Origin: an uncultured bacterium
Lineage (GTDB): Bacteria > Hydrothermota > Tepidihabitantia > CAYHGV01
Assembly (NCBI GenBank): GCA_964356135.1
Contig: CAYHGV010000001.1
Coordinates: forward strand, 8,179 to 72,178
Length of the DNA: 64,000 nucleotides
Direction: 5' to 3'
Part shown: one piece after another, positions 1 through 64,000 of the stretch
How the letters are laid out: every line of letters starts with the position of its first letter
How positions within the stretch are numbered: position 1 is the first letter of the stretch
Notes under the pieces: generated by a model
Database searches by the model: none
What the model was told of the DNA's origin: nothing
The model's input: only the letters and a program-made list of their open reading frames with translations
Made by a program: the position numbers and the translations under genes

Positions 1-68
1 TCCGGCTGTGGACGGTGCATCCGGGGCTGCACTGCCCGCATCGACATCCGAAAGATCATTCAAGCGGT

Positions 69-911
69 ATGATCGACAGACAGAGCAGAGGAGCCGTGAA
101 TCCCTACGAACCGAAGCAGGCGAAACTGCTGACAGTGATTGACGAGACCCCGACGATTAAAACCTTCGGATTAGAGGTTCGGCCGCCGATTGAATTTGAA
201 GCGGGTCAGTTTATTGAACTGACCGTGCCCGGCGTCGGTGAAGCGCCCTTTACCCCTTCATCTTCGCCGTCCGACCGGGATAAACTCGAAGTTACGATCA
301 TGAAGGTCGGCCAGGTTACTTCGAAGTTATTTGAATTAAAACCGGGTGCTTCGTTGGGGATCCGGGGACCGTACGGTAAGCGCTATCCGCTTGAAAAATT
401 CGAGGGCAAAGAGATTCTGATTGTCGGTGGAGGAGTGGGGCTGGCACCGTTACGAGCGCTTTTTTTTGCGTTGATCGCCGAGCCACTGCGGTATAGTAAA
501 ATCGTCGTTCGCTACGGTGCCCGGACGCCGAAGGATATTCTCTTTAAACCGGAGCTGGTCCGGTGGCGAGAACTGGCAGGAGTCGATTTTTTACAGACGG
601 TGGATGTGGCGGATGAGTCCTGGGCGGGAAAGGTGGGAGTGGTGACGACGATTCTCGATGCGGTTCCGATCAAGTCCCTGAACAATAGCGTCGCGGTGGT
701 GTGCGGCCCACCGTTGATGATGAAGTTCGTGACCGAGCGGTTATTAGCGATCGGGTTTCGAGGTTCCAATATTTATTTGTCGATGGAAAAAAACATGTCG
801 TGCGGTGCAGGAAAGTGCGGTCACTGCCGGATGGGAAGTCTGTTTCTCTGTGAAGACGGGCCGGTGGTGACCTGGGATGACGTGAAAGAGATTGAGGACC
901 CGTTCTTATGA
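69..911 (+). CDS. Hydrogenase gamma-subunit-like FAD/NAD(P)-binding oxidoreductase with a C-terminal 2Fe-2S site (HydG/AsrB/PyrK family). The frame is open back to the window edge (ORF track starts at 15), so the true start may lie upstream.
   Basis: Read by eye, it resembles P. furiosus sulfhydrogenase gamma: NPYxP...TFxL near the N-terminus, GIRGPYG, and a C-terminal CGAGKCGHCRMGSLFLCEDGP cysteine cluster. The stop overlaps the first unit of a 14-bp tandem repeat. Confidence 0.7.
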   Translation: MIDRQSRGAVNPYEPKQAKLLTVIDETPTIKTFGLEVRPPIEFEAGQFIELTVPGVGEAPFTPSSSPSDRDKLEVTIMKVGQVTSKLFELKPGASLGIRGPYGKRYPLEKFEGKEILIVGGGVGLAPLRALFFALIAEPLRYSKIVVRYGARTPKDILFKPELVRWRELAGVDFLQTVDVADESWAGKVGVVTTILDAVPIKSLNNSVAVVCGPPLMMKFVTERLLAIGFRGSNIYLSMEKNMSCGAGKCGHCRMGSLFLCEDGPVVTWDDVKEIEDPFL

Positions 912-961
912 AGGTGCCCTTATGAAGGTGCCCTTATGAAGGTGCCCTTATGAAGGTTGCA
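906..961 (+). repeat. 14-bp tandem repeat TTATGAAGGTGCCC: three perfect copies plus one diverged copy. It spans the hydG-like stop codon and the fdhA-like start codon.
   Basis: Direct reading: units at 906-919, 920-933 and 934-947, with a diverged unit at 948-961. Each unit carries an AAGGTG Shine-Dalgarno-like hexamer and an ATG, placed so that the AAGGTG of one unit sits 5 nt upstream of the ATG of the next. Confidence 0.85.
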
Positions 962-2584
962 CCGACGACCTGTCCGTTCTGTCTCTACGGCTGCGAACTG
1001 GGAATCGCCATCGACCAGGGTGCGATCAAAGGGGTTGAGTACCGCAAAGATTCAGAGATAAATCAGGGCCGGCTCTGCGCCCGCGGTAACGGCGCAGCCT
1101 GGCTGTTAGACCATCCCCGGCGGCTGACCGAGCCAATTATTGAAGGACGGAGGACCGATTGGCTGCGGGCGTGGACCGAGATCGAGAAAATTCTCAAAGC
1201 GACCAGGGTGCAGGAGATAGCCGTTACCCTCGATAAAAATCTGACTCAGGAAGAGGCGAGTGTGATTGCAGGATTTGCCCAGGCGTTCGGGATTGAAACC
1301 GTCGGCTCGAGTTATTTAGAACCGGAAGGTTATTTCCAGTATCGGCTGCCAGGGGTCAGATCCGCTCAATTGACTGACATCCGGGAGGCAGACCTTTTTA
1401 TTCTCATCGGCGATGTCCTGAACCAGATGCCGGTGCTGGCAAAGCCGGTGCTCGATGCCCGGTATCGGGAGCGGCAGCACCGGATCGTGGTGATCGATTC
1501 AATTCACACCCGGACCGGTTTTTTTGCAGACCGGTTCATCCGGGTCGAACCCGGCTCCGAGCCGTTGTTGCTGTTAGGGGTTTACGAGCGAGTTCAGGGA
1601 AAGCCCGCGCCGGCGACCGGCGATAAGATTGCCCAGGCATCGGGAGTCCCGATCGAGCAGATCGAAGGACTGTCAGCGATGGTGAATCAAGCCCGGCGGG
1701 TGGTGGTTGCTGCGGGAACGACGCTGGGCAGGGTAGAAATGCCGTTTCTCTTCGCTTTGGCGCCCCAGCTGCTTGCCTCAGTAGCTCCGGGCAAGATTAC
1801 ATTTTTAGCAGCTGGCGAAGCGCGGTGCCTGGTTAGCGGTAAAGGATTCGGGGAGATTATGTCGTTAGTAAAAAACAGAAAGATCAAGGTCCTCTGGAAT
1901 TTTGGCGAATCGTTTCCCTTTGATTATCCCCAGCTGGACCCGATATTGAAAAAATTGGATATGCTGATAACGACCGCAACCTTCATTCCGGGGAAAAAAG
2001 GTGGGGCATTGATTCTACCGGTACCATCCAACCTTGAGAAGACCGGTACGATTCCGACGTTGTGGGGGGAGGGCAGGCTGACCCAGCCGGTGGTGCCGCC
2101 CAGTGGCGTAAAGTCGATCGGCGAGATCCTGAACCAGACCGCTTCCCGGTTGGGCATCGGTTTCAGCCCCCGAGCGACTGAAATGAGCCGGCTGGTTGCG
2201 CCGGACGAGGTCTTGAGGGTTGCGGAGGATTATTTAGATGAACGGTTGAAGCCGAAACGGAGACGAACCTATCCATTTATTCTGGTCGGAGAAAAACCGG
2301 CAATAGAATTTCAGGGATTTTTTGTCGATTCGAAAAATCGGTTGAAGCTGAATCCGGTTGATTGCACCGCTTTAAATCTGAGAACCAGCGAGACGGTAGT
2401 GGTCGATACCGCGGAGGGGACGGAAGAATTCATTGTCGAGCGTTCGCCATCGGTGCCCCGAGCGGTCGTCGCTTGTTCGGTAAACCGGCGAGAGAACCGG
2501 CGGTTATTTGAGCCCGTGATTGACAAGACAACCGGCGATTGTATAATTCCATTCGCCCTTGCTAAGGTATGGAAAAAAATCTGA
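950..2584 (+). CDS. Molybdopterin-oxidoreductase family protein, formate dehydrogenase H (FdhF)-like. It has the N-terminal 4Fe-4S motif but no Cys or Sec at the catalytic position.
   Basis: N-terminal CPFCLYGCEL...C motif (CxxCxxxC...C). The middle domains align to E. coli FdhF by eye (e.g. HRIVVIDSIHTRTG against KIIVCDPRKIETA). There is no Cys and no in-frame TGA between residues 44 and about 290. The protein is 544 aa against about 715 for FdhF. Confidence 0.75.
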   Translation: MKVAPTTCPFCLYGCELGIAIDQGAIKGVEYRKDSEINQGRLCARGNGAAWLLDHPRRLTEPIIEGRRTDWLRAWTEIEKILKATRVQEIAVTLDKNLTQEEASVIAGFAQAFGIETVGSSYLEPEGYFQYRLPGVRSAQLTDIREADLFILIGDVLNQMPVLAKPVLDARYRERQHRIVVIDSIHTRTGFFADRFIRVEPGSEPLLLLGVYERVQGKPAPATGDKIAQASGVPIEQIEGLSAMVNQARRVVVAAGTTLGRVEMPFLFALAPQLLASVAPGKITFLAAGEARCLVSGKGFGEIMSLVKNRKIKVLWNFGESFPFDYPQLDPILKKLDMLITTATFIPGKKGGALILPVPSNLEKTGTIPTLWGEGRLTQPVVPPSGVKSIGEILNQTASRLGIGFSPRATEMSRLVAPDEVLRVAEDYLDERLKPKRRRTYPFILVGEKPAIEFQGFFVDSKNRLKLNPVDCTALNLRTSETVVVDTAEGTEEFIVERSPSVPRAVVACSVNRRENRRLFEPVIDKTTGDCIIPFALAKVWKKI

Positions 2585-3036
2585 TCGTCGATCTCGACTA
2601 CTGCATCGGCTGCCAATCCTGCGAGGCAGCATGTCGGGCTGCGTTTAAAGGTGAGGCGAGAATCCGCTACGGCTGGGTACGGCAGAGCGCATTGATACCT
2701 GCGCCCTGCCGGCACTGCGCAGACCCGCTGTGTGCGAAAGCCTGTCCCGAATCGGCAATGGTAAGAGACGAAACGACCGGTTTCGTCTATCGCCGGAGCT
2801 TTCTCTGTATCGGATGCCATTCTTGTATCTATGCCTGTCCGTTCGGGGTCTTAGAGCCGACGCTGGTGCGGCACGTGGTCATGAAGTGTGACTACTGTAA
2901 AGACCGGCACGAGGGTCCGCGCTGTGCCGCGAGCTGTCCTTCGGGTGCGCTTTCGTTCGTAGCGGCAGAGGAAACTGTCAAGTCACGGGTCGGCGCCCGC
3001 TCTATTTCGCATTCGTCCTTCTGGCGGAGGACCTGA
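2569..3036 (+). CDS. 4Fe-4S ferredoxin-type electron-transfer subunit, like HycB/HyfA/FdhB. It has four CxxCxxCxxxCP-type motifs.
   Basis: The motifs are CIGCQSCEAAC, CRHCADPLCAKACP, CIGCHSCIYACP and CDYCKDRHEGPRCAASCP. The gene overlaps the upstream gene by 16 nt. Confidence 0.8.
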   Translation: MEKNLIVDLDYCIGCQSCEAACRAAFKGEARIRYGWVRQSALIPAPCRHCADPLCAKACPESAMVRDETTGFVYRRSFLCIGCHSCIYACPFGVLEPTLVRHVVMKCDYCKDRHEGPRCAASCPSGALSFVAAEETVKSRVGARSISHSSFWRRT

Positions 3037-3127
3037 TAATGAATCACGGAGGGTCAAGGCGATTGACATGGAGTGACACGGACGAGTGTGCACGGTGGAC
3101 AGTGAACTTTTCATGTGGGGATTCCCG

Positions 3128-4051
3128 ATGGTAGGTTCGGTACTAAAAATACTCTTCTCCTTCCTTATTTTCCCGGGATTTTTATTCGCCGCGATTGTCG
3201 GGTTCTTCTTAACCTGGTTCGACCGGATGGTTTCCGCCCGCATCCAGTGGCGGGTCGGGCCGCCCTGGTTTCAGCCGTTTGCCGATTTTTTCAAGCTGCT
3301 CTTGAAAGAATCGACGATACCGGACGGAGTACCCCGGGTCATTTTTCTCGGTGCACCGATACTCAGTCTTACCGGCATTACGATAGCGGCGGCAATGCTC
3401 GGGTTTATGAATCTCTATCCCCGGAGTTCATTTATCGGGGATCTGGTCGTGGTGGTCTATTTTTTAGCTTTTGTTCCCTTAGGGATAGTTATCGGTGGTT
3501 CAGCTTCCAAGAATCCGTTAGGAGTGGTGGGGGCAATACGGGAGATGAATCTCTATTTCGCCTATGAACTGCCGTTACTGATCTGCGTCGTTCTGGCGAT
3601 AATCAAGACGCACAGCCTCAAAATCGGAGAGATGATTCTCTACCAGCAGGCGCACGGTCCGGTGCTGTATTCAGTATCGGGCGCAATCGCATTCGTTGTT
3701 GTGCTGATAGCGACCCAGGCGAAGCTGGGCTATGCGCCGTTCGATATTCCCGAGGCCGAGCAGGAGATTATGGCCGGACCGTATATTGAGTATTCGGGGG
3801 TGGCGCTGGCGCTGTATAAGCTTACCCGGGCAATCACTTTTTTTGTGATGCCGGTGTTGATGATCACTATTTTCTGGGGCGGCGTGCGCGACCTCTGGGC
3901 AATTCCAAAATTTATTCTCATTGTAGTTCTGGTCATTCTCATAAAAAATACCAATCCTCGACTGCGAATCGACCAGGCACTGAAATTCTTCTGGTTCGGT
4001 TTAGGAACGGCTTCCGCGGTCGGTATGATCCTGGCGTTAACCGGACTATGA
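3128..4051 (+). CDS. Membrane subunit of the NuoH/HycD/MbhM family. The ORF track begins at 3086; the ATG at 3128, which has a GGGGA hexamer upstream, is the more likely start.
   Basis: The protein is polytopic and hydrophobic, with RIQWRVGPPWFQPFADFFKLLLKE, which is the NuoH signature R.GP..G..QP.AD..K. The downstream gene overlaps it by 4 nt. Confidence 0.75.
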   Translation: MVGSVLKILFSFLIFPGFLFAAIVGFFLTWFDRMVSARIQWRVGPPWFQPFADFFKLLLKESTIPDGVPRVIFLGAPILSLTGITIAAAMLGFMNLYPRSSFIGDLVVVVYFLAFVPLGIVIGGSASKNPLGVVGAIREMNLYFAYELPLLICVVLAIIKTHSLKIGEMILYQQAHGPVLYSVSGAIAFVVVLIATQAKLGYAPFDIPEAEQEIMAGPYIEYSGVALALYKLTRAITFFVMPVLMITIFWGGVRDLWAIPKFILIVVLVILIKNTNPRLRIDQALKFFWFGLGTASAVGMILALTGL

Positions 4052-4464
4052 GAGACATCCGACGCTGGGGTTTGAAAAAGTCGCCCTGGGTTTTCCATGT
4101 TTCGGTCAGCTCGTGCAACAACTGCGACATCGAAATTCTCGACGCGCTCACCCCTCGTTTCGACCCGGAACGATTGGGGGTGGTGCTGGTCGGTTCACCC
4201 CGGCATGCGGACGTGCTGTTGGTCACCGGTGTTGTCAATCGGATGTGTGTCGACCGACTGCTGCGGGTTTATACCGAAACGGCAAAACCCTGTCTGGTCG
4301 TTGGGGTTGGAACCTGTGCCTGCGGTATCGGGATTTTCCAGGACGGCTACAATACCGCCGGGCCGTTAGACCGGCATATCCCGGTTGATGTCTACATTCC
4401 GGGCTGTCCCCCAAAACCGGAGGCGATTATTTTAGGGATTGCCAAACTGCTCGCAAAGATATGA
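4048..4464 (+). CDS. [NiFe] hydrogenase small subunit of the NuoB/HycG/MbhJ type, carrying the proximal 4Fe-4S cluster.
   Basis: CNNCDIE...GTCACGIG...CPP(K)P cysteine pattern typical of NuoB-like small subunits; 138 aa. Confidence 0.85.
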   Translation: MRDIRRWGLKKSPWVFHVSVSSCNNCDIEILDALTPRFDPERLGVVLVGSPRHADVLLVTGVVNRMCVDRLLRVYTETAKPCLVVGVGTCACGIGIFQDGYNTAGPLDRHIPVDVYIPGCPPKPEAIILGIAKLLAKI

Positions 4465-4913
4465 TTGTCGAAGAAATCAAACTGCGGTTTCCCGATTTTG
4501 AACTGCATGAGCACGCTGCCCGGCGGCTCTACCTCACCGTTCCCCGGGAACGGCTGGGCGAAGTCGGGCGCTTCCTGTTTCTGGAAAAAGGAGCGCGGCT
4601 CTCGACTGCGACCGGCACCGATACCCGGGCAGGTTTTGAGCTGCTCTACCATTTCTCCTTAGATACCGAGGGGACGTTTGTTTCGGTGCGAACGGTCGTT
4701 CCAAAAGACGATCCGAATGTTGAGTCCCTGGCGAGCTTTATGCCGGCGGCAAACTGGATTGAGCGTGAGATCTTCGACCTCGTCGGCGTGGTTTTTTTGG
4801 GCCATCCGAATCTGAAGCGGCTGCTTTCCGCAGAGGATGTGCCGGAAGACCACCGGCCATTGCGGAGGGATTTTGATGGGAATGACGATAAGATTAAACC
4901 ACCGAGAACATAG
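4461..4913 (+). CDS. NuoC/HycE N-terminal-domain-like subunit (the 30-kDa subunit). Here it is a separate gene rather than fused to the large subunit.
   Basis: NWIEREIFDLVGVVFLGHPNLKRLL matches the NuoC signature ExExxDxxGxxFxGHP. Confidence 0.8.
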   Translation: MIVEEIKLRFPDFELHEHAARRLYLTVPRERLGEVGRFLFLEKGARLSTATGTDTRAGFELLYHFSLDTEGTFVSVRTVVPKDDPNVESLASFMPAANWIEREIFDLVGVVFLGHPNLKRLLSAEDVPEDHRPLRRDFDGNDDKIKPPRT

Positions 4914-5077
4914 AGAAATGGTAATCGAGCAGAGAGAGTCTCCAGGTTATAGGGTAACGGTAACGATGCCCGTCCCGTCAGTCGTTGATGGGCAAGGGTA
5001 TTTACATGCCGTTACCGTAGCCCTGCTCCGAAACGGGCGTCATAACCCTGACCTGGTTATTTATAACTTAAATTCCC

Positions 5078-6268
5078 ATGGAAGTTAGTCGCAGAATCGT
5101 TCCGATCGGACCGTTCCATCCGCTCCAGGAGGAGCCGGAATTTTTCAAGCTGATAGTCGAAGGCGAAAAGGTGGTCGGGCTCGAAATTACTATCGGCTAC
5201 AACCACCGCGGCCATGAGCTGTTATGCCAGAATCGGACCTACGAACAGATTCCCTACGTGGTCGAACGGATCTGCGGGATATGTTCGAACTCCCATCCGT
5301 TGGCGTATGTGCTGGCGGTAGAAGATCTGGCAAAGATTGAGGTGCCGGTCCGTGCCCATTATATCCGAACGGTCATTGATGAGCTCCAGCGTATCCACTC
5401 CCATCTCTTATGGTTGGGTCTGGCCGGACACTTCATCGGCTACAATACGGTCTGGATGTGGTCCTGGCGCTACCGCGAGGATGTGCTCGACATTTTTGAA
5501 CTCATCACCGGTAATCGTCAGAATTATGCGATGAATAAGATCGGTGGTGTGCGCCGGGATATAGTGGAAGAGGATATTCCCAGGATTCATACGATGCTTG
5601 GCGGTCTCGAAGGGAAAATAAAAAGTTTCATCGGGATGGTTCTGGACGACCCGGTTATCCGGGCACGGTTAGAACGGGTTTGCATCCTGACGAAAGAGCA
5701 AGCCCGAGGTTACGGCGTGTTAGGACCGATCGCCCGGGCTTCGGGGATTGCGATTGATGTGCGCCGGGACGACCCCTATGCCGCTTCGGATTGGGTGAAG
5801 TGGGATATGGTGGTTTACAGCGAAGGCGATATTCTGGCGAAGGCAAAGGTCAGGCTGGTCGAGTGTTTGGAGTCAGTGAGAATTGTCAGGCAGTGCCTGG
5901 ACCGGATGGAAGAGGGGCCGATTGAAACGATGGTCACTGAGATCCCGCCGGGCGAAGGTATCGGCCGGGTTGAGGCGCCGCGCGGCGAAGTCTTTCATTA
6001 TGTACGCTCGGACGGTAGCAATATGCCCAGCCGTCATAAGATTCGGGCTCCGAGTTTCATGAATGTTCCTTCCAATGAAGTGGCGGTAGTCGGCTATTCG
6101 ATTGCCGATGCCGCGCTCTGCCTGGCCGCGGTCGACCCCTGCTACTGCTGTACCGAACGGCTGGCGGCATTTGAAAACGGGAACAAGAGATTCAGCTTTC
6201 AGGAGCTGATTAAGCTTTCCTGGGAAAAAACCGAGGAACTTAAAACTAAATTTAGGATATGCAAATAA
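5078..6268 (+). CDS. Group-4 [NiFe] hydrogenase large (catalytic) subunit, HycE/EchE/MbhL-like, with a C-terminal extension of about 35 aa.
   Basis: The N-terminal Ni-binding motif RICGICSNSH is present. The C-terminal motif is DPCYCCTER (DPCxxCxxR). The protein is 396 aa, and the tail after the C-terminal motif implies maturation by a HycI-type protease. Confidence 0.9.
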   Translation: MEVSRRIVPIGPFHPLQEEPEFFKLIVEGEKVVGLEITIGYNHRGHELLCQNRTYEQIPYVVERICGICSNSHPLAYVLAVEDLAKIEVPVRAHYIRTVIDELQRIHSHLLWLGLAGHFIGYNTVWMWSWRYREDVLDIFELITGNRQNYAMNKIGGVRRDIVEEDIPRIHTMLGGLEGKIKSFIGMVLDDPVIRARLERVCILTKEQARGYGVLGPIARASGIAIDVRRDDPYAASDWVKWDMVVYSEGDILAKAKVRLVECLESVRIVRQCLDRMEEGPIETMVTEIPPGEGIGRVEAPRGEVFHYVRSDGSNMPSRHKIRAPSFMNVPSNEVAVVGYSIADAALCLAAVDPCYCCTERLAAFENGNKRFSFQELIKLSWEKTEELKTKFRICK

Positions 6269-6397
6269 TACTAATGACAATGCTACGCGAAGCGTCCGTT
6301 GTTACTCGAAGAGTAGATGCGAGAGCATCACACAGCGAAACGAATGATTCGAATATTACAATATTATTATTCGCTATCATTCGGGTCATTCGCTCAA

Positions 6398-7822
6398 ATG
6401 GATAGACTGCTGGTGCTGCTGATCCTGGTGCCGATTGGCGCCGGGGTGCTGACTCCGCTTTTCGGTAGAATCCATCGGGTCGGCCGGGAAGTATGGGCGC
6501 TCTTGGTGAGCGGTAGCGCGTTCGGACTTTCGATACTGTTGCTGCGCACGGTTTTGATCGGTAAACCGTTATGGGCGTGGCGGCTTCCGGTGATGAGCGT
6601 TCTGCCGGCACCGCTCATGTATATCGACCGGGTGGGCGTATTTTTAGCCGTTCTTTTCAGTTTCGTTTTCTTTTTGACCACGCTCTACTCGACCGGTTAT
6701 CTTAAGGGTTATCCCCACCAGAGCGAGTATTATGGACTGCTCCTGGTTCTGCTGGGCGCGGTCACCGGTATTGTCTTTTCTGCCCATCTTTTGATGCTCT
6801 ATCTTTTTTGGGAACTGGCGACGCTGGGCACCTGGCGGCTGGTTGGATTCTATCGCAACCCCAATGAGATCCGGATTGCGGAAAAGATGTTTCTCTTGAC
6901 TTTTTTCGGGTCGGTTTTGATGCTGTGCGGGTTTGGGGCGTTGTATGTCAAATACCAGACGTTTAACATTTTTGACCTGTCCGGACTGCCGATCGATAGC
7001 TGGGTAGCGTTCTTAATATTAGCCGGAATTTTTGTCAAATCCGCCAGCCTGCCTCTCCATACCTGGCTGGCAGACGCCCATCCCGCCGCACCGTCGCCGA
7101 TGAGCGCGCTACTCTCGGGGATTATCGCCAAGATTGGGTTGGTCGCCTATATCCGAATCTTCATCCAGGGTGTTACGCCCCCTCCTTTTTGGGGCGGGAC
7201 GGTTGCGGCATTGGCAGTTGCCAGCGCAGTCGTGGCAGCGGGCTGTGCGTTGGTCGAAAAAGATTATAAACGGATTCTCGCCTTTTCGACCGTGAGCCAG
7301 TTGGGGTATATCTTTATCGGTTTCAGCCTGGCGACCTACTGGGGGGTGGTGGGCGGGCTGCTCTATCTGGCATCGCATTGCCTGGCAAAAGCCGGGTTGT
7401 TTCTGGCGTTCGGCATTGTCGAGCGGCAAACCCATGAGCGCAATGTCGATCAGCTGGGAGGACTTGTCCATACCTTGCCGGTCACCGGGATTTCGACGTT
7501 TATCCTCGCGTTATCGATAATCGGTATTCCACCGTTGTTTGGATTTTTCAGTAAAGTTGTGGTCGTGATAGCGGCGGCACAAAAGAGCATCATCGTTACC
7601 GCCGGTTTGGTGCTGGTAGCGATTTTCACCCTGCTCTACTTTATTAGAATTTTCAGCAAGGTTTTTTTAGGCCACCCCAAAGGGCGGACGACGGTGCGGG
7701 AGCCGGTGCTCCTGACCAGTGTGGTGGTGGTGCTGGCGGCGGTTTCGCTCGTGTTCGGGCTGGGGATCGGCTATCTGGTCGGTTTCTTTAACCAGGGTCA
7801 GGCGATATGCTCAATGTTCTAA
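6398..7822 (+). CDS. Antiporter-like membrane subunit (NuoN/MrpD/HyfB family). The ORF track begins at 6317; the start at MDRLLVLL (6398) is the more likely one.
   Basis: HTWLADAHPAAPSPMSALLSG motif typical of NuoL/M/N and MrpA/D; polytopic membrane protein. Confidence 0.75.
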   Translation: MDRLLVLLILVPIGAGVLTPLFGRIHRVGREVWALLVSGSAFGLSILLLRTVLIGKPLWAWRLPVMSVLPAPLMYIDRVGVFLAVLFSFVFFLTTLYSTGYLKGYPHQSEYYGLLLVLLGAVTGIVFSAHLLMLYLFWELATLGTWRLVGFYRNPNEIRIAEKMFLLTFFGSVLMLCGFGALYVKYQTFNIFDLSGLPIDSWVAFLILAGIFVKSASLPLHTWLADAHPAAPSPMSALLSGIIAKIGLVAYIRIFIQGVTPPPFWGGTVAALAVASAVVAAGCALVEKDYKRILAFSTVSQLGYIFIGFSLATYWGVVGGLLYLASHCLAKAGLFLAFGIVERQTHERNVDQLGGLVHTLPVTGISTFILALSIIGIPPLFGFFSKVVVVIAAAQKSIIVTAGLVLVAIFTLLYFIRIFSKVFLGHPKGRTTVREPVLLTSVVVVLAAVSLVFGLGIGYLVGFFNQGQAICSMF

Positions 7823-9708
7823 CCTTACCGATTCTGATTCCGACCGCGGCCGCGCTGTTGGGTTTTCTGATCAAGCGGCTGCGGAACGAGTTCGGGTTTG
7901 TCGGCGCTTTATTTACCCTCTACTATGCGGTCCGGCTCTTTTTGGTTTCCCGCTCGGCTACCCTCAGCTACGAGATTGTCCGCATCAAATCCCTCTCCTT
8001 CAGTCTGTTTGTCGATGGGTTCTCGGGTTTGATCATTCTCGCCTGTTCGTTCTTTGGTCTGTTGGTTCTCCTCTATTCATTCCGGTCGATGCGCATCTAT
8101 GCCCGGCTCAAAGGCTATTACGCCTATCTGCTGCTCACCCTTGCCTGCGCCAACGGTGTTAGCCTGGCGCACGATCTTCTGCTGTTACTCTTTTTCTGGG
8201 GGTTCCTCCTGGCACTGCTCTACGGGCTGCTCTCGATCGGCAAGGGTGAAACCGGTGATGCCGCGAATAAGGCGTTTACGGTCATCGGCATTTCCGATTT
8301 TCTTCTGCTCTTTGGCATTGCTCTGCTCGTGGCAAAGACCGGCAAAGCCGATATTGTCCTCGAATCGAAACTGGTGTTCACCGATCCCGTGCTTGTTGCC
8401 AGTTACATTCTGTTAGCCCTCGGGTGTTTCGGTAAAGCCGGGGCATATCCTTTCCATACCTGGATTCCGGAAGCGGCAAAAGTTGCGCCGGCAACAACGA
8501 TGGCGTTCATCCCGGCGAGCCTCGATAAACTGTTGGGGATCTATCTCCTGGCTCGGGTGAGCTACTCGATTTTCGATCTTACCACATCGCTTGCCCTGCG
8601 AATCTTTTTATTGAGCGTCGGTGCGGTCACCATTCTGGCTCCGGTGCTGATGGCGCTGGTGCAGAAGGAAGCGATGCGGCTCTTATCGTTCCATGCAGTT
8701 TCGCAGGTGGGCTACATGATTTTAGGAATCGGCACCGGCACGCCGATCGGTATTGCCGGTGCGATTTTTCATATGCTCAACAATTCGATTTACAAGTGCA
8801 GTTTGTTTTTGACTGTCGGTTCGGTTGAAGACCGGGCCAAGACCACCGACCTGGATAAGCTCGGTGGTCTTGGCCGGCAGATGCCGATTACGCTCTTTTC
8901 TTTTATTATTGCGGCGTTCGCCATCTCCGGGGTTCCTCCCCTCAACGGGTTCTTTTCTAAGTGGATGGTCTATCAGGGGATTTTAGAAACGGCGAAAGAT
9001 GGTAATAAAATTTATCCGATATTTTTAATTGTTGCTCTGTTCGGCAGTGTCCTGACTCTGGCTTCATTTCTCAAGCTGCTTCATTCGCTTTTCTTAGGCG
9101 AGCGGCCGTCCGGGCTGGCACGGGTCCGGGAATCGGGTTTTGTGATGTGGATTGTTACGGTCCTATTGGCGGCGATATGTATCCTCTTTGGCGTTTGGGT
9201 GCGGGTGCCGCTTAACCTGTTCATTTACCCCGCCATCGGATTCATAAAACCCGCGTTTATCGGCTTCTGGTCGCCTTCATTAGCCACCGGCATTATCATT
9301 ATCGGAATTGTGCTCGGGCTCGTCATCTACCTTCTCGGGACGGCATGGAAACCGATGCGCCGTCACGTATTTACCGGTGGCGAGCTGCTCGCACCGGACG
9401 AGGGTCACATTACCGGTCCCCATTTTTATAGTCCGGTAAAGGAACTCTTCGCAAAAAGCTATGAGTTTGGGGAGGGTGGAGCCTTTGACTTTTACAACTA
9501 TTCTACCGGTATCATTCGGGCGGTCAGTATGGTTTTTTCGCGGTTGATTGACCGCGGGTTTGACCGATTCTACGAATTCCTCGCCCGGTTAGGAAATCTC
9601 TTCGGAAGCGCGCTTTCGTTCGTTCATTCCGGAGAATTGCCGACCTATTTAGGCTGGATCTTTTTAGGAATGGCGGTAATTTTGATCGTGCTCATGTTCG
9701 GCGGTTAG
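7807..9708 (+). CDS. MrpA/NuoL-like antiporter subunit with a C-terminal extension.
   Basis: 633 aa, highly hydrophobic, with an HTWIPEAAKVAP...LGGL core. It overlaps the upstream gene by 16 nt. Confidence 0.75.
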   Translation: MLNVLTLPILIPTAAALLGFLIKRLRNEFGFVGALFTLYYAVRLFLVSRSATLSYEIVRIKSLSFSLFVDGFSGLIILACSFFGLLVLLYSFRSMRIYARLKGYYAYLLLTLACANGVSLAHDLLLLLFFWGFLLALLYGLLSIGKGETGDAANKAFTVIGISDFLLLFGIALLVAKTGKADIVLESKLVFTDPVLVASYILLALGCFGKAGAYPFHTWIPEAAKVAPATTMAFIPASLDKLLGIYLLARVSYSIFDLTTSLALRIFLLSVGAVTILAPVLMALVQKEAMRLLSFHAVSQVGYMILGIGTGTPIGIAGAIFHMLNNSIYKCSLFLTVGSVEDRAKTTDLDKLGGLGRQMPITLFSFIIAAFAISGVPPLNGFFSKWMVYQGILETAKDGNKIYPIFLIVALFGSVLTLASFLKLLHSLFLGERPSGLARVRESGFVMWIVTVLLAAICILFGVWVRVPLNLFIYPAIGFIKPAFIGFWSPSLATGIIIIGIVLGLVIYLLGTAWKPMRRHVFTGGELLAPDEGHITGPHFYSPVKELFAKSYEFGEGGAFDFYNYSTGIIRAVSMVFSRLIDRGFDRFYEFLARLGNLFGSALSFVHSGELPTYLGWIFLGMAVILIVLMFGG

Positions 9709-9709
9709 G

Positions 9710-10234
9710 ATGCTGCTCTTTTCGCTCTTTCTGGTTTTTATAATTATTGCCGCGATCGTGGCAATCGAAATCAAAGACCTCCTGGCGGCGACGATTGCAG
9801 TGGGTGCCGTGGGCTTCGGGGTGGCGATTATGTTTATCCTCACCCAGGCTCCGGATCTGGCGATTGTCCAGATTGTCGTCGAGGTTTTAACCGTCATCGT
9901 CTTTGTCGCGGTTGTGCTGCAGACGACCCACGAGGATACGACCGTCGGGATGAATCGAGGAATGATATTCCCCCTCGTTTCCTATCTGGCGTTCGGTTTC
10001 GTTTTTATTACGCTTGTGCTCTATACGTTCAAAGAGCTTCCACGGTTTGGCGAGCCACTGATCAAGGTTGCACAGTTCTACATCGCTGAGGGTCTTGCGA
10101 AAACCGGCGCGGCGAATATCGTTGCGGCGGTGATTCTTGATTTTCGGGGTTATGATACCCTGGGCGAAGCAACGGTGCTGTTCACCGCAGTAATCGGAGT
10201 ACTAACTATATTAAGAAAGGTAGGACGAAAGTGA
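9710..10234 (+). CDS. MrpB/MnhB-related small membrane subunit (N-terminal domain type).
   Basis: A protein of 174 aa with 4-5 transmembrane helices, placed between the MrpA-like gene and the MnhB-domain gene. The assignment rests on position and hydrophobicity. Confidence 0.55.
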   Translation: MLLFSLFLVFIIIAAIVAIEIKDLLAATIAVGAVGFGVAIMFILTQAPDLAIVQIVVEVLTVIVFVAVVLQTTHEDTTVGMNRGMIFPLVSYLAFGFVFITLVLYTFKELPRFGEPLIKVAQFYIAEGLAKTGAANIVAAVILDFRGYDTLGEATVLFTAVIGVLTILRKVGRK

Positions 10235-10268
10235 ACAATCTCCGCGTTCGTCCGCGTCCTTCCTCGCT

Positions 10269-10712
10269 TTGGCAGAAATGAGCGGAATGACCGTGATTGT
10301 TAAAACGATGGCGCGGATTACGAGCGGGCTGATTTTCCTCTTTGGCTGCTATATCGTGCTCCACGGCCACCTGACGCCGGGCGGAGGATTCGCGGGCGGG
10401 GTGATCATTGCTGCGAGTTTTGTTCTTTTGATATTAGCCTTCGGCAGCCGGGAATCGGGCGAGCGGCGTTCGTATACGGTCGCTTCAATTATGGAAAGTG
10501 TCGGCGGAATTCTCTTTTTAGCGATTGCCGTTTTGGGTTTGTTTGTCGGGAGCTGGTTCTTTTTGAATCTGTTGCCCCATGGCACGCCGTTACGCATCTG
10601 GAGTTCGGGGATTATTTTGCCCGCCAATATCGCGATCGGCATCAAGGTCGGCGCAGGCTTGGTTAGTATCTTTCTTGCGTTTGCCGCTACCAAACACGTC
10701 ACGAAGGAGTAG
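10269..10712 (+). CDS. MrpB/MnhB-domain subunit.
   Basis: LHGHLTPGGGFAGG matches the MnhB signature (GH..PGGGFQ.G). Confidence 0.7.
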   Translation: MAEMSGMTVIVKTMARITSGLIFLFGCYIVLHGHLTPGGGFAGGVIIAASFVLLILAFGSRESGERRSYTVASIMESVGGILFLAIAVLGLFVGSWFFLNLLPHGTPLRIWSSGIILPANIAIGIKVGAGLVSIFLAFAATKHVTKE

Positions 10713-10820
10713 CATTGATGAAAACTGAGAACAATCGATGGAGAGGTAAAGAATTCAGTTTACCTCGGTATCTATCTCAGTCTCAATCAATGCTCAATTC
10801 CTTTTTGAGCACGGGATAAG

Positions 10821-11159
10821 ATGCTCTTCTTTGTTGCATGCATTGTGCTGTTTCTGATCGGTCTCTATGCGGTCATAACCAAGAAGAACCTGATCAAGAT
10901 TGCGATCGGGTTCTCGATTATGGAGTATGCGGTCAATCTGCTGTTTGCCCTGATCGGCTTCAAAAAAGGCGCAATCCCTCCGATTATAACCTCGCTCTCC
11001 GCACCGAAGAATTTTGTCGACCCTCTTCCCCAGGCACTGGTCCTGACCGCGATCGTCATCGGTTTGTGCACAACCGCACTGTTGCTTGCGATTGCCCTCC
11101 GGCTCTACCAGCGGTACAAGACATTCGATATCACCGAAATCAAAAAACTACGTGGCTGA
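10821..11159 (+). CDS. MrpC/NuoK-like small membrane subunit.
   Basis: 112 aa with 3 transmembrane helices. The reading is based on position within the Mrp gene order and on NuoK-like hydropathy. Confidence 0.7.
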   Translation: MLFFVACIVLFLIGLYAVITKKNLIKIAIGFSIMEYAVNLLFALIGFKKGAIPPIITSLSAPKNFVDPLPQALVLTAIVIGLCTTALLLAIALRLYQRYKTFDITEIKKLRG

Positions 11160-11326
11160 TAATGGAACCACAGATGCACACAGATAGACACAGATTAAAC
11201 GAAAATGAATAAGGGAAATTCTTACCGATTGACTGTAGATCGAGTACTATTTAACCATTATGGCTCGTGCGGACCGCTTCGGTCCGAGCGAGCCGAACCA
11301 TTTAACCAATTTTTGGACTGTTTTTA

Positions 11327-12823
11327 ATGTCTAATATCTTTCTTCCGCTTTTTATTGCGCTGCCGTTAGCCGGTGCGTTTCTCATTCCGCTCGTAGCCCG
11401 GCTGTGGCATGGGCTGGCCGATATTATCGCCAATCTCATCACCGCCGCCCTGGTCGGGCTCTCGATTTACGCGCTCACGGTCCTCGCCTATCAGCCGATG
11501 GTGGTCTATAAACTCGGCGGCTGGCCGCCGCCGATCGGCATCGTTATGGGTTTTGATGCCCTCTCCGGGCTGATGGTTGTAACGATTGCGGTTATCAGTT
11601 TTGCCGCGAGTCTGTTTTCGATTCGCTATCTCGATTCCTATACCGGGCGCTGGAAGTTCTATACTTTGTTCATGCTGATCATTGCCGGATTGAACGGAGT
11701 CGCCATTACCGGCGATATCTTTAATCTGTTCGTTTTTGTTGAGATTACTTCGGTCGCATCCTATGCCCTGGTTGCATTCGGCACCAGAGACGAGGAGCTC
11801 GAAGCCGGATTTAAGTACATGGTGATCAGTGAGGTTGGCGGTATGACCCTGTTGCTGGCGTTGGCGCTCATCTATGCCAAGGCATCAACCCTGAATATGG
11901 CAGACCTTGCCCGGATAATTAGCCTGCACGGCATGAGCCCGTTCTTCTGGTTTGTGCTTGGATTGTTGGTCATCACGTTCGCGATTAAAGCCGCGTTAGT
12001 GCCGTTCCACTCCTGGCTGCCTGATGCCCACCCCGCCGCACCGACGCCGGTGTCGGCGATTCTCTCCGGGGTTTATATCAAGGTTTTAGGAGTCTATGCC
12101 CTGAGCCGGATTGTTTTCAATGTTTTCGGGCTCCACCGTGCCAATGCTCCGGTCTTCTTCAATCTCCTTTTGATACTCGGGCTGGTTTCAATCGTCGTCG
12201 GGGCATTTCTGGCGTTATCCCAGAAGGATTATAAGCGATTGTTGGCGTATTCGAGCATCAGCCAGGTCGGTTACATTATCGTCGGGTTCGGGATTGGTAA
12301 CTACTGGGGGGTGTTGGGAGCCCTCTTCCATATTCTCGCCCATGCGTTGAACAAAAGCTTGTTGTTTTTGACTTCGGGTTCAGTCGACCGCGCACTGCGA
12401 ACGCGCGACCTGGACAAGATGGGTGGTCTGGAAAAGAAGATGCCCGTAACGGCATGGAGTTTTATTGTCGGTTCGACTTCGCTTGCCGGTTTACCGCCGC
12501 TGGTCGGATTCTTCTCCAAGCTGCTGATCGTGCTCGGAGCACTGGCGGCGAAGATGTATCTGGTGGCGGTGGCGGTGGTTCTGTTGAGTGTCGTCACCCT
12601 CGGCTATTTTCTGAAGATCATCAAACAGGCGTTCTTTGGTAAAGAGGCGACCGAGGGAGCGCACGAAGCGCCACTGGCGATGGCACTGCCGATGATTATG
12701 CTTGCGGTGCTGGCGGTTGCCTGCGGTCTCGGATATTTTTGGCTTACTAAATTCGTAGTCGGTCCAGCCGCCGATGCACTGTTACGGGGAATCGACTATG
12801 CACGACTCATCTTCGGTGGATAA
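11327..12823 (+). CDS. MrpD/NuoN-like antiporter subunit.
   Basis: HSWLPDAHPAAPTPVSAILSG motif; 498 aa, polytopic. Confidence 0.8.
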   Translation: MSNIFLPLFIALPLAGAFLIPLVARLWHGLADIIANLITAALVGLSIYALTVLAYQPMVVYKLGGWPPPIGIVMGFDALSGLMVVTIAVISFAASLFSIRYLDSYTGRWKFYTLFMLIIAGLNGVAITGDIFNLFVFVEITSVASYALVAFGTRDEELEAGFKYMVISEVGGMTLLLALALIYAKASTLNMADLARIISLHGMSPFFWFVLGLLVITFAIKAALVPFHSWLPDAHPAAPTPVSAILSGVYIKVLGVYALSRIVFNVFGLHRANAPVFFNLLLILGLVSIVVGAFLALSQKDYKRLLAYSSISQVGYIIVGFGIGNYWGVLGALFHILAHALNKSLLFLTSGSVDRALRTRDLDKMGGLEKKMPVTAWSFIVGSTSLAGLPPLVGFFSKLLIVLGALAAKMYLVAVAVVLLSVVTLGYFLKIIKQAFFGKEATEGAHEAPLAMALPMIMLAVLAVACGLGYFWLTKFVVGPAADALLRGIDYARLIFGG

Positions 12824-12943
12824 TATGATACCAAATACTGACCGCAGATGGACGCAGATAGACACAGATAAGAATAACACGAAGTGCTTGGTAACCGGGG
12901 GTGGTTTGTTATTTTACCGATTACCATTTAACCATTTTTTAGT

Positions 12944-13426
12944 ATGATTATCGTCTACTTCATCTTCGGCTACGGTCTCTGGCTGCTGCTGACTTGGACG
13001 GTCTACTACCAGTCGCTCATCGCCGGTGTGCTGGTGACCGTTCTCGCGACCGTTGTTTTTGGCAATTACTTCACCGGCAGCCCGAAAAAATTCTTAGACC
13101 CGCGCCGCTATTTCTGGGTGCTGGTTTATATTCCGGTGTTTATCTACTACATGCTCCGGGCAAATCTCGATGTCGCATTCCGGGCGTTGCATCCCCAACG
13201 GCCGATACGTCCCGGGATTGTCAAAATTCGGACCACCCTCAAAACCGATCTGGCAAAGACCTTTTTGGCTAACTCCATCACCCTCACCCCGGGTACGATG
13301 ACGGTCGAGATTGACGGCGAGTATCTCTATATTCATTGGATTTTCGTCGAGACGACCGACATCGAAGAAGCGTCGAAGGTAATTGCCCGACCATTTGAAC
13401 CGTATCTCCGGAGAATATTCGAATGA
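12944..13426 (+). CDS. MrpE/MnhE-like subunit.
   Basis: SITLTPGTMTVEIDGEYLYIHW resembles the MnhE family, and the gene sits in the MrpE position. It overlaps mrpF by 4 nt. Confidence 0.65.
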   Translation: MIIVYFIFGYGLWLLLTWTVYYQSLIAGVLVTVLATVVFGNYFTGSPKKFLDPRRYFWVLVYIPVFIYYMLRANLDVAFRALHPQRPIRPGIVKIRTTLKTDLAKTFLANSITLTPGTMTVEIDGEYLYIHWIFVETTDIEEASKVIARPFEPYLRRIFE

Positions 13427-13677
13427 CCGGTTTAATGGTGGTCTTGGCGGTTGCGGCATTTCTCTGTTTGTACCGGATTTTCCAGGGGCCGACCATTTCC
13501 GACCGGTCAGTCGGAGTCGATATTATGGGGATTATTTTCGTCGGCATTACCGCGCTCACCGCCGTGATCTTTAACCTCTCCTATTTATTGGATTTAGCGA
13601 TTGCCCTGGCGATGCTCAGTTTTATCGGCGTTCTGGCACTCGCAAAATATTTGGAAAAGCGGAATTTAGATGATTAA
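13423..13677 (+). CDS. MrpF/MnhF-like subunit.
   Basis: 84-aa two-helix membrane protein in the MrpF position. Confidence 0.65.
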   Translation: MTGLMVVLAVAAFLCLYRIFQGPTISDRSVGVDIMGIIFVGITALTAVIFNLSYLLDLAIALAMLSFIGVLALAKYLEKRNLDD

Positions 13678-14023
13678 ATTCTTCGGCTGGTTTTTTATCT
13701 GGCTGGGTGTGTTTTTCGACCTCTTGGGCTGTATCGGCTTGGTCCGCTTCCCGGATGTCTATAACCGGCTCCAGGCAGCGACGAAATCCGTAACCCTGGG
13801 GACCTTAGGGATCATGTTCGGGATTTTTCTCCTGCATGGTTTCAGTCCGATGGGAATCAAGGCTCTGATCTGCGGTATGTTTATCCTGTTGACCGCGCCG
13901 GTTTCAGCGCACGCGTTAGCCCGGGGTTCGCTCATCTTCCGGTCGAAGATGTGGAAAGGTTCAACGGTCGATAGGTTCGGTGAAGATAAACTCGGCGGCC
14001 CGCAAATCGAGGATAAGGAATGA
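13670..14023 (+). CDS. MrpG/MnhG-like subunit.
   Basis: A 117-aa protein with LLGCIGLVRFPDVYNRLQAATKS..LG, which resembles the MnhG family. Confidence 0.7.
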   Translation: MIKFFGWFFIWLGVFFDLLGCIGLVRFPDVYNRLQAATKSVTLGTLGIMFGIFLLHGFSPMGIKALICGMFILLTAPVSAHALARGSLIFRSKMWKGSTVDRFGEDKLGGPQIEDKE

Positions 14024-14052
14024 AACCTTTAATTGTAAGATTGAACCACAAA

Positions 14053-14073
14053 TCCGCCAAGATTCATGGCGGA
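14053..14073. promoter_or_regulatory. Palindrome TCCGCCA-N7-TGGCGGA, copy 1. Other copies lie at 14841-14861, 24802-24822 (degenerate), 35155-35175, 44244-44264 and 44316-44336.
   Basis: Read directly: 7-bp perfect inverted arms with an invariant 7-nt spacer length, in six copies, all in non-coding DNA. Confidence 0.6.
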
Positions 14074-14164
14074 CACAAAAAGCACAAAGAAGATAATTAT
14101 TTAGGTGTCAAAGAAATTTTCTTAAACTTTGTGTCCTTTGTATCCTTTGTGGTAAAAATTTCAA

Positions 14165-14773
14165 ATGAAAAAACCTAAACTCCGTGAGTTAGCCGAAGCT
14201 CTGCGGGCGATCTTCACCGGTCCCTATACCCGGAAGTTTCCCAGGGAGCCTTCACCCGCATTCCCCCGCTATCGGGGAATAATCGCCTTTGATAAAGATA
14301 AGTGTCTTGGCTGCGGCGCATGCGTTGAGGTCTGCCCGGCTTTAGCCCGGGAAATGGTCGACGATAAAAAAAAGAAAATCAGGAGGAATATCCACTATCA
14401 GGACCGGTGCGTCTACTGCGGTCAGTGTGTCGCCTACTGCACCAATAAGTATGCCATCGTTCATACGCCGGAATACGATCTGGCAAATCTCGACCGCAGC
14501 CACTACGATAATTCTATCGAATTAGAGCTGGTGATGTGCGAGGTCTGCGGAGGGGTGATAACCACCCGGAATCACCTGCGCTGGATCGCCAACAAGGTCG
14601 GTGAACTGGCGTATGCCAATCCGACGTTGATGTTAATAAAATTGGGCGAGCTGGGTTTAGTCGAGGAAACTGTACCCCGAACCGAACCCGCGCCCTACCG
14701 TTCCGACACCCAGAGATTGCTCTGCCCCCGATGCCGCCGGGAGATTCATCTCACCGAGGTATGGGGGTATTGA
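14165..14773 (+). CDS. 2x[4Fe-4S] ferredoxin subunit (NuoI/HycF/MbhN-like).
   Basis: The motifs are CLGCGACVEVCP and CVYCGQCVAYC, with extra Cys pairs (CEVCGG, CPRCRRE). The protein ends EVWGY*, and the last codons are duplicated at 18598-18630. Confidence 0.75.
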   Translation: MKKPKLRELAEALRAIFTGPYTRKFPREPSPAFPRYRGIIAFDKDKCLGCGACVEVCPALAREMVDDKKKKIRRNIHYQDRCVYCGQCVAYCTNKYAIVHTPEYDLANLDRSHYDNSIELELVMCEVCGGVITTRNHLRWIANKVGELAYANPTLMLIKLGELGLVEETVPRTEPAPYRSDTQRLLCPRCRREIHLTEVWGY

Positions 14774-14861
14774 CGTTTTTTTCCCGAGAGATAAAATAAT
14801 ACCAGCGAACTAACATAGAACTTGAATTCTGACATAACCATCCGCCACGAGGTATGGCGGA

Positions 14862-15045
14862 CACACGAAGAAACACGAACGGGCACGAAAGGAATATTGG
14901 TAGTGAGCGAAATTCAATTTTCACCAATGAGGTGGAAAACAAAGAATGGTTGGTGGCGCTTCGCTCCACCTACTCTTCGAGTTTCGTGTCAATTCGCAAT
15001 CGTTCGTGTAAATTCGTGGTTTCTTATTTTAGGACTTGGGATAAA
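14862..15045. repeat. CACGAA-box element: a left arm with several ACACGAA/GCACGAA repeats and a right arm with matching TTCGTG repeats. Related copies lie at 23800-23910, 24620-24680, 44040-44200, 16640-16700 (partial) and 14074-14140 (a CACAAA variant).
   Basis: Read directly. The copies at 23800 and 44040 share a core of about 45 nt: GAAATTCG.AGAATAGAG.GA.TG.AAGGA.CTCAAA. Their termini are inverted (TTATCACG...CGTGATAA). Confidence 0.55.
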
Positions 15046-15065
15046 ACTTTAACTACAGGAGGCAG

Positions 15066-16551
15066 TTACATGAAACGAGTTTTTTTCGGATTGGCGATAG
15101 TAGTGGTTTCGCTTTTCGCCCAGACCGCGATCGAAGGTGCCTGGGAAGGAACAATTGTCGTTCTCGAGCAAGAGCTTGCGACCACGGTCAGTTTTTCAAA
15201 ATCGGGAGATAGCCTAACCGCAACCATCGATATTCCGCAGCAGAACGCAAGCAATCTCAAACTTGAGAAGGTGAGTTTTGATGGAACCAGGGTCCATTTC
15301 GAGCTTGCTGCTCAAACCAGGGTTATTTTTGACGGTAAGCTCGATACGGGAAAGATAACCGGTGATTTTACCCAGGCAGGGTTCAAGGGAACATTCGAGC
15401 TTGCGCCAGCCAAAAGAGTGGCAACCGGACCACCGCCGTATCGGGAAGAAGAAGTTTCGATAAAAGTAAACGCAGAAGTTACTCTTGCCGGGACGCTATC
15501 GCTGCCGCCCGATTCGGCGAAGCACCGGGCGGTGATACTTATCACCGGCAGCGGCCAGCAGGATCGCGATGAAAACGTCTTCGGGTTCAAAGTGTTCAAG
15601 GTTCTGGCAGACAGTCTTACCCGCGCCGGCATCGTAGTTCTGCGTTGCGACGACCGCGGCTTCGGCAAGTCGAAGGGCGGCGAAGGAGGGTGGAACAAGA
15701 ATACCTCCCGGGATTTTGCTCAGGATGTGCTTGCCCAGGTCGATTACTTGAAGACCCGTCCGGAGGTTGATACCGTTCAGCTCGGACTGCTCGGTCACAG
15801 CGAAGGTGCGCTCATTGCCGGTATGGTTGCGGTTGCTTCTCCGAGCGTTGCTTTTGTTGTTTTAATGGCGGGGTCGGCGGTTCGCGGTGACCAACTGCTG
15901 CTTGCCCAGCTTGAAGCGGTGATGCGGGCGGATAGTGTTTCCGAGAAAAAAATCGCTCGCCAGCGTGATATCCAGCGACGGATATTTGAGTTTGCTCGCA
16001 CCGGCAAAGGCGAAGAGGCGCTGCGCAAGGATATCGGCACATTGATGCTCGCCGATATCAGCGAGCTGCCCGCGGAGCAGCGCAAGGTAATAAGTAATAC
16101 GGAAGAGATTGTGAAAAAACAGGTCGATGGCCAGATTGCGGCCGTCACCAGCCCCGGTTTTCGGTTCTTTCTCGATTACGACCCCCGGTCCGACCTCGGC
16201 CGGATGCAGACTCCGATGCTGGCACTGTTCGGGAAGTTCGATGTTCAGGTTCCGGCCGAGATGAACGCCCGGGCGATGGAGGAGACGTTCAAAAAGGCGG
16301 GGAAGATCAACTACACCATCAAGACCTGCTGCCAGGCGAATCATCTGTTCCAGTCGGCGAAGACCGGCGGTATCTCGGAATACGGCAAGCTGCCGAAAGA
16401 GTTCACTCCCTGTTTCCTGCCGACCATCATCAACTGGATTCTGGGAAAGCCGATTCCGGAGAAGTGCGAGGGGGAGCAAGGTAATCCCCACGAGGGCTGT
16501 CCGAAGGCAGAGACCGGTAACTGCGCCGGCTGCCCGTATCACCAGAAATAG
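15066..16551 (+). CDS. Secreted alpha/beta-hydrolase (GHSEG nucleophile elbow) with a Cys-rich C-terminal tail.
   Basis: There is a signal peptide (MKRVFFGLAIVVVSLFAQTAIEG), then GLLGHSEGALIAG (GxSxG) with later Asp and His. The ORF track begins at 14854, but that upstream stretch is a repeat element and not coding. Confidence 0.7.
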
Positions 16552-16595
16552 ATTCGGGTTGTTATATTGAAATTTGTAAATGCGAATTAAAGAAA

Positions 16596-16625
16596 CCAAC
16601 AGGTTTTATTTTACACCTGTTTGGT
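16596..16625 (+). terminator. Hairpin (ACCAACAGGT...ACCTGTTTGGT) followed by a weak T-tract, lying 45 nt after the hydrolase stop.
   Basis: Inverted repeat read directly. Its core AACAGGT/ACCTGTT is the same palindrome found at 16797 and 18767. Confidence 0.4.
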
Positions 16626-16796
16626 GAATTTCGGAGTTGCTTAATTCTAAAATTCCCTTCGTGCCTATTCGGGTCTCTTCGTGTCAATTCGTGGTTAAGA
16701 CTGGATTCGGGTTGAACTAAGGATACTGAGTAGGTTCTCCAAGCGTTTTTTTGTCATTGCGCGCAATCTCAAGTGTAAATATCTCAAGACGATTGT

Positions 16797-16818
16797 AGCA
16801 ACAGGTCTTTAGACCTGT
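16797..16818. promoter_or_regulatory. Near-perfect 20-bp palindrome AACAGGTCTTTAGACCTGTT, about 75 bp upstream of the -35 box of the 16952 operon. A degenerate second copy lies at 18767-18788, upstream of the HNH gene.
   Basis: Read directly. Both copies sit within a conserved ~40-nt context (TGTAG.AACAGGTCTTT(T)AGAC.TGT...). Confidence 0.5.
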
Positions 16819-16951
16819 TGATGAGTTTGTAGGGTTAGAACGCGTCGCCAACTTTGTTTAATTTCACTAGGCTGTGCGTCGTCTTGACAAAAAGAGAAAA
16901 ATGGGTTATTAGTTAGTATGGGGTTAAAAGAAGGCCTGCCGAGAGGCGAAT

Positions 16952-17389
16952 ATGAATAGACCAAATCTAAAAAACAGAGCTCACGACCGGCAGGACAGGG
17001 TCGCGGTCTGGAGGATTACGGTCGATGAGAAACTGTCCGAGGATTATATCCGGCTGTTAGTCAGTCCATTAGACTCCGGCGTAAAAGACTTTTCCGACGA
17101 GAAGGATAATTGGGGTAGAGAGACGATAATGTTTGTCCAGTCCGAAAATTACGCCCAGATAATGAAAATACCGGCAAAATTTTCTAAAAAGATTCTGTGG
17201 TCGGACTTATGGGAAGGGCAGGTCTTTCTTGCTGGCAGATTCCGAATCGTGGGTAATAAAAAAACACCAGTGAAGTTTAGGGTTGACTCAAAACAGCAAA
17301 ATTTTCTTTCAATTTATGAATTGGCGAAGAAACAGATGAAACGCATCTATTTCCGCACGCTCGAGGGGAAGAGTGATGTCCCGAGTTAG
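16952..17389 (+). CDS. Hypothetical 145-aa protein encoded immediately upstream of, and overlapping, the MBL-fold gene.
   Basis: ORF with a sigma70-like promoter upstream (TTGACA at 16884). It overlaps the next gene by 17 nt, which suggests translational coupling. No recognisable motif. Confidence 0.5.
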   Translation: MNRPNLKNRAHDRQDRVAVWRITVDEKLSEDYIRLLVSPLDSGVKDFSDEKDNWGRETIMFVQSENYAQIMKIPAKFSKKILWSDLWEGQVFLAGRFRIVGNKKTPVKFRVDSKQQNFLSIYELAKKQMKRIYFRTLEGKSDVPS

Positions 17390-18461
17390 AATTGAGCCCC
17401 AAGACTTGGTCATTCATATCCTCAATGTCGGTTTCGGTGATACGATCCTGATCGGATTTCCAGCTCAGAACCTGAGCGCGCGGGCATACGGCTTGGTCGA
17501 TTGTAACGATGCCCGGAAGACGCTCGGCTATTTAAATAATTTGATACCGAAGCCAACCGAGAGGAAGCATCTGGCGTTTGTCTGTGCCACCCACCCGCAT
17601 ATGGACCATATCAGCGGTATCCAGGAAGTGCTTAAAGACCCTACGTATAAACCGTCTGAGTTCTGGGACAGCGGTTTCCGGCATAATTCACTCACTTATC
17701 GGGATAGCTTACTTGCAGTTTCAAGTGAAGGGATTAAGATGATTCAGGTTTCTTCAGGAATGGAATGGTATTTTGGCAGTGTTCGGATAACGGTATTGTC
17801 GCCGTCGGTGGCGCTTCGTAACCGATATGCGACCTATGGTGTTGATATGAATAACGCTTCGGTCGTTCTCCGGCTTGAGCATCACAGCGATGATATTTTG
17901 CTCACGACCTCGAGAGAATATAGCGGTAAGGCAAGCGAGGCGGTGGAACGGAATGCCGGTCAGTCGGTCGTTATACTCGCGGGTGACGCAGAATTCGACA
18001 GTTGGGCACAGATAGCTCAGGATTTTCCCAGGCTCGAACGGACGAGCGGTCATGACCCGCTCGTGAAGAAGATGATTAACTACCTCGCATGTTCGGCGGT
18101 GAAGGTTGCACATCACGGCAGCATGCACAGCGCACCCCTCGATATATATGAAAAGATGAAGCCCCAAACCGCAATTATATCGACCAAACAGGAAGTTAGT
18201 ACGAAACGAGGAACGGAGCAGGACTTACGTCGAGGATTATTTCCTCATTCCGCAACTACCATTGCCTTAGAAGAGTGCGATGCTCGGGTATTGACGACCG
18301 ACGGTAGTCATGAAGGGGAAGAAATCGGCGGCAAAATGAGGGCGCAGGAATTGAGCCATGAGGGGAGTGTCATACTGGTGGTGCCGCCGGCAGGCAAACT
18401 GCGCTGGTGCAAGCTCAATGATAAAGCCGATGAGATTCCTGAGCCGCCGACCGAGGTCTAA
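17373..18461 (+). CDS. Metallo-beta-lactamase-fold hydrolase of the ComEC/Rec2 type.
   Basis: ILNVGFGDTILI...VDCNDA...ATHPHMDHISG (HxHxDH)...VKVAHHGS are characteristic of the ComEC-type MBL domain. There is no membrane domain. Confidence 0.75.
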   Translation: MMSRVRIEPQDLVIHILNVGFGDTILIGFPAQNLSARAYGLVDCNDARKTLGYLNNLIPKPTERKHLAFVCATHPHMDHISGIQEVLKDPTYKPSEFWDSGFRHNSLTYRDSLLAVSSEGIKMIQVSSGMEWYFGSVRITVLSPSVALRNRYATYGVDMNNASVVLRLEHHSDDILLTTSREYSGKASEAVERNAGQSVVILAGDAEFDSWAQIAQDFPRLERTSGHDPLVKKMINYLACSAVKVAHHGSMHSAPLDIYEKMKPQTAIISTKQEVSTKRGTEQDLRRGLFPHSATTIALEECDARVLTTDGSHEGEEIGGKMRAQELSHEGSVILVVPPAGKLRWCKLNDKADEIPEPPTEV

Positions 18462-18836
18462 ATATGGACTGCGACTCATTTATTTAGAGATTTGATTCCA
18501 CTTTTGCGAAAAAGTGAAACAGGGAAGCTGAAAGTACAGAGGGCGGTGATGTAGGATGGTTCAGCATCAGCGATTATTGTATCCTCCGCTACCGGAGCGA
18601 AATTCACCTAACCCAGGTATGGGGGTATTAGGTTTCCGAGTTTGATAATTTTGAGTAAGGTAGCGGTGCGCTCGGACTGCTACAGTCCGCTATCGCACAC
18701 AGTAAAAGCAAATCTTGGTTTTTTCTCTTTCGTTAGGCGGTGGGAACTCTTCCAGAAAGCTGTAGAAACAGGTCTTTTAGACTTGTAGATTGTTTTGGGT
18801 ATCGTTTGGCTTGACAAATCTCCGATTCAAGGGTAA

Positions 18837-19616
18837 ATGTTACCTATGGAGGCTGAAGTAAAAGCTCCAAAAGAAGAAAAAGAAAACTGGTCAGAGCAAG
18901 AACTCGTTGTCGCCTTTAATTTGTACTGCAAGCTTCCTTTTGGTCAGTATCATAAACACAATAAAAAGGTAATTGAAATTGCTAAAATTCTTGGAAGAAC
19001 ACCGAGTGCGGTTGCGCTAAAATTATGTAATTTTGCAAGACTCGACCCGGTTCATCAAAAGCGTGGTATCAGGGGAATGAAACACGGGAGCAAACTTGAT
19101 GAGAAAATCTGGAATGAATTCAATCAAAACTGGGGTGGACTTTCATATCAGAGTGAAATTGCACTTGCCCAATTAAAAGGTCTTAAACATTACGGTTTGA
19201 TAAAAGACACGGAGAAGTTTCCCCCAGGTAAAGAAAAAGAAGCACTTGTTAAGGCGAGGATAAATCAGAATTTTTTTCGTGAGATGATATTGGCAGGTTA
19301 CAGAAATAGGTGCGCGATATGTTCTTTACCTGAAGTAAATTTATTAGTGGCTAGCCATATTATACCATGGTCTGAGAATGCGGATTTACGAATGAATCCA
19401 AGAAACGGAATTTGTATGTGTGTTTTACATGATAAAGCTTTCGATAAGGGTTTAATCACGATCAATGGTGATTATAAATTATTACTTTCGAAAATACTCA
19501 AAAGACTTTCTAAAGAACCAGCTATTCAAAGGGGATTCATTTTTTACGAGAGTTTTAAAATAAGACTACCTGATAAATTTATTGAATTCCATCGAAATGA
19601 GGTATTTATCGGATGA
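18837..19616 (+). CDS. HNH endonuclease-domain protein (restriction-enzyme-like HNH_2 type) with an N-terminal domain of unknown function.
   Basis: C-terminal RCAICSL...LVASHIIPWS...NGICMCVLHDKAFDKG (Cys pair plus the H-N-H core). Confidence 0.7.
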   Translation: MLPMEAEVKAPKEEKENWSEQELVVAFNLYCKLPFGQYHKHNKKVIEIAKILGRTPSAVALKLCNFARLDPVHQKRGIRGMKHGSKLDEKIWNEFNQNWGGLSYQSEIALAQLKGLKHYGLIKDTEKFPPGKEKEALVKARINQNFFREMILAGYRNRCAICSLPEVNLLVASHIIPWSENADLRMNPRNGICMCVLHDKAFDKGLITINGDYKLLLSKILKRLSKEPAIQRGFIFYESFKIRLPDKFIEFHRNEVFIG

Positions 19617-19763
19617 TAATCAGTACTTAACAATTCGATGCTGATTGAAGAGGAAGATATGAGGCAAGGTGGTCTTGACGAGATGTTGTTTTTAATTACA
19701 CTTATATCTAAGGAAACAAGTAATGAATTCCTATGCCTGTCGAAATGATTTCAAAGGATTATT

Positions 19764-20771
19764 ATGACAAAATTTGAGGTTAACCTGAACGAGAAATTTG
19801 CTTTGATTGCTGTCAGTACGTATGTTGACCGTGAATTACCATCTGAAAGACAGTATGCTCATGACCTTTGGGCAGTAAAGCTGCTACCTATCGGTGTCGG
19901 TAATCTCTGGGAGAAATGGCTGGGAAGTATCCTGATGGATCGATTAAAAAAAAGCAGTTTGTTTTTTATTGCCAAAGGCCCTTCGACCAATCCGGAACTT
20001 CTTGATGGAGACAACAAGAAATATATGAATCGAGTTTTTAATTTTTATAGGGGTTTGTTACTAAGTGGATTTCATATCGTAGATTCACCTATTCAATTAA
20101 CAGGGGTCAATAATGACCAAATAATAGATGTCCGAGAGATTGGCGAGCTTCCGAATCCTCGTTCTATCAGTGGTGAACATAACCAAAATGTCGATTCCAT
20201 ACAACTTATAGATGCTGCAAAGGTTGCCGATGCCATCAGGGATTTGCCAGGTCGAGGGAAGCTCTCGCGGTTTAAACGGATTTTGAATGCCTTTTTAGGC
20301 GGTATTGAAAGTTATTATGTGGAAGACAAAATTCATCAATTCTGTCGATGTATCGAAGGTTTCATCTACCCAGAGGTAGGGAAGACAAAGAGCCGATTCT
20401 GTTCACGAACTGAGTTGTTTCTCGGCCCACGCAATCATACGCTGATGGATCATTTGTATGATATTCGCAGTGCGGTAGAGCATATGCATAACCCACTGGA
20501 TGCAATTAGTGGCAGAAGTGGGAAGGAAAAGCGTCTTCTACTGTTACAGCGAAGCATCGAGGCAGAAGCGGTCGCTCGCTATTGCATTCGTCATCTGTTG
20601 CTGAATCGAAATTTATGGCAATATTTTGAAAATGAAAGCACACTAAATGACTTTTGGAAGAATAAGACAAATGCTGAACGGCAAAATATTTGGGGTGAGC
20701 CGTTTGATATCGGTGCTGTCTCAACCGGGTTCGATCCTACTATTTATAATGATGCGGACCTTGGTTTTTAA
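19764..20771 (+). CDS. Hypothetical protein with an Rx4H motif (RSAVEH); possibly a HEPN-like abortive-infection or RNase-type effector.
   Basis: The ORF contains YDIRSAVEHMHN (Rx4H), lies between the HNH and methyltransferase genes, and has lower GC than the flanking core genes. Confidence 0.45.
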   Translation: MTKFEVNLNEKFALIAVSTYVDRELPSERQYAHDLWAVKLLPIGVGNLWEKWLGSILMDRLKKSSLFFIAKGPSTNPELLDGDNKKYMNRVFNFYRGLLLSGFHIVDSPIQLTGVNNDQIIDVREIGELPNPRSISGEHNQNVDSIQLIDAAKVADAIRDLPGRGKLSRFKRILNAFLGGIESYYVEDKIHQFCRCIEGFIYPEVGKTKSRFCSRTELFLGPRNHTLMDHLYDIRSAVEHMHNPLDAISGRSGKEKRLLLLQRSIEAEAVARYCIRHLLLNRNLWQYFENESTLNDFWKNKTNAERQNIWGEPFDIGAVSTGFDPTIYNDADLGF

Positions 20772-20836
20772 AGGGAGCTTAGTAGGTGAGGGTGAAGAGT
20801 AAATGGATAATTTTGTGAATATTGAATTTAATAGGA

Positions 20837-22120
20837 ATGAATACATTACATAAAATAATCATCGGGGATTCGAGGGTAATGAAAGAGGTGGTGGATGAGT
20901 CGGTTCATCTGATCGTTACCTCTCCGCCTTACTGGCAGCTTAAGGATTATGGCAATGGGAAGCAGATAGGGTTTAATGATACCTACGAGGAATATATCAA
21001 TAATCTCAATCTTGTCTGGAATGAATGCCATCGGGTTCTGCATAAGGGCTGTCGTTTGTGTGTGAATATCGGCGACCAATTTGCCCGTTCGGTTTATTAT
21101 GGAAGATATAAGGTTATTCCAATAAGAACTGAAATAATCAAGTTTTGCGAAACGGCCGGTTTTGATTATATGGGTGCAATCATCTGGCAGAAGGTGACGA
21201 CCTGTCACACTACCGGCGGAGCAACGGTGATGGGTTCTTTTCCTTATCCAAGAAGTGGAATTCTTAAGCTTGATTATGAGTTTATTTTAATTTTAAAAAA
21301 ATATGGGGGTGGTCCGAAAGTTGGCAAAGAAGTCAAAGAACAATCGAGGTTAACACAAGAGGAATGGAATCAGTATTTTACTGGCCACTGGAATTTTGCC
21401 GGTGAAAAGCAGGATAAACACCTGGCGATGTTCCCGGAAGAACTGCCGAGGCGGCTTATCAAGATGTTTAGCTTTGTCGGAGATACCGTTTTAGACCCAT
21501 TTCTCGGCAGCGGCACGACCTCTTTAGCTGCTAAAAAGCTGAATCGTAATTCTATCGGCTACGAAATAAACGGCAGTTTTCTCAAAGTCATTAAAGAAAA
21601 GTTGGAAATAAGGCAGGGGTTAATCTTTCAAAACTCTCAATCTGAGATAATCGAGCAAGCGAAGTCTAAAACAGATTTCGCTGAAAGGATAAAAAGACTG
21701 CCCTATATCTTTAAGGACCCGATTAAATTCGATAAAATGGTTGACCCAAGAAAGTTAAAATTTGGCTCAAAGATTGATAATACCCATGCTGAACGGGAAA
21801 AGTATTATACGGTTAAAGAGATTGTCAGCCCGGAAATACTGGTTTTAAGCAACGGTTTAAAAATCAGGTTGATTGGAATAAGAGCGAAATCGGCAAAGAA
21901 TGAAGAAGCGATTCAATTTTTAAGAGAAAAAACCCGAGGGCAAAGGGTATTTATGAGGTTCGACGCTGTCAAATATGACGATAAAAATAACTTGTTGTGT
22001 TATTTGTACTTATGGAATAAAACCTTCATAAATGCTCACCTGATTAAAAATGGTCTGGTTGATGTCGATACGACTTTTGACTATAAATATAAGGCAAAAT
22101 TTTTATCGAAAGGAATGTAA
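20837..22120 (+). CDS. Beta-class DNA methyltransferase (N4-cytosine or N6-adenine) with a C-terminal degenerate SNase/OB-like domain.
   Basis: Motif IV (IVTSPPY) precedes motif I (VLDPFLGSGTT), which gives the beta-class order. The C-terminal ~150 aa fit the thermonuclease fold pattern (KIRLIGI...VFMRFD...NAHLIKNGLVDVD) but lack the DGD and D-PE catalytic residues. The ORF track begins at TTG 20822. Confidence 0.8.
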   Translation: MNTLHKIIIGDSRVMKEVVDESVHLIVTSPPYWQLKDYGNGKQIGFNDTYEEYINNLNLVWNECHRVLHKGCRLCVNIGDQFARSVYYGRYKVIPIRTEIIKFCETAGFDYMGAIIWQKVTTCHTTGGATVMGSFPYPRSGILKLDYEFILILKKYGGGPKVGKEVKEQSRLTQEEWNQYFTGHWNFAGEKQDKHLAMFPEELPRRLIKMFSFVGDTVLDPFLGSGTTSLAAKKLNRNSIGYEINGSFLKVIKEKLEIRQGLIFQNSQSEIIEQAKSKTDFAERIKRLPYIFKDPIKFDKMVDPRKLKFGSKIDNTHAEREKYYTVKEIVSPEILVLSNGLKIRLIGIRAKSAKNEEAIQFLREKTRGQRVFMRFDAVKYDDKNNLLCYLYLWNKTFINAHLIKNGLVDVDTTFDYKYKAKFLSKGM

Positions 22121-22122
22121 TA

Positions 22123-22827
22123 ATGCCAAAGGAATGGATAAAAGGCGTTGAGGGCTGCGCTCTAAAGTTCAAAAGAGAGGGTTTGTTAAACGCTGCGATG
22201 AACCGTTGGGGTCTTAATAAGGCGCACAGCGTTGATACGACTTCAGAACTGATACGACAATGTTCTCCTCGATCTTTTGCAGAATGGGAAAGGTTTTATT
22301 TTAGCAATGCGAAACAAAAGAAGCGGGACGGGGTTAGGATTACAAAAAAATATTTGAAAGATTTAGGAAGGAAGCTCTATATTAAATTAACGGAAGTTGT
22401 TCAGAGTGAAATAGAATCTATTACAGAGGAAGAATGCATAGATTATGTTTTTAATCTTGTATTGAATCGAACATTTGAGGGTTATCGGTCTGAAATCCGG
22501 ACCGTTTATGGACAATTGCAGGATGCCTTGGGAGTCAGTGTCGAACCCGCTCCCGATGAGTGGGATCGGGGTTATAATGTGGATTTTTTCATTAAGGTTA
22601 AGGATAAATACATTGGCCTTCAGATCAAGCCCGCAGGATTCGCTTACATTCCGCAAATCATTAATGAATTGGGGTTTCAGAAAAAGACCCATGAAAAATT
22701 TATTGCTAAATATGGTGGTAAAGTATTCTATATAATTTCAGTCAAGGAGGGTAAACAGAAAAAAATCCATAATACCGAAGTTATTGAAAAAATTAGGAAA
22801 GAGATTCAGAGGTTGGAAAAATTATAA
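22123..22827 (+). CDS. Hypothetical protein; candidate PD-(D/E)xK-type restriction endonuclease partner of the adjacent methyltransferase.
   Basis: It begins 3 nt after the methyltransferase stop, is 234 aa, and contains GYNVDFFIKVKDKYIGLQIKP, which may be a D...K/ExK-like core. There is no firm family match. Confidence 0.4.
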   Translation: MPKEWIKGVEGCALKFKREGLLNAAMNRWGLNKAHSVDTTSELIRQCSPRSFAEWERFYFSNAKQKKRDGVRITKKYLKDLGRKLYIKLTEVVQSEIESITEEECIDYVFNLVLNRTFEGYRSEIRTVYGQLQDALGVSVEPAPDEWDRGYNVDFFIKVKDKYIGLQIKPAGFAYIPQIINELGFQKKTHEKFIAKYGGKVFYIISVKEGKQKKIHNTEVIEKIRKEIQRLEKL

Positions 22828-22892
22828 TATTACCACTTCGCTTAGGGAGGTATAGCGGGTTACAAAGCCCTCAACCAAAAGGAGGCTATTCT

Positions 22893-23768
22893 ATGGTCAG
22901 AATTAAGCTGGTAGCCGTTGTGCTAATTTTACTGCTCAATGCCGGGTTGTGTGCCAAGCCGGCTCAGGATATTTCGGTGATAACCAAGCAGTTGGAGAAA
23001 TACGACTTGACCGATGTCAATTCGATCGGGACGGCGCTGGAGTTTGTCAAGAGTACCATCAACCGGTTGTCGCCGGCAGACCGGGATTCGGCGTTTTTCG
23101 CATTCTCCACCTTTTACTATACGACCATGAATGAGTTTAATGAAAAACAACTCTGGAGTAACGATAGTCTTACGAATAAGCTCTATGCCGATACGCTCAA
23201 TACTGACCCGGCAGTAAAGGCGCTCAAGCAGAAACTGGCAGCCAACGGCCTCGGTCTCTATATGACCGAAGGCAATTACTATGTCGATGCCCTGCCCGAT
23301 TACCTGTACGATAACTTTTCGCGCTCGGTTTCTCCTTCGGTTAAGGAATTTCTTCGAATCAGAAAAGGCGAACTGGCAGCCGGTTTCTCGGAGGATGCCG
23401 GTCTGGTAATCAGTTTCGAGGAGTTGGGGAAACGGGTCATTGCCTGGGAAAATTTTATTGATACCTTCCCCGATTCCCCATTAGTCGGCGAAGCAAAATC
23501 GAACTGGGATTTATATCTGTCAACCTTGCTCTCGGGAATGGACAATTCGAGGATTTTTGATTTTGACAGCAACCAGTTGATACCGGCAGTAAAGCAAGTC
23601 TATAATACCTTCCTTGAGAAATATCCGCAAACCAGGAGCGGGAAATTAATAGCAAAATTCTATAACTTCCTGAAAGAAAATAATTTCGAATATTCGGAGG
23701 CGGTGGAGGAGTTTTATGAAACAAATAAAATCCATTCAATGTTAGGAGTCCAGCCGCCGACGCGATAG
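22893..23768 (+). CDS. Secreted hypothetical protein.
   Basis: N-terminal signal peptide (MVRIKLVAVVLILLLNAGLCA); 291 aa. Confidence 0.5.
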   Translation: MVRIKLVAVVLILLLNAGLCAKPAQDISVITKQLEKYDLTDVNSIGTALEFVKSTINRLSPADRDSAFFAFSTFYYTTMNEFNEKQLWSNDSLTNKLYADTLNTDPAVKALKQKLAANGLGLYMTEGNYYVDALPDYLYDNFSRSVSPSVKEFLRIRKGELAAGFSEDAGLVISFEELGKRVIAWENFIDTFPDSPLVGEAKSNWDLYLSTLLSGMDNSRIFDFDSNQLIPAVKQVYNTFLEKYPQTRSGKLIAKFYNFLKENNFEYSEAVEEFYETNKIHSMLGVQPPTR

Positions 23769-23995
23769 CCGGACAAATTTGAGTAAGAAAAAGATTTCAT
23801 CACGAAAGTTATGAAATCACGAAAACACGAAATTCGTAGAATAGAGCGACTGGAAGGAGCTCAAATTCGCCAAGAAGTATTGCTGATTTCGTGGTAATTT
23901 TTATACTCGTCAGGGCTGTCCTTGAGCACTTGACAATCGACTTTTAAAGGGCACAATGGATTAATGAAACCACAAATAAAAAATTTTAAGGAGGT

Positions 23996-24592
23996 ATGAA
24001 AATGAAACTACGGTTCATAACAGCTGCGCTCCTCTTGGTCGGTTTGGTTTTCTTCGCCGGCTGCGGCGGCAGCAAAGCAAAACAGGAACAGTCGGCAACA
24101 CCGAAACCGGAGATACTCGAGATGCCGGCGCAAACGATGGCGGTGGCTTACACGAAAGGCGACCCGAATATGGTCGCCGGGCAGGCAGCGGCGGCGCTTT
24201 ACGCCTCGGTTTCGGCTTTGAGCGGTGAGCTTAAAAAGAAAGGTATCGATTTCCCGGTCGGAGTTTTGCGTGCACGCTGGCCGGATGTCGCGGGTACACC
24301 GAAAGACCAGTGGACCGGTATCTGGGGGCTGCCGATTCCGGATGATGTCGATTCGATTCCCAAAAAAGTTCCGGGCGTGGATGTTACGATCGAACGGTGG
24401 AACTACGGCACGATCGCGCAGATTCTCCACATCGGGCCCTATGATGCTGAACCGGCTACGATCCAGCGGTTGATGGATTTTATTGCCAAATCGGGATACG
24501 AAATCGCAGGCAGTCACGAAGAAGAATATCTGACGCCACCCGGGGTTCCGGAACAAAAGACGATGATTCGGTATCCGGTCCGAAAGAAGTAG
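23996..24592 (+). CDS. Lipoprotein with a GyrI-like small-molecule-binding domain.
   Basis: AAGGAGG ribosome-binding site, lipobox FFAGCGG, and a C-terminal HIGPYDAEPATIQRLMDFIAKSGYEIAGSHEEEYLT stretch typical of the GyrI-like fold. Confidence 0.6.
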   Translation: MKMKLRFITAALLLVGLVFFAGCGGSKAKQEQSATPKPEILEMPAQTMAVAYTKGDPNMVAGQAAAALYASVSALSGELKKKGIDFPVGVLRARWPDVAGTPKDQWTGIWGLPIPDDVDSIPKKVPGVDVTIERWNYGTIAQILHIGPYDAEPATIQRLMDFIAKSGYEIAGSHEEEYLTPPGVPEQKTMIRYPVRKK

Positions 24593-24885
24593 GATAATGT
24601 AAACTCGAATCCAGACGTAACCACGAATGGGCACGAAGAGAAACGAAGTAACACGAACGCCTCGTTTCGAGGCGAAATATTAGACTTGAAATGCGAAGCA
24701 TAAGTGGAGTGAAACGATACCTGCAAAACCCGATATTGACTAAATAGGTGAAAAATAAAAAATATTTTTCTTTAATTCGCAATCATTCGAGTAATCTGTC
24801 ACTCGCCATACAGAGTGGCGGGTAAGGCGGACGTGGTTTTTTATCGCTGGATTGAGGGTAAATAATAATTAAGGAGGTGTTGAAT

Positions 24886-25203
24886 ATGGCTTTTAAAGTC
24901 GCTTTTATCGCTCATGCGCCGGATGCCGAGCCGGATAAGCACCGATGCGTGATCGAAACCGGGAAATATAAACTGACGGTGGTGGTCGTCTCGAGCCAGG
25001 CACAAGCGGTGCTGGTTTGTAAAAACCTCGTCCAAACCGAAGGTGTGCACTCAATTCTCCTCTGCCCGGGTTTTACCCACAACGATGTCGCCGAAATAGC
25101 GGCGGCGGTTGGACCGGACGTCGGGGTGACGGTCGCACGCGGCGATGGCCCGTCGAGCCGGGCAACGAGTGAAGTAATGAAACGCGAAGGGTGGTTTTCA
25201 TGA
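24886..25203 (+). CDS. Hypothetical 105-aa protein.
   Basis: AAGGAGG lies 8 nt upstream of the ATG at 24886. The stop overlaps the next start (ATGA). Confidence 0.45.
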   Translation: MAFKVAFIAHAPDAEPDKHRCVIETGKYKLTVVVVSSQAQAVLVCKNLVQTEGVHSILLCPGFTHNDVAEIAAAVGPDVGVTVARGDGPSSRATSEVMKREGWFS

Positions 25204-25766
25204 ACACTAAGAGAATCGTCGATTTTTTTGTTGCCGGCTCAGGATTGTTGCTGGGTATCGTTCTGGGTGCGGGCTGCATCGGCAGAGGACCCCAACCGGC
25301 TAAAATTCGAGAGCCGATGCCGGCGGATTATCCGACGAGAATTGATCAGTTCGTTCACAACGGCTGGAATTTTAAAATGGGGAAAACGGCTGCCGAAATC
25401 AAAAAGAATTTAGGTCGACCGCTTCTGTCTTCAAGAAGAGCAGTCGAAAATATTCACTACCCGGAACGGACCGATGAAATTTATGAATTGGGTTACAGCG
25501 GTCTCGCGGTGACGATCTATAGAGTAACCGAAACACAGAAAGAAATCATAACCGATGTTGCTGTTACCAGTGGTCGGTATCGTTTAAAATGGGGAATAAA
25601 GGTAGGTAGTCCAATCGAGGATATCCAGAAAAATTTCGGCTATCCGACCGAAGAGCACGAGGGTGTTATCAGCTATGAAACCGGTGAAGAGGCACCGAGC
25701 TCGGTCAGTTTCTTTTTTAGAAACGGCGTCGTCTATAAAATCAGCTGGAGTTTTTACATCGATTGA
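25200..25766 (+). CDS. Hypothetical lipoprotein.
   Basis: Signal peptide plus lipobox LGAGC; 188 aa. Confidence 0.5.
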   Translation: MNTKRIVDFFVAGSGLLLGIVLGAGCIGRGPQPAKIREPMPADYPTRIDQFVHNGWNFKMGKTAAEIKKNLGRPLLSSRRAVENIHYPERTDEIYELGYSGLAVTIYRVTETQKEIITDVAVTSGRYRLKWGIKVGSPIEDIQKNFGYPTEEHEGVISYETGEEAPSSVSFFFRNGVVYKISWSFYID

Positions 25767-25798
25767 TATCGAGCCGGTGGAAGGAGGGGAAACGCCTG

Positions 25799-26827
25799 AT
25801 GGTTTACTGGTGGCAACAGGTAGCAGATGAATCAACGACCGAGACCATGAAGCACCGGGAAAAGAAGAACGAACCAGTGGCTTCGGAAGATGAGGCGGCA
25901 GTGCTCGATGCCTATTCACAGGTCGTGGTCGGGGTAGCCGAAAAGCTCAGCCCGGCGGTGGTGCATATCAATGTTAGCCAGCGCGACCGGGAACAGCGGG
26001 GAAGCGGTTCGGGGCTGATTGTTACACCCGACGGCTATGTGCTCACCAACCGGCATGTGGTTCATAACGCAAAAATCATCGAGGTCAATCTTAACGACGG
26101 CCGGGCATTTCCCGCCGAGCTGGTAGGCGAAGACGCCGCAACCGACGTCGCGGTGATCAGAAGTTCAGGTTCCGACCTTCCTGTCGGCAAACTGGGTGAT
26201 TCACAGACTTTAAGGGTTGGACAGCTGGTGGTGGCAATTGGTAATCCGCTGGGATTCCAGTGCACGGTAACCGCCGGGGTGATTAGTGCCGTCGGGCGTT
26301 CGATGCGCACCGAATCCGGTCGTCTGATTGAAAATATTATTCAGACCGATGCGGCGCTCAATCCGGGCAGTTCGGGAGGACCCTTGGTGAATTCACAAGG
26401 GTTGGTGATCGGAATCAACACGGCAATCATCTACCCGGCGCAAGGTCTCTGCTTTGCCATTCCGGTTAACACGGTCAAACGGGTGGCAGGGATGCTGATC
26501 ACCGTGGGCAAGGTCAGACGCGGCTACCTGGGTATCACCGCGCAGGTCGTTTCGCTTCATCCCCGCATCATCCGGGCATTGGAGCTCGCGCAGGCAGGCG
26601 GTATCGGGGTAGGGGATGTGGTCAGAGAGAGTGCGGCAGACCGAGCCGGTCTTCAGTCACGGGATATTATTTTGAAAATTGGCGGCAATCCGATTGCGAG
26701 TGTCGACGACCTGTACCGGTTTTTGGATGAACATCCAGTCGGCGAGCGTTACGAGATGGTCGTTCTGCGGAGTGGGTCGGTGAAGACACTCGTCGTCCAA
26801 CCGGACGAGGCGCCGACTTCGGAGTAA
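25799..26827 (+). CDS. HtrA/DegP-family trypsin-like serine protease with a PDZ domain.
   Basis: The catalytic triad appears in the contexts TNRHVV, ATDVAV and GSSGGPL. The PDZ-like domain reads GIGVGDV...ILKIGGNPI. GGAGG sits upstream of the ATG at 25799; the ORF track starts at TTG 25763. Confidence 0.8.
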   Translation: MVYWWQQVADESTTETMKHREKKNEPVASEDEAAVLDAYSQVVVGVAEKLSPAVVHINVSQRDREQRGSGSGLIVTPDGYVLTNRHVVHNAKIIEVNLNDGRAFPAELVGEDAATDVAVIRSSGSDLPVGKLGDSQTLRVGQLVVAIGNPLGFQCTVTAGVISAVGRSMRTESGRLIENIIQTDAALNPGSSGGPLVNSQGLVIGINTAIIYPAQGLCFAIPVNTVKRVAGMLITVGKVRRGYLGITAQVVSLHPRIIRALELAQAGGIGVGDVVRESAADRAGLQSRDIILKIGGNPIASVDDLYRFLDEHPVGERYEMVVLRSGSVKTLVVQPDEAPTSE

Positions 26828-26866
26828 AGAGTGGACAATTATACTATAAAGAGGAGGGGGTTATAA

Positions 26867-28621
26867 ATGAAGGATCGAAACCTGGTTATCAAGGTTTTCA
26901 TGGTGATATTTTTTATTGCGGGGGGTTCTTTTATCTACGCCGCCAGACGAAGCGACGAGCGGCCGGTCAGATTTGCGATTATCGGCGACCGAACCGGCAG
27001 TCATGTATCAGGAATTTACGAACAGATCATCGCCGAGGTCGAACGGCTGAAACCGGATTTTGTTATCACGGTCGGCGATATGATCGAAGGCTACACCGGC
27101 GATACGGTTGAGCTCGGTCGGCAGTGGAGAGAATATAAATCACTCGTCGCTCCGCTGACGATGCCTATCCATTTAACGCCGGGCAATCACGATATTACAA
27201 CCGACTCGGCACTTTCTTCCTATCAGCAGTATGCCGGCAAACCGTATTATTCATTTGATTACGGTACTCTCCATTTGATTGTTCTCGATGTCAGCCGTTG
27301 GGAGGCGAGTGATTCTCTCCCTGGAAAACAGCTGGAGTGGCTGATAACGGATCTGAAAAATAATCGACGAGCTACCTCTACCTTTGTTTTTTTTCACAAG
27401 CCTTTCTGGTTCGGAACGGTTGCCAATAACCAACCGGATACTCTGCACAGTTTATTTCGAAATTTCGGCGTCGATGCGGTGTTTAACGGCCATGTCCATA
27501 GCTATTTCAGCGGAAACTATGAGGGTATCGTCTATACCGCAGTGGGGAGTTCAGGCGGAGGCGCCGATCCCGGCATAACCGGTGTGCAGTACCATTTTAC
27601 CTGGGTAACGGTCGATAAGGATGGTATTTCGATTGCACCGATAAAGATCGGCAGCGTCTTATCCTGGGATGAGGTGACCGCAGCCGATATAAAAACGGTT
27701 AATAGAATCTATCTTACCGGAGTAGACTTTTCAAAATCGGTGCCGGTGGATGAAGATCTTATGCTGGGAGACACTACGGTTGCTTTAAAATTGAGAAATC
27801 TCAGTACGGAGATTGGAATTGAGGATACGGTGCACTGGGAAGTTCCGACGGGCTGGGCGGTGGAGCCAAATATTGTCCCGGTAAAAATCGAGCCGGGCGA
27901 CAGCAGCGAGATGAGATTTCGGGTAAAAAGAACCGGAAGTCTCTATCCGACACCGACGCTTGCAGTTCGTCTGCCCTATGCACAGGGTAAAAAATACGAG
28001 ATTAAGAAACCGCTGCCGATTGAGCGTCAAGTGGTATGTCAGCGAGCGAATGTGAAGCCGGTTATTGACGGCACCATAACCGAATCGTTCTGGCAGCATC
28101 CGGTTTCTCTGCTTTTCGCACCCGACGGCAGCCTAAGGAGCATTGATTCGGTCAGTTTTTACTTCGCCTACGATGAGCAGAATCTTTATCTTGCTGTCTA
28201 TTGTCGAGAATCGAAAATCGACTCGGTTGTAGCAAAGGTTACTGAACCGGACGGACCGGTTTATGGCGAAGACTGCGTCGGATATTTCCTCCAGCCAGAC
28301 CCCGGGCAAAGGATTTTCTATCAGATTTATTTTAATCCGTTAGGCACACCGTTCGACATGAAAATAACGATCGACCCGAAAGATCAAATTAATGCCGACC
28401 GAGCCTGGAACGGAAATTACGATGTCAAGACGACCAAAGGCGGCAACTTCTGGAGTATCGAAGCACGGATTCCGCTCGATCAATTCGGTATAATCGCACA
28501 ACCCGGACAGGAATGGAAGCTCAATTTCCGGCGAAAGCAGAAGCGGCTCAACAGTTCGGCCGACTGGCAAGTTCCGATCAGTTATGACCCCAAGCTGTTC
28601 GGGGTTTTGAAAATGAAATAA
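26867..28621 (+). CDS. Calcineurin-like metallophosphoesterase with a C-terminal CBM9-like domain.
   Basis: The phosphoesterase motifs are GDRTG, GDMIEG, GNHD and GHVHSY. The C-terminal VKPVIDGTITESFWQ stretch is typical of the CBM9/DOMON-like fold. There is a membrane anchor or signal peptide. Confidence 0.7.
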   Translation: MKDRNLVIKVFMVIFFIAGGSFIYAARRSDERPVRFAIIGDRTGSHVSGIYEQIIAEVERLKPDFVITVGDMIEGYTGDTVELGRQWREYKSLVAPLTMPIHLTPGNHDITTDSALSSYQQYAGKPYYSFDYGTLHLIVLDVSRWEASDSLPGKQLEWLITDLKNNRRATSTFVFFHKPFWFGTVANNQPDTLHSLFRNFGVDAVFNGHVHSYFSGNYEGIVYTAVGSSGGGADPGITGVQYHFTWVTVDKDGISIAPIKIGSVLSWDEVTAADIKTVNRIYLTGVDFSKSVPVDEDLMLGDTTVALKLRNLSTEIGIEDTVHWEVPTGWAVEPNIVPVKIEPGDSSEMRFRVKRTGSLYPTPTLAVRLPYAQGKKYEIKKPLPIERQVVCQRANVKPVIDGTITESFWQHPVSLLFAPDGSLRSIDSVSFYFAYDEQNLYLAVYCRESKIDSVVAKVTEPDGPVYGEDCVGYFLQPDPGQRIFYQIYFNPLGTPFDMKITIDPKDQINADRAWNGNYDVKTTKGGNFWSIEARIPLDQFGIIAQPGQEWKLNFRRKQKRLNSSADWQVPISYDPKLFGVLKMK

Positions 28622-28649
28622 AAACCGGGAGGGTAGCTTTCATACGAAG

Positions 28650-29552
28650 ATGAAACTCTCGGGCGTGCATCTCCTTGTGACCTACCGGTGTGACCTTGAG
28701 TGCGACCACTGTTTTGTTTTTGGTAGCCCCGGGCAGAGCGGCACGATGACGCTTGACCAGATCCGACAAATGCTGGGGCAGGCTAAAAAATTGGGAACGG
28801 TCGAATGGATTTACTTTGAAGGCGGCGAGCCTTTTCTTTTTTATCCGGTTATGCTCCGGGGAGTGGAAGAAGCCGCCCGCTTAGGTTTTAAAGTCGGAAT
28901 CGTTTCGGATTGTTACTGGGCGACAACGGTGGAGGATTCCCTCGAATGGCTGAAACCTTTTAGTGGATTGATTCATGACCTTGCACTGAGCGGTGATTGG
29001 TATCACGGGAATGAAGAGCCCAAGCCGGAAGTGAAAAACGCTTGTATGGCTGCAGAAAAACTGGGTATACCGGTCGGGGTCATCAGTATTGCTCGGCCGG
29101 AAAGAGGGGCAGCATCGGTGGTTGGGCAGCTGCCTCCGGGCAAATCCCGGGTTATGTACCGGGGACGGGCGGCAGAGAAACTCGTTTGCAGTGCAGTGCT
29201 TCGTCCCTGGACCGAGTTCACCGAATGTCCTTATGAAGACCTGCGCTCTCCAAAGCGGGTGCACATTGACCCGTTTGGAAATCTGCATATCTGCCAGGGG
29301 ATTGTGCTGGGAAATGTATTTGAACAAAGTTTGAGCGAGGTCTGCGCTGCGTATAACGCAGATACGCATCCCATTATCGGGCCGCTGCTTAAAGGCGGAC
29401 CAGCTGAGCTGGTGCGTTTGAATGGATTGGGTCACGAAGAAAAACATGCTGATGCCTGTCATTTGTGCTATGAAGCGCGCCGGATTTTACGGAGTCGATT
29501 CCCCGAAATCCTCAAACCCGACCAGATGTATGGGGTCACGGAACAACAGTGA
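28650..29552 (+). CDS. Radical SAM protein with an N-terminal CDLECDHC (Cx3Cx2C) motif and extra C-terminal cysteines.
   Basis: YRCDLECDHC at residues 13-21, plus further Cys residues (CPYE, CQG, CHLCYE) that could be an auxiliary cluster. Confidence 0.65.
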   Translation: MKLSGVHLLVTYRCDLECDHCFVFGSPGQSGTMTLDQIRQMLGQAKKLGTVEWIYFEGGEPFLFYPVMLRGVEEAARLGFKVGIVSDCYWATTVEDSLEWLKPFSGLIHDLALSGDWYHGNEEPKPEVKNACMAAEKLGIPVGVISIARPERGAASVVGQLPPGKSRVMYRGRAAEKLVCSAVLRPWTEFTECPYEDLRSPKRVHIDPFGNLHICQGIVLGNVFEQSLSEVCAAYNADTHPIIGPLLKGGPAELVRLNGLGHEEKHADACHLCYEARRILRSRFPEILKPDQMYGVTEQQ

Positions 29553-29577
29553 GATGGTTCAACGGACTTGACAAAAT

Positions 29578-29606
29578 TAAAAATTGTTTTATATTTCTGA
29601 CATGCA
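29578..29606 (+). promoter_or_regulatory. Sigma70-like promoter (TTGACA, 16-17 nt, TATATT) upstream of the nuoE-like gene.
   Basis: Read directly: cTTGACAaaattaaaaattgtttTATATTtc. Two direct CGGTTAAT repeats follow at about 29640 and 29690. Confidence 0.5.
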
Positions 29607-29674
29607 GAATCCTGATTACGTCTTAAAAATTCGATGCCGGTTAATCGACTTCGAGTTACATAAACTAAAGGTCA

Positions 29675-30151
29675 TTGTTGGACGCATCGGTTAATATATC
29701 CCAGATCAGGGAATTAGAAAAAACCCTCGGTAAATACAAAAACCCGAGTTCGAGTATTATTCAGATATTACAGGATATTCAGGCGGAATACAATTATCTA
29801 CCTCTCGAAGGATTAGAGTATCTTAGTTGGAAATTGCACATTCCGTTAAGCCATATTTACAGCATCGCTACTTTCTATTCCGCATTCAGCCTCAAACCGA
29901 AAGGTAAGCACATTTGCACGATATGCATGGGAACCGCCTGCCATGTCCGCGGTGCGCCGACAATCCTGAATGAATTTGAACGTCGCCTCGGCATTACCGC
30001 CGGTGAGAATACCGCGGATATGGAATATACCCTGGAAACCGTCAACTGCCTCGGCTGCTGTGCAGTCGGACCGATTGTGGTCTTTGACGGGACCTATCAC
30101 GGCGAATTCGAGCTCAAAGATGTGCCGCGGTTGTTAAAGGGTGAGCGATGA
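29675..30151 (+). CDS. NuoE/HoxE/HndA-like thioredoxin-fold 2Fe-2S subunit.
   Basis: CTICMGTAC...CLGCCAVGP cysteine pattern of the 24-kDa subunit family. Confidence 0.85.
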   Translation: MLDASVNISQIRELEKTLGKYKNPSSSIIQILQDIQAEYNYLPLEGLEYLSWKLHIPLSHIYSIATFYSAFSLKPKGKHICTICMGTACHVRGAPTILNEFERRLGITAGENTADMEYTLETVNCLGCCAVGPIVVFDGTYHGEFELKDVPRLLKGER

Positions 30152-31959
30152 AACCGACACTCATCATCTCGGCCGGAACCTGCGGATTGGCACGCGGGGC
30201 AGGGGCGATTGTCAAAACCGCCCGGAGTTACCAGCGAGAGAAACGACTAACCGATAAATTCAGCATTAAAATCACCGGCTGTCACGGCCTGTGCGAAGCG
30301 GAACCAAACATTGTCGCGGTCGTAGACAAGAAAAAAATATTCTACCAGAAGTTAAAGCCGGATGATGTAAAAGAGATTATCGATGCGACCATGCTCGAGG
30401 GTAAGATCGTCGAGCGATTGCTGTACCGTGACCCAAAGACCGACACAAGCTATACCGAGATTGACGAGGTGCCGTTTTATCGGAAACAGAAACGGCTCTT
30501 ACTCGGCAACAATCTCTGGGTTGACCCGAAATCAATCGGCGATTATCTTGCGATCGACGGCTATCAGGGTTTGAAAAAGGTGCTGAACGGGCTCGCACCG
30601 GAAGCGGTGATCACGCTGATAAAAGATTCGGGTTTGCGCGGTCGGGGCGGAGCGGGCTTTCCCGCCGGGAAAAAATGGGAGCTGTGCCGTCAGGCACGAT
30701 CGGATATAAAATATATTATCTGTAATGCGGATGAAGGAGACCCGGGTGCGTACATGGACCGGAGTCTGCTCGAAGGTAATCCGCACAGCGTGATCGAAGG
30801 CATGATTATCGGCGGCTATGCAATCGGTGCCGGCGAAGGCATTATCTATGTCCGCAACGAGTATCCGCTGGCGGTAGAGAATGTTGGCCAGGCGCTTGAG
30901 CAGGCATACAAAAAGGGATTTTTGGGTAAGAATATTCTGAAGAGTAAATTTAGTTTCGATATCCGGGTGGTGCGGGGGGCGGGTGCCTTCGTGTGCGGCG
31001 AGGAAACGGCACTGATCGCTTCGATTGAAGGGTCGGTCGGCAGACCGAGGCCGCGGCCGCCGTATCCGGTGGAGAAGGGTTTGTGGAACAAGCCGACGAA
31101 TAACAATAACGTCGAAACCTGGGCGAATGTACCGCTGATCGTCAACCAGGGTAATGATTGGTATCGTCAGATCGGAACCGCGGGAAGCAAAGGAACAAAG
31201 ATATTTTCGCTCGTCGGTAAGATCAGAAATACCGGTCTGGTTGAGGTGCCGATGGGGATTACGCTCCGAGAGATAATTTACGATGTCGGCGGCGGGATTC
31301 CGGGCGATAAAGAGTTCAAAGCGGTCCAGACCGGCGGGCCGTCGGGCGGTTGTATTTCGAAGGATTTTCTCGACCTGCCGATCGATTACGAAAGCCTGGC
31401 GGCAGCGGGTTCGATCATGGGGTCAGGGGGAATGATCGTGATGGATAACGAAACCTGCATGGTCGATGTCGCACGATACTTTTTGAATTTCACCCAGCAG
31501 GAATCATGCGGCAAATGTCCGCCCTGCCGCCTCGGAACCAAGCAGATGGTCGAGGTTCTCAATCGAATTACCGGCGGCAGCGGGAAGGCGGGCGATATCG
31601 AGATTTTGGAGGAGATGGGAATGAATATCAAGGAAGCGTCGCTCTGCGGCTTGGGCCAGACCGCACCCAATCCGGCATTGACCACCATCCGTTATTTCCG
31701 GGATGAGTATGCCGCCCATATCGAAGAGAAGCGCTGTCCGGCGCTGGTCTGCAAAAACTTGATTTCGTATGTCGTTATACCCGAGCGCTGCACCGGCTGC
31801 GTCGTCTGCGCCAAGAATTGTCCGACCGGTGCGATCGTCGGTGAACCGAAAAAGATCTATGCCATCCACCAGGATAAGTGTATCAAGTGTGGGATTTGCA
31901 TCTCGGTCTGCCCGCCGAAATTTCGGGCGGTAGCAAAGGTATCACCGGTAATACAATGA
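30148..31959 (+). CDS. NuoF/HoxF/HndC-like NAD(P)H- and FMN-binding 51-kDa subunit with C-terminal 2x[4Fe-4S] ferredoxin domains.
   Basis: GRGGAGFPAGKKWE; ESCGKCPPCRLG (the N3 cluster); C-terminal CTGCVVCAKNCP and CIKCGICISVCP. Confidence 0.9.
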   Translation: MKPTLIISAGTCGLARGAGAIVKTARSYQREKRLTDKFSIKITGCHGLCEAEPNIVAVVDKKKIFYQKLKPDDVKEIIDATMLEGKIVERLLYRDPKTDTSYTEIDEVPFYRKQKRLLLGNNLWVDPKSIGDYLAIDGYQGLKKVLNGLAPEAVITLIKDSGLRGRGGAGFPAGKKWELCRQARSDIKYIICNADEGDPGAYMDRSLLEGNPHSVIEGMIIGGYAIGAGEGIIYVRNEYPLAVENVGQALEQAYKKGFLGKNILKSKFSFDIRVVRGAGAFVCGEETALIASIEGSVGRPRPRPPYPVEKGLWNKPTNNNNVETWANVPLIVNQGNDWYRQIGTAGSKGTKIFSLVGKIRNTGLVEVPMGITLREIIYDVGGGIPGDKEFKAVQTGGPSGGCISKDFLDLPIDYESLAAAGSIMGSGGMIVMDNETCMVDVARYFLNFTQQESCGKCPPCRLGTKQMVEVLNRITGGSGKAGDIEILEEMGMNIKEASLCGLGQTAPNPALTTIRYFRDEYAAHIEEKRCPALVCKNLISYVVIPERCTGCVVCAKNCPTGAIVGEPKKIYAIHQDKCIKCGICISVCPPKFRAVAKVSPVIQ

Positions 31960-32094
31960 TTACTATAAATTCTAAATTCGAAGTTCGAAATTCGAAACAA
32001 GCACGCATAATCAAAATACAAAATTCAAAACTGCACTATTCAAATTTTGAGCACTTAGAATTTGGGTATTGTTCTGAATTGAACAGAGCGAGAA

Positions 32095-34266
32095 ATGGTT
32101 ACATTAAAAATTGACGATAAAGAGATAACCGCCCAGACTGGCGAGACGGTTTTAGCGGTCTGCGAGCGGGAAGGTATCTATATACCGAAGCTCTGCTATC
32201 ATAAAGAACTCGAACCCTACGGCGGCTGTCGGCTGTGCCTGGTGGAAGTGGCGGGGATGAAGAATCCGTTAGCGGCCTGCACCCTTTTTGTTCGAGATGG
32301 AATGGTGATAAAAACCGATACCCCCGAGCTTAAGCGGCTGCGCACGTTCAGTTTACAATTGATTTTATCCGAGCATCCCCATGCCTGCCTCGTCTGTACC
32401 AAAAAGGATGAGTGCGCTCAGTACCAGGAATGTATCCAGAAGTCGGCAGTCACCGTCGGATGTAAATTCTGCACCCGGAACGGCAACTGCGAATTGCAGA
32501 AATTAGTGGAGTATTTGGGCATTAAAGAAATTTCGGTTGCGGTCAGCTACCGCGGTCTCGGGGTTGAACGGTCAGACCCGTTCTTTGACCGGGACTACAA
32601 CCTCTGTATTCTCTGCGGCCGCTGTGTGCGGATGTGCGAGCAAGTGCGAGGGGCGGCAGTCCTGGCCTTCAGCAGTCGGGGTCCGGAAACCCGGGTCGGA
32701 ACCGCGTTCGGGCTCGACCATCTCGATGCCGACTGCCAGTTCTGCGGTGCCTGTGTTGATGTCTGCCCGACCGGTGCCTTGAGCGAGCGGTTCAACCGCT
32801 GGGAAGGGGCTGCGGATAGTTCGGTCAATACTGTCTGTCCTTTGTGCAGTATTGGCTGTGCGATCAATCTTAATATTAAAGAAAAGAAGGCGGTCAGCGT
32901 AACTCCGAATGAAAACCATATCTGTGTGCGGGGACGATTTGGTGTGGTTCCGCTCATCTATCATCCGAAACGGGCGACCACGCCATTATTGAAAAAAGCT
33001 AACCGCATGGTCTCGGTTGGCTGGGACGAGGCTCTCGGTTTTGCCCGAACAACCCTGAATGAAAACAGGGAAAAAACTGGCATCATCGTATCACCCCAGG
33101 TGACGGCGGAAACAATTGATGGACTTGTGAGACTGGCGCAGACGCTCGGCTGTGCAATAGCTTCTACCGGCACGAGTCACGGTACTCCGCTCCGGGTCGA
33201 ACAACTGGACCGGGATGGTGTTTATCTTTGTGTCAATACCGACATGGTCAGTGATTACTCGGTGCTCTGGTTGCAACTTCGGCACAAAGGCGGAAACCCG
33301 AAACTGGTCGTGATCGATTCGGTCGCGAACCGGAGTGCAAAGAAAGCCGACCTCTGGTTACGGCCGAAACCCGGCCAGGCAGCGGTGCTGGTCGAGTTGA
33401 TCATGAGCCGGCAAGAGAAGGTCAATAAAACCGGGGTGGCAAAAACCGATATTGAACGAGCCAAAAAATTGTTAGCCGGAAAAAAAATCTATCTCGTCAG
33501 TGATCCCGAGACGGCAGCCGGGATCAAGCTGCCAAAAACGGTTGAGCGTGTTTCCCTGGTCAGCCACATTAACGCATTTAAGATCGAACAGTCCGGCATC
33601 ACGGCGACGGTTGATGAACTGTTGAACAACCGGTCGATCAACTGTCTCTACGTGGTGGGAGGGATGCCGAAACTGAGACGACCGTACCCGACGGTCATTG
33701 TTCAGGACCTGTTTCCCGACGCCGGCCAGTGTGATCTGTTTCTGCCGGCGGCAAGCTTTGCCGAAGTGAACGGCAGTTTCGTCGATATGACCGGTGGGTC
33801 AAAAAAGCTCAGCCCGGCGATTGACCCGAGAGGTAACGTCAAGCCGGACGACTGGATAGTTAATGAAATCGCCAAGGGGCTCGGCACCAAACCGACTGAG
33901 ACCCGCATCGAAAAAAAGAAACGGACTACCCAGGCTGCACCGGTGGCGATTAAGCCCACGAAGAAATTTCCCTTTTATCTTGTGGTTCGGCCCAATGCGT
34001 ATAGCTATCGGAACCGACCGCTCGCTTCTCTGCTTCGAGGGTTTTCCCGGCTCCGTAACGATGACCGGCTCTGGATGAGCCCCAGGGATGCAAAAAAACT
34101 GGGCGTCAAGGATGGAGACCGGGTGACGGTCGAGAACGGTACTCTTAATTGCGTGCTGCCGGTAAAAATAACTGATGCGGTTTTGGAAGGAATGCTCCGT
34201 GCCGGCGAAGATGTAACGCTGGGGCTGACGCATGACGCAGCGGTGAGGGTGAAATGTATCGGGTGA
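32095..34266 (+). CDS. NuoG-like subunit. It has an N-terminal 2Fe-2S site, a His-ligated 4Fe-4S site and further 4Fe-4S sites, followed by a molybdopterin-oxidoreductase-like domain with no Cys or Sec at the active-site position.
   Basis: The iron-sulfur motifs are CYHKELEPYGGCRLC, HPHACLVCTKKDEC, CILCGRCVRMC, CQFCGACVDVCP and CPLCSIGCAINLN...CVRGRF. No [FeFe] H-cluster motifs are present. The position of the FdsA active-site Cys reads TSHG here. Confidence 0.75.
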   Translation: MVTLKIDDKEITAQTGETVLAVCEREGIYIPKLCYHKELEPYGGCRLCLVEVAGMKNPLAACTLFVRDGMVIKTDTPELKRLRTFSLQLILSEHPHACLVCTKKDECAQYQECIQKSAVTVGCKFCTRNGNCELQKLVEYLGIKEISVAVSYRGLGVERSDPFFDRDYNLCILCGRCVRMCEQVRGAAVLAFSSRGPETRVGTAFGLDHLDADCQFCGACVDVCPTGALSERFNRWEGAADSSVNTVCPLCSIGCAINLNIKEKKAVSVTPNENHICVRGRFGVVPLIYHPKRATTPLLKKANRMVSVGWDEALGFARTTLNENREKTGIIVSPQVTAETIDGLVRLAQTLGCAIASTGTSHGTPLRVEQLDRDGVYLCVNTDMVSDYSVLWLQLRHKGGNPKLVVIDSVANRSAKKADLWLRPKPGQAAVLVELIMSRQEKVNKTGVAKTDIERAKKLLAGKKIYLVSDPETAAGIKLPKTVERVSLVSHINAFKIEQSGITATVDELLNNRSINCLYVVGGMPKLRRPYPTVIVQDLFPDAGQCDLFLPAASFAEVNGSFVDMTGGSKKLSPAIDPRGNVKPDDWIVNEIAKGLGTKPTETRIEKKKRTTQAAPVAIKPTKKFPFYLVVRPNAYSYRNRPLASLLRGFSRLRNDDRLWMSPRDAKKLGVKDGDRVTVENGTLNCVLPVKITDAVLEGMLRAGEDVTLGLTHDAAVRVKCIG

Positions 34267-35078
34267 TCGAACGGCGAGAGCTGGTTCCCAATATCCATCT
34301 TTTGGTTATCGAATCGGGATTTATTCATGCCAATGCCCGGGCGGGTGAGTTCGTGGTGGTGCGGGCAGATGAGCCGGGCGAACGCATTCCCCTTAATCTG
34401 GTCGATTGGAATGATACGAGCGTGAGTACGGTTTTTATGGAGGTTGGAACATCAACCCGCAAGCTCGCCAGTCTCAATCCGGGTGATGCGATTCCGACGC
34501 TGGTCGGTCCGTTGGGTAAACCGACCGAGATTCCCGAGGGGAAGAACATTGTCTGCGTGGGGGGTTGCTACGGGATTGGAGCTCTCGCGCCGGTGGTTCG
34601 TGCTTTCAAAGAGAAAGGGAATCGAGTGAGGACGGTCATTGAAGCGAGAAGCAAATTCCTTCTCTATTGGCAGGACAAGCTGAAAAAATCCAGCGACGAG
34701 TTTTACGAAATTACCCGCGATGGTTCCGCCGGCAGGAAAGGGCATATCGACAGCTTTTTGACCGAGTATCTTTCTCGCGAGCAAACTGATCTGGTCTATG
34801 CCCAGGGCTGTACCTATCTTACCTACCTTGTTTCCGAGACGACCCGGCCGCTGAATGTCAAAACGATCGTCGGCTTGAACCCGGTGATGGTTGATGCTAC
34901 CGGTATGTGCGGGGTCTGCCGGGTGGTTGTTGACGGTCAGTTAAAATTTGCCTGCGTTGACGGTCCGGAATTTAACGGTCATCAGGTTGACTGGCCGAAT
35001 CTGCTTGCCCGGCGGCACACGTATATTGACGAAGAACGGATTTCATTAAGTTTCTACGAGTGTGAGCGCTATGGCTAA
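34254..35078 (+). CDS. NfnA/SudB-like FAD plus 2Fe-2S subunit (PyrK family).
   Basis: C-terminal MCGVCRVVVDGQLKFACVDGPEF cysteine cluster with a ferredoxin-reductase-type FAD/NAD fold. It overlaps the nuoG-like gene by 13 nt. Confidence 0.8.
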   Translation: MYRVIERRELVPNIHLLVIESGFIHANARAGEFVVVRADEPGERIPLNLVDWNDTSVSTVFMEVGTSTRKLASLNPGDAIPTLVGPLGKPTEIPEGKNIVCVGGCYGIGALAPVVRAFKEKGNRVRTVIEARSKFLLYWQDKLKKSSDEFYEITRDGSAGRKGHIDSFLTEYLSREQTDLVYAQGCTYLTYLVSETTRPLNVKTIVGLNPVMVDATGMCGVCRVVVDGQLKFACVDGPEFNGHQVDWPNLLARRHTYIDEERISLSFYECERYG

Positions 35079-35206
35079 GCATACTATAAAAACCACGGAA
35101 TACACTGAAAGCACTGAACAACAGATTCGGATAGTTCATTATTTTCCTTCCGTGTCCGCCATAGATCGTGGCGGATCCGTGGTTACATTATTTGTCCGGG
35201 GACTTG

Positions 35207-36607
35207 ATGGCTAACATCGTTCCGAAAAAGACCGCGATGCGGGAACAGCCGGCCCAGGAACGGGTCAAAAACTTCGAAGAGGTTCCGTACGGCTACAGCC
35301 CGGAGGAGGCAATATTCGAAGCCAAGCGGTGTCTGTTGTGCAAGCGGTCAACCTGTATTGGAGGCTGTCCGGTAGAAATTGATATTCCCGGTTTTATTCA
35401 ATTGATTGCCGAAGGGGATTTCAAAGGCGCGATCAAGAAATTGAAGGAAAAGAATGTCCTGCCGGCGGTGTGCGGGCGGGTCTGTCCGCAGGAGGACCAG
35501 TGTGAAAAGGTCTGCGCCCTGGCAAAAAAATTCGAACCGGTTGCCATTGGTCGATTAGAACGATTCGCCGCGGACTGGGAAGCTGCCCAGGGCGAGTCGC
35601 CCGTTCCTGAAAAGCCGGCCCCCACCGGGAAAAAGGCGGCGGTGATCGGCGCAGGTCCGGGCGGTTTGACGGTTGCCGGCGATTTAATCCGACTCGGACA
35701 TGCAGTAACTATTTTCGAAGCTCTGCACAAACCGGGCGGGGTGCTGGTGTATGGCATCCCCGAATTCCGTCTGCCCAAGGCGATCGTCTACCGGGAAGTA
35801 GATTACCTCGTTCGGTCCGGGGCGAAGCTCGTCCTCGATTTTGTCGTCGGCAAAACGGCGACGATTGACCAGCTGTTAAAAGAATTCGACGCGGTCTATA
35901 TCGGTACCGGTGCCGGCCTTCCCTGGTTTATGAATATTCCGGGTGAAAACCTGAACGGAGTCTATTCGGCAAATGAATACCTGACCCGCTCCAATTTGAT
36001 GAAAGCCTATCTCTTTCCGGAGTATGATACTCCGATTGTGCGCGGAAAGAATGTCGCAGTGGTCGGCGGCGGAAATGTAGCGATGGACTGTGCTCGGACG
36101 GGATTGCGGCTCGGTGCGGATGAAGTCCGGATAGTCTATCGCCGCTCGAAAACCGAGATGCCGGCTCGGATCGAGGAGATTCACCATGCGGAAGGAGAAG
36201 GAATAATCTTTGAATGGTTAACGTTACCGGTGAAATACTTCGGCGATGAAAAAGGCTGGATCAAGAGGATGGAGTGCATCAAGATGGAGCTGGGTGAGCC
36301 CGATTCATCGGGTCGAAGAAGGCCGGTGCCGATTGAAGGTTCCAATTTCATAACCGAGGTGGATACGGTGGTGTGTGCAATCGGCCAGAGTCCTAATCCA
36401 CTCATTCCCCAAACGACTCCGGATTTGAAGATTGGCAAATGGGGTAATATTGAAGTTGATCCAAAGACCAACCGCACGGCTAAAAAGGGTTGCTTTGCCG
36501 GTGGTGATGTTGTGCGGGGTGGGGCGACGGTGATTCTGGCAATGGGTGATGCCCGAGTCGCGGCGCGGTCAATGGATGAGTATATGAGAACCGGTATCTG
36601 GAAATAG
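35207..36607 (+). CDS. NfnB/SudA/GltD-like NAD(P)H-dependent FAD oxidoreductase with an N-terminal 2x[4Fe-4S] domain.
   Basis: CLLCKRSTCIGGCP and CGRVCPQEDQCEKVC motifs. The dinucleotide-binding sites are AAVIGAGPGG and VAVVGGGNVAMDCART. The ORF track begins at GTG 35168, inside a palindrome; the ATG at 35207 is the more likely start. Confidence 0.85.
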   Translation: MANIVPKKTAMREQPAQERVKNFEEVPYGYSPEEAIFEAKRCLLCKRSTCIGGCPVEIDIPGFIQLIAEGDFKGAIKKLKEKNVLPAVCGRVCPQEDQCEKVCALAKKFEPVAIGRLERFAADWEAAQGESPVPEKPAPTGKKAAVIGAGPGGLTVAGDLIRLGHAVTIFEALHKPGGVLVYGIPEFRLPKAIVYREVDYLVRSGAKLVLDFVVGKTATIDQLLKEFDAVYIGTGAGLPWFMNIPGENLNGVYSANEYLTRSNLMKAYLFPEYDTPIVRGKNVAVVGGGNVAMDCARTGLRLGADEVRIVYRRSKTEMPARIEEIHHAEGEGIIFEWLTLPVKYFGDEKGWIKRMECIKMELGEPDSSGRRRPVPIEGSNFITEVDTVVCAIGQSPNPLIPQTTPDLKIGKWGNIEVDPKTNRTAKKGCFAGGDVVRGGATVILAMGDARVAARSMDEYMRTGIWK

Positions 36608-36707
36608 GCTCAACAAAAACAATCGGCAGTTTTATCCACGAAGTGCTTTTAGAAAAACCCGGATTAAAAAATTAAATATCCCCGCGCCGACGCCGGGCGG
36701 AACTTTT

Positions 36708-37826
36708 CTACGATCCTCCTGCCCGTCCGGAATTCCTGTTATCGCGGCGGAATTTAGGCCAGGGACTCGAGGCGAGGGTGCCTGACCCGACCAGAGCGTA
36801 GAGGTAACTATCATACGAGCCGACATAGACGGTTCCATCCAGACCGAGAGCTGGTGACGACCAGATTTCATCGCCCGTTTTGTGTTTCCATTTCAGGCTG
36901 CCATCCGATTTGAGTGCATAGAGGTAGGTATCGCCGGACCCGACATAGATGGTGCCATCCGAACCGACCGCCGGTGATGACCAGATCGAACCACCGGTCG
37001 CATATTTCCACTTGAGCGTGCCGGTCGGGTTTATTGCATACAGGCAGTTATCCTCAGAGCCGACATAGATGGTTCCATCCGGACCAATCGAAGGAGCAGA
37101 CCAGATCCCTTTGCCGGTTGCGAAGCTCCATTGTAAGGTGCTGTCCGGGTTGAGCGCATAGAGGTTTTTATCCTCCGAGCCGAAATAGATGGTTCCAGCC
37201 GAGCCGATTGCGGGCGAAGAGATCAACTTATCGCCGGTTTGATATCGCCATTTCAAGTATCCGTCGGGCTGAAGGGCATAGAGACAGCTGTCCTCGGAGC
37301 AAAAATAAATTGTTCCATCCGAACCGATTGCCGGCGAAGACCGTATCCAGCCATTGGTTCTGAATTTCCATTTGGGACTCCCATCACCGGCTATGGCATA
37401 GAGGGCGTTATCAAGTGAGCCGAAATAGACGGTGCCGTCAGGACCGAGGGCGGGCGATGAACGGACCCAGCCGCCGGTTTTGTATTTCCATTTCAGTGTG
37501 CCGTTGGGGTTGAGCGCATAGAGGTAATCATCATCCGAACCGATATAAATCGTTCCATCCGGTCCGATGAGCGGAGAAGAGACGATCGAATAGTTTGTCC
37601 CGTATTCCCATAGTTTATTTCCGTCAGCCTTCAGTGCATAGAACTTGGAATTGATCGAGCCCACATAGACCGATCCATCGGGCGCGATTGCGGGAGATGA
37701 CGAAACCTGCCCGACTGTCCAGAATCTCCACTTCAGCTTCGATGATTTTTCCGTGCAGCCGAACATAAAAACTCCTGCCATCAAGATTCCGATGCAGGAG
37801 CCAACGAACAATTTATGCCTCAACAC
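36708..37826 (-). CDS. Lipoprotein with about 8 PQQ-like beta-propeller repeats (BamB-like fold).
   Basis: Lipobox MFGCTEK, then repeats of the form G.LKWKY.TGG.I.SSPA.G.DGTIY.GS.D..LYA. Confidence 0.75.
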   Translation of the reverse strand: MLRHKLFVGSCIGILMAGVFMFGCTEKSSKLKWRFWTVGQVSSSPAIAPDGSVYVGSINSKFYALKADGNKLWEYGTNYSIVSSPLIGPDGTIYIGSDDDYLYALNPNGTLKWKYKTGGWVRSSPALGPDGTVYFGSLDNALYAIAGDGSPKWKFRTNGWIRSSPAIGSDGTIYFCSEDSCLYALQPDGYLKWRYQTGDKLISSPAIGSAGTIYFGSEDKNLYALNPDSTLQWSFATGKGIWSAPSIGPDGTIYVGSEDNCLYAINPTGTLKWKYATGGSIWSSPAVGSDGTIYVGSGDTYLYALKSDGSLKWKHKTGDEIWSSPALGLDGTVYVGSYDSYLYALVGSGTLASSPWPKFRRDNRNSGRAGGS

Positions 37827-37996
37827 GCACCCCCTTTGGATAGTTTTTATAGATGCCCATAATCGAATTAAAATTACTAAAACCTCCTAAAATAGGTACA
37901 ATACACATTGTAAAATATATTATGTTATTTGTTCTGGTTTGTCAAGGGAGAAAATTGAAAGGTTCTATTTGAAGTAGCGCCTACCAAGGGTAGGCG

Positions 37997-38563
37997 CTAT
38001 CTGCGGTAGGTGGCTTTAATTACTCCCCAATCGGTAGTATCTTCTTTTAAATCTTCCCAGACCCGGATATACCAGAAATTATCAATTTTGACCAGGCTGA
38101 GCTTTAACTTGCCGGTGGCATATTGATAGACCGAAAGGTCCAGTCGGAGTTCGTACTGCTGATAAAAACTGGCACTGTCCGAGGACGAATCCTGGGAAAC
38201 AGGCGAGAGCTGCAAAAATAAAGGGGGTAGCAGCGAGGAAGTATCCAGAGCGGAAAAGATAGAGAGCGTGACCGATTCCTCGGCGGCAAAATTCCAATTG
38301 CGCAACCGACTGCCAAGATTGGGATCTAAAGTATCAACCGGATCGGCGTAGAAGACAAAAAGTTCCCGGTCAAAGCAGTCCCGATAGTTGTCGATGTTCC
38401 GGGCATTGTAGGCGGAGACGAAATTCTTAATGACAATGCCGGGGGATATCGGGGCTTGGAAATCGCCACCGCCACCTCCAGGTTGGGGCTCGCGAGGTCT
38501 AAAAAAGTCGCAGCTAAAAACGGTAATTAATAGAAATATTGACCAGCCAGTTTTCTTCGCCAT
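37997..38563 (-). CDS. Hypothetical lipoprotein.
   Basis: Signal peptide with a VFSCDF lipobox after the MAKKTG start, and a Gly-rich linker. It overlaps the upstream outer-membrane protein gene by about 50 nt. Confidence 0.45.
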   Translation of the reverse strand: MAKKTGWSIFLLITVFSCDFFRPREPQPGGGGGDFQAPISPGIVIKNFVSAYNARNIDNYRDCFDRELFVFYADPVDTLDPNLGSRLRNWNFAAEESVTLSIFSALDTSSLLPPLFLQLSPVSQDSSSDSASFYQQYELRLDLSVYQYATGKLKLSLVKIDNFWYIRVWEDLKEDTTDWGVIKATYRR

Positions 38564-40187
38564 AGCTCCTCCTGACATTTTTGATATCTCCGACTAATTC
38601 ACTCTGGTTGCCGGGTTTCCAGTTGATAGAAATTCCACCCGTCTTGTCCCACCAGGGTAACCGGCCCTGGGTATAGGGGTTGTAGTTTTCATTTTGAGAG
38701 AGTTCAAAGCTGGGCGTCAGTGAAAGATGCTGGGTCGGCAGATAGAGGATTGAGACGCCGAGTTGCTTTCTCAAAACTCCCAAGCTGAGTGCATACCGTC
38801 CCTCCTCGTGGCTGAAATAGTCTTCCCAGATTGCTCCGACCGTCAATTTGGGTAAGAGTATCGGATTGTCTTCGTAGATGGTGGTGAGACTGTAATCCTG
38901 AATTTGGGAATAGCTGTTACGTCTCGAACTAAACCGAAAGAAAAGGTAATCGAATTTACTTGAGAGGTTAGCAATAAATCGCACCGGTGACAAACCCCAG
39001 TCTACTTCCCCGTCCAGATTGTAAAAACGAGTGGTTCGGGTATTGCCGCTCATAAAACGTTCGACATAGATGAGGTCTTCGCTTGAACTCGAGAACTGGA
39101 GCCGGGACGAGAGATTGTTGCGAACGTTAAGTTGGAAATCAAGGTTCATCCGGTCGGTGAGAATATCGCGGTCATTTTTATTCAACGCATAGGGAGTGAC
39201 GACCGTTTCGAGCGAAAGGCTGCGCTTGAACGAGAGATGACCGCGGCGATACTGATAGTTGAACAGAGCGTTGAAGAGTTTTTTGTCCCGATTTTCGTCG
39301 CCGCGCCCCACCATCTTCGCTTCCAGGGTATAACTCCGCTCTAAATTTAATTTCAATTCGGTATGGGCAGACGGGTTTAAGTGGAGGCCGGTGCGCAACC
39401 GCCGATTGTTCGATGCGATATCATTCGAGGTAATGAGCCGATAGCGGGCATTGGAGAACGATGTTGCTTCTTCAAAATTGATGCTGCCGATATTGAAGAT
39501 CGGGTACTGGAGTTTAACGGAGCCGGCTAACCCAGCGAGGTTTTTATCCTCAAGATTTTGAGCTAACGGATAGGATTCGCGGTTTGTCTCGCCGTTAACC
39601 GTGAAACCGAGTCGGAGTTTTTCCCAGCTGATTTCCTGGACCGGTTCGATGCCGAAATAAGCTCTTCGGTTCATCGACTGGGCAAGGGAGTAATTGGTCA
39701 ACCCGCCGATGAAGAGAACATTACCGAACTGACCCTTCAGCTCGTGTTCTTCTTCAATCCCGCTGCCCGGGATGTCGAGAGCTTTGAAGATCCGCTGGCC
39801 AAGGCTGTTTCGAAAATAAAAATTCTGGTTCTGGAGGATGAGTTCGCCGGCTAAGAGACTATTTTCGGTTTTGAGGAGATAGGCGCCAGCCTGATAGCGA
39901 TTCAAACCGCCGTTGGAGACGAGATTAAAACTGAGGAACGGCAGCGGATTGAAATAGAATTTCAAATTATAACCGGAATCTTTTATTAGCTGATTGAAAA
40001 CTCGATTCTCCCGGTCGGTCCGAATAATCTCCACATCGAGGCGGTGTTTGCCGATTTTGAATCCGGAGAGATAGAAATGATGGTTTAAGAAGGCGACATC
40101 TCTATATGATGAATAGGAAGAAGTGAAATTTCCTAATCCCCAAACGCTGCTATAAACGGAGACGAGCCAGAGCGTCAGCGAGCGCAC
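38514..40187 (-). CDS. Putative outer-membrane beta-barrel protein.
   Basis: N-terminal signal-like sequence, alternating beta-strand pattern, and a C-terminal aromatic residue (..INYRF), which is the outer-membrane-protein signature. Confidence 0.5.
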   Translation of the reverse strand: MRSLTLWLVSVYSSVWGLGNFTSSYSSYRDVAFLNHHFYLSGFKIGKHRLDVEIIRTDRENRVFNQLIKDSGYNLKFYFNPLPFLSFNLVSNGGLNRYQAGAYLLKTENSLLAGELILQNQNFYFRNSLGQRIFKALDIPGSGIEEEHELKGQFGNVLFIGGLTNYSLAQSMNRRAYFGIEPVQEISWEKLRLGFTVNGETNRESYPLAQNLEDKNLAGLAGSVKLQYPIFNIGSINFEEATSFSNARYRLITSNDIASNNRRLRTGLHLNPSAHTELKLNLERSYTLEAKMVGRGDENRDKKLFNALFNYQYRRGHLSFKRSLSLETVVTPYALNKNDRDILTDRMNLDFQLNVRNNLSSRLQFSSSSEDLIYVERFMSGNTRTTRFYNLDGEVDWGLSPVRFIANLSSKFDYLFFRFSSRRNSYSQIQDYSLTTIYEDNPILLPKLTVGAIWEDYFSHEEGRYALSLGVLRKQLGVSILYLPTQHLSLTPSFELSQNENYNPYTQGRLPWWDKTGGISINWKPGNQSELVGDIKNVRRSYGEENWLVNISINYRF

Positions 40188-41001
40188 AGAATTCCTGTAT
40201 GGAAAGGGTTTCCGCCCGGCGGCTTAAACTGATGCCGGTCGCCGATTCGACCTCGACAAGCTTCGATTTATCGATTGCCAGGTTTCGGGCGAGACTGTTG
40301 GCTAAGGTCTTACGCCGCTGAGCAAATGAAGCCCGGACGACGCGGAAGAAAAAATCTTCGTTCGCGGGGATCGTCGGACTTTTCGTTCTTTCCACCCGGA
40401 TGGCGGCAGATGAAACCTTAGGACGAGGCGAGAAAAACCGGGGCGGAATTGAGAAGAGCGGTTTCCGCCGGGTATAGAGCTCAAAAACAACCGTAATTGA
40501 GCCGTACTCCTTGGTTCCCGGCCGGGCACAGAGCCGCCGGGCGAATTCTCTTTGCAGGGTTAAGACGGCACAATCCCAGTAATCCCGATAGTGCAAGAGG
40601 TGAAAGAGAATCGGGGTCGACAGGGAATAGGGGAGATTGCCGATAATTTTTAGCGGTCCAAAGGTCGAGAGGTCAACCTTCAGTATATCTTCATTTATAT
40701 TTAGAACATTTGCAAACTCTTCGGTCGCATCGATGAGGGCGGCGAACAAGAACCGGTCAATTTCGACCGCATAGACCTGCTTCGCTTTTCTGGCTAAGCG
40801 CCGGGTAAGCATCCCTTTGCCGGCACCAATTTCTAACACAACATCATCGGATTCAATCCCCACTGCTTCGACCAAACGGTCGGCAATTCGATTCGAAGTG
40901 AGAAAAACCTGACCCCAGCGCTTCTTGGGATGGAATTTAACCCCGATTTCCCGGACTCGCGCTTCACCAGCCGGCACAGCACCAGGGTAAGGGTAGTTCA
41001 T
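40150..41001 (-). CDS. rsmA: 16S rRNA (adenine1518/1519-N6)-dimethyltransferase.
   Basis: WGQVFL (the FGQNFL motif), LEIGAGKGMLT, and IIGNLPYSLSTPILF. Confidence 0.9.
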   Translation of the reverse strand: MNYPYPGAVPAGEARVREIGVKFHPKKRWGQVFLTSNRIADRLVEAVGIESDDVVLEIGAGKGMLTRRLARKAKQVYAVEIDRFLFAALIDATEEFANVLNINEDILKVDLSTFGPLKIIGNLPYSLSTPILFHLLHYRDYWDCAVLTLQREFARRLCARPGTKEYGSITVVFELYTRRKPLFSIPPRFFSPRPKVSSAAIRVERTKSPTIPANEDFFFRVVRASFAQRRKTLANSLARNLAIDKSKLVEVESATGISLSRRAETLSIQEFCALADALARLRL

Positions 41002-41061
41002 GTGAATTACTGGTTAAATTCCGCAGTTATCGAAACCCCGATCGGCGATGAATACTCGGGG

Positions 41062-41838
41062 TTAACTGATGCTGAAGCACCGTTTGCCATTTTCACAGGT
41101 AACCTGCGCAAGTTCGCCGCTCGCGATCCCACGTGCCTGCGCCATCGCCTCCACGACAAAGCTGACAAACCGGGGTTCATTCCGTTTGCCGCGCTCGGGT
41201 TGGGGTACGAGATAGGGGCAGTCGGTCTCGGCAAGAAGCCGGTCGATGGGCGCAGTTTTAATAATTGATTTGAGTTCCAGACCGTTGAATGTTATCGAAC
41301 CGGAAAAGGAAAGGAAGAAGCCGAGGTTGAGAGCTTCCCGGGCAAACGGCTGGTCGCCGGAGAAGCAGTGCATTACGCCGCTACAATAGTTTTCCGCTTT
41401 CAAGATCTTGAGCGCTTCACTGTGGCCGTTGCGGATGTGGATAATGAGCGGCAGGTTCAATTCTTGGGCTAACCGAATCTGGTGTGTGAATGCCCGGTGC
41501 TGGTTTTCCGGTTTTGAATAGTTGCGATAGAAGTCAAGGCCGGTCTCGCCAATCGCTTTGACCTTCGGATGGCGGGCAAGCTTTTTCAGGTCTTCGATAG
41601 TTTCTTCGGTCCAGGAATCGGCGTCATGGGGGTGAACCCCGACTGCGCCGTAGATCTGAGGATACCGGCTGGCGAGTTCAATCGCGCTCCGGCTCGTTGG
41701 CAGGTCATAGCCGACACAGAGGATATAGGCGATTCCTTGTTCAAGGGCTCGATTGATGACCGCATCCCGGTCATGGTCGAATGCTCGGTCGGTTAGATGG
41801 GCGTGAGTGTCGAAAAGGCAGGGATCAGGGGTGAGCAT
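41062..41838 (-). CDS. tatD: TatD-family metal-dependent DNase/hydrolase.
   Basis: N-terminal LFDTHAHL, an internal GETGLD stretch, and a C-terminal ETDCPYL stretch. Confidence 0.85.
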   Translation of the reverse strand: MLTPDPCLFDTHAHLTDRAFDHDRDAVINRALEQGIAYILCVGYDLPTSRSAIELASRYPQIYGAVGVHPHDADSWTEETIEDLKKLARHPKVKAIGETGLDFYRNYSKPENQHRAFTHQIRLAQELNLPLIIHIRNGHSEALKILKAENYCSGVMHCFSGDQPFAREALNLGFFLSFSGSITFNGLELKSIIKTAPIDRLLAETDCPYLVPQPERGKRNEPRFVSFVVEAMAQARGIASGELAQVTCENGKRCFSIS

Positions 41839-41992
41839 TTAGGAGTTAGGAGACATCAGTAAGATGCAGTGTATCCGCGTTATTCAGTGTCAAACTCCGT
41901 GGTTATCTGCGTTTTCGATAAAGTTGTGGGATTTTCTACTTCGTGAGACATAGATGTCGAAGAAACAGGAAGTTGAGTTTCAACATTGAGGG

Positions 41993-43978
41993 TCAGGAGA
42001 CCGGGGTGCCGGGTGGTGCCTCTCGATCCAGTGTCACCAGGGAGATATCTTTGCCATCGGTTGCAGCCAAGAGCATGCCGTGCGAAACCAGGCCGCGGAT
42101 CTTTGCCGGTGCGAGATTGGCAACGAGGACAATGCTTCTGCCGACCAGACTTTCCGGGCTGTAAGCCTGTGCGATACCCGCGACGATCTCGCGCGTTTCC
42201 GTGCCCAGGTCGACCTCGAGGTGCAGCAGCTTGTCCGCGCCTTCGACCTTTACCGCCGAGATGATTTTGGCGACCTTGAGTTCTAACTTTTTGAATTCGT
42301 CAAACGATAGTTCCACCGTTACCTCCTGCGGTTTAGTTAATTTGGCGATCTGGACGTCGATTTTTTCGTCGTCAATTTTATTAAAAAGAATTTTTATCGG
42401 ACCGACCTCGGTGGGCAGAGCCGGGTCTTCGGACTGGTCCCAGTTCCGCTTGCCGAAACAGAGCATCTCGTTGATTGTCCCGGCGGTAAAAGGGAGATAG
42501 GGTTGGGCAAGAATGCCGAGCGCAGAGATTAATTTGAAACAGCAGCTGATCGTCCGCTCACAGGCTTCGGGGTCGGTCTTGATCGTCGACCAGGGCGCCT
42601 GGTAATCGAAGTAGCGGTTGCCCTCCGCCGCAAGCTTCATAATTTCTTTCAAGCCGTTTTTCAATTCGAAGCGCTCAATCAGGGTAGTGAGATTTTTTGA
42701 CGTCTCTCGAATCATGCCCGTAATCCGCTGGTCGACCTCACGGTCGGGATGATGCTTTGGTACTCTGCCGCCGTAGTATTTCTTGGTAAAAAGCACTACC
42801 CGGTTGATAAAATTGCCCAGGATATCGGCAAGCTCATTATTGTTGCGGGCTTGAAAATCCTTCCAGGTGAAATCGACATCCCGGTTTTCGGGGAGGTTTG
42901 CCGCCAGGGTGTAGCGCAGCGGGTCGGGTTCAAATTCGGTTAAATACTCCGGCAGCCAGACCGCCCAGTTACGGGAGGTGGAAAGCGGTCGGCCCTCAAG
43001 GTTCAAAAACTCGTTAGCGGGGATCTCGGCGGGCAATATATAGTCGCCATACGCCATCAGCATTGCCGGCCAGACCATGGCATGAAAGACGATATTGTCC
43101 TTACCGATAAAATGGACGAGCTTTGTGTCCGGGCTCTGCCAGTATTCCTTCCATGCATCCGGTGTGCCCCTTTTTTCCGCCCACTCGATGGTCGACGAGA
43201 TATAACCGATGGGTGCGTCAAACCAGACATACAAAACTTTACCCCGGGCTTCGGCTAACGGCACCGGTACGCCCCAGTTCAGGTCCCGGGTTATCGCTCG
43301 CGGCTCTAATCCTTCTTTGAACCATCCGGCACAGAATTTTAAGACATTATCTTTCCAATCGGTTTTGGTCTGTAGCCAGTCGGCTAACGGTTTCTGGAAT
43401 CGGTCTAAGAGGAAAAACCAGTGGGTGGTCTCGCGTTTTTCCGGGGTGGTCGAGCAGATTTTGCAGCGGGGGTCTTTCAGCTCGAAAGGCTCGAGCCACC
43501 TTCCGCAGGTTTCGCACTGGTCGCCCCGGGCACCGGCTGTTTCACAATGGGGACAGGTCCCTTCGACGTAGCGGTCGGGCAGGAATCGGGAACATTTCGG
43601 GCAGTAGAACTGGGTGAGGGTTTTCGGTTGAATGTAACCTTTCCCGTAGATTTTAAGAAAGAAATCTTGGGCGAGTTTATAGTGGAGGGCGAGGGTGGTG
43701 CGGGAGAAATTGTCGAAGCTGATGCCGAACCGCTCAAAGCTTTCTTTGATGCTCTTATGATAGCGGTCGACGACTGCGCGCGGGGTTGTCTTTTCGGCTT
43801 CGGCTTTTAAGGTTGCGGGTACGCCGTGTTCGTCGGTGCCGCCGATATGAATTACCTCCCGTCCTTTCAGTCGTTGATAGCGGGTATAGATGTCGGCGGG
43901 TAGGTAGCAGCCGGCAAGGTGTCCTAAGTGGATTTCGCCATTGGCATAGGGTAAGGCGCTCGTAACGAGAATTTTCAT
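41993..43978 (-). CDS. metG: Methionyl-tRNA synthetase with a C-terminal EMAP/tRNA-binding domain.
   Basis: N-terminal PYANGEIHLGHL (the HIGH motif), a Zn knuckle CPKC...CPHC, and a C-terminal AKIRGLVSHGMLLAA tRNA-binding domain. Confidence 0.9.
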   Translation of the reverse strand: MKILVTSALPYANGEIHLGHLAGCYLPADIYTRYQRLKGREVIHIGGTDEHGVPATLKAEAEKTTPRAVVDRYHKSIKESFERFGISFDNFSRTTLALHYKLAQDFFLKIYGKGYIQPKTLTQFYCPKCSRFLPDRYVEGTCPHCETAGARGDQCETCGRWLEPFELKDPRCKICSTTPEKRETTHWFFLLDRFQKPLADWLQTKTDWKDNVLKFCAGWFKEGLEPRAITRDLNWGVPVPLAEARGKVLYVWFDAPIGYISSTIEWAEKRGTPDAWKEYWQSPDTKLVHFIGKDNIVFHAMVWPAMLMAYGDYILPAEIPANEFLNLEGRPLSTSRNWAVWLPEYLTEFEPDPLRYTLAANLPENRDVDFTWKDFQARNNNELADILGNFINRVVLFTKKYYGGRVPKHHPDREVDQRITGMIRETSKNLTTLIERFELKNGLKEIMKLAAEGNRYFDYQAPWSTIKTDPEACERTISCCFKLISALGILAQPYLPFTAGTINEMLCFGKRNWDQSEDPALPTEVGPIKILFNKIDDEKIDVQIAKLTKPQEVTVELSFDEFKKLELKVAKIISAVKVEGADKLLHLEVDLGTETREIVAGIAQAYSPESLVGRSIVLVANLAPAKIRGLVSHGMLLAATDGKDISLVTLDREAPPGTPVS

Positions 43979-44470
43979 AGATGAGAGTAACGGTTTTTAT
44001 CACAACTGTCAAGTTAAGCCATTGAGAGCTCTGCGAAACTACAAAAATTATCACGAAAGCACGAAAGGACGAAATTCGAAGAATAGAGTGATTGCAAGGA
44101 ACTCAAAGCCACGAAAAAATAAGCGTAGTATTTTCAAAAAGTTAGAACCTTTCGTGTTTTCCGGATTTCGTGGTTCACGTGATAAAAAGGACTTTTTCAG
44201 GGGTCTCCCATTAGAACTATGATTAACCACAGAAGACACTGAATCCGCCATAGTGCGTGGCGGAACGGAAGGGTAATTGTTTGTATTTCATTATAATTAT
44301 TCGGTGAGTTCCGTGTCCGCCATGTTGCGTGGCGGATCAGTGGTTAAAAATGATTTTTCCAGGGTGGCCATTTGTTTCGCAGCGTGTAGCAGAAGCAAGA
44401 ATCTACGAGTTCGTATAATCAGTCTTATCAGGACTGGATAAAAATCAGGTCTGTCCCGTGCAACGAGGGA

Positions 44471-45151
44471 TTACTTAAAAACTATAACCTTCTTCACGCT
44501 CCTTAACTTTCCGGCAGTAAGGTTGATAAAATAGACCCCCTGCGCATTACCGGTCATATCCAGTTGGAGATGATAATTTCCGCGTTCCTGCACGCCATCC
44601 GCCAGCCTCTTGATTTCTCGTCCGGCTATATCGTAGACGCTTAATGCAACCTCACCTCTTGCAGGTATTTGATAGCTGATTGTCGTTGTCGTGGAGGTTG
44701 GATTTTGACCAAGACGCAGATTTGGACTCTCTACTGTGAGATTTGAATTTTCCTCCACACCTCCTTCCGGACCTAATCTGATGAGATAAACATCAGCCCC
44801 ACCTGCCCCGTAAGAAGTAGTCATGCCTGCGATGATATAACCGCCATCATCGGTCTGCACCACTGAATTGCCCCTATCTCCACCACTGCCGCCACAGGCT
44901 TTTGTCCAGAGTGTATCGCCATTGGCATCAGTCCTGATGAGATAAACATCACCACTACCTTTGGTGTAATACCCGATCATACCCGCTATAATATATCCAC
45001 CATCACCCGTCTGCGCCACTGAATGGCCTGCATCCCAATCACCGCCGCCATATGTTTTTGTCCAGAGCGTATCTGGTGGTTGGGCAGGTACCGTGTTCGG
45101 AAATAGCACTGCTACCATTACCACTAAACCTAATATTTTTATTCTCTTCAT
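44471..45151 (-). CDS. Secreted beta-propeller-repeat protein with a type IX secretion C-terminal sorting domain. It is a paralogue of 49403..50392.
   Basis: Signal peptide MKRIKILGLVVMVAVLF. Repeats of the form DTLWTKTYGG..D.G.SV.QT.DGGYIIAG. A C-terminal NPTSTTTTISYQIP...GVYFINL...KKVIVFK, which is typical of the T9SS sorting domain. The ORF track extends to 45328, but that stretch is unlikely to be coding. Confidence 0.7.
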   Translation of the reverse strand: MKRIKILGLVVMVAVLFPNTVPAQPPDTLWTKTYGGGDWDAGHSVAQTGDGGYIIAGMIGYYTKGSGDVYLIRTDANGDTLWTKACGGSGGDRGNSVVQTDDGGYIIAGMTTSYGAGGADVYLIRLGPEGGVEENSNLTVESPNLRLGQNPTSTTTTISYQIPARGEVALSVYDIAGREIKRLADGVQERGNYHLQLDMTGNAQGVYFINLTAGKLRSVKKVIVFK

Positions 45152-45552
45152 TTTTCCTCCATGTTTTTGCTCATTTTGGTTATTGCCCATTAAGTGCGGT
45201 GTTCCCCTGAGACCTTCCTTTGAATCCTCTGTTTGGGACAAACCATCATCACCGATACTTGTTCTGTAACCCATATAATTCCTTGCCTTACGACAAATTA
45301 AGCCGTAAAGCGGTTTTGCCAAGCACAATATTTGGTAGGTTTTTCAATGGCTTTTTTATAACTTCCTGGTTATAGACGGCTACCTCAACCTCAACCGGTA
45401 AGTCTTTTTACGGAATATTTGACATAGTGCGAATCGAGCCCTAGATTAGAGCGCAGGACGTCAAATAGATTACCTACAATTTAATGAGAAAATTCTCAGG
45501 AACTTTTTCCGAGTTGTGGCTTCAGCGCAATCTTAAATCTGTCAATTAAATT

Positions 45553-45757
45553 TTAAGCAATCTGTACTACTGATGCTGAAACAAGACAATTGCCGGAAAT
45601 ATCGTAGGTCTTCAAGGAAACCGTCGTCGCAGTCGGAGGCTGATACTCGAGGGTGGTCGTCGTGAAGAACGGATTGGGCGCGATTCCGTTAATGCCAAAG
45701 GTAAAAAAGGGGACCGCCTGGATAAACTCCACGCGGCCCCCGGAATTTAAAAATTCG
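45553..45757 (-). pseudogene. Orphan, truncated T9SS C-terminal-domain fragment, out of frame and downstream of the 1066-aa gene.
   Basis: The translation ...APNPFFTTTTLEYQPPTATTVSLKTYDISGNCL matches the start of a T9SS sorting domain, but it ends after about 45 aa and there is no upstream body in frame. Confidence 0.4.
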
Positions 45758-48700
45758 TCAGCGAATAAGAGTGAACTTTCTTGTGGCAGTATAGTGCGAC
45801 GTCTCCATCCGAACGAAGTAAATGCCCATTGCCACCGCTTGCCCCTTGTCATCAATACCACTCCAGGTGATGGTTCTATAACCCGGGTCGTGATTGATTC
45901 CCTCCTCCAAAGTTCGAACCTGTTTACCGGTGATGTCATAAATCCCGAGCCGCACCACGGTTCGATGAGGCAACCCATAGCGAATCTCAACCGTGCCCGG
46001 GCTTGGGTTAGACTGAAGCAAAGTCATAGAGAAACTTTTCGGGACCTCGTCGCTCTGCTCCTCTACGCCCACAGCAGTCAACCAGACCGACTTCGAATCG
46101 TTCGCCGAAGCTGTATCGCCACTCCACTGAGTTGTGACGGTCATCTGGAATAACCCCCGACCGGATACAGTCCAATTTGGAAAAGAAATCTTCTGAGTTG
46201 TATCAGCACCGAGTGTAGCTACTGAAACAGTGTCGTCATAAACCGATGTTACGCCTTTGACAATTTTACACGTAACATCGAAACTGACTGGGGAGGTACC
46301 GTAGTTTTTAACCGTTGCTTGTGGAATATAACTACGGTTAACCTGGACTGGTGAAGTGGGGACGTCAATCGAAACAACCCCCACATCGCCTTTATTGTCT
46401 ACCGCAACGACATCCCATGATAGTTGGTCATCACTCGCGTCCTGGTCATTGGGCAGTGAAGTCCAGGCGGTGATGATATAGGTCGTGCCTGCCGGCGGCT
46501 CGACCGTCCACGTTTCGAAGCTCTGGCTTTTCACTTCGCTTCCGTTCAATCCAGCACAGTCCTCGCTCACGAGGTAGATGACCGTGCTGCCGTCTTCTAT
46601 CTTCAACGAACACGGAAAACTTTCGGTCGCACCCGGTGTCATATTAGTCAATTCGACTGTCGGCGTATAGTCATTGCCGACAACGACTGTGTCCAGGGGC
46701 TCAAGCGGATTTGTAACCGCAACCCCGCCCGTCGTATAGTAAGTTTTCGCCTGCCAATTATTACTCGGGTCGACATCGTTGGTGATGGTCGTGTAGACCG
46801 AATCACGATAGATGACACCGATGCGCTTAAATGTTGTCCACGGAGAAAAAGTAACTTCCCGGCTTTCGCCTGGAGCGAGGTTTTTGACGAGAGTTGGAAA
46901 CCTATGCACGGACACGCTGTTAGTATCGACCTGCCAAATTAGAGTAAAACTCTGGGGAGTCGTGCCGAGATTCACAACAGTCGCCTTCGGGTCATACTTA
47001 TAACCGGTCCAGAGGGTATCCTTGGTGGGATTAGTGATAGCGGTCACGGCGATATCGATCGGTGGAGCCGCCCCAGTAAAGCGCAGTACCCAGAGTCCAG
47101 CATGCCCGGCCGCGAGGTAGATTAAGGTATCCTGCACCACATCAATCCCCCAAGCATGATCGGTTGTTATATAAAAACCGGCGCCGAGAAACGAACCCGG
47201 TGTCGTGACATCAAAAACAAACAATCCATTGTATGCTGCCAGGTAAGCATAATCTCCCGCGACAATAACATCATGAGCAGGGCCGGTGCCTTCACTCCCG
47301 ACATCCGAAGGGCTCGCTGGATTAGAGACATCGAAGCAATGGATGCCGGTCGCTCCTCCATAGTCCGCGATATACGCGTAGTTGCCACTAACCCAGACCC
47401 CTTGCGCATCATCTAATCCGCTGCCTGAGCCCACCAGCGTCGGACTCGCCGGGTTAGCCATATTTAGAATCTCGAGTCCGCCGGTGCCGTCCGCGACATA
47501 GAGCAGCGTATCCCGGCAAAACAGCCCGGATGCCTGACCGGGCGTGTCATAAAAACCAATTTCGGTGAATGGCGCCCGGTAATCAATCACCCGTACGCCG
47601 TTATCGCCTGCCGCCACAATCATGAGCGAGTCATTGTAGTGAATTACATCGTTTGCCCGACCCGCCGTTACCAGACGACCCAATTCCAGTGGCACCCCTG
47701 GGATGGTAATATTGTAAGTCGCAACCCCGGAATCTCCATCCGCGGCAAAGAGCGTATCTAAGTAGGTATTGACACCAGTGAGGTCACCCGGGGTATTCGA
47801 ATAACTATAGATAGGCAGGTTTACCGGGTCCGAGCCATCAAATATAACCAAACCGTAAACCCCGTCCGCCAAGCACGCCAAGGGTGGCGAAAAAGCGGTT
47901 TCGACTGTAACATCCCTGGCAATATCCGGTGTTACATGGACTCCTACTTGAACAGGATAACCAGGGTTCGACATGACATCGAAAATTCGCAGCCCCCCTT
48001 CTTCGGCTGCGACATAACCATAATTGGCATCAGCCCACACCCGGTCTGCACTCCCGACCGTCGCAACGGTAGAAACCACCGAAGGATTGGAGGGATTCGA
48101 TACATTGACCGTAACCAGCCCGGCCGTTCCATCGGCGACATAGGCAAGTGAGCCGACTACATAGATATCGTTCACCCCTGCGGTCAGGGTAGTACGCCCT
48201 ACCCGAGTGGGTGCGGTCGGGTCGGAAATATTGATAACATCGAAAGTCTGGGAACCAAATGGCACATACCCACCAGTGTAAGCATAATTACCCGAAACAA
48301 AAATACAAGAGCTGTTATCACTATAAGTCCCGACTTTAGTGGGAGCTGCTGGGTTTGAGATGTCAAAAATAACGAGACTGGTGGGACCTGCCACATAGAC
48401 ATAATTACTCTGGACAGCAACCCCGATTGCTTCGACGGGCTCGGTTGTCGAAGCGACCTCGGTCGGGTTCGTAGGGTCCGAAATATCGACGACCCGGAGA
48501 TGGCCAGACTTATCGGCAATATACGCGTAGTTGCCGGCGATATCAATTCCTACTGCTTCCCCCGGTGTATCGAGTCCCCCAAGCACCACCGGATTCGACG
48601 GCGTTGAGATATCGTAAATAACAATCCCATTCAATCCGTCAGCCAAAAAGGCAGTATTGCCAACGACCTTGAGGTCATATATCACACCCGATGTTGGCGA

Positions 48701-48958
48701 TTGCCCGGTTAGCGTCGGGCTCGCTGGATTGGATACATTGACCGCCTGAAATCCACCCCAGGCTCCAGTATAGGCATAACCGTTGGCTGCCCAGACTGAA
48801 CGACAAGGGCCGTAAGACCATCGACCAATCGAATAGACATTCAAGGAATCCGCGCCGACGGTCCAGAAGAGCGCCGAGGAGAAAACCATACCCACCATTA
48901 ACGCCATCTCTCCCCAACTCTTTTTTATAATATTATTTTTCTTCATTCGATCGATCAT
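45758..48958 (-). CDS. Large secreted T9SS cargo protein with N-terminal LVIVD beta-propeller repeats, CARDB-like domains and a T9SS C-terminal sorting domain.
   Basis: The protein is 1066 aa. It carries repeated blocks of the form YAY(I/V)AD..GL.I(F/V)DISNP..P. The C-terminal ...GIYFVRMETSHYTATRKFTLIR is the sorting domain. Confidence 0.7.
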   Translation of the reverse strand: MIDRMKKNNIIKKSWGEMALMVGMVFSSALFWTVGADSLNVYSIGRWSYGPCRSVWAANGYAYTGAWGGFQAVNVSNPASPTLTGQSPTSGVIYDLKVVGNTAFLADGLNGIVIYDISTPSNPVVLGGLDTPGEAVGIDIAGNYAYIADKSGHLRVVDISDPTNPTEVASTTEPVEAIGVAVQSNYVYVAGPTSLVIFDISNPAAPTKVGTYSDNSSCIFVSGNYAYTGGYVPFGSQTFDVINISDPTAPTRVGRTTLTAGVNDIYVVGSLAYVADGTAGLVTVNVSNPSNPSVVSTVATVGSADRVWADANYGYVAAEEGGLRIFDVMSNPGYPVQVGVHVTPDIARDVTVETAFSPPLACLADGVYGLVIFDGSDPVNLPIYSYSNTPGDLTGVNTYLDTLFAADGDSGVATYNITIPGVPLELGRLVTAGRANDVIHYNDSLMIVAAGDNGVRVIDYRAPFTEIGFYDTPGQASGLFCRDTLLYVADGTGGLEILNMANPASPTLVGSGSGLDDAQGVWVSGNYAYIADYGGATGIHCFDVSNPASPSDVGSEGTGPAHDVIVAGDYAYLAAYNGLFVFDVTTPGSFLGAGFYITTDHAWGIDVVQDTLIYLAAGHAGLWVLRFTGAAPPIDIAVTAITNPTKDTLWTGYKYDPKATVVNLGTTPQSFTLIWQVDTNSVSVHRFPTLVKNLAPGESREVTFSPWTTFKRIGVIYRDSVYTTITNDVDPSNNWQAKTYYTTGGVAVTNPLEPLDTVVVGNDYTPTVELTNMTPGATESFPCSLKIEDGSTVIYLVSEDCAGLNGSEVKSQSFETWTVEPPAGTTYIITAWTSLPNDQDASDDQLSWDVVAVDNKGDVGVVSIDVPTSPVQVNRSYIPQATVKNYGTSPVSFDVTCKIVKGVTSVYDDTVSVATLGADTTQKISFPNWTVSGRGLFQMTVTTQWSGDTASANDSKSVWLTAVGVEEQSDEVPKSFSMTLLQSNPSPGTVEIRYGLPHRTVVRLGIYDITGKQVRTLEEGINHDPGYRTITWSGIDDKGQAVAMGIYFVRMETSHYTATRKFTLIR

Positions 48959-49141
48959 TTAATTCAACTCGGCTTGCCATAAAACCATTATTGTCAAATT
49001 AAACAAAGTTAACTTTTTGTCAAGGTGCAAAATGTGCGGTGTCCAAGACATACTATACACTTTATGAGATTTGGGTATTCATAATATGTCAGAAAAGCCT
49101 TACAATTGGCACGGGTTGGCTAATCCAGGAGGTGAAACACC

Positions 49142-49387
49142 GTGCAGTGTGGAACCCGTATCAGTTATAAGCAGCTCCGAAAGATCAATCCCGAGGCGGC
49201 CCGGCTGGCAGTCAGGGAGTACCTCAGGACCAATGGTCATAACATCGCACACACGGCTCGGGCCTTCGGCATTACCCGGCCGGTCATCTATGATATCATC
49301 AGGAAAGAGCACGAAGGCAATTACGAGATCGCTCCAGCGTTCCCCATCACCAACCCCGCAAGACATACAACCTTTCAAGCAAATTAG
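49142..49387 (+). mobile_element. Remnant of an IS481-family transposase N-terminal helix-turn-helix domain (81 codons, no catalytic domain).
   Basis: Compared by eye with IS481 transposase N-terminal HTH domains: KINPEAARLAVREYLRTNGHNIAHTARAFGITRPVIYDIIRKEHEG resembles ARLTP.GR..LV.R....G.SV..AA..FGVS..TVYKW. It lies between two paralogous minus-strand genes. Confidence 0.4.
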
Positions 49388-49402
49388 CAATCAGAAATTC
49401 AA

Positions 49403-50392
49403 CTACTGCAAAACTATAACCTTCTTCACGCTCCTTAACTTTCCGGCAGTAAGGTTGATAAAATAGACCCCTTGAGCATAACCGGTCAGATTTAGTTGCA
49501 GATGATAATCACCACGCTCCTGCACATTAGCCACCAACCTCTTGATTTCACTTCCGCTTATATCGTAGACGCTTAATGAAACCTCGCTCCTTACAGGTAT
49601 TTGATAACTGATTGTCGTTGTCGTGGAGATTGGATTTTGACCGAGACGCAGATTTGGACTCTCTAATGTGAGATTTGAATTTTCCTCAACGCCTGTTTCA
49701 GGGCCTAACCGGATGAGATAAACATCCCGATCACCTGCTCCGAAAGACTCGGTATAGCCTGCAATGATATAACCCCCATCACTGGTCTGGGCCACTGAAC
49801 GGCCCCCATCATTATCACTCCCGCCGTAGGTTTTTGTCCAGAGCGTGTCGCCATTGGTATCGGTCCTGATGATATAAACATCAACATCCCCTGCCCCGAA
49901 AGAACCGGTCTCGCCAGCGATGATATAGCCGCCATCATCAGTCTGCACCACAGACCAGCCATATTCATCGCCCTCACCGCCATAGGTTTTTGTCCAGACG
50001 GAATCGCCATTGCCATCGGTCTTGATGAGATAAACATTTCCGTTATTTTCTACGTAAGGCCGAGTCCGACCAGCAATGATATAGCCTCCATCACTTGTCT
50101 CGACCATTGAGTATGCCTTATCTATATAACTACCACCATAGATTTTTGTCCAGCACATGTCTCCAAGGCTATCGGTCTTGATTAGATAAATATCACTACC
50201 CTCTGCCCCGTAAGATGTATAACCTGCGATGATATAGCTGCCATCTGCGGTTACTTCCACTGTATACCCCATATCATTTGCGCTACCTCCGTAGGTTCTT
50301 GTCCAGAGCGTGTCCGGTGGTTGAGCAGGGGCCATGTTCGATAATAGCACCACTGCCAATACCACTAACCCTAATATTTTTATTCTCGTCAT
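49403..50392 (-). CDS. Secreted beta-propeller-repeat protein with a T9SS C-terminal sorting domain (5 repeats). It is a paralogue of 44471..45151.
   Basis: Signal peptide MTRIKILGLVVLAVVLL; five repeats; a sorting domain that is nearly identical at the nucleotide level to that of the 44471 gene (about 85 nt around 49403-49490 against 44471-44560). Confidence 0.7.
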   Translation of the reverse strand: MTRIKILGLVVLAVVLLSNMAPAQPPDTLWTRTYGGSANDMGYTVEVTADGSYIIAGYTSYGAEGSDIYLIKTDSLGDMCWTKIYGGSYIDKAYSMVETSDGGYIIAGRTRPYVENNGNVYLIKTDGNGDSVWTKTYGGEGDEYGWSVVQTDDGGYIIAGETGSFGAGDVDVYIIRTDTNGDTLWTKTYGGSDNDGGRSVAQTSDGGYIIAGYTESFGAGDRDVYLIRLGPETGVEENSNLTLESPNLRLGQNPISTTTTISYQIPVRSEVSLSVYDISGSEIKRLVANVQERGDYHLQLNLTGYAQGVYFINLTAGKLRSVKKVIVLQ

Positions 50393-50822
50393 TTTTTCCT
50401 CCCTTCCCTGCACATTTTGGGTCTTAAACATTGATTGTGGAGTTGCGTTGAGGTCGTCGCATAAATTCCCCACTTTCGATAATCCAATACTCCCTGTAGT
50501 TTTTCTGTAACCCATTTCGCTCCTTACGACAAAATAAGCTATAAAACGGTTGTGTCAAGTGCAAATTATTATCTTAATGGCTCGTCTGTTAATGAATGGT
50601 GGAGATTGACTTTGAGAACACAAAAATCAAAAAGTTATGAGTTCGTATAATCCCTCTTATCAGGACTGGATAAAATTCTTTCAATAGACCGCTCTGCTCC
50701 ATTCTCTATCCGGTCCAGGGCGTGGACATGGGTCGAGTGGTGGTCAATCGGATTTATTCGACTTTCCCGGCTATTGGTTTAACATTGACAAGGCCAGTAT
50801 TTTCAATGAGAATGTAATCACA

Positions 50823-51803
50823 ATGATTAAAATAATGGCAGGGTTGCTCTTGATACTATTGTTGATGCCGAATTGCAGCAAAAAAGAAGATATCGATTAC
50901 GAACAGGCGATGGTTGATTTTGTCGTCGGCATCGCCGATTCAGCACGTGCTCAAAATCTGGATTTCGGCATCTTCCCCCAGAATGGTTCGGCATTGGGAA
51001 GTCATCCTGAGTATTTGTCGGTCGTAACCGGCATCGGCCAGGAGGATGTATACTATGGCTACGATGGCGATGGTATCGCTACTCCGGCAGCGGTAACGGC
51101 TGAGCTTGAAACCAATCTCGATGTTTTTCACAACGCCGGGAAATTGGTGCTAACGATTGACTATCCTTTTCCGCCGGGTTCACACTTCCCGGTTTTTGAT
51201 GCGCCGACCCGGGCGAAAATCGATAGTGCCTATTCCCGGGCCGAGACCAAAGGGTATGTCTCTTACTGCACGGTTCGGGATTTGGATTATCTTGTGGTTA
51301 ATCCCGGCCATGAGCCTACCTCCAACATTCCTGCCGTCACTCAATGGGATGAAGTCAAAGAATTTGCCTACCAGCTACAACCGACCGAAGGGGTGAGCCG
51401 GCAGGCACACCTTGCCGCCTTAGCCCAGTCGAAATTCGATTTGATTGTTATCGATTATTCGTTCGATGGGTCGGATGAGCAGGCATATACGAACGGCGAG
51501 ATTGCCTCGCTGAAACAGAGTCTGGGTGGAAAGATTCTCGCTTATCTTTCGATTGGCGAAGCGGAGAATTATCGCTGGTTCTGGCAGGAGAGCTGGGATG
51601 AAAACCAGGACGGAAAACCGGATGCCGGCGCGCCGGACTGGCTTCGTAACCAGAATCCGGACTGGCCGGGTAATTATAAAGTGCAATACTGGGAGCCGGA
51701 ATGGCAGGCTATCATCTTTCAGTATCTTAATAAAATCATTGATGCCGGTTTTGACGGAGTCTATTTAGACCTGATTGATGCCTACGAATACTTCGCCCAA
51801 TAA
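50823..51803 (+). CDS. Lipoprotein of the GH114/TM1410-like TIM-barrel glycosidase family.
   Basis: Lipobox LMPNCSK. LAYLSIGEAENYRWFW and DGVYLDLIDAYEYF resemble the GH114 (PelA-like) family. Confidence 0.6.
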   Translation: MIKIMAGLLLILLLMPNCSKKEDIDYEQAMVDFVVGIADSARAQNLDFGIFPQNGSALGSHPEYLSVVTGIGQEDVYYGYDGDGIATPAAVTAELETNLDVFHNAGKLVLTIDYPFPPGSHFPVFDAPTRAKIDSAYSRAETKGYVSYCTVRDLDYLVVNPGHEPTSNIPAVTQWDEVKEFAYQLQPTEGVSRQAHLAALAQSKFDLIVIDYSFDGSDEQAYTNGEIASLKQSLGGKILAYLSIGEAENYRWFWQESWDENQDGKPDAGAPDWLRNQNPDWPGNYKVQYWEPEWQAIIFQYLNKIIDAGFDGVYLDLIDAYEYFAQ

Positions 51804-51968
51804 TAAGTTATTATACACAGAGAGATACAGAGGATTAAATTCTAAATCCCAAATTCTATACCCTAAACAATTTTTAAATCTCAATTTCTTAAATTCCAAA
51901 AGGGTTTGGATATTGATAATTTTTGATTTGTTTAGGATTTCGGATTTAGAAATTAGAATTTATTAAAG

Positions 51969-52766
51969 ATGTATTTAGTCGATTGCCACATCCATTCCCA
52001 GTTCTCCAAGGACTCGAAAATGTCGGCGGAAGAGGTCTGTGAAACGGCCAAACGGATTGGGATAAAAGAACTCTGTTTCCTGGAGCACCTGGATTTTGAC
52101 CCCAACGATGTCAGCTACGGTTATTACAATTACGAAAAGGCGATGGCGGAAACGGAACGGTTGAAGACCGTCTATAAAAATTCGTTAAAAATCTACGGCG
52201 GCGTGGAGGTGAGCTATCAAGAGGAATATTACGACCAGATCACAGATTATTTAAAAAATAAGGTTTTTGACCTGATCGTCGGGTCGGTTCATTTCGTTCA
52301 AAGAACGTTTCTTGCCGATTGGATTCCTGCAAGAGAATCCTCAAATCAGGAGAAACCTTATCTGCCCTATTTCCAGGAGTTAAAAAAGACGGCGGCGAGC
52401 GGAATCTTCGACGTTATCGGCCATTTCGATTACTTCCGGCGCTATTCGACAAACCCGGGTACGATCAAGCTCAACGATTATTACGGCGAGATTGCCGACA
52501 TTTTAGATGTTATGGTCGAAAACAATATCGGGCTTGAGGTCAACACCTCGGGCCTGCGCCATCCCAATCAGACGATTTTTCCGGAAGCGGAGGTTGTCAG
52601 AAAATTTAAAGAACGCGGCGGCACAATCGTGACGATCGGTTCAGATGCCCACCGTACCTCCCACCTCGGCATCGGTTTCACCCAGGCGTTTGCGCTGCTC
52701 AAACAGGCAGGCTTTAATTCAATCGCAGTCTTCGAGAGGCGAAATCCGAGATTTGTTAAGTTGTAA
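51969..52766 (+). CDS. PHP-family histidinol-phosphatase (HisK-type).
   Basis: DCHIHSQFSKDS N-terminal metal site, with GSVHF and GSDAHR motifs. Confidence 0.8.
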   Translation: MYLVDCHIHSQFSKDSKMSAEEVCETAKRIGIKELCFLEHLDFDPNDVSYGYYNYEKAMAETERLKTVYKNSLKIYGGVEVSYQEEYYDQITDYLKNKVFDLIVGSVHFVQRTFLADWIPARESSNQEKPYLPYFQELKKTAASGIFDVIGHFDYFRRYSTNPGTIKLNDYYGEIADILDVMVENNIGLEVNTSGLRHPNQTIFPEAEVVRKFKERGGTIVTIGSDAHRTSHLGIGFTQAFALLKQAGFNSIAVFERRNPRFVKL

Positions 52767-52779
52767 AAAAATAGAACCT

Positions 52780-52808
52780 TGACAACTATTTTCAAAATCG
52801 TTAAACTT
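52780..52808 (+). promoter_or_regulatory. Sigma70-like promoter (TTGACA, 17 nt, TAAACT) for the vapBC operon.
   Basis: Read directly; an AAGGAGG ribosome-binding site follows at 52826. Confidence 0.5.
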
Positions 52809-52838
52809 TTTTAATATTTGTAAAACTAAGGAGGAATT

Positions 52839-53093
52839 ATGGCAGTAGTCAAGGTATCATCTAAGGGTCAGGTCGTTATCCCAAAGGAACTCCGGAAAAA
52901 GTATGGAATAAAACCTGAGACCGAAGTCCTGATTTCGGACGTCAACGGAAAGATTGTTGTCGCTCCGTTGTTGGAAGACGCGGTCCGCCAGTCGAAAGGA
53001 GTTTTAAAAGGTGGAAGGTCTTTGACTAAGGCATTGCTTGCAGCAAGAAAATTAGAGCGCGAACAGGATGGGAAAAAGATACGTTATAGATAG
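52839..53093 (+). CDS. vapB: AbrB/MazE/SpoVT-type antitoxin.
   Basis: SKGQVVIPKELRKKYGIKP swapped-hairpin motif. It overlaps vapC by 26 nt. Confidence 0.8.
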   Translation: MAVVKVSSKGQVVIPKELRKKYGIKPETEVLISDVNGKIVVAPLLEDAVRQSKGVLKGGRSLTKALLAARKLEREQDGKKIRYR

Positions 53094-53460
53094 CTTTGCT
53101 TTGCTTGCCTATCTTCAAGGCGAAGCCGGAGCTGAGTTGGTGGAAAAAGTCCTTAAGGATAAAGATTGCGAGGTGTTCCTGTGCACTATCAATTTAGGCG
53201 AGGTCTATTATGTCATCGCTAAAGAGCGGGGTGAGGACGAGGCTGAAAAGGCGCTTCTGATTATCGAGCAGCTGCCCATAAGACAAGAGGATTCGACCAA
53301 AGAATTGACTTTGAAGGCGGCAAGGATTAAAGCGAAATTCCCAGTTGCGTATGCCGATGCGTTTGTAGCAGCAATGGCGCAAGAGAAGGGTGCTGTCATT
53401 CTTACCGGTGACCCGGATTTTGAGAAAATCGAAGGGATTAAAATTGAATGGCATAGGTGA
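53068..53460 (+). CDS. vapC: PIN-domain ribonuclease toxin.
   Basis: YVIDSFALLAYL (D4), E..., ADAFVAA and GDPDF acidic residues of the PIN fold. Confidence 0.85.
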   Translation: MGKRYVIDSFALLAYLQGEAGAELVEKVLKDKDCEVFLCTINLGEVYYVIAKERGEDEAEKALLIIEQLPIRQEDSTKELTLKAARIKAKFPVAYADAFVAAMAQEKGAVILTGDPDFEKIEGIKIEWHR

Positions 53461-53503
53461 CAGGCGCCAGTTGACAAATCGATAAAAACCGGTAGATTTA
53501 ATC

Positions 53504-54805
53504 ATGCAACGGATTTTAACATCCCAGGTTAAAGATTTCGTCGGTAAAGAGGTGTTCCTCCAGGGCTGGATTCATCAGATCCGCGCTCTGGGCAAGATGA
53601 CGTTTATCCTCCTGCGCGACCGTGCCGGCATCGCCCAGGGGATCGTGCTTGACCCGAATATCAAAACAGCGGATTTGGAACGGGAAACGGTGGTCGGCAT
53701 TCGGGGACTGGTAAAAGCCGAACAGCAGGCGCGGGGTGGGGTGGAAGTTGAAATTAAAGAGATTCAATCTATCTCCCGGCCGGTGGCACCGGTTCCGTTC
53801 GAGGTGAATCGGAGTCTGGAGAAACTAAATATCAAGCTCGACACGATTCTCAATCACCGTGCGTTCTCGCTGCGCCATCCTGAAATCGGTAAGGTTTTCA
53901 AAGTTCAGGCAGAGATTGTTAATGCCTTCCGGGAATACCTGCGCACGAACGGTTTTTTAGAAATCCACACCTCGAAGATTGTCGCAACCGGCACCGAAGG
54001 CGGGACCGCTCTCTTCCCGATTCAGTATTTTGACGAGAAGGCATACCTGGCGCAGAGTCCCCAATTCTACAAAGAGATGCTGGTCGGCGCCGGCTATGAG
54101 CGGGTGTTCGAAATCGGTTTCGTCTATCGGGCGGAAGACCATGCCACCGCCCGGCACATCAACGAGTATCTAAGCCTCGACTACGAAATGGGATTCATCG
54201 ATTCGGTCCAGGACGTGATTAAGATGGAAATCGGGTTTTTGAAATATCTATTTGAAGTGCTCAGACAAAACTGCGCGGATGAGCTTGCCCAATACAAGGT
54301 TACGCTGCCCGAGATAAAAACCGTTCCCCAGCTTACGATCAGCGAGGCAAAGGCGATCTTAAAAAAAGAGTTTAATAAAGAACTGGCGATGGATGATGAC
54401 CTCGACCCGGAAGGCGAGCGGCTGATCTGCGAATATTCGAAGAAGACCTTCGATTCCGATTTTATCTTTATTACCCACTATCCGACTGCGGTGCGGCCGT
54501 TTTATACGATGGCCGACCCGACCGACGGCAGGTTCACCCTGAGCTTCGACCTTTTATATAAAGGTCTGGAAGTGACGACCGGCAGCCAGCGTATCCATGA
54601 TTATGAGATGCTCGTGAATAATATTAAAAAAGCGGGATTGAATCCGGAGAATTTCGAATTCTATGTAGAGATTTTCCGGTATGGGATGCCGCCCCACGGC
54701 GGTCTGGCGATCGGCACCGAACGGTTGACCCAGCAGATTCTGGGATTAAAGAATGTCCGCGAGGCGAGCTTTTTCCCGCGCGACCGGTTTCGGCTGACAC
54801 CCTGA
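53504..54805 (+). CDS. aspS: Class IIb aspartyl- (or asparaginyl-) tRNA synthetase, short archaeal/non-discriminating type.
   Basis: N-terminal OB-fold domain, FRAEDHATARHINEYLSLDYEM (motif 2) and GMPPHGGLAIGTERL (motif 3). Confidence 0.85.
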   Translation: MQRILTSQVKDFVGKEVFLQGWIHQIRALGKMTFILLRDRAGIAQGIVLDPNIKTADLERETVVGIRGLVKAEQQARGGVEVEIKEIQSISRPVAPVPFEVNRSLEKLNIKLDTILNHRAFSLRHPEIGKVFKVQAEIVNAFREYLRTNGFLEIHTSKIVATGTEGGTALFPIQYFDEKAYLAQSPQFYKEMLVGAGYERVFEIGFVYRAEDHATARHINEYLSLDYEMGFIDSVQDVIKMEIGFLKYLFEVLRQNCADELAQYKVTLPEIKTVPQLTISEAKAILKKEFNKELAMDDDLDPEGERLICEYSKKTFDSDFIFITHYPTAVRPFYTMADPTDGRFTLSFDLLYKGLEVTTGSQRIHDYEMLVNNIKKAGLNPENFEFYVEIFRYGMPPHGGLAIGTERLTQQILGLKNVREASFFPRDRFRLTP

Positions 54806-54840
54806 GAACAACCATCATATTCGGACTACTCGTTCTACCG

Positions 54841-55215
54841 ATGGTATTTTCGAATTGCTGCCTGATTCCGGAGCCATCCTCTTGTATACTGGGTTGCTGT
54901 CTTACGAGCGGGGTTGGTATTGGGGGAACCAGCTACGGCTACGCCACCTGGTATGGCAGAGAGTTCAACGGCAGGAAAACCGCTTCCGGTGAAATCTACG
55001 ATATGCACGGATTGACCGCCGCCCACCGGACTTTGTCGTTTGGGTCCAAGGTAAAAGTCACCAATTTAGAGAACAATCGGAGCGTTACCGTGCGCATCAA
55101 CGACCGCGGTCCGGTGCCGAGAAAATACTGCATCGATTTATCCTACGGTGCGGCAAAGCAAATCGGCTTGGTCGAGCGGGGAGTGGTGAAAGTCCGACTG
55201 GAGATTCTGCCGTAG
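54841..55215 (+). CDS. rlpA: RlpA-like double-psi beta-barrel lytic-transglycosylase-domain protein.
   Basis: YATWYGREFNGRKTASGEIYDMHGLTAAHRTLSFGSKVKVTNLENNRSVTVRINDRGP matches the RlpA family. Confidence 0.75.
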   Translation: MVFSNCCLIPEPSSCILGCCLTSGVGIGGTSYGYATWYGREFNGRKTASGEIYDMHGLTAAHRTLSFGSKVKVTNLENNRSVTVRINDRGPVPRKYCIDLSYGAAKQIGLVERGVVKVRLEILP

Positions 55216-55344
55216 AGTAATGCCCGCTGAAAATCGGAGCGGGATCACAATCGGGCTCGCGAGATTTCATTGATAATTTATAGCCAATTAACCTATCTTG
55301 ACAGACAATTATTTCTCCCGTATAACTAAAACAAGGGGGTGTAT

Positions 55345-56172
55345 ATGGAAATAAAGCCATTAAGTGAGAGAGCATTATTGAATGAAGCTTTGTGCGGGAG
55401 CGGTGAGCTGCTCGTTAAATCCAAACTGACCAACCAGGAACAAATGAGACTGAGTGCGGCAGAAATAAAAGTAAAATGGCTCAAAAAGATGATGCCCGAA
55501 GGGCTTGCCGCTCAAATCGCCTATGATGGAGGAACGCAGATCGGCTTCATCGAATATATGCCGATCGAGCTGTCAAGCTTTTATAAAGGAAAAGACCTCT
55601 ATATCCTAAACTGTCTGGATGCACCCCACACCCCGCCGTGGGCGAAAACCAAGAGCAGGAGAATGCCCGGTTGTGGGAGTGCGTTAGTCAACGCAATGAT
55701 CGATGATATCAAGAATAAATGCAACGGGATTGTAGGAGCTTACGCCATCGCCTACACCAGCAATCTTCAAAAGTTTTTTGCTAAATTCGGATTTGAAGAA
55801 TTTGAGAGCAAAGGAATAAAAAAATTAATTAAAAAATTTGCACCGTTTGAATTCCCGGAACGGGTAGAATACGAAAACAAATACCGGTTCCAACCGGTCC
55901 CGGGTAAAGTAGTTGTCGATGCGTTCTGGCGTTCGTTCTGTCCGTCCGGTCCTCTCTCCTTGCTCAATCTGCGGGAAGTATGCAAGGAGTTCGGCGAGCG
56001 GGTCGTTTTAAACGAATTTAGCGTCGATGATACAAAGGAATTGGAGAAGAATGGGGTGGAGGGTGTAACCTATTTTGATGGTTCAACTGCTAAGTATTCG
56101 TATGAACTGCATGAAAAGGAAAATGTTCGGGAGATTCTGAGAAATTGCCTGGAAGAATGTCCTGAATGTTAA
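55345..56172 (+). CDS. Hypothetical protein with a possible GNAT-like N-terminal half and a Cys-containing C-terminal half.
   Basis: AAGGGGG ribosome-binding site 6 nt before the ATG at 55345. Low-confidence GNAT-like stretch (GTQIGFIEY...GSALVNAMI). Confidence 0.4.
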   Translation: MEIKPLSERALLNEALCGSGELLVKSKLTNQEQMRLSAAEIKVKWLKKMMPEGLAAQIAYDGGTQIGFIEYMPIELSSFYKGKDLYILNCLDAPHTPPWAKTKSRRMPGCGSALVNAMIDDIKNKCNGIVGAYAIAYTSNLQKFFAKFGFEEFESKGIKKLIKKFAPFEFPERVEYENKYRFQPVPGKVVVDAFWRSFCPSGPLSLLNLREVCKEFGERVVLNEFSVDDTKELEKNGVEGVTYFDGSTAKYSYELHEKENVREILRNCLEECPEC

Positions 56173-56205
56173 GCCTGACTCCATTCCTACAATGTAAGTG
56201 TTGGG

Positions 56206-56676
56206 TTATCGATGTAATTCTTCAACGAATTTTTTTGCCTTTTCCGAATAATTTTCTCCGAGAACTTCTTTGTTGGTCAGTCCGAGTAAAGCGAGGGGCT
56301 TTTTCCCGCAGAAATCTTCCATGTCGGCGAGCAGTCCCTCGTGGTTCGAACCGCCCGAGGTGCAGAAGAGCGCTATTTTTTGAAAACGGTCTTTATTTTT
56401 AGCAATGTAGGTCCGGGTCGCGGCAGCCATCTTCGAACCGAAGTTCGGCGTTCCAAGGATGACGATATCGTACCGCGCCGGGTCGAGCTGTGTTTCTTTG
56501 ATGACGGTCAACCGTTTACGCATCGCATCCCGGCCGGAGGTCAACCAGCCCCACAGACCTTTCCGATTTTTGGTATCGATGATTTCTTCGCTGTCGCATT
56601 TGAGTGCAGCGGAAATTGTTTCCGCGACTTTTTTTGTCGTTCCGCTTCGGGAATAAAATGCAACTAATGCTTTCAT
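56206..56676 (-). CDS. Flavodoxin-like fold FMN-binding protein (NADPH-dependent FMN reductase/WrbA-like).
   Basis: N-terminal KALVAFYSRSGTTKKVAE (FMN phosphate-binding loop) and LGTPNFG. Confidence 0.7.
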   Translation of the reverse strand: MKALVAFYSRSGTTKKVAETISAALKCDSEEIIDTKNRKGLWGWLTSGRDAMRKRLTVIKETQLDPARYDIVILGTPNFGSKMAAATRTYIAKNKDRFQKIALFCTSGGSNHEGLLADMEDFCGKKPLALLGLTNKEVLGENYSEKAKKFVEELHR

Positions 56677-56721
56677 TGATATTCCTCCTTGGTCAAAGTT
56701 ATTCGATTATTTCTTATATTG

Positions 56722-56982
56722 TCAAATACTTTCAGTCTCGGGTTCGAGATTATAGTAGTTTGTCCAGAAAACGACGGTTTTGTGTGCTAACCCACGTTTG
56801 GCTTTAACCACCTGTTTCAGGTTAGTATCGGAATAGGTCCGGCGCAACCAGTTGAGTGCACGCACATCACCGAAATCGAGCACCCGCCGGATGATGAATT
56901 GAGAATGGCGGTCGATGTCAACCGTTTCCTTTCGGACATCCCAGAAGAGACGCTGGACATAGGAGGGGATGAGCCGTTTCAT
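56722..56982 (-). CDS. Hypothetical 86-aa protein. It is about 90% identical to the product of 57703..57969.
   Basis: ORF. The paralogue pair was noted by direct comparison. No family is recognised. Confidence 0.45.
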   Translation of the reverse strand: MKRLIPSYVQRLFWDVRKETVDIDRHSQFIIRRVLDFGDVRALNWLRRTYSDTNLKQVVKAKRGLAHKTVVFWTNYYNLEPETESI

Positions 56983-56985
56983 TAA

Positions 56986-57207
56986 TTAAATGCTCAGTTC
57001 CACCATTTCTGCATTTGGTTTTGCCCGGATGAAACCTGCCAGAACTTCACCGAGGAACCTACTCGCATTTAATATCTCAACTTCGATCGGTTGGTTTTTG
57101 TCGTCATAGTTGATGATTATTTGACCGAAGTCTTCGCCGTGGTGAATTTGTCCATCGTTTAAAAGGAGATCTAATGTATCTCCTTGAGCGTCATATCTTA
57201 TCTTCAT
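56986..57207 (-). CDS. DUF2283-family small protein (putative antitoxin partner of DUF4258).
   Basis: MKIRYDAQGDTLDLLL...IIINYDDKNQPIEVEILNAS matches the DUF2283 pattern. Confidence 0.7.
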   Translation of the reverse strand: MKIRYDAQGDTLDLLLNDGQIHHGEDFGQIIINYDDKNQPIEVEILNASRFLGEVLAGFIRAKPNAEMVELSI

Positions 57208-57447
57208 ATCTCCTCCTTTCAGCTGGATATAATGTTACTATAATTTTATCACCAGCCTTCTCTTCGTATATTACTCTTAATACCAAATCATCAGTCAGTA
57301 CAGTTTGGGCAATCTTGCGCCCCAAGTAGCCATCGGCAATCTTCTCTGGTTTTTCAATTACCTTGACGACCTTCTCCTTCGTAATCCCGATTTCCTTCAG
57401 ACGAGATAGTTTATCTTCGGCATGGGGGGGGTAAATTTAACAGCCAT
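57191..57447 (-). pseudogene. DUF4258-family (toxin-like) gene interrupted by a C8 homopolymer tract (G8 on the plus strand at 57424-57431). Adding one C restores an 85-codon ORF.
   Basis: Minus strand: ATGGCTGTTAAATTTACC then C8 then ATGCCGAAG... With 9 C's it reads MAVKFTPPHAEDKLSRLKEIGITKEKVVKVIEKPEKIADGYLGRKIAQTVLTDDLVLRVIYEEKAGDKIIVTLYPAERRRYEDKI*. With 8 C's it reads MAVKFTPPMPKINYLV*. Confidence 0.55.
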
Positions 57448-57702
57448 TGAACAATGGTAACTAAAGACAAATAGGTGTCAAGTTTTGGTTTAAAAACTGG
57501 CCGGTGCATAGGAATTCAAAAATAAATAAGTGATTTGGTCTTTATTGCGCCGATCCGTTTCTGCGGTGCCGACCTCCTGCCCGTGTCAACTCGATACTCG
57601 TTCAAGGTGATATAGAACCAACTCTTGGGCGAAAAGCGGTATTACTTCTTTACTTATGCCTGACCCCATTAACCTGACCCTGGTTCTTGGGAAAGGACTT
57701 CG

Positions 57703-57969
57703 TCAAACACTTTGGGTTTCGGGTTCGAGGTTATAGTAGTTTGTCCAGAAGACAACGGTTTTGTGTGCTAACCCGCGCTTGGTTTCGACAATGTTTTTTA
57801 ACTTAGTATCAGAATAGGTCCGGCGAAGCCAGTTGAGTGCACGCGCATCACCAAAATCGAGCACCCGCCGGATGATGAATTGAGAATGGCGGTCCGGGTC
57901 AACCGTTTCTTTGCGGACATCCCAGAAGAGACGCTGGACATAGGAGGGAATTGACCGTTTCATAGCCAC
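57703..57969 (-). CDS. Hypothetical 88-aa protein, paralogue of 56722..56982.
   Basis: ORF with about 90% amino-acid identity to the 86-aa paralogue. It is preceded by a ~120-bp repeat that is also found at 57545-57665. Confidence 0.45.
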   Translation of the reverse strand: MAMKRSIPSYVQRLFWDVRKETVDPDRHSQFIIRRVLDFGDARALNWLRRTYSDTKLKNIVETKRGLAHKTVVFWTNYYNLEPETQSV

Positions 57970-58261
57970 ACTATAAATCGGATATCACCAAAGTCAAGTT
58001 TTCGATCGGTTTTTGACCGTTTACTGAATTTGGGTCAAAAAAAGGGGAGTTTATTCTACCGATCCGTCCTTATGGCACCGATCGGTTGCCCGTGTCCACC
58101 CGATACTCATTCAAGGCGGTTTAGACCCACCTTTTGGGCGAAAAGTTGTTATATTTCTTTACTTGTCCTGCCACAGGATTTCCCTTGGGAAAAAAGGTCG
58201 CTTTTCCCATTTTCCTGTCCCAAAAAATAGTCACTGCTTCCTATCAGCCCCAAAGTCAAAA

Positions 58262-59290
58262 CTATTTCTGTGATTTAATAAGTTTGAGCGAACGATTCAA
58301 CTGTAAAAGGAGAATAGCTTGAATCCCTTTGGGAGTTATGTAAAAATGATTAGCAACTTTCGCTAAAAACTCTAATTCACAGGCATAATTTGAGAAAATA
58401 TAAGTAGCAGTCTCTCGTGCTCTGTCTGTTTTCCAGGTTTCACCTTTACCGACGGATTTCACGAAATAATCTTGGACGGCATCCTTGGGTACTGGATAAA
58501 CGTTTTTCGCTAATACAAAGACAGACTCAACAATGGAAAAAATGGTATAAGTTATTGAAGAATGGAATGGATTTTCTTTTACAAAATCTGATAATAATTC
58601 AATCTGTTTATCATTTAATCTATCATCTACCATTCCACCACCTGCGTCTAAAAGGGCATTCCCAAGATCTGTTAAAAAATATTCCTGCTTAAATTTAGCG
58701 ACAAGGCCCAGTAATGTCGCTACTGATAAACGATTTCTGACAGTCTTTTCTGATCTGTTTTCAATGGTGCAAATATCTTTAATGTTTTTGCCTTGAGCCA
58801 ATATTTGTAATATAGGATTAAGTAGACCGAGTCTGACCATACCATAGTCGCCAGATTGTATTTTCAGAAAATACGAAAGCTCTTTGAAATTTTCATAGTA
58901 TTTCGAGAGAACGAATTCGGGTTTATAGGTTAGAAGTGTAATAGAGTTTTCTTTACATCTTTCAATATCTTCAGTTCTAGCCTCTGTTACCAGTATAAAT
59001 TTTCTGATTTCTACATTTATTAATTTATGTTGGGTTTGTAAATCTTGTAGATCCTTGAAATACGCGTTAATTTGACAAATTATATCACTGCAAAAAGCAC
59101 CGATTTTCAATTCAATGAGAAGTAATTCATCTTCATGCAGATAGATTAGGTCAAGTTTCCCAGTTTTTAAGATTTTTTGACGGGCTATAAAACTTAAGTT
59201 AGCAGGATTTGCCGAAAGAATTTCCGCTAAAATGGATTTATCGGCGCTCAAAATATCCTCAATCATTTTTTCTGAAATCAAATCATTCAT
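58262..59290 (-). CDS. Hypothetical protein with an N-terminal PD-(D/E)xK nuclease-like motif, encoded in an AT-rich island.
   Basis: GKLDLIYLHEDELLLIELKIG (D...ExK). GC content is about 33%, against about 55% for the flanks. Confidence 0.55.
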   Translation of the reverse strand: MNDLISEKMIEDILSADKSILAEILSANPANLSFIARQKILKTGKLDLIYLHEDELLLIELKIGAFCSDIICQINAYFKDLQDLQTQHKLINVEIRKFILVTEARTEDIERCKENSITLLTYKPEFVLSKYYENFKELSYFLKIQSGDYGMVRLGLLNPILQILAQGKNIKDICTIENRSEKTVRNRLSVATLLGLVAKFKQEYFLTDLGNALLDAGGGMVDDRLNDKQIELLSDFVKENPFHSSITYTIFSIVESVFVLAKNVYPVPKDAVQDYFVKSVGKGETWKTDRARETATYIFSNYACELEFLAKVANHFYITPKGIQAILLLQLNRSLKLIKSQK

Positions 59291-59511
59291 TCTTCGATAT
59301 ATGGGTAAAAATTTTGCTCGTCGGTAATTTTAAGCCCTTCGACTAACCATTCTCTTATTATATCTCTAATCTCTCCAATCATTTCTATGTCCCATTCGAT
59401 ATTTTTCTTGGTAGGATTTACCATTAGAATAAGTTGATAAATAGCATTATCAACAAAATCTTGTCTATCAATTTGTTCACGCGTCAATTTTTTCATGTCG
59501 TTTCTACTCAT
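59287..59511 (-). CDS. Hypothetical 74-aa protein. It overlaps the start of the PD-(D/E)xK gene (ATGA) within the same AT-rich island.
   Basis: ORF with a 4-nt overlap to the downstream gene and matching low GC. Confidence 0.4.
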   Translation of the reverse strand: MSRNDMKKLTREQIDRQDFVDNAIYQLILMVNPTKKNIEWDIEMIGEIRDIIREWLVEGLKITDEQNFYPYIEE

Positions 59512-59846
59512 AGGTAGAGAATTGCTTTGCTGTTAGGGTCCAATTTCGCCGAATTTCTTTAAGCCAAGTTGACCTCACATTCTCTGTTTCATCAATCTGG
59601 TTCATTATTCAGTCCCTTTTTTAACTCTCATAGCTGTAATATACAGAAAACATCTGAGTTGTCAACTAAAAAAATGGGGATTTCTGAAAAAGTCATCAGA
59701 AATCTTGATTACTCGGCACCAAAGGTGCCGCGCGATTATATGACGATGCCGGTGATACAATCCCTTGAATTTCCATCGCTGCAATCGTTTCCCTCATCGC
59801 CGGAATCAATGAGAGCGAGTTTTTCAGAGCTCTCGAAGGTTTCCCT

Positions 59847-59874
59847 TGACAAAATTCTTGAATTTGCTATACTT
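59847..59874 (+). promoter_or_regulatory. Sigma70-like promoter (TTGACA, 16 nt, TATACT) for the cold-shock protein gene.
   Basis: Read directly; an AAGGAGG ribosome-binding site follows at about 59914. Confidence 0.55.
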
Positions 59875-59931
59875 AGTTAAGTCTGAACCTTATGGTTAAA
59901 TCTTAGGCTTGCAAGGAGGATTGATAATCCT

Positions 59932-60132
59932 ATGTTTGGTAAAGTCAAATGGTTCGATGGAAAGAAGGGCTATGGTTTCGTCGAACTGGAAGACGGTAGT
60001 GGCGATGTATTCGTTCACTTTCAGGATATAGTGGGTGAAGGATATAAAACCCTTAATGAAGGCGAAAAAGTTAGTTTTGATATAACTGACAGCCCGAAAG
60101 GTAAGAAAGCCACAAACGTTGCACGGGCGTAA
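59932..60132 (+). CDS. cspA: Cold-shock protein (CspA family, S1-like cold-shock domain).
   Basis: GKVKWFDGKKGYGFVELEDGSGDVFVHF contains the RNP1 and RNP2 motifs. Confidence 0.9.
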   Translation: MFGKVKWFDGKKGYGFVELEDGSGDVFVHFQDIVGEGYKTLNEGEKVSFDITDSPKGKKATNVARA

Positions 60133-60153
60133 AAAACCCAGTTAGCCCACAAT

Positions 60154-60187
60154 GCCCCTCTGCTCAAAGCGGAGGGGCTTTCTTTTT
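60154..60187 (+). terminator. Rho-independent terminator (GCCCCTC...GAGGGGC plus TTTCTTTTT).
   Basis: 7-bp GC-rich stem with an 11-nt loop, followed immediately by a T-tract, 22 nt after the cspA stop. Confidence 0.7.
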
Positions 60188-60257
60188 ACCGGTAGTGATA
60201 GAGGCAAGACATAGGTTGCTTCACGACCGATAGCTTAACCCGCCTCCCCGACTTTCT

Positions 60258-60590
60258 TTAACCATAGATAACATTCCCTTCGTCTTTAGCCGCGTTGATT
60301 ATTATAGAATCGCCTTGCTCCCATTCGGTATCCGAATAATACATAATGTCAAACGGTTTTTCGGTCTTTTTTACCAGTTCTCTATTTACGCCGGTTGTCA
60401 TATCCACCCTTTCAAATATGTCTTTATTCCGAAAATCTTTAGAAACAATTATTATATCGATATCACTATTTTTGTTATGATTGCCTTTTGCGTATGAGCC
60501 GAAAACGATTATCTTTGAAACCCGGATGCTTCGGTCTTTGAGCAATTTTAATAAGAGGTCGGTTATTTTTATCTTCTTTGTTCTAACCAT
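60258..60590 (-). CDS. Minimal nucleotidyltransferase (MNT-type, Pol-beta superfamily) without an adjacent HEPN partner.
   Basis: IIVFGSYAKGNHNKNSDIDIIIV shows the GS...DxD nucleotidyltransferase motif. Confidence 0.7.
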   Translation of the reverse strand: MVRTKKIKITDLLLKLLKDRSIRVSKIIVFGSYAKGNHNKNSDIDIIIVSKDFRNKDIFERVDMTTGVNRELVKKTEKPFDIMYYSDTEWEQGDSIIINAAKDEGNVIYG

Positions 60591-60646
60591 GAAAGCAACT
60601 CCTTTGTTTCAATATCAAAATTCAAACCTGACCGCTGTGACCTCGC

Positions 60647-62770
60647 TCAAAAATAAACGAGGTATTTTATCTTTATCGCTCCAACCTGGTTCTGGAGTGC
60701 GAGCCGACCGTCGGAGGCTTGCTGCCGGTAGTCGGTAATGGCTATGTAGAACCAGGACTTAGGTCGAAAGTTCCATGAAAAGAGCAGACCGAAACGGTTG
60801 GCGGTAAAATCGACCTCGCCTAAGTTGGTTTGGGGAATGGAAAAGACGAGCTGGTCAAAGATGCCGATACTCATCGTATTGGTTATAATAAAATCGACCC
60901 GCGGAGTCGCGGTCGGGGTCAGCGCCAGAACTGAATTCAGTGTATCCCACTCAACCCAGAGGTTGGAAGCGAGGGAAAGGTTCAACAGCGAGATTGTGTA
61001 ATTCATCGATAACCACTGTGAACCCTGGTAGGCAAGAAATCCCCGGAGCCAGTTGTAACCGTACCACACGGTGCCACCAAAATTGGCATTAAATTTTGAG
61101 CTGCTTGCCCAGACTACCAGATTGGCGCTGCGGCTCACGTAATGGGTGTCCGCTTCATAATAATCGCCTGCCCCGCCATCGAGATTGAAACCCCAGTTGC
61201 TGCGGAAATTGACATTGACCACACCAAAAGCCGTTTTCGACCAGTTCGCCGAGCCCGGTTCTTGAACGATTCCGGCACCCGGACCGAACCAGAAACTCCG
61301 GACTGCGCCCTGGGGGTAGATGGTGAACGGTCCGGTTAATGTCTTAAACGTTTTTCTTCCTGCCCAGGGAACATAACCGATATCGCTGACGTCAAAGGAA
61401 TCGTCGATAACTTCAGCACTCGCCATCAAGAGAAAGTTCTTGATGAAACCATTGTAGCCGGATGAGAACGCCCAGCCGGGTTTACGGTTTTTATCGCTCA
61501 CCGCCGCCTGGGCAATGAGCTGGTTCGCACCGGAATGGTAGACACCATCCAGACCGAGGGCGTAATTGTAGTTGTCCCGGTCAACCGCAGTAGCGCTGGA
61601 TAAAAGCCCGAGGTCGAGTGTCGGCAGAAGCTTGTGCCGGGCACGGACAACGGCAAACGCCCGTTCGGGTTCGACCGTTGTCTGTAAGGTATCGTCAATC
61701 AATTCATGAACCCGACCGGTGTAAGCGCCGAAGCCGCCGAGATTCCAGGTTTCGGTTTTACCCGTGATTTTAAGGCCTCCAATGATCGGTACCGCGGAAT
61801 TACCAATCGACTTTCCGATCCGGCGCGAATAGAAAATTGACAGCGGTGAATAGAATTCGCTTTCGTCGCCAAAATCTGACATTCGGAAGATGTCTTTTCC
61901 CTCAAGAAAGAATGGACGCCGTTCAGAAAGGTAGGTTTCGTAGCGCGACAGGTTGATGGTGTAGGGGTCGGATTCGATCTGGGCAAAATCAGGCAAAACG
62001 GTGCCGTTAAGGGTGACCTCGGGGGTTATATCCCATTTGACATTTAAACTTGCGCTTGCTTTAACCTTGCCCCGTTGTTCTTCTATTCGGTCAGCGCGCA
62101 CAAAACCTTCGGGGTAGAGTTCAAAATAGTAACCGGTGGATTGGGGTTGTATCGACCGCAGGACTCCAAATTTTGAGACCAGGAATCCTTCTTTTTGGTC
62201 GTATTCGGTCCAGAAGGTATTCTCCTGGTTCTCGGCAAAATACCGGCGAAAATTTATTCCCCATTCGGACAGGTTCTTTTTATAACGGATCGACTTGAAC
62301 GGAATTTTGAATTCGACTTCATACCGGTCATCATAGACCTTGACCGCATAGAACCATACCCCATCCCAGGAATCATCCGAAGTCCGGCCATCGTCCAGTA
62401 TCCAGCCATCCTGAGCGCAGCCGGTCGGGGTTAATCGAAAGTAGTAGGCGGTTGTCTTGCTGCCAAAGGGGTCAATGAAGAGGACTACCCGGTCTTCATA
62501 CGCGCTGAGCGAGACGACCGGTTTGAGCTTCTTCGCCCAGCATCGGAATGCGACATAGAGATTGTGCCTGTCCTGTAAGAGATAGACGACGGTTGGGTCA
62601 GAGGCTGGGACCTTTTCATACGGTTGGTGCTGGATAAAATCGAACGCCGAGTCCGCTGCCTGCCAGATTTCTTCAATAAAGCCATCGATGACGGGCGGCG
62701 TGTCGGCAATCCGCATCTCGACCGATTTGGGACTGCCTATAATGAAAAAACACAGTGCTAAATAATTCAT
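60647..62770 (-). CDS. Outer-membrane protein with an N-terminal CBM9/DOMON-like domain and a C-terminal beta-barrel (DUF5916-like).
   Basis: TPPVIDGFIEEIWQ resembles the CBM9-like fold. The protein is 707 aa and ends KYLVYF, a C-terminal aromatic. Confidence 0.6.
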   Translation of the reverse strand: MNYLALCFFIIGSPKSVEMRIADTPPVIDGFIEEIWQAADSAFDFIQHQPYEKVPASDPTVVYLLQDRHNLYVAFRCWAKKLKPVVSLSAYEDRVVLFIDPFGSKTTAYYFRLTPTGCAQDGWILDDGRTSDDSWDGVWFYAVKVYDDRYEVEFKIPFKSIRYKKNLSEWGINFRRYFAENQENTFWTEYDQKEGFLVSKFGVLRSIQPQSTGYYFELYPEGFVRADRIEEQRGKVKASASLNVKWDITPEVTLNGTVLPDFAQIESDPYTINLSRYETYLSERRPFFLEGKDIFRMSDFGDESEFYSPLSIFYSRRIGKSIGNSAVPIIGGLKITGKTETWNLGGFGAYTGRVHELIDDTLQTTVEPERAFAVVRARHKLLPTLDLGLLSSATAVDRDNYNYALGLDGVYHSGANQLIAQAAVSDKNRKPGWAFSSGYNGFIKNFLLMASAEVIDDSFDVSDIGYVPWAGRKTFKTLTGPFTIYPQGAVRSFWFGPGAGIVQEPGSANWSKTAFGVVNVNFRSNWGFNLDGGAGDYYEADTHYVSRSANLVVWASSSKFNANFGGTVWYGYNWLRGFLAYQGSQWLSMNYTISLLNLSLASNLWVEWDTLNSVLALTPTATPRVDFIITNTMSIGIFDQLVFSIPQTNLGEVDFTANRFGLLFSWNFRPKSWFYIAITDYRQQASDGRLALQNQVGAIKIKYLVYF

Positions 62771-62943
62771 ACCAGACCTCCCCGGCTATGCCGGTTTTAG
62801 CGATGAATCTACGATAACTGGTTTTAGTGATAATAATGTAATTATTGTGAAGGTCAAGAAAAAATTAATGGCGGTGTTACGTTTAATTCCTTTTTACCGT
62901 TCTTCGGTTTTTGTCCTTGGGAAATAAATTTTACGAGATCCGT

Positions 62944-62971
62944 TTGACATCTTCGGCTCAGCGTCTATAAT
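62944..62971 (+). promoter_or_regulatory. Consensus sigma70 promoter (TTGACA, 16 nt, TATAAT).
   Basis: Read directly. An AAAGGAGG ribosome-binding site at 62984 precedes the ATG at 62996. Confidence 0.6.
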
Positions 62972-62995
62972 AATTGGAACCTTAAAGGAGGCATC

Positions 62996-64000
62996 ATGAA
63001 TAACCCAAATGATTTGCGTACATCGAAGAAACTCTTCCAAATGTCGGGCTGTTTGCTTCCATTGGTGCTGCTCATCATCGGAATTTTTTGCACCAAAGCC
63101 TACGGCATTGAAATGGAACGGGCTGCGGTCATGGAAATGGGATATGTCGGTGTTGGGACTGTCCCGTTTGAAAAAGAAGGGATAAAGGCAGTGCAGATAA
63201 TGACAATAAGACCAGGGAGTCCTGCCGAAAAAGCCCGGTTCCAGGTTGACGATATCGTCCTTGAAATCGATGGCCAGGGTATTGACAGCCCGGCTGCATT
63301 CACCGAATACATGAACCAGACCAAAGCCGGACAAAAATTGACCTTTACAATCCTGCGGGACGGCAAAAAGAAAAAAATCAGTGTCGTTCCATCCCGGCTG
63401 GCGCCCGTATCCCTGCGGGCTAAGCTAAGAAACCGACTCGGGGTTTCGCTGCGGGACCAAGCAGAAGCGGCACGTGCAAAAAAAGAATTCGACCGTGCGA
63501 TTGAATATTACCAGCAGTGGTTGGCTGCCGACCCCTTGGATAAGAACTCCTGGTATAACCTTGCCTGTGCCTATGCGCAAAAAGGAGAAACGGATAAAGC
63601 CCTTGAAGCATTCGAGAGTGCGGTCGATGCCGGCTGGGATGATGTCAGCCGGTTCCAACAAGACAGCAGCCTTGTTTTGATCCGGGTAGAAAAGAGGTTC
63701 AAAGCAGCTCTGGAGCAGGCTGCTGAAAACAAAGCTTTCGACGAACCCGAAGGATATACCCGGCACTTCATCCAGATGAACAGCCTGGGGACGTACATCG
63801 TTATGCTCCCGCCCGATTATGAAACATCCGAAAAAAAATATCCGCTGTGTTTAATTCTCCACGGGCACGGGTCAACTGAAACCAGTCATGGGAAACTGGC
63901 AGACGAATTGAACCGGGAGGGTGTTATTTATGTTGCGCCGCGCGATCCCTACCCGCACACCGAAGTCTTCATGGATATGCGACAACCGGGCTGGACCGCA
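62996..64000 (+). CDS. Partial CDS running off the window: signal-anchored PDZ-domain, TPR and alpha/beta-hydrolase (esterase/S9-like) protein.
   Basis: Open frame from the ATG at 62996 to the window end, translated by eye: signal/TM; PDZ-like (GIKAVQIMTIRPGSPAEKARFQVDDIVLEIDG); TPR-like (YYQQWLAADP...YNLACAYAQKGE); esterase (LCLILHGHGS). It is absent from the ORF track because no stop falls inside the window. Confidence 0.6.
   Translation, partial: MNNPNDLRTSKKLFQMSGCLLPLVLLIIGIFCTKAYGIEMERAAVMEMGYVGVGTVPFEKEGIKAVQIMTIRPGSPAEKARFQVDDIVLEIDGQGIDSPAAFTEYMNQTKAGQKLTFTILRDGKKKKISVVPSRLAPVSLRAKLRNRLGVSLRDQAEAARAKKEFDRAIEYYQQWLAADPLDKNSWYNLACAYAQKGETDKALEAFESAVDAGWDDVSRFQQDSSLVLIRVEKRFKAALEQAAENKAFDEPEGYTRHFIQMNSLGTYIVMLPPDYETSEKKYPLCLILHGHGSTETSHGKLADELNREGVIYVAPRDPYPHTEVFMDMRQPGWTA

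Follow-up and report, generated by a model that had tools for sequence, protein, structure and literature searches.

The intergenic stretch at 14836-15021 carries CACGAA boxes on one side and TTCGTG boxes on the other, and it raises the question of whether such an element is mobile DNA, a structured RNA or a set of protein sites. The initial annotation of the window, by which we mean the whole 64-kb stretch of DNA analyzed, named six loci of this kind and took them to be either MITE-like or small structured RNAs. Upon inspection of the sequence, all six were present as described.

The CACGAA hexamer by itself is not overrepresented. Together with its complement it was found 39 times in the window, compared with 38.3 ± 5.9 expected from shuffles. 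The signal lies instead in clustering and phasing: the boxes form intergenic clusters, in which same-strand spacings are mainly 10, 20 or 30 bp (at 14864-14889, 14983-15018, 16658-16693 and 24622-24657) or 8 bp (at 23818-23831 and 44052-44073). A search for tandem 8-11-mers of any sequence detected nine arrays in the window, against 0-2 (mean 0.3) in 20 shuffles, and eight of the nine were intergenic with CAC-type words. This confirmed that the CACGAA-box loci are real and that their arrangement is non-random; the interpretation placed on them by the initial annotation is, as a whole, partly supported.

Further members were found by reading every intergenic region and from the array finder. 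The density of about one locus per 10 kb noted earlier was an understatement: with every box variant included, there are about 11 loci in the 64 kb examined. The elements are 100-240 bp long and ORF-free, all box-array copies lie between ORFs, and nearly all open with AAC-CAC and close with GTG-GTT. They are, with strand given where a feature has one:

E8, 11166-11198, plus strand: solo array of AAC-CACAGAT (x3) in 10-bp phase, without an inverted partner.
E9, 12840-12906, plus strand: CGCAGAT, CGCAGAT and CACAGAT in 10-bp phase (12840-12872), with a possible decayed partner ending in GGTGGTT.
E1, 14044-14153: CACAAA/TTTGTG variant, with AAC-CACAAA, a mini-hairpin (14053-14073), CACAAA (x2), loop and TTTGTG/TTTGTA/TTTGTG-GTA; arms at 14047-14088 and 14128-14151.
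E2, 14836-15021: the flagged element, complete, with cap AACCA (14836-14840), mini-hairpin (14841-14861), left boxes, loop, right boxes and GTT cap (15019-15021).
E2 nested mini-hairpin, 14841-14861: TCCGCCA-N7-TGGCGGA, containing the ATG (14854) that over-extends the hydrolase ORF.
E2 left array, 14864-14889, plus strand: CACGAA three times at an exact 10-bp spacing (14864, 14874, 14884).
E2 loop, 14890-14982: 93 nt.
E2 right array, 14983-15021, minus strand: TTCGTG, TTCGCA, TTCGTG and TTCGTG at 14983, 14993, 15003 and 15013, then the GTT cap.
E3, 16575-16715, minus strand: shorter homologue of E5 in the opposite orientation, with TTCGTG/TTCGGG/TTCGTG/TTCGTG-GTT at 16658-16696.
E4, 23796-23896: 8-bp-phase subfamily, with CACGAA at 23801, 23818 and 23826, a core at about 23826-23865 and TTCGTG-GTA at 23888-23896.
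E5, 24601-24838, plus strand: AAC cap (24619-24621), boxes at 24622, 24632, 24642 (AACGAA) and 24652, and outer CGTGGTT (24832-24838).
E10, 35091-35184: AAC-CACGGAA/CACTGAA (x2), loop, TTCCGTG, mini-hairpin (35155-35175) and TCCGTG-GTT.
E11, 41880-41905, minus strand: solo array 3' of the metRS stop, reading AAC-CACGGA...CACTGAA on the gene strand.
E6, 44047-44175: homologue of E4, with boxes at 44052, 44060, 44068 (GACGAA) and 44110, core at 44069-44107, TTCGTG at 44151 and 44167, then GTT.
E7, 44225-44345: AAC-CACAGAA-GA-CACTGAA, mini-hairpin (44244-44264), loop, TTCCGTG, mini-hairpin (44316-44336) and TCAGTG-GTT.

Inverted box arrays are present at E1, E2, E4, E6, E7 and E10. The two-sided arrangement of CACGAA and TTCGTG attributed to the original loci was found at those starting at 14864, 14047, 23801 and 44052, but at 16658 and 24622 one arm has degenerated. 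In E3, only the TTCGTG arm is intact; the opposite arm is represented by one decayed box near 16581-16590. The right boxes of E5, TTCGCA at 24776 and TTCGAG at 24786, are degenerate, and its true outer stem is formed by AACCACG at 24619 and CGTGGTT at 24832. E8 lies a few bases 3' of an in-frame TGA at 11156-11158, which we read as the stop of the mnhC-like gene, listed as an ORF extending to 11212. E11 was assigned by eye, without a matrix score, and is the weakest member. No tRNA, tmRNA or rRNA gene was found in the window.

The E2 copy over-extends the ORF of the downstream hydrolase, as had been pointed out. The best homologues are 482-507 aa long and align to 98-100% of a 493-aa form starting at 15070 behind AGGAGG, whereas the version in public protein cluster P0241 has 565 aa. 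No close orthologue of the hydrolase was present in the protein collection searched, the next best match being 57% identical. E10 likewise overlaps the nominal GTG start of the next ORF (35168). Arrays therefore produce spurious or over-extended ORFs in MAG annotation, with two cases in the window (14854 and 35168), and elsewhere they supply false C-terminal tails such as ..SLTTNEHK. Separately, arrays seem to interrupt the assembly of short reads: the Logan contigs L001 and L002 both end within E2.

When the window was compared with itself, three pairs of elements were similar beyond their boxes, E3/E5, E4/E6 and E10/E7, while internal regions were mostly unrelated between copies. E3 is an inverted, shorter copy of E5 with 81-85% identity, including about 20 nt beyond the cap. 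E4 and E6 are the copies at 23.8 and 44.05 kb for which a near-identical core of about 45 nt had been reported, and they do share one, at 85-87% identity over 39-48 nt. The core occurs only in these two copies and in none of about 330 fetched loci. Being private to two copies, it does not define the family, and its recurrence, offered originally as a test of the family, is a misleading one: the part that recurs is the arms. A different short sequence, the mini-hairpin TCCGCCA-N7-TGGCGGA, has five exact copies in the window, compared with 0.3 expected, each lying between two units. It is present in E7 and missing at the equivalent place in E10, and another mini-hairpin, CGCCTCGTTTCGAGGCG, is inserted at 24658-24674 in E5 and missing in E3. 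The elements are therefore mosaics, with a second repeat nested within the first.

The arms are not confined to this genome. The pattern CACGAA-N4-CACGAA-N4-CACGAA was found at 120 or more loci in contigs representing one genome per species, compared with a chance expectation of about 17 matches for 596 Gb, by our own estimate under uniform base composition. The matches listed span at least 12 phyla, as judged by record title, for which reason we refer to the family as cross-phylum. Among them are Chloroflexota, Verrucomicrobiota, Acidobacteriota, Planctomycetota, Kiritimatiellota, Hydrogenedentota, Bacillota (Heliobacteriaceae), several proteobacterial classes, Bacteroidota and others, as well as one contig titled as a Thermoplasmata archaeon; many of the matched contigs are 0.5-2.9 Mb long. 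The repeat family is thus not specific to the source genome and spans many phyla. The 155 arrays that could be oriented among the loci listed read t-T-t-A-(A/T)-C, then CACGAAT-g-n-A, CACGAAT-n-n-a and CACGAA, with exactly three boxes in most of them. The outer edge is sharp, with C at position -1 in 136 of the 155 and A at -3 in 110; position -2 is A in 63 and T in 56, so that an ATC cap is nearly as frequent as AAC. The arm consensus is AAC-CACnAATrrA (x3), usually mirrored as ...ATTnGTG-GTT. Of 159 arrays, 103 have an inverted partner inward of them, separated by a loop of 1-461 nt.

The triple-box pattern was also frequent in viral contigs. These matches are heterogeneous: a partner array accompanies only 27 of 142, and many belong to other kinds of repeat.

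To relate the window copies to this family, a weight matrix was built from 119 module arms, independently of the window. Its maximum over 30 shuffles was -3.1 bits, while the window gave the following scores:

16664-16699, minus strand (E3): 33.1 bits, the best in the window.
24616-24651, plus strand (E5): 25.0 bits.
14989-15024, minus strand (E2 right array): 17.4 bits.
11163-11198, plus strand (E8): 13.6 bits.
14858-14893, plus strand (E2 left array): 5.4 bits.

With cap and three units scoring above shuffles, the window arrays can be assigned to the cross-phylum decamer-arm family, although E4 and E6 (8-bp phase), E1, E7 and E10 are included by architecture only. The window units stray from the consensus (CACGAA(A/G), CACAAA, CACAGAT and CACTGAA), and some are phased at 8-9 bp. 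Rfam gave no match for the window at the gathering threshold and only weak chance matches for 13950-16950 in E-value mode; nine strong loci from other phyla matched only generic microRNA-hairpin models, below threshold. We found no description of the arrays in the literature, and none of six consensus 16-mers occurred in the papers searched.

What the arms enclose in other genomes was apparent from the neighboring genes. Clustering of the ORFs within 1.5 kb of the arrays at the 120 loci listed yielded one small recurrent family, GxxExxY, and no recurring transposase or integrase family. Hairpins with loops of 376-403 nt each contain a GxxExxY ORF, which matches TIGR04256 at 1.9e-40 and PF13366 (PDDEXK_3) at 6e-41; such gene-carrying hairpins make up only about 5 of 85 in the genome sample. 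In the reverse test, metagenomic loci were fetched by GxxExxY protein similarity. A left array was present in 62 of 75 of these loci and a right array in 67 of 73, and in 54 of 68 the gene, about 125 aa long, was directly bracketed by both. Three boxes were present in about 88%. The gene starts inside the last unit of the left arm (CACGA-ATG-GA), and its stop directly adjoins the first unit of the right arm, the right array beginning 0-7 nt past the stop in most two-armed loci. Since the query was taken from loci selected for their CACGAA arrays, the association of arms and gene is demonstrated for one subfamily only. An intact ORF was seen in 75 of 80 loci, and the median dN/dS is 0.07, so that the gene is under strong purifying selection.

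A survey of PD-(D/E)XK proteins lists the function of GxxExxY as unknown and describes multiple transfers of the family between bacterial divisions and archaea (PMC3424549). A broad GxxExxY alignment, searched against PDB sequences, gave no match. We know of no GxxExxY protein with demonstrated transposase or homing activity. No homologue was detected in the 64-kb window by tblastn, and none of 120 viral loci had the gene.

At a given host gene junction, a module can be present or absent. Four states were seen among the loci compared at the junction between an ATP-citrate-lyase-like gene (aclA) and an HD-domain gene. In L328 it is empty, with a 17-nt gap; in L331 and L332 there is a module in sense, and the host protein ends in ...SLTTN with its stop codon supplied by the array; in the L144 group the module is antisense and accompanied by an extra gene; and in L330 only a solo left array remains, followed by a break in synteny of the kind that arrays mark. 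Array-encoded and array-free versions of the host-protein tail were found at about 90% identity among 120 homologues. Flank-to-flank BLAST revealed no empty sites among the fetched loci; the empty site was later found through homologues of the host protein. Neither a consistent target-site duplication nor a clean insertion scar was seen outside the AAC/GTT caps, either at the module loci or in the filled and empty pair L331/L328, whose lineages are about 10% diverged, so that a very short duplication could be masked. A TTGAA duplication in L128 was considered, but did not recur at other loci.

The term MITE-like thus fits the window copies in part. They are short, gene-less and multi-copy, with inverted arms, three pairs are similar beyond the arms, and relatives with the same arms carry a gene elsewhere; however, the duplication check proposed originally gave the negative result just described, and the linked gene encodes a PD-(D/E)XK protein of the GxxExxY family rather than a known transposase.

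The explanation that we favor, with somewhat more confidence than doubt, is that the window loci, which are without a gene and partly decayed, belong to a widespread intergenic palindromic class whose full-length relatives bracket the GxxExxY gene. The window copies would be MITE-like or solo-arm derivatives, multiplied in this candidate-division WOR-3 lineage, and would now lie in intercistronic or 3' positions, mixed in mosaic fashion with the nested mini-hairpin repeat. The assignment to WOR-3 comes from the names carried by Fer4 homologues and from a T9SS sorting domain. Because conserved unit positions recur once per helical turn, the units could be sites bound in phase by a protein that the element encodes, the most plausible being the GxxExxY nuclease acting in trans, and the two inverted triplets may be the ends on which that protein would act. 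When transcribed, the arms would form an imperfect stem of about 30 bp that, like the stem of rRNA intervening sequences, could be cut or could make the mRNA more stable. The host may have taken over at least one copy, that at 14836-15021.

The pairing pattern of the arms is in keeping with such protein sites. In 85 hairpins, box complementarity was 83-100% in the outer two units and lower in the innermost. The first spacer was about 57% complementary, and the second was at the chance level of 27-36%. Mismatches between the arms of 46 distinct modules were concentrated in each arm at positions 4, 8 and 9 of the unit, and were uncompensated, which points to phased protein sites rather than a simple stem. 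The conserved pattern, C-A-C-n-A-A-T-r-r-A once per helical turn, has the appearance of a motif signature and not of selection for pairing. If a protein does bind the units in phase, the nuclease of the element is the obvious candidate.

A stronger version of this explanation is that the triple-decamer arms and the GxxExxY gene together constitute an undescribed selfish family distributed over many phyla of bacteria, with some matches in the Thermoplasmata-titled contig and in viral contigs. In such a family the nuclease would mobilize or home on the phased units, and the much commoner gene-less hairpins, those of the window among them, would be non-autonomous. The parallel would be with REPIN/RAYT, with a different enzyme fold. 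We put this version forward only tentatively.

Alternatively, the elements could be RNA stem-loops that benefit the host in the manner of REP or BIME sequences, serving as RNase III sites, 3' exonuclease barriers or translational insulators, with their similarity reflecting function. The long imperfect hairpins proposed initially are predicted at most loci, which fold better than shuffles (E1, z = -4.3; E2, -68.2 kcal/mol, z = -5.0; E4, z = -2.9; E5, z = -3.7; E7, z = -6.4; E10, z = -3.3), but the copy at 44047-44176 (E6) folds weakly (z = -1.4). Copies sit between co-directional genes, including some within the mnh operon. Divergent promoter regions are avoided by the modules (0 of 37), which are co-oriented with the upstream gene in 42 of 57 cases. 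The arm of about 30 bp also matches the 28-bp stem cleaved by RNase III in the Coxiella intervening sequence (PMC4990558).

Conservation in a close relative bears on the same possibility. In L123, a contig from a relative with 90% identity, elements occupy the intergenic positions of E1 and E2. The Fer4 coding sequence is 83.9% identical between the two, and its fourfold sites 67.5% (54/80), while the Fer4-hydrolase spacer, including the left arm and loop of E2, is 89.1% identical (179/201). Single-nucleotide indels show this spacer to be noncoding. The three left boxes of E2 are unchanged (27/27 positions), and the part that has been replaced is the nested mini-hairpin, in place of which L123 has a different hairpin, TCGCCTCGAAACGAGGCG. 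E2 thus appears to be constrained, which may indicate a host function independent of mobility, although the constraint does not single out E2, since the whole spacer is conserved. The mnhG-Fer4 element, in contrast, is 64% identical to its counterpart, which is the neutral level, and the array hairpin at the E1 position in L123 has other box words (CGCAGAA and TCCGCG/TCCGTG).

Much of the remaining evidence runs against selection on an RNA. No covariation between arms was found in the 85 hairpins or 46 modules, and the inner spacers pair only at chance. Sense-strand G.U mismatches (51) are balanced by A.C mismatches (42), with 87 transversions. The homologues E3 and E5 are oppositely oriented relative to genes, and Rfam has no matching family. 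Other WOR-3 contigs (37 kb, 65-67% protein identity) contained no arrays; together with the shared positions in L123, this suggests that the expansion took place within the lineage and has been inherited since. We therefore consider a host-beneficial RNA unlikely as the general explanation. The idea of small structured RNAs retains its good folds and its one copy conserved above the neutral rate, but it lacks covariation, a strand-specific G.U signal, an Rfam match and a consistent orientation of homologous copies.

The phased units might also be operators for a DNA-binding protein of the host, either a regulator or a nucleoid protein. MraZ and ParR-type proteins bind direct repeats of 10-11 bp, one unit per turn, and the 10-bp spacing, the C-A-C-n-A-A-T-r-r-A conservation with its uncompensated degenerate positions and the full conservation of the E2 boxes in L123 are all consistent with such binding. 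However, the same units occur in at least 12 phyla among the matches listed, in the Thermoplasmata-titled contig and in viral contigs, a range not expected of a single host regulator. The units are also tightly coupled to one small mobile gene, their presence is lineage-specific within WOR-3, and the genes flanking the window copies (mnh, Fer4, hydrolase, metRS) are functionally unrelated. For these reasons, we regard host operators as quite improbable.

Integron-type attC sites marking the boundaries of gene cassettes are more doubtful still, and in our view very improbable. The AAC...GTT outer boundaries recall the conserved R''/R' triplets of attC, and one locus, L035 from a Nitrosomonas MAG, is cassette-like, with at least 10 elements in the same orientation separating small toxin-antitoxin-like genes and a GxxExxY gene. 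On the other hand, within each arm the units repeat directly and do not form the inverted R/L box pairs of attC, the ATC cap is nearly as common as AAC, and the window copies lie between housekeeping genes. In view of this arm architecture, and with no integrase family recurring within 1.5 kb of arrays at the 120 loci listed, we reject this reading. Intrinsic terminators or chance low-complexity sequence are the least credible explanation of all: although hairpins do follow stop codons and a few are then T-rich, as in CGTGGTTTTTT at 24832, terminator-like sites are not enriched (21 versus 16.1 ± 4.9 in shuffles), none lies on the sense strand at elements, and copies occur inside an operon, so that terminators are rejected, while the array finder, mini-hairpin counts and weight-matrix scores exclude chance.

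Gene-less relatives of a gene-bracketing palindrome make this a more interesting finding than a local MITE family. If the link to GxxExxY holds, then PF13366/TIGR04256, a large and widely transferred family, gains a role, and a second case in which a palindromic repeat is paired with an enzyme of its own, whether domesticated or selfish, would stand beside REP/RAYT, on a nuclease fold. A unit sequence common to many phyla is unusual for bacterial intergenic repeats, and it opens the proposed mechanism to a direct in vitro test.

Among known systems, REP sequences are species-specific, while the decamer unit described here is common to many phyla. As described by Bertels and Rainey (2011; PMC3116915), REPs and REPINs are short extragenic palindromes arranged as inverted doublets, proposed to be non-autonomous mobile DNA, whose gene-less copies greatly outnumber a small repeat-flanked gene, the RAYT. 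The elements in this study share with them the many short extragenic palindromes, the hairpins and the excess of gene-less copies over a small repeat-flanked gene. They differ in arm structure: here a cap, AAC or ATC, precedes three 10-bp units in tandem, whereas a REP unit is a single 20-40-bp palindrome, often tagged GTAG or CGTC (PMC3733652). The gene also differs, being a PD-(D/E)XK GxxExxY (PF13366/TIGR04256) and not a Y1/HUH RAYT.

Like MITEs (PMC3184786), the elements are small, ORF-free and intergenic, with terminal inverted repeats; several copies share internal sequence, and a gene is present in longer relatives that have these ends. Unlike MITEs, they have multi-unit array ends, mostly unrelated internal regions, no target-site duplication at the loci compared and a gene that is not a recognized transposase.

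BIMEs and the nested small dispersed repeats of cyanobacteria have mosaic builds. The same is true of the present elements, in which GC-rich mini-hairpins of 17-21 nt have been inserted between units and are missing in a homologue, although the sequences and the host phylum differ. We know of no mobilizing enzyme for either.

In attC sites, the R''-L'' and L'-R' box pairs are inverted within each arm and the AAC/GTT triplets are conserved. Our elements resemble them as imperfect palindromes of 60-140 bp that have AAC and GTT at their ends and can lie between small accessory genes, but they have direct repeats in their arms and no linked integrase, and are dispersed among core genes.

The intervening sequence of Coxiella 23S rRNA contains an S23p ORF encoding a four-helix bundle, has a stem of about 28 bp that is cut by RNase III, and is regarded as selfish and horizontally acquired, its ORF reportedly decaying (PMC4990558). 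In both systems, terminal inverted repeats of about 28-30 bp flank a small ORF and pair as a stem, and both can be regarded as selfish and horizontally acquired. An intervening sequence is inserted in rRNA helix 9, 25 or 45, whereas all copies here lie between protein-coding genes, and the ORF is a GxxExxY gene under strong purifying selection. The family therefore departs in defining features from REPIN/RAYT, MITEs, rRNA intervening sequences and attC sites, and its closest parallels are the first three of these.

The box elements of the window, hairpins built from arrays of CACGAA-type 10-bp units with AAC/GTT caps, have a second repeat family of mini-hairpins nested within them. The GC-rich mini-hairpin TCCGCCA-N7-TGGCGGA is present in the window in five exact copies, against 0.3 expected, and another GC-rich mini-hairpin was found once:

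14053-14073, TCCGCCA-N7-TGGCGGA
14841-14861, TCCGCCA-N7-TGGCGGA
24658-24674, CGCCTCG-TTT-CGAGGCG (single occurrence)
35155-35175, TCCGCCA-N7-TGGCGGA
44244-44264, TCCGCCA-N7-TGGCGGA
44316-44336, TCCGCCA-N7-TGGCGGA

In every case, the mini-hairpin lies between two box units. One copy of an element carries it while its homologue is without, as if the mini-hairpins had been inserted independently.

The ORF at 35168-36607 has its nominal GTG start (35168) inside one of the box elements, E10 (35091-35184), in a stretch made up of a mini-hairpin and a GTGGTT cap (35155-35184). Because the start falls within the element and Pfam matches cover the protein only from residue 32 onwards, the annotated reading frame is probably too long at its 5' end, a parallel to the hydrolase ORF, whose over-extended form starts inside the element E2 (14836-15021). 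Two short-read Logan contigs from the same organism (L001 and L002, ERR3804377/8) end inside E2, and a contig from a relative at 90% identity terminates in a tandem 33-nt duplication within the element (L123, 1236-1290). These repeats appear to break assemblies.

Several other repeats were observed in the window. The AT-rich intergenic regions 31960-32094 and 51804-51968 contain a different short unit in inverted arrangement, with words of the type AAATTC(T/G)AA / GAATTT, and may represent another hairpin-repeat family. The motif CCATTTAACCA(A/T)TTTTT, common to 11296-11316 and 12921-12941, closely precedes the starts of two genes in the mnh operon (11327 and 12944) and might serve as a signal for translation or processing. 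Among the coding sequences, the paralogous genes 44472-45328 and 49404-50559 are 68-81% identical and contain internal repeats; a Por_Secre_tail (T9SS) domain was confirmed in one of them, and their adjoining 54-nt flanks (44393-44446 and 50625-50678) are 85% identical. The minus-strand ORF 36708-37826, with a tandem periodicity of ≈120 nt at 36793-37590 (67-71% identity), encodes a repeat protein.

The GC content falls to 0.41 at 18000-24000 and 0.36 at 58000-60000, compared to about 0.50-0.55 elsewhere. The first stretch, with the elements E4 and E5 at its right edge, may be acquired DNA. Duplicated segments of 262 nt (56721-56982 and 57702-57963, 87% identical) and 115 nt (57541-57655 and 58050-58164, 76% identical) are found in a gene-poor, low-GC region.

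Similar arrays were seen in other genomes. In a Nitrosomonas MAG (JALRCN010000002.1; L035, 1-3420), at least ten same-orientation elements form a cassette-like array, separating RelB/RelE-like, DUF4160/DUF2442-like and GxxExxY (PD-(D/E)XK) genes. The left arms are CACTAAT and the right arms ATTCGTG, giving a fixed mismatch in each unit, and the locus also contains five tandem "empty" elements built on CGCTAAT/ATTCGCG. Within 13 kb of an IMG/VR contig labelled viral (UViG_3300044838_000141; L219), AAC-CACGAAT arrays occur five times, all on one strand, and the triple-box pattern was also matched in giant-virus MAG contigs (GVMAG loci L218 and L225), likewise viral by label.

Follow-up and report, generated by a model that had tools for sequence, protein, structure and literature searches.

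A probable defence hotspot with an MjaI-type restriction-modification pair, an HNH endonuclease and a HEPN-like protein of a potentially new family

The region 18837-22827 of the window (the whole stretch of 64,000 nucleotides analysed here) is a restriction/defence island, as a sequence-only reading had claimed, and it is probably a variable defence hotspot, flanked by conserved housekeeping genes, that holds three functionally independent modules, namely, a two-gene restriction-modification system (ORF3 and ORF4), an HNH nuclease (ORF1), and a HEPN-like protein (ORF2). The four plus-strand ORFs were all found at the positions which that reading had given them, and none turned out to belong to a housekeeping family. 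The features of the region and of its upstream neighborhood are listed below.

16952..18461, plus strand: overlapping gene pair that is not part of the four-gene finding, with an ORF of 145 aa and an MBL-fold protein of 362 aa
18837..19616, plus strand: ORF1, 259 aa (256 aa from the likely start at 18846), HTH and HNH_2 endonuclease
19764..20771, plus strand: ORF2, 335-aa two-domain protein of an uncharacterised family
20466..20483, plus strand: Rx4H motif of ORF2, codons for R235-S-A-V-E-H240
20822..22120, plus strand: ORF3, 432 aa from a TTG start, beta-class SPPY amino-methyltransferase with an SNase-like C-terminal domain
21803..22093, plus strand: SNase-like (OB-fold) domain of ORF3, residues 328-424, catalytic residues missing
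22123..22827, plus strand: ORF4, 234 aa, MjaI-family Type II restriction endonuclease

The low GC content noticed for this block was clearly observed, the four genes together reaching 0.386 (ORF1, 0.359; ORF2, 0.416; ORF3, 0.390; ORF4, 0.380) in comparison to 0.51 in both flanks and 0.494 over the whole window.

Together, ORF3 and ORF4 make up an ordinary Type II restriction-modification system with two genes, of the MjaI/MthZI type. In ORF3, whose likely true start is an ATG at 20837 yielding a 427-aa product, the SPPY motif (residues 34-37) stands ahead of FLGSG (residues 227-231), and this motif order, together with a match to Pfam N6_N4_Mtase (E = 1.8e-43), bore out the proposed beta-class methyltransferase. 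The PADLOC MTase_II model PDLC03259 aligned with residues 8-428 (E = 5e-197, model positions 2-420 of 423), and the closest solved structure was TTHA0409 (PDB 2zie/2zif), a putative beta-class N4-cytosine methyltransferase of Thermus thermophilus (PMC5173035) whose match spans the catalytic core and TRD of ORF3 (2zie, residues 9-261, E = 3.3e-55) and which, at 297 aa, lacks the C-terminal SNase-like extension. ORF4 scored 135.8 bits with Pfam RE_MjaI (PF09568; E = 1.6e-39, model positions 3-162 of 164), for which the cut-off is 22.7, and also matched PADLOC REase_II (E = 2.8e-32); it is an MjaI-family Type II restriction endonuclease and the cognate partner of ORF3, which makes more precise the role of cognate restriction endonuclease suggested for this ORF. 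Furthermore, 51 loci, two viral contigs among them, were found to have an MjaI-like endonuclease just downstream of the fusion methyltransferase, the distance being 9-21 nt in most.

Both genes are homologous to the CTAG systems MthZI (pFZ1, Methanothermobacter) and MjaI (M. jannaschii). According to PMC2615612 and PMC5867850, MjaI has CTAG specificity, and the methyltransferases M.MjaI, M.MthZI, and M.BfaI are m4C enzymes of the beta subtype with an SPPY motif. The cores of ORF3 and of M.MthZI of pFZ1, a characterised CTAG m4C enzyme, share the SPPY...FxGxG order with 34% identity (E = 5e-39), while ORF4 shows 25% identity to the annotated MjaI-family endonuclease of pFZ1 over the N-terminal 120 residues (E = 3e-7), the latter being itself an RE_MjaI member with 215.3 bits. 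M.MthZI (355 aa) differs from ORF3 in having no SNase-like domain, and the M and R genes of pFZ1 are convergent and overlapping, whereas those of the window are co-directional, M then R, and 2 nt apart (ORF3 stop TAA at 22118-22120, ORF4 ATG at 22123). Judging from this homology, at only 25-34% identity to characterised enzymes, the specificity of the pair is probably CTAG. ORF3 is thus predicted to make m4C at this site by placing an N4-methyl group on the cytosine, and ORF4 would cut unmethylated CTAG in incoming DNA. CTAG was strongly depleted in the window, with 4 sites observed and 73 expected (observed/expected ratio of 0.05, lower than for any other of the 16 four-base palindromes). Across the loci of the methyltransferase family, the ratio was 0.21 versus 0.58 in control loci, CTAG being scarce in many bacteria in any case.

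The C-terminal part of ORF3 had been described as 150 aa of SNase-like fold devoid of catalytic residues; the fold and the loss of these residues were both recovered, but the SNase-like part is shorter, with about 100 residues (328-424) that are preceded by a linker of some 60. ORF3 scored 25.1 bits against Pfam SNase (PF00565, gathering score of 21), and NCBIfam thermonuclease NucI matched residues 328-424 (E = 1.4e-4). The methyltransferase of the syntenic relative L138 reached 26.3 bits against SNase, and most close homologs of ORF3 carry a precomputed PF00565 annotation. The likeness also stood up to a proper alignment, in which the beta-barrel and helix segments of staphylococcal nuclease are colinear with those of ORF3 and for which MAFFT, hmmsearch, and hhalign agreed on the register (SNase sequence verified against 1ey0). 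Among the catalytic residues checked (D21, R35, D40, T41, E43, and R87), R35 is the only one kept, with D21 facing Pro/Glu, R87 facing Asn, and the segment D40-T41-P42-E43 (D40-P47) falling in a deletion. With D21, D40, T41, E43, and R87 lost, this domain is not expected to cleave DNA. The system is consequently not Type IIG, a class in which one polypeptide holds an active nuclease and a methyltransferase; here, the endonuclease is encoded by a separate gene that follows ORF3. Inactive SNase domains are reused as binding modules, for example in Tudor-SN/eTudor proteins (PMC7641849), and the domain of ORF3 may likewise be an accessory module for non-specific DNA binding or dimerisation, comparable to the C-terminal domain of CcrM, which is presented in PMC6787082 as a beta-class methyltransferase with a C-terminal non-specific DNA-binding domain. 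The two proteins would be alike in combining a beta-class amino-methyltransferase core with an accessory C-terminal domain (DNA binding being a prediction for ORF3), but CcrM methylates adenine as an orphan enzyme, and its C-terminal domain has a fold unrelated to that of ORF3.

The fusion of methyltransferase and SNase-like domain, taken in the sequence-only reading for an undescribed arrangement, is in fact a family that is very common and highly conserved. Database sequences of the fusion form over 120 clusters of at least 80% identity from many phyla, the fusion already carries PF00565 and PF01555 tags in public data, and the REBASE-derived PADLOC Type II model mentioned above spans it end to end. 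A lesser possibility is that this family of CTAG methyltransferases owes an as yet undescribed way of handling DNA to its catalytically dead SNase-like domain, which has stayed above 80% identity from phylum to phylum.

ORF1, called by NCBI as a 256-aa product from the ATG at 18846, is an HNH_2-type nuclease as originally proposed (Pfam HNH_2, E = 3.7e-13), with its HNH domain at nt 19311-19466 and the catalytic H-N-H intact. It also matched the PADLOC HNH models, among which PDLC03546, described as a Type II restriction enzyme, gave an E value of 2e-36. The N-terminal domain is a homeodomain-like three-helix HTH, and the HNH domain is closest to those of TagI, VcaM4I, and McrA. In the Type IV HNH enzymes TagI, VcaM4I, and EcoKMcrA, modification is sensed by an SRA, EVE, or NEco domain, whereas no fused modified-base sensor (SRA, EVE/PUA, YTH, wH, or NEco) was found in ORF1, which has the HTH instead. 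In comparison to its family, this copy has lost 18 nt in frame close to the 3' end, and with them six residues, two of which are nearly invariant. Moreover, homologs with 53-76% identity were found as solitary genes among housekeeping genes, with no methyltransferase, in four independent contexts (L140, L141, L144-146, and L147), and a methyltransferase lies next to an ORF1 homolog only in the lineage of the window itself. ORF1 would accordingly be placed as a stand-alone HTH-HNH DNA endonuclease working without a methyltransferase partner, perhaps Type IV-like and directed at foreign DNA bearing modifications or other marks. Against this stand its HTH, which is not a known reader of modified bases, and the residues lost from this copy.

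ORF2 combines an alpha/beta domain (residues 1 to about 130) with a helical HEPN-like domain (residues 145-321). The Rx4H motif reported for this protein was confirmed as RSAVEH, in which none of R235, E239, and H240 varies among 49 close homologs; in 51 divergent members of the family, R235 remains invariant and E239 and H240 are conserved in at least 90%. The family counts about 1,500 representatives of about 330 aa at the 50%-identity level. Neither ORF2 nor 51 diverse members matched any Pfam, NCBIfam, PADLOC, or PHROG model, including any curated HEPN family, and no sequence-level membership links ORF2 to HEPN-MNT toxins, AbiV, the AbiA HEPN domain, or Csm6. Unlike HEPN-MNT toxins, which are paired with an MNT antitoxin, the ORF2 family has neither an MNT nor another conserved partner: the most frequent neighbor occurs in only 5 of 54 loci, and, of the 85 Pfam families that the 150 neighbors matched, the 25 listed include no nucleotidyltransferase. 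Its neighbors include SIR2, TIR, Type I and Type III restriction-modification, Abi_alpha, another HEPN family, PDC-M21, and Dsr1, along with integrases, a resolvase, and a transposase, which suggests a tendency of the family to occur near genes of defence and of mobile elements.

By its motif, and probably by its fold, ORF2 is HEPN-like, and its C-terminal domain would act as a metal-independent RNase that the N-terminal domain restrains, unless the latter serves to sense infection, making ORF2 a putative abortive-infection or toxin-type single-gene defence module. We tentatively raise the possibility, short of calling it likely, that the family represents a new single-gene anti-phage/abortive-infection system in which an N-terminal sensor releases the HEPN RNase. 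It is also conceivable, if somewhat doubtful, that ORF2 has no part in RNA cleavage or defence and is a helical protein with another function, for example, regulation or scaffolding, in which case its Rx4H-like motif and bundle fold would only look like HEPN. The ORF2 family alone is potentially new in this region and is its only unusual part.

The comparison with L138 bears on how the four genes relate to each other. This syntenic relative carries the HNH and methyltransferase genes and lacks both ORF2 and the restriction endonuclease, revealing a presence/absence polymorphism that does not fit the earlier idea of four genes travelling as one group. The common strand, close spacing, and shared low GC would favor a single integrated atypical Type II or IIG-like system, as formerly suggested. 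However, no HNH, ORF2, or MBL homolog was found in any of 82 methyltransferase loci, and no HNH, methyltransferase, or restriction endonuclease in any of 55 ORF2-family loci, showing that the modules occur independently of one another. In addition, the methyltransferase polypeptide contains no nuclease, and ORF3 and ORF4 already form a complete, recurrent two-gene unit, the standard module of the 51 loci described above. On these sequence comparisons, the integrated four-gene system appears largely refuted, and we regard it as very improbable. A narrower pairing, in which ORF1 is a methylation-sensitive restriction endonuclease protected by ORF3, with the MjaI-type enzyme as a second partner of ORF3, draws on the PDLC03546 description and on L138, where 7 nt separate the HNH stop from the methyltransferase start and no other restriction endonuclease is present; such spacing could reflect a functional pairing in this lineage. 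This pairing is nonetheless distinctly unlikely, since the lack of a methyltransferase beside ORF1 homologs in four contexts would be lethal for a methylation-sensitive enzyme, the HNH homolog is absent from all 82 fusion-methyltransferase loci, and the structural neighbors of ORF1 are modification-dependent enzymes.

L138 also raises the question of whether the restriction-modification pair is still active. ORF4 is full length and keeps every invariant residue apart from position 38, including D154 and K169-P170 of the D154...(Q/S)-I-K169-P170 arrangement of its family. Position 38 is Asp, while 45 of 47 family members have Gly. Given this G38D change, and given that L138 is precisely without the restriction endonuclease yet retains the methyltransferase, the endonuclease could be decaying, and orphan CTAG methyltransferases are known, such as HVO_0794 of Haloferax volcanii (PMC5867850). 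We nevertheless consider it unlikely that ORF4 is inactive and that ORF3 acts as an orphan, as its counterpart does in the relative, because the other invariant residues of ORF4 are intact, Asp is also found at position 38 in one other family member, and the extreme avoidance of CTAG fits restriction pressure, though possibly a historical one. Three independent modules in a mosaic hotspot remain the preferred reading.

The overlapping gene pair upstream of ORF1 lies in a stretch that is absent from L138. Its MBL-fold protein showed weak matches to the defence-associated models LmuA (2e-13) and RTasMBL (2.4e-12) and fell below the cut-offs of NCBIfam 6A-MBL and Avs1a. On a Streptomyces plasmid, a homolog of this protein is preceded by a gene encoding about 146 aa.

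The four plus-strand ORFs announced by the sequence-only reading are all present, and its view of the group as a defence island was right:

18837-19616, plus strand: ORF1, HTH-HNH_2 nuclease gene
19764-20771, plus strand: ORF2, gene for a 335-aa HEPN-like protein
20822-22120, plus strand: ORF3, methyltransferase (MTase) with an SNase-like domain
22123-22827, plus strand: ORF4, MjaI-family restriction endonuclease (REase)

Their GC content is 0.36-0.42 (0.386 overall) versus 0.51 in the conserved flanks. The true starts of ORF1 and ORF3 are likely at 18846 and 20837, in agreement with the 256- and 427-aa products called in public data and with the PADLOC alignment register. The MTase stop codon occupies 22118-22120 and the ATG of ORF4 follows at 22123. 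Scans for tRNA genes and Rfam families at the island boundaries were empty, and a promoter/terminator scan gave the same result as for shuffled sequence.

The proposal that these genes form one atypical Type II or IIG-like system found no support in comparison loci from other genomes. Homologs of ORF1, ORF3, ORF4 or the upstream gene for a 362-aa MBL-fold protein were found in none of the 55 ORF2-family loci, barring a single weak 45-residue MTase-like match in one of them (L027), and neither ORF1 nor ORF2 nor the MBL gene had a homolog in any of the MTase loci (0/82). The most telling evidence against a four-gene system came from a syntenic relative (L138/L139), in which the housekeeping genes on both sides are 73-91% identical at the protein level to those of the window. 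This relative lacks ORF2 (19617-20836), the REase gene (22123-22827) and a 4-kb upstream block (14854-18836); a PDDEXK_3 gene and a DUF4258 pair take the place of the missing segments. Homology to L138 restarts precisely at the start codon (ATG) of the MTase gene and again at the RBS of the 291-aa gene that follows downstream. Given this pattern of gene presence and absence, the site is a hotspot that exchanges single defence genes. The comparison offers a good illustration of island mosaicism through the gain and loss of single genes. The finding as a whole is mostly routine annotation.

Upstream of the HNH gene, both L138 (6778-7815) and L140 (6603-7365), a locus from an unrelated genome, have a toxin-antitoxin-like pair made up of a DUF4258 gene and, after it, a gene of ~80 aa. 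A mobile unit of DUF4258 and HNH genes common to both was considered and rejected, as DNA-level similarity is confined to the HNH gene. The two HNH genes share 73% DNA identity and the DUF4258 pairs reach only ~37% identity over short stretches, so exchange seems to have involved the HNH gene alone.

ORF3 and ORF4 are best described as a probable CTAG-specific, ordinary Type II restriction-modification (R-M) pair. ORF4 matched Pfam RE_MjaI (E 1.6e-39) and a PADLOC Type II REase model, and a single MjaI-like family occupies the position downstream of the fusion MTase in 51 of 82 loci (80 metagenomic and 2 viral), usually after a gap of 9-21 nt, which bears out the suggestion that ORF4 is the cognate REase. 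Nothing meaningful was retrieved with ORF4 from PDB sequences, and an invariant block of its family, D154...(Q/S)-I-K169-P170, would be compatible with a PD-(D/E)xK variant. In ORF3, SPPY (residues 34-37) precedes FLGSG (residues 227-231), the motif order of the beta class, and the protein matched N6_N4_Mtase (E 1.8e-43) and TTHA0409, a solved putative N4-cytosine MTase (E 3.3e-55).

MjaI cuts CTAG (PMC2615612), and M.MjaI, M.MthZI and M.BfaI are beta-subtype SPPY m4C CTAG methyltransferases of 303-364 aa (PMC5867850). M.MthZI, encoded on the Methanothermobacter plasmid pFZ1, is 34% identical to the ORF3 core (E 5e-39), and the adjoining MjaI-family REase is 25% identical to ORF4 (E 3e-7). The system to which M.MthZI belongs, MthZI of pFZ1, is a biochemically characterised CTAG system. 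Of all four-base palindromes, CTAG is also the one most strongly avoided in the window: 4 sites were observed versus 73 expected (O/E 0.05); the ratio is 0.21 across loci with the ORF3-type MTase family and 0.58 in unrelated control loci. This avoidance supports CTAG specificity of the pair but falls short of proof, as bacterial genomes in general contain little CTAG. The pair is a further member of an already known type of system.

The only four CTAG sites of the window (16867, 19351, 45441 and 58977) all lie in stretches with a GC content (0.36-0.46) below the window mean of 0.494, namely, the island with its upstream block, 44-46 kb and 58-60 kb, and none is found in higher-GC core DNA. The last of these stretches contains a second marked GC trough (58001-60000; 0.36-0.37 versus about 0.50), which may be another acquired island. 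At codon 38 (22234-22236), ORF4 encodes Asp where Gly is conserved in 45 of the 47 MjaI-like REases beside fusion MTases, and the surrounding 'VGP' block reads 'VDT' in the window.

Residues 328-424 of ORF3 matched Pfam SNase with 25.1 bits (gathering score, 21) as well as the NCBIfam thermonuclease NucI. The sequence of S. aureus nuclease A was checked against 1ey0 and aligned with this domain by hhalign, hmmsearch and MAFFT; hhalign covered the C-terminal half only, at low probability, and MAFFT and hmmsearch provided the full register. The description of the domain as a degenerate, probably non-catalytic SNase holds because R35 alone is retained, while Pro/Glu stands opposite D21 and Asn opposite R87, and the stretch D40-T41-P42-E43 falls in a deletion. 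A narrow profile of the domain reached no SNase chain among PDB sequences. We also considered whether it might substitute for a missing TRD, and rejected this idea: the MTase core aligns over the full length of TTHA0409, a protein with a structured TRD (PMC5173035), arguing that the SNase-like domain would instead be accessory to the core. A precedent is CcrM, whose beta-class MTase core is followed by a C-terminal domain that binds DNA non-specifically (PMC6787082). The MTase of L138 reaches 454 aa through a ~22-residue insertion (9548-9627) between core and SNase-like domain, and this linker therefore tolerates length changes.

The fusion itself, which the sequence-only reading had not seen described before, is not new at the sequence level. 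One REBASE-type PADLOC model of 423 positions spans ORF3 residues 8-428 (E 5e-197), and the best 120 clusters among at least 8,000 scored homology candidates are all at least 80% identical over their full length, many of them already carrying PF00565+PF01555 tags. Their sources include Paceibacterota, Aminicenantes, Melioribacter, Brocadiaceae, Cloacimonadia, Bacteroidales and other groups, making the MTase-SNase fusion no mere oddity but a family that is widespread and horizontally mobile. Our literature search found no paper describing it, so its novelty is limited to having gone unremarked in the literature searched. The neighbouring REases, at 19-70% identity to ORF4 (median 56%), have diverged much further than the MTases (63-83%). 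Conservation of the fusion MTase across very distant phyla is unusually high (71-83% identity; L056-L135 and the cluster list), and in the alignment of the downstream genes the REases appear to form two subfamilies of ~27 and ~20 members, differing, for example, by Q or S at position 167.

ORF1 matched Pfam HNH_2 and a full-length PADLOC 'HNH' model (E 3.6e-86). Its family comprises 3,881 clusters of ~255 aa, named 'putative restriction endonuclease' at the source, with invariant catalytic residues H171, N187 and H195; a search of viral contigs found no member of the family. The HNH and MTase genes of the syntenic relative lie only 7 nt apart, as would suit an REase protected by the ORF3-type MTase. 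We consider this a minor alternative, as ORF1 homologs occur alone amid housekeeping genes, without an MTase, in four independent contexts, and a methylation-sensitive REase could not survive as a solitary gene without one. These homologs point to ORF1 being a solitary, probably Type IV-like nuclease, with the caveat that its sensor domain corresponds to no known modified-base reader. A second caveat is that, compared with L138 and the rest of the family, ORF1 has lost 18 nt in frame at its 3' end (19560-19616; LPDK------FIEFHR). The deletion is flanked by the short repeats PDKFI / PDKKFI and removes six residues, among them a Phe and a Pro that are almost invariant, and enzyme function may suffer from it.

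The ORF2 family is the sole component with discovery potential. ORF2 and 51 divergent relatives matched nothing in Pfam, NCBIfam, PADLOC, PHROGs or PDB sequences. An exhaustive profile search yielded 1,548 representatives of uniform architecture (~330 aa). Among 185,579 reference species, only 48 carry the family; these are mostly Alphaproteobacteria MAGs, with scattered NC10, Acidobacteriota, Gemmatimonadota and myxobacteria. AlphaFold models ORF2 with confidence (pLDDT 94.7, pTM 0.92), as an N-terminal alpha/beta domain joined to a C-terminal helical one. In the RSAVEH motif, R235 is invariant and H240 at least 90% conserved; H191, R195 and R215 are conserved too. We hold the HEPN assignment with moderate confidence, since Foldseek with the whole model found no significant match in the PDB. 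No conserved partner gene emerged, the best neighbour recurring in 5 of 54 loci. Neighbours of the family include Type I R-M with SIR2 and TIR-AAA, BrnT/BrnA, Abi_alpha at a prophage end, REase-ARP with an integrase, HEPN_LA2681, PDC-M21, Dsr1 and Type III MTases, and mobile-element genes (integrases, resolvase, transposase) also occur nearby. Neighbours of this kind hint that ORF2 may be a stand-alone gene of the abortive-infection or toxin-like type. With its confident two-domain fold, invariant HEPN-type motif, defence neighbours and lack of a curated family or partner, ORF2 is a reasonable candidate for experimental defence-system screens.

Within the 4-kb block missing in L138 (14854-18836), an overlapping pair (16952-18461) encodes a 145-aa ORF without matches and the MBL-fold protein, which matched LmuA, RTasMBL, PDC-M48B, 6A-MBL and Avs1a weakly, all under curated cut-offs. 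The closest plasmid homolog of the MBL protein is from Streptomyces (31% identity, E 1e-38). A ~146-aa gene precedes it, with no detectable similarity to the 145-aa ORF at the same position, and IS701 and a patatin gene adjoin.

Follow-up and report, generated by a model that had tools for sequence, protein, structure and literature searches.

The stretch of DNA analyzed here, a window of 64,000 nucleotides from an uncultured bacterium, holds one co-oriented run of five open reading frames separated by overlaps or short gaps (Table 1). All five lie at the coordinates proposed in a first-pass annotation of the window, and domain and HMM annotation upheld its subunit assignments (NuoE-, NuoF-, NuoG-, NfnA-, and NfnB-like). 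The surrounding genes are unrelated and encode an HtrA-like protease, a metallophosphoesterase, and a radical SAM protein upstream, with a convergent beta-propeller gene downstream. Translational coupling is seen at two of the junctions, where the stop codon of bfuC and the start codon of bfuB overlap as ATGA, and where bfuA and nfnA share 13 nt, with a GAGGG Shine-Dalgarno sequence. For nfnB, the ATG is the more likely start, since it gives a protein of the same length as in relatives and is preceded by GGGGA. The promoter-like site ahead of bfuC has 11 of 12 consensus matches and is the best of the seven sites in the region, but the total of such sites is not above shuffle expectation, so it is to be read as a consensus match only.

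Table 1. Features of the five-gene locus, numbered from the first nucleotide of the window
Feature	Position	Strand	Description
Promoter-like site	29568..29595	+	TTGACA-16 nt-TATATT; ~80 nt upstream of bfuC
bfuC (NuoE/HydC-like)	29675..30151	+	158 aa, TTG start; PF01257, E=1e-44
bfuB (HydB-like)	30148..31959	+	603 aa; Complex1_51K, SLBB, and NADH_4Fe-4S domains
bfuB-bfuA insert	31960..32094	+	135 nt, AT-rich; long hairpin possible; genome-specific
bfuA (NuoG-like)	32095..34266	+	723 aa; Fer2_4, NADH-G_4Fe-4S_3, Fer4_Nqo3, Molybdop_Fe4S4, Molybdopterin, Molydop_binding
Duplicated cluster-binding loop in BfuA	32374..32490	+	H94-x3-C98-x2-C101-x5-C107, then C113-x9-C123-x2-C126-x5-C132-ELQ
nfnA/nfnS-like	34254..35078	+	274 aa; NCBIfam NF004862, 321 bits vs cut-off 220
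nfnA-nfnB insert	35079..35206	+	128 nt; holds the REP-like palindrome
REP-like palindrome	35155..35175		TCCGCCA-N7-TGGCGGA; 8-bp hairpin
nfnB/nfnL-like	35207..36607	+	466 aa from ATG 35207 (ORF open from GTG 35168); Fer4_20 + Pyr_redox_2; TIGR01316

Every subunit has a full set of cofactor ligands, which is invariant in 47 copies of the operon. BfuC consists of a thioredoxin-like [2Fe-2S] domain, and its scores against the HoxE, NuoE, and FdsG models all fall under the curated cut-offs; the same is true of the window proteins against the NuoE, NuoF, and NuoG equivalog models. BfuB has a [2Fe-2S] ferredoxin-like domain at its N-terminus and two [4Fe-4S] clusters at its C-terminus. Between them lies an FMN/NADH site with the motifs GRGGAGFP, already noted in the first-pass annotation, and GGPSGG, and the protein also carries an N3-type [4Fe-4S] cluster and a His/Cys "B2" site. 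All ligand columns are invariant in the 47 operon copies. The best solved relatives of BfuB are bifurcating enzymes: NiFe-HydB from Acetomicrobium mobile (7t2r_B, E=4.8e-236), HydB from Acetobacterium woodii, NfnB(Bfu) (9n5u_B, 2.9e-218), and StnB (8oh5_B, 1.7e-210). E-values against bifurcating enzymes range from ~1e-236 to 1e-198, whereas the non-bifurcating NuoF and FdsB score far lower (~1e-113). Because of its terminal cluster domains, the GGPSG motif, the B2 site, and best matches that are all characterized bifurcating structures, BfuB is assigned by its sequence to the bifurcating type. The locus had been described as encoding a candidate flavin-based bifurcating complex, a term that holds for the Nfn half only, since the Bfu core is described as operating with FMN plus an FeS "flavobicluster" (PMC12018979).

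BfuA carries an N-terminal [2Fe-2S] cluster, a His-ligated [4Fe-4S] loop, two further [4Fe-4S] clusters, and an FS0-type [4Fe-4S] cluster, followed by a degenerate molybdopterin-like domain. Over most of its length, in three stretches, BfuA is closest among solved chains to 7t2r_A, which is the NuoG-like A subunit of the A. mobile NiFe-HydABCSL complex; the match to FdsA covers residues 2-355 only. A domain search found no Fe_hyd_lg_C (H-cluster) match in BfuA, in agreement with the earlier view that this is not an [FeFe] hydrogenase. At residues ~356-368 (AIASTGTSHGTPL), where FdsA has its Mo-ligand Cys-His, there is neither Cys nor Sec, and the stretch is unconserved among 19 homologues. The absence of a Mo ligand thus stands, but the "TSHG" earlier named as the active-site position is, for this reason, not a meaningful motif. 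These results make it hardly credible that BfuA is a cryptic catalytic Mo/W enzyme of the formate dehydrogenase type, or a hydrogenase, which would turn the system into an Fdh- or Hyd-Bfu. Such a reading could draw on the Pfam Molybdopterin and Molydop_binding matches and on the name "formate dehydrogenase alpha subunit" given to some homologues in databases (another carries the source name "NADPH-Fe(3+) oxidoreductase subunit alpha"). Besides the missing ligands, however, BfuA reaches only 111 bits against the Fdh-alpha model (cut-off 666), and its best whole-chain match is a cofactor-less subunit. The NuoG model TIGR01973 gives 230 against a cut-off of 470. Having no catalytic site of its own in BfuA, the BfuABC module therefore needs a partner.

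A family-specific part of BfuA is a duplicated cluster-binding loop, present in one copy in the solved relatives FdsA and NiFe-HydA and in two in the operon-linked proteins. Its eight residues are all invariant in the 19 homologues, and the CxxCx5C-ELQ motif of the duplication is found in 77/77 loci with a readable region (of 79 full-length BfuA, two ORFs are split or cut at this loop). Position 113 is Cys in a WOR-3-like clade and mostly Thr in a second clade. An additional Fe-S site is predicted at the loop. Exactly this point is where the GltD domain interrupts StnC-like chains, and it is at this insertion site that the electrons of the NADPH module enter StnC (PMC10482914).

The two remaining genes encode proteins related to the subunits of NfnAB/NfnSL (Thermotoga maritima, 4ylf; Pyrococcus furiosus NfnI, 5jca), and all FAD, [2Fe-2S], and [4Fe-4S] ligands are kept, including the Asp and Glu ligands. 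NfnB, with two [4Fe-4S] clusters, FAD, and an NADPH site, matches T. maritima NfnB (4ylf_B) at E=1.3e-176 with ~61% identity, and scores 599 bits against TIGR01316 (cut-off 471.75). It is a canonical NfnL at all ligands checked: the cluster ligand is the NfnL-type Glu (LERF) and not the Stn-type Lys (LKRF), and none of the 47 operon copies deviates from PEFRLP, GGGNVAMD, or YRR. Since its T. maritima counterpart is self-sufficient, NfnAB could still work alone. NfnA matches 5jca_S at 5e-73 and 4ylf_A at 2e-60, and retains the FAD site (ERIPL) and the [2Fe-2S] ligands D214, C219, C222, and C234. Both of its FNR-type NAD(H)-binding motifs are nevertheless remodelled and contain a Cys each, GGCYG that at position 105 (C105) and QGC that at 186 (C186). 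These two Cys occur together in 47/47 operon-linked NfnA (GGC[YF]G, QGC) and in 0/117 standalone homologues, all of which have Gly and Pro instead (GGGVG, VGP), in a comparison set dominated by T. maritima-like sequences. Three of these homologues were checked in their genomic context, and all belong to standalone nfnAB pairs. By these signatures, the operon-linked NfnA is classed as a distinct, specialized subfamily, as is the operon-linked BfuA by its duplicated loop.

Conservation of the operon in related genomes was followed in a sample of 80 loci at the species level, spread over about a dozen phyla, for some of which gene calls were listed, while the remaining loci were searched with the five query proteins only. 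NfnAB lies behind BfuA in 63/64 informative loci and BfuCB ahead of it in 61/62, so that the bfuC-bfuB-bfuA-nfnA-nfnB order is near-universal. The exceptions are one locus with bfuC-bfuB-bfuA but no NfnAB (L038) and one with bfuA-nfnA-nfnB apart from bfuC-bfuB (L040). The source taxa, all uncultured, include WOR-3, TA06, Stahlbacteria, Fischerbacteria, Edwardsbacteria, Aminicenantes, Acidobacteriota, Planctomycetota, Chloroflexota, Eisenbacteria, Syntrophobacteraceae, and Thermoleophilia. The genes mostly overlap, with median intergenic distances of ~-1 nt (bfuB-bfuA) and ~-0.5 nt (bfuA-nfnA). In some lineages BfuA and NfnA are naturally fused: six distinct proteins of 1131-1153 aa are known, five of them 56-58% identical to the sixth, which served as query (P0121). 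The context of the fusion was established at three loci, by gene calls at two (L084 and L085, both bfuC-bfuB-[bfuA::nfnA]-nfnB) and by a blastp map at the third (L056). The AlphaFold2 prediction for one fusion protein was of too low quality at the cluster loops and in the FAD domain of NfnA for an interface to be read from it. Distance matrices of BfuA, NfnA, and NfnB correlate with one another at r = 0.88-0.94 and with those of BfuC and BfuB at 0.77-0.83, values partly expected from shared ancestry. On this comparative evidence, the five-gene unit is judged not to be a chance adjacency.

NfnAB is the only conserved neighbor of BfuABC, and in the neighborhoods with listed gene calls the five genes lie in otherwise unrelated contexts. 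This bears on a reading in which BfuABC is a detachable NADH/ferredoxin input for a membrane complex, either Nuo-Bfu-like or of the Mbh/Mrp type 17 kb upstream, and NfnAB an unrelated neighbor. The window does contain a membrane-bound cluster resembling complex I and group 4 hydrogenases (positions 15-13426), and Nuo-Bfu enzymes have been predicted (PMC9304861). In the predicted Nuo-Bfu, however, the BfuABC genes lie within the nuo cluster (PMC9304861), while here unrelated genes and a restriction-modification island separate cluster and operon. The cluster also has electron-input subunits of its own (Mo-pterin, HycB-like, and PyrK-like), no membrane-subunit genes are found beside the operon in the neighborhoods with listed gene calls, and the cut-offs of the Nuo equivalog models are not reached. 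We regard this reading as very improbable.

As many phyla of uncultured anaerobic bacteria have these five genes as a unit, their product is probably a single, hitherto undescribed complex. With moderate confidence, we infer that the five genes form one operon for one soluble Fe-S flavoprotein complex of the Bfu family (HydABC-type), with a specialized NfnSL as its NADP(H) module. This agrees with the first-pass annotation, which had proposed a candidate five-subunit complex joining a NuoEF(G)/HydABC-type module to NfnAB, and the synteny, the fusions, and the BfuA and NfnA signatures all favor it. Its statement that no such complex has been characterized also held, as no description of a five-subunit Bfu plus NfnSL complex was found in the searchable literature, where NfnSL and Bfu enzymes are handled as unrelated alternatives (PMC12018979, PMC12318220). 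In the proposed complex, the bifurcating BfuBC core would be joined to the NfnS/NfnL pair through the catalytically empty BfuA. NADP(H) would react at the FAD of NfnL, and electrons would pass from the Nfn clusters through BfuA to the FMN/Fe-S site of BfuB. Entry into BfuA would be by way of NfnS, which has a remodelled NAD(H) cleft and in some lineages forms one chain with BfuA, and the extra Cys-rich site may share in electron transfer. BfuB would then divide the electrons between NAD+ and ferredoxin; in the physiological direction, it would merge those of NADH and reduced ferredoxin. The overall reaction is probably that of Nfn and Stn/NfnABC, 2 NADPH + NAD+ + 2 Fd(ox) <-> 2 NADP+ + NADH + 2 Fd(red), and the role of such a complex would probably be to balance NADH, NADPH, and ferredoxin.

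The closest known systems are Stn/NfnABC (Nfn-Bfu; Sporomusa ovata, Caldicellulosiruptor saccharolyticus, and Thermococcus sibiricus; PDB 8oh5, 9n5u, and 9bov) and NiFe-HydABCSL (NiFe-Bfu; 7t2r). The former shares the BfuBC core, a NuoG-like scaffold with an inactive pterin-like domain, and a GltD/NfnL-type NADPH-FAD module with two [4Fe-4S] clusters. The locus had been likened to a Stn with split subunits and an extra NuoG-like connector; the separate GltD-like module is indeed a difference, but the connector is not novel, as StnC/NfnA(Bfu) contains a NuoG-like part. Relative to Stn, the novelty lies in a GltD-like module that forms a subunit of its own, of the NfnB type, with the Glu ligand and a CPQExQC motif, and in the presence of an NfnA/NfnS subunit, of which Stn is stated to have no homologue (PMC10482914). 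The duplicated Cys loop, moreover, stands where StnC has its inserted domain. NiFe-HydABCSL likewise combines BfuABC with two extra subunits, "S" and "L", which hold the third-substrate site (PMC9304861). Its extras are a [NiFe]-hydrogenase pair, whereas those of the window are NADPH flavoproteins; the window proteins also differ in the extra Cys loop of BfuA and in the fifth B2 ligand of BfuB (C476 in A. mobile), which is Thr as in Zn-containing Nfn-Bfu enzymes. The NfnS/NfnL pair would hold the place of the NiFe "SL" subunits or of the fused GltD domain of Stn.

A serial arrangement is also conceivable, in which the NfnL FAD would split the electrons of NADPH and one branch, passed to BfuA, would be split again at BfuBC, which would make the enzyme a "geared" transhydrogenase (one such stoichiometry being 4 NADPH + 3 NAD+ + 2 Fd(ox) <-> 4 NADP+ + 3 NADH + 2 Fd(red)). 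Features linked to bifurcation are retained in both modules: NfnL keeps Glu as a cluster ligand and the Arg of PEFRLP, and the extra clusters of BfuB are complete. The non-bifurcating StnC has Lys as ligand (PMC10482914), but it also has the Arg. A two-module design has a published precedent in the Bam-Bfu benzoyl-CoA reductase (BamB-I), for which a connection between BfuABC and a second, different bifurcating module, HdrA, within a single complex has been proposed (PMC9304861); compared by description, that enzyme has HdrA and W-pterin instead of NfnSL, other substrates, and many more subunits. The scheme is purely inferential and we consider it improbable, as the remodelled NfnS cleft argues for a changed high-potential exit to NAD+, which the simplest version needs, and the 3:1 stoichiometry would be unfavorable for NADPH formation (our own estimate, with physiological potentials from PMC9304861). 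A partial likeness is offered by the NADPH-dependent SfrAB of Geobacter sulfurreducens, in which a NuoG/Fdh-like alpha subunit without the Mo ligand is paired with a GltD-like beta subunit, an NADPH flavoprotein. SfrAB is not known to have a NuoE/NuoF-type core or an NfnA.

The five genes might instead encode two co-transcribed enzymes, a self-sufficient NfnAB transhydrogenase and a BfuABC whose third-substrate partner is elsewhere or unknown, kept together since both serve NADH/ferredoxin balance. The strong matches of NfnA and NfnB to solved standalone enzymes, with all ligands kept, are compatible with this, as are the locus with bfuC-bfuB-bfuA alone and the occurrence of nfn genes in varied clusters, in some species beside multimeric [FeFe]-hydrogenase genes (PMC6405883). 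In the window itself, moreover, hairpin-forming inserts after bfuB and after nfnA could uncouple expression. We nevertheless hold two enzymes to be unlikely, given the six fusion proteins, the invariant order and overlaps across about a dozen phyla, a BfuA with neither a catalytic site nor another conserved neighbor, the family-specific Cys loop, and the alteration of both NfnA motifs in all operon-linked copies and in no standalone one.

Both inserts are missing from relatives, the first from two of them (L001 and L002), where bfuB and bfuA overlap, and the second from the closest ones, where nfnA and nfnB overlap. The bfuB-bfuA insert folds with an MFE of -25.4 kcal/mol (z=-2.7); its + strand yielded neither a promoter-like nor a terminator-like call, and no Rfam match was obtained for it. 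In the nfnA-nfnB insert, the one site flagged is terminator-like and weak (8 pairs, 3 G-C, tail ACATTATTTG). Its palindrome, once considered a possible mark of a separate NfnAB promoter, has nfnA on one side and nfnB on the other, and so cannot delimit the transcription unit of a standalone NfnAB. With five copies in the window, all intergenic (14053, 14841, 35155, 44244, and 44316), against 0.02 expected, the palindrome is a dispersed REP-like element (family D9) and not an operon-specific site. Part of the bfuB-bfuA insert (31966-32000) likewise resembles another stretch of the window, 51836-51870 (repeat family D16).

The first-pass annotation had described five open reading frames on the plus strand at 29675-36607, and their domain content is as stated there. 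They are named here bfuC, bfuB, bfuA, nfnA (also nfnS) and nfnB (also nfnL), and the genes flanking them are unrelated to the five. The first two genes share an ATGA overlap; the overlap of bfuA and nfnA is 13 nt long and comes with a GAGGG ribosome-binding site. About 80 nt 5' of bfuC there is a near-consensus promoter-like site. In the two intergenic gaps no promoter-like site reached the scan threshold and the sole terminator-like call is a weak hairpin, and an Rfam scan of 29400-36800 at E<=1 gave no match to a riboswitch or another known RNA for the leader or the two gaps. Every junction is overlapping in the closest relatives, whose BfuA and NfnB are 64% and 91% identical to those of the window, so the two gaps are lineage-specific insertions.

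Coordinates of the operon genes and of further features of the window and of related loci
Feature	Position	Strand	Description
Gene 1 (bfuC)	29675-30151	+	NuoE/HoxE/HydC-type thioredoxin-like [2Fe-2S] protein
Gene 2 (bfuB)	30148-31959	+	NuoF-type flavoprotein with extra N-terminal [2Fe-2S] ferredoxin-like domain and C-terminal 2x[4Fe-4S]
Gene 3 (bfuA)	32095-34266	+	NuoG-like; N-terminal [2Fe-2S], His-type [4Fe-4S] loop, 2x[4Fe-4S], FS0-type [4Fe-4S], molybdopterin-like domain
Gene 4 (nfnA)	34254-35078	+	NfnA/SudB-type family NF004862, 321 bits (curated cut-off 220)
Gene 5 (nfnB)	35207 (ATG, most likely the start) to 36607	+	NfnB/SudA-type family TIGR01316, 599 bits (cut-off 471.75)
NfnA C105 codon	34566-34568	+	Cys of GGC[YF]G
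NfnA C186 codon	34809-34811	+	Cys of QGC..L
TCCGCCA-N7-TGGCGGA	14053, 14841, 35155, 44244, 44316		Five copies of the palindrome, all intergenic
Membrane cluster	15-13426 and 14165-14773	+	Large membrane-bound complex-I/group-4 [NiFe]-hydrogenase-like cluster
Tandem repeat	905-957		Perfect 14-nt repeat across the border of the first two ORFs of the membrane cluster, of which one ends at 911 and the next begins at 950
Low-GC block	~18800-22830		GC 0.41 vs about 0.52
120-nt repeats	36792-37702		Seven periodic repeats, 63-71% identity
Beta-propeller gene	36708-37826	-	BamB/PQQ-type, convergent to the operon
Paralogous genes	44472-45074 and 49404-50314	-	300-nt stretch 87% identical, and 156-nt repeat-unit arrays
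Flanks of fusion operon, locus L084	2268-2597 and 9889-11984		DRTGG-domain genes, small HATPase_c gene, Fe_hyd_lg_C + FeS (PF04060) protein
Flanks of fusion operon, locus L085	2266-2595 and 9866-11994		Same gene set
Gene with GltD-like part, Aminicenantes locus L059	11805-15209	-	1134-aa protein, convergent to the operon
GltD-like gene, short WOR-3 contig L029	1-1188		43% identical to NfnB, directly 5' of the NuoG-like gene

The gap between bfuB and bfuA contains a dispersed AT-rich element, and the one between nfnA and nfnB a copy of the palindrome TCCGCCA-N7-TGGCGGA. This copy had been considered a possible mark of a separate promoter and a standalone nfnAB unit, a reading that does not hold, as the palindrome is instead a dispersed REP-like element. 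Its five copies in the window compare with 0.02 expected by chance, and two of them have longer flanks in common (35148-35185 and 44309-44346, 87% identity). The dispersed copies, together with the absence of a promoter-like site from both gaps, rule out an operon-specific operator or promoter. In enterobacteria, REP elements can form intra-operon hairpins that modulate the stability of the upstream mRNA; by analogy, an effect of this type here would alter subunit ratios, not operon membership.

Sequence comparison with proteins of solved structure places genes 1-3 in the Bfu (HydABC-type) bifurcating family, and not with complex I or the non-bifurcating formate dehydrogenases. The whole length of BfuB is matched by the B subunits of NiFe-HydABCSL from A. 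mobile (7t2r_B, 4.8e-236), of HydABC from A. woodii, and of Stn/NfnABC (9n5u_B, 9bov_B and 8oh5_B); NuoF and FdsB match only its central part (~1e-113). The FMN/NADH site and the N3-type [4Fe-4S] cluster (B1) are present in Complex1_51K and NADH_4Fe-4S domains, with invariant GRGGAGFP, ESCGKCxxCR and SLCGLGQ motifs. Present as well are three clusters that non-bifurcating NuoF and FdsB do not have, namely the C-terminal B3 and B4 (2x[4Fe-4S]; C548/551/554/558 and C578/581/584/588) and the N-terminal [2Fe-2S] domain B5 (C12, C45, C49), which aligns with 7t2r_B and 7q4v_B. The B2 site, whose ligands in A. mobile are His525, C438, C476, C531 and C536, has invariant H524, C437, C530 and C535, and a Thr at the C476 position in most operon copies, that of the window included. 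The Bfu-type NfnB of C. saccharolyticus likewise has a Thr there, and its B2 site holds Zn (PMC12318220). BfuB thus retains the His and three of the four Cys ligands of B2, along with the GGPSG motif and every ligand of the extra clusters. BfuC contains the single [2Fe-2S] domain of the family (PF01257), and BfuA its N-terminal cluster domain (Fer2_4, His-cluster and Fer4_Nqo3), with invariant ligands.

Along most of its length, BfuA is closest to 7t2r_A, the cofactor-less NuoG-like subunit A of NiFe-HydABCSL, and the match to FdsA covers residues 2-355 only. As the first-pass annotation had proposed, it has neither an H-cluster (no match to PF02906, Fe_hyd_lg_C) nor a Mo ligand: the stretch that corresponds to the FdsA Cys-His is shortened, contains no Cys and shows no conservation between homologues. 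Readings of the module as a hydrogenase, a cryptic formate dehydrogenase or the N-module of a membrane complex all fail the tests for family features. For an [FeFe]-hydrogenase HydABC, PF02906 is missing and the A6 hydrogenase model reaches 205 against a cut-off of 765, in the N-terminal part only. For the NAD-dependent formate dehydrogenase FdsABG, the alignment to 6tg9_A stops before the ligand and TIGR01591 scores 111 against 666. The scores of the complex I N-module (NuoEFG) also stay below their cut-offs (NuoE 131 vs 141, NuoF 487 vs 559, NuoG 230 vs 470), and no nuo membrane genes adjoin the operon in the window or in the related neighbourhoods with listed gene calls.

BfuA additionally carries a tandem duplicate of a cluster-binding loop, where H94-x3-C98-x2-C101-x5-C107 is followed by C113-x9-C123-x2-C126-x5-C132-ELQ; FdsA and NiFe-HydA have this loop in single copy. 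All eight of these residues are invariant across 19 homologues, and the duplicated CxxCx5C-ELQ is found in all 77 loci with a readable region. At position 113 the WOR-3-like clade has Cys, and the second clade mostly Thr. It is exactly at this site that StnC-type proteins hold an inserted whole GltD domain, so that BfuA aligns to residues 4-117 and 563-807 of 9bov_A, and NfnB to 101-500 and, circularly permuted, to 532-567. In Stn, electrons pass from the NADPH module into the NuoG-like chain at this insertion point (PMC10482914).

The last two genes have their best matches in P. furiosus NfnS (gene 4, 5e-73) and T. maritima NfnB (gene 5, 1.3e-176). NfnB shows the GltD fold, two N-terminal [4Fe-4S] clusters, FAD and NADPH site of an NfnL, and scores above the TIGR01316 cut-off. 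Its LERF motif, with the Glu cluster ligand, and its PEFRLP, GGGNVAMD and YRR motifs are invariant, and no cofactor ligand is changed. Nine positions, none of them at a cofactor ligand, are clade-specific against five standalone comparators, a set too small for interpretation. In a neighbour-joining tree of NfnB, weak because it has two outgroups only, these (the T. maritima and P. furiosus proteins) fall outside the operon-linked set. NfnA has the PyrK fold, the FAD and the Asp/Cys3 [2Fe-2S] cluster of an NfnS, with ERxPL and D214, C219, C222 and C234 invariant. Missing from it are the usual FNR-type NAD(H) motifs (GGGVG..P and VGPxxMM). All 47 operon-linked copies have GGC[YF]G in place of GGGVG and QGC..L in place of VGP, each with an invariant Cys (C105 and C186); the solved NfnA/NfnS chains and all 117 T. 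maritima-like homologues have GGGVG and VGP. The 47 and the 117 proteins are fixed for different residues at six positions: C105, C186, Y138, R155, L189 and T197. Since both motifs are altered in all 47 copies, the NAD(H) site of classical NfnSL is remodelled in every BfuABC-linked NfnA. The three GGGVG-type genes checked in context are all plain nfnAB pairs, and the Cys form occurs in five of six natural BfuA::NfnA fusion proteins. Speculatively, C105 and C186, located in the two loops lining the FNR-type nucleotide cleft, might pair as a disulfide or bind a metal. At the level of sequence signatures, the BfuA loop and the NfnA motifs show that these proteins are not generic ones that merely adjoin.

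The genomic evidence does not fit a free-standing NfnAB heterodimer, as the pair is encoded after bfuCBA and NfnA is fused in six proteins. Nor does the gene set correspond to Stn/NfnABC (type 1 Nfn-Bfu), since nfnB is a separate gene, a Glu takes the place of Lys170 and nfnA is present. In Stn/NfnABC enzymes, the GltD-like NADPH domain is inserted into the BfuA chain, a Lys ligates the FAD-proximal cluster, and an NfnA homologue is absent (PMC10482914).

Conservation of the unit was followed by a pattern scan that took one genome from each species and yielded 80 loci with relatives of bfuA, on which the five window proteins were mapped by blastp. The NuoG-like gene is followed by nfnA and nfnB in 63 of the 64 loci with enough downstream sequence and preceded by the NuoE-like and NuoF-like genes in 61 of 62, always in the order bfuC-bfuB-bfuA-nfnA-nfnB. 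One exceptional locus (L038) has bfuCBA only, with no nfnAB; in another (L040), which is cut at a contig end and falls outside the upstream count, bfuA-nfnA-nfnB is followed after ~2 kb by bfuC-bfuB. The operon is widespread in uncultured anaerobes, the loci coming from WOR-3, TA06, Stahlbacteria, Fischerbacteria, Edwardsbacteria, Aminicenantes, Acidobacteriota, Planctomycetota, Chloroflexota, Eisenbacteria, Syntrophobacteraceae and Thermoleophilia MAGs. In the neighbourhoods with listed gene calls, the flanking genes differ between loci, and NfnAB is the sole conserved neighbour of BfuABC. The median distances are about -1 nt between bfuB and bfuA and about -0.5 nt between bfuA and nfnA. As its NuoG-like subunit has no catalytic site, BfuABC would need a partner to supply the third substrate.

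A Thermoleophilia MAG (locus L056) encodes the NuoG-like and NfnA-like proteins as a single polypeptide of 1131 aa. A database search with this fusion returned five more, of 1133-1153 aa and 56-58% identical, from NCBI, JGI and ENA sources; the two checked in context (L084 and L085) both lie in operons of the order bfuC-bfuB-[bfuA::nfnA]-nfnB. Fusions kept over such a degree of divergence are classical Rosetta-stone evidence for physical association. Pairwise distance matrices from 47 operons correlate more strongly within BfuA/NfnA/NfnB (r = 0.88-0.94) and within BfuC/BfuB (0.91) than between the two sets (0.77-0.83), a result given little weight because shared ancestry contributes to it. An AlphaFold2 model of the fusion P0121, the query of the fusion set, from a 31-row alignment reached a mean pLDDT of 72.8 and a pTM of 0.69. 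Its pLDDT drops below 50 in the cluster loops (119-232), in the FAD domain of NfnA (841-931) and at the C-terminus, and no interface can be read from it.

These fusions, together with the subfamily signatures of BfuA and NfnA, speak against the alternative that the operon encodes two separate enzymes that are merely co-transcribed. That alternative is less likely but possible, as NfnB looks fully canonical, one locus has no nfnAB, and the complex is a prediction from the genes. The predicted association of the subunits is well supported by comparative genomics, and synteny, fusions and signatures largely bear out the original proposal of a single operon joining a Bfu-type module to NfnAB.

As the most economical reading we infer a Bfu enzyme built on the "ABC plus SL" plan, with NfnS and NfnL in the place that the hydrogenase subunits have in NiFe-HydABCSL. 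NADP(H) would react at the FAD of NfnL, and the Nfn clusters would connect to BfuA. Fusions, co-variation and the altered NAD(H) cleft make NfnS the best-supported contact of BfuA, whose extra Cys site, at the position of the Stn insertion, is a candidate relay. At the FMN/Fe-S site of BfuBC, mid-potential electrons would be coupled to NAD(H) and ferredoxin. The net reaction would be that of Nfn/Stn, 2 NADPH + NAD+ + 2 Fd(ox) <-> 2 NADP+ + NADH + 2 Fd(red), chosen because it is thermodynamically balanced at the physiological potentials quoted in PMC9304861. A Glu ligand, which the window NfnL keeps, sets bifurcating NfnL apart from the non-bifurcating StnC (PMC10482914), so a serial two-site bifurcation with another stoichiometry is possible.

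A more far-reaching proposal, considered rather unlikely, is that of an unrecognised class of supercomplex wiring two of the four bifurcating kinds, the bifurcating FAD of NfnSL and the FMN/Fe-S "flavobicluster" of BfuBC, through a Cys-bearing junction. This junction would consist of the remodelled NAD(H) cleft of NfnS, with its two invariant Cys, and the extra Cys-rich loop of BfuA, possibly as a new inter-subunit metal site. Two bifurcations could then run in series with a non-standard NADPH:NADH:ferredoxin stoichiometry, and the complex could be an unfused evolutionary link from NfnSL to the Stn/NfnABC enzymes. Judged from its genes, the operon is best filed as encoding an unfused, NfnS-containing relative of Stn within the Bfu family, with a predicted activity and electron path.

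Among the known systems, Stn/NfnABC is the closest in chemistry and NiFe-HydABCSL in architecture and sequence, and Bam-Bfu is a precedent for a Bfu module paired with a second bifurcating one. The link to SfrAB from Geobacter (NuoG-like alpha and GltD-like beta) consists of a single homologue name given by a source. The published Bfu types comprise FeFe, NiFe, Nfn (fused), Fdh, F420, Wor, Bam, Codh, Por, Mbh, Nuo and Rub, with 17 BfuB clades unassigned and no NfnSL-linked type (PMC9304861). The Stn structure paper describes Stn as having no NfnA homologue, and Nfn no HydBC homologue (PMC10482914). Later papers present NfnSL and NfnABC/Stn as unrelated, alternative solutions of one problem (PMC12018979, PMC12318220), and the current literature splits bifurcating enzymes into four unrelated classes (PMC10482914, PMC12018979, PMC12318220). 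No prior description of the five-gene unit was found in the searchable literature, whose coverage is incomplete, and an earlier mention elsewhere is possible.

Electron bifurcation underlies energy conservation in many anaerobes, and a specialised NfnSL and BfuABC unit would add a member to the Bfu enzyme types, one conserved in about a dozen phyla that are mostly uncultured and are common in sediments, aquifers and digesters. The operon would give a concrete candidate for the origin of the fused Stn enzymes, and would offer a system to test if a single complex can run two bifurcation sites. Calls of "NuoEFG", "formate dehydrogenase alpha" and "NfnAB" need to be reread when the metabolism of WOR-3, Aminicenantes and related genomes is reconstructed.

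Elsewhere in the window, the membrane cluster resembles formate-hydrogenlyase/Mrp-type modules. Its electron-input genes encode a PyrK-like FAD/[2Fe-2S] protein, possibly truncated at the border of the window, a 544-aa molybdopterin oxidoreductase and a HycB-like 2x[4Fe-4S] protein. The cluster also holds NuoH-, NuoC- and NuoD/NiFe-large-subunit-like proteins, three Mrp/NuoL-type antiporter subunits, MbhD/E, MnhE and a nearby ferredoxin, and the unit of the tandem repeat at the border of its first two reading frames is CTTATGAAGGTGCC. The low-GC block encodes an HNH endonuclease, an N6/N4 DNA methylase and a MjaI-type restriction endonuclease, and is probably an acquired restriction-modification island. 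The 120-nt repeats within the beta-propeller gene reflect the blade repeats of the protein. The two paralogous genes have similar upstream sequences, at 45286 and 50522 and also at 44393 and 50625.

Three observations concern the related loci. The genes flanking the fusion operons in L084 and L085 are of a kind that, beside bifurcating HydABC operons, we take to be H2-sensing regulators; if they are, the analogy hints at H2-responsive control of the operon. In the Aminicenantes locus, the GltD-like part of the 1134-aa protein matches NfnB 46-460 and then 5-45, the circularly permuted order seen in StnC, and with the five-gene operon beside it, both kinds of NADPH module may coexist in one genome. 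On the short WOR-3 contig, the different GltD-like gene takes the usual place of bfuB, which would be an SfrAB-like arrangement.
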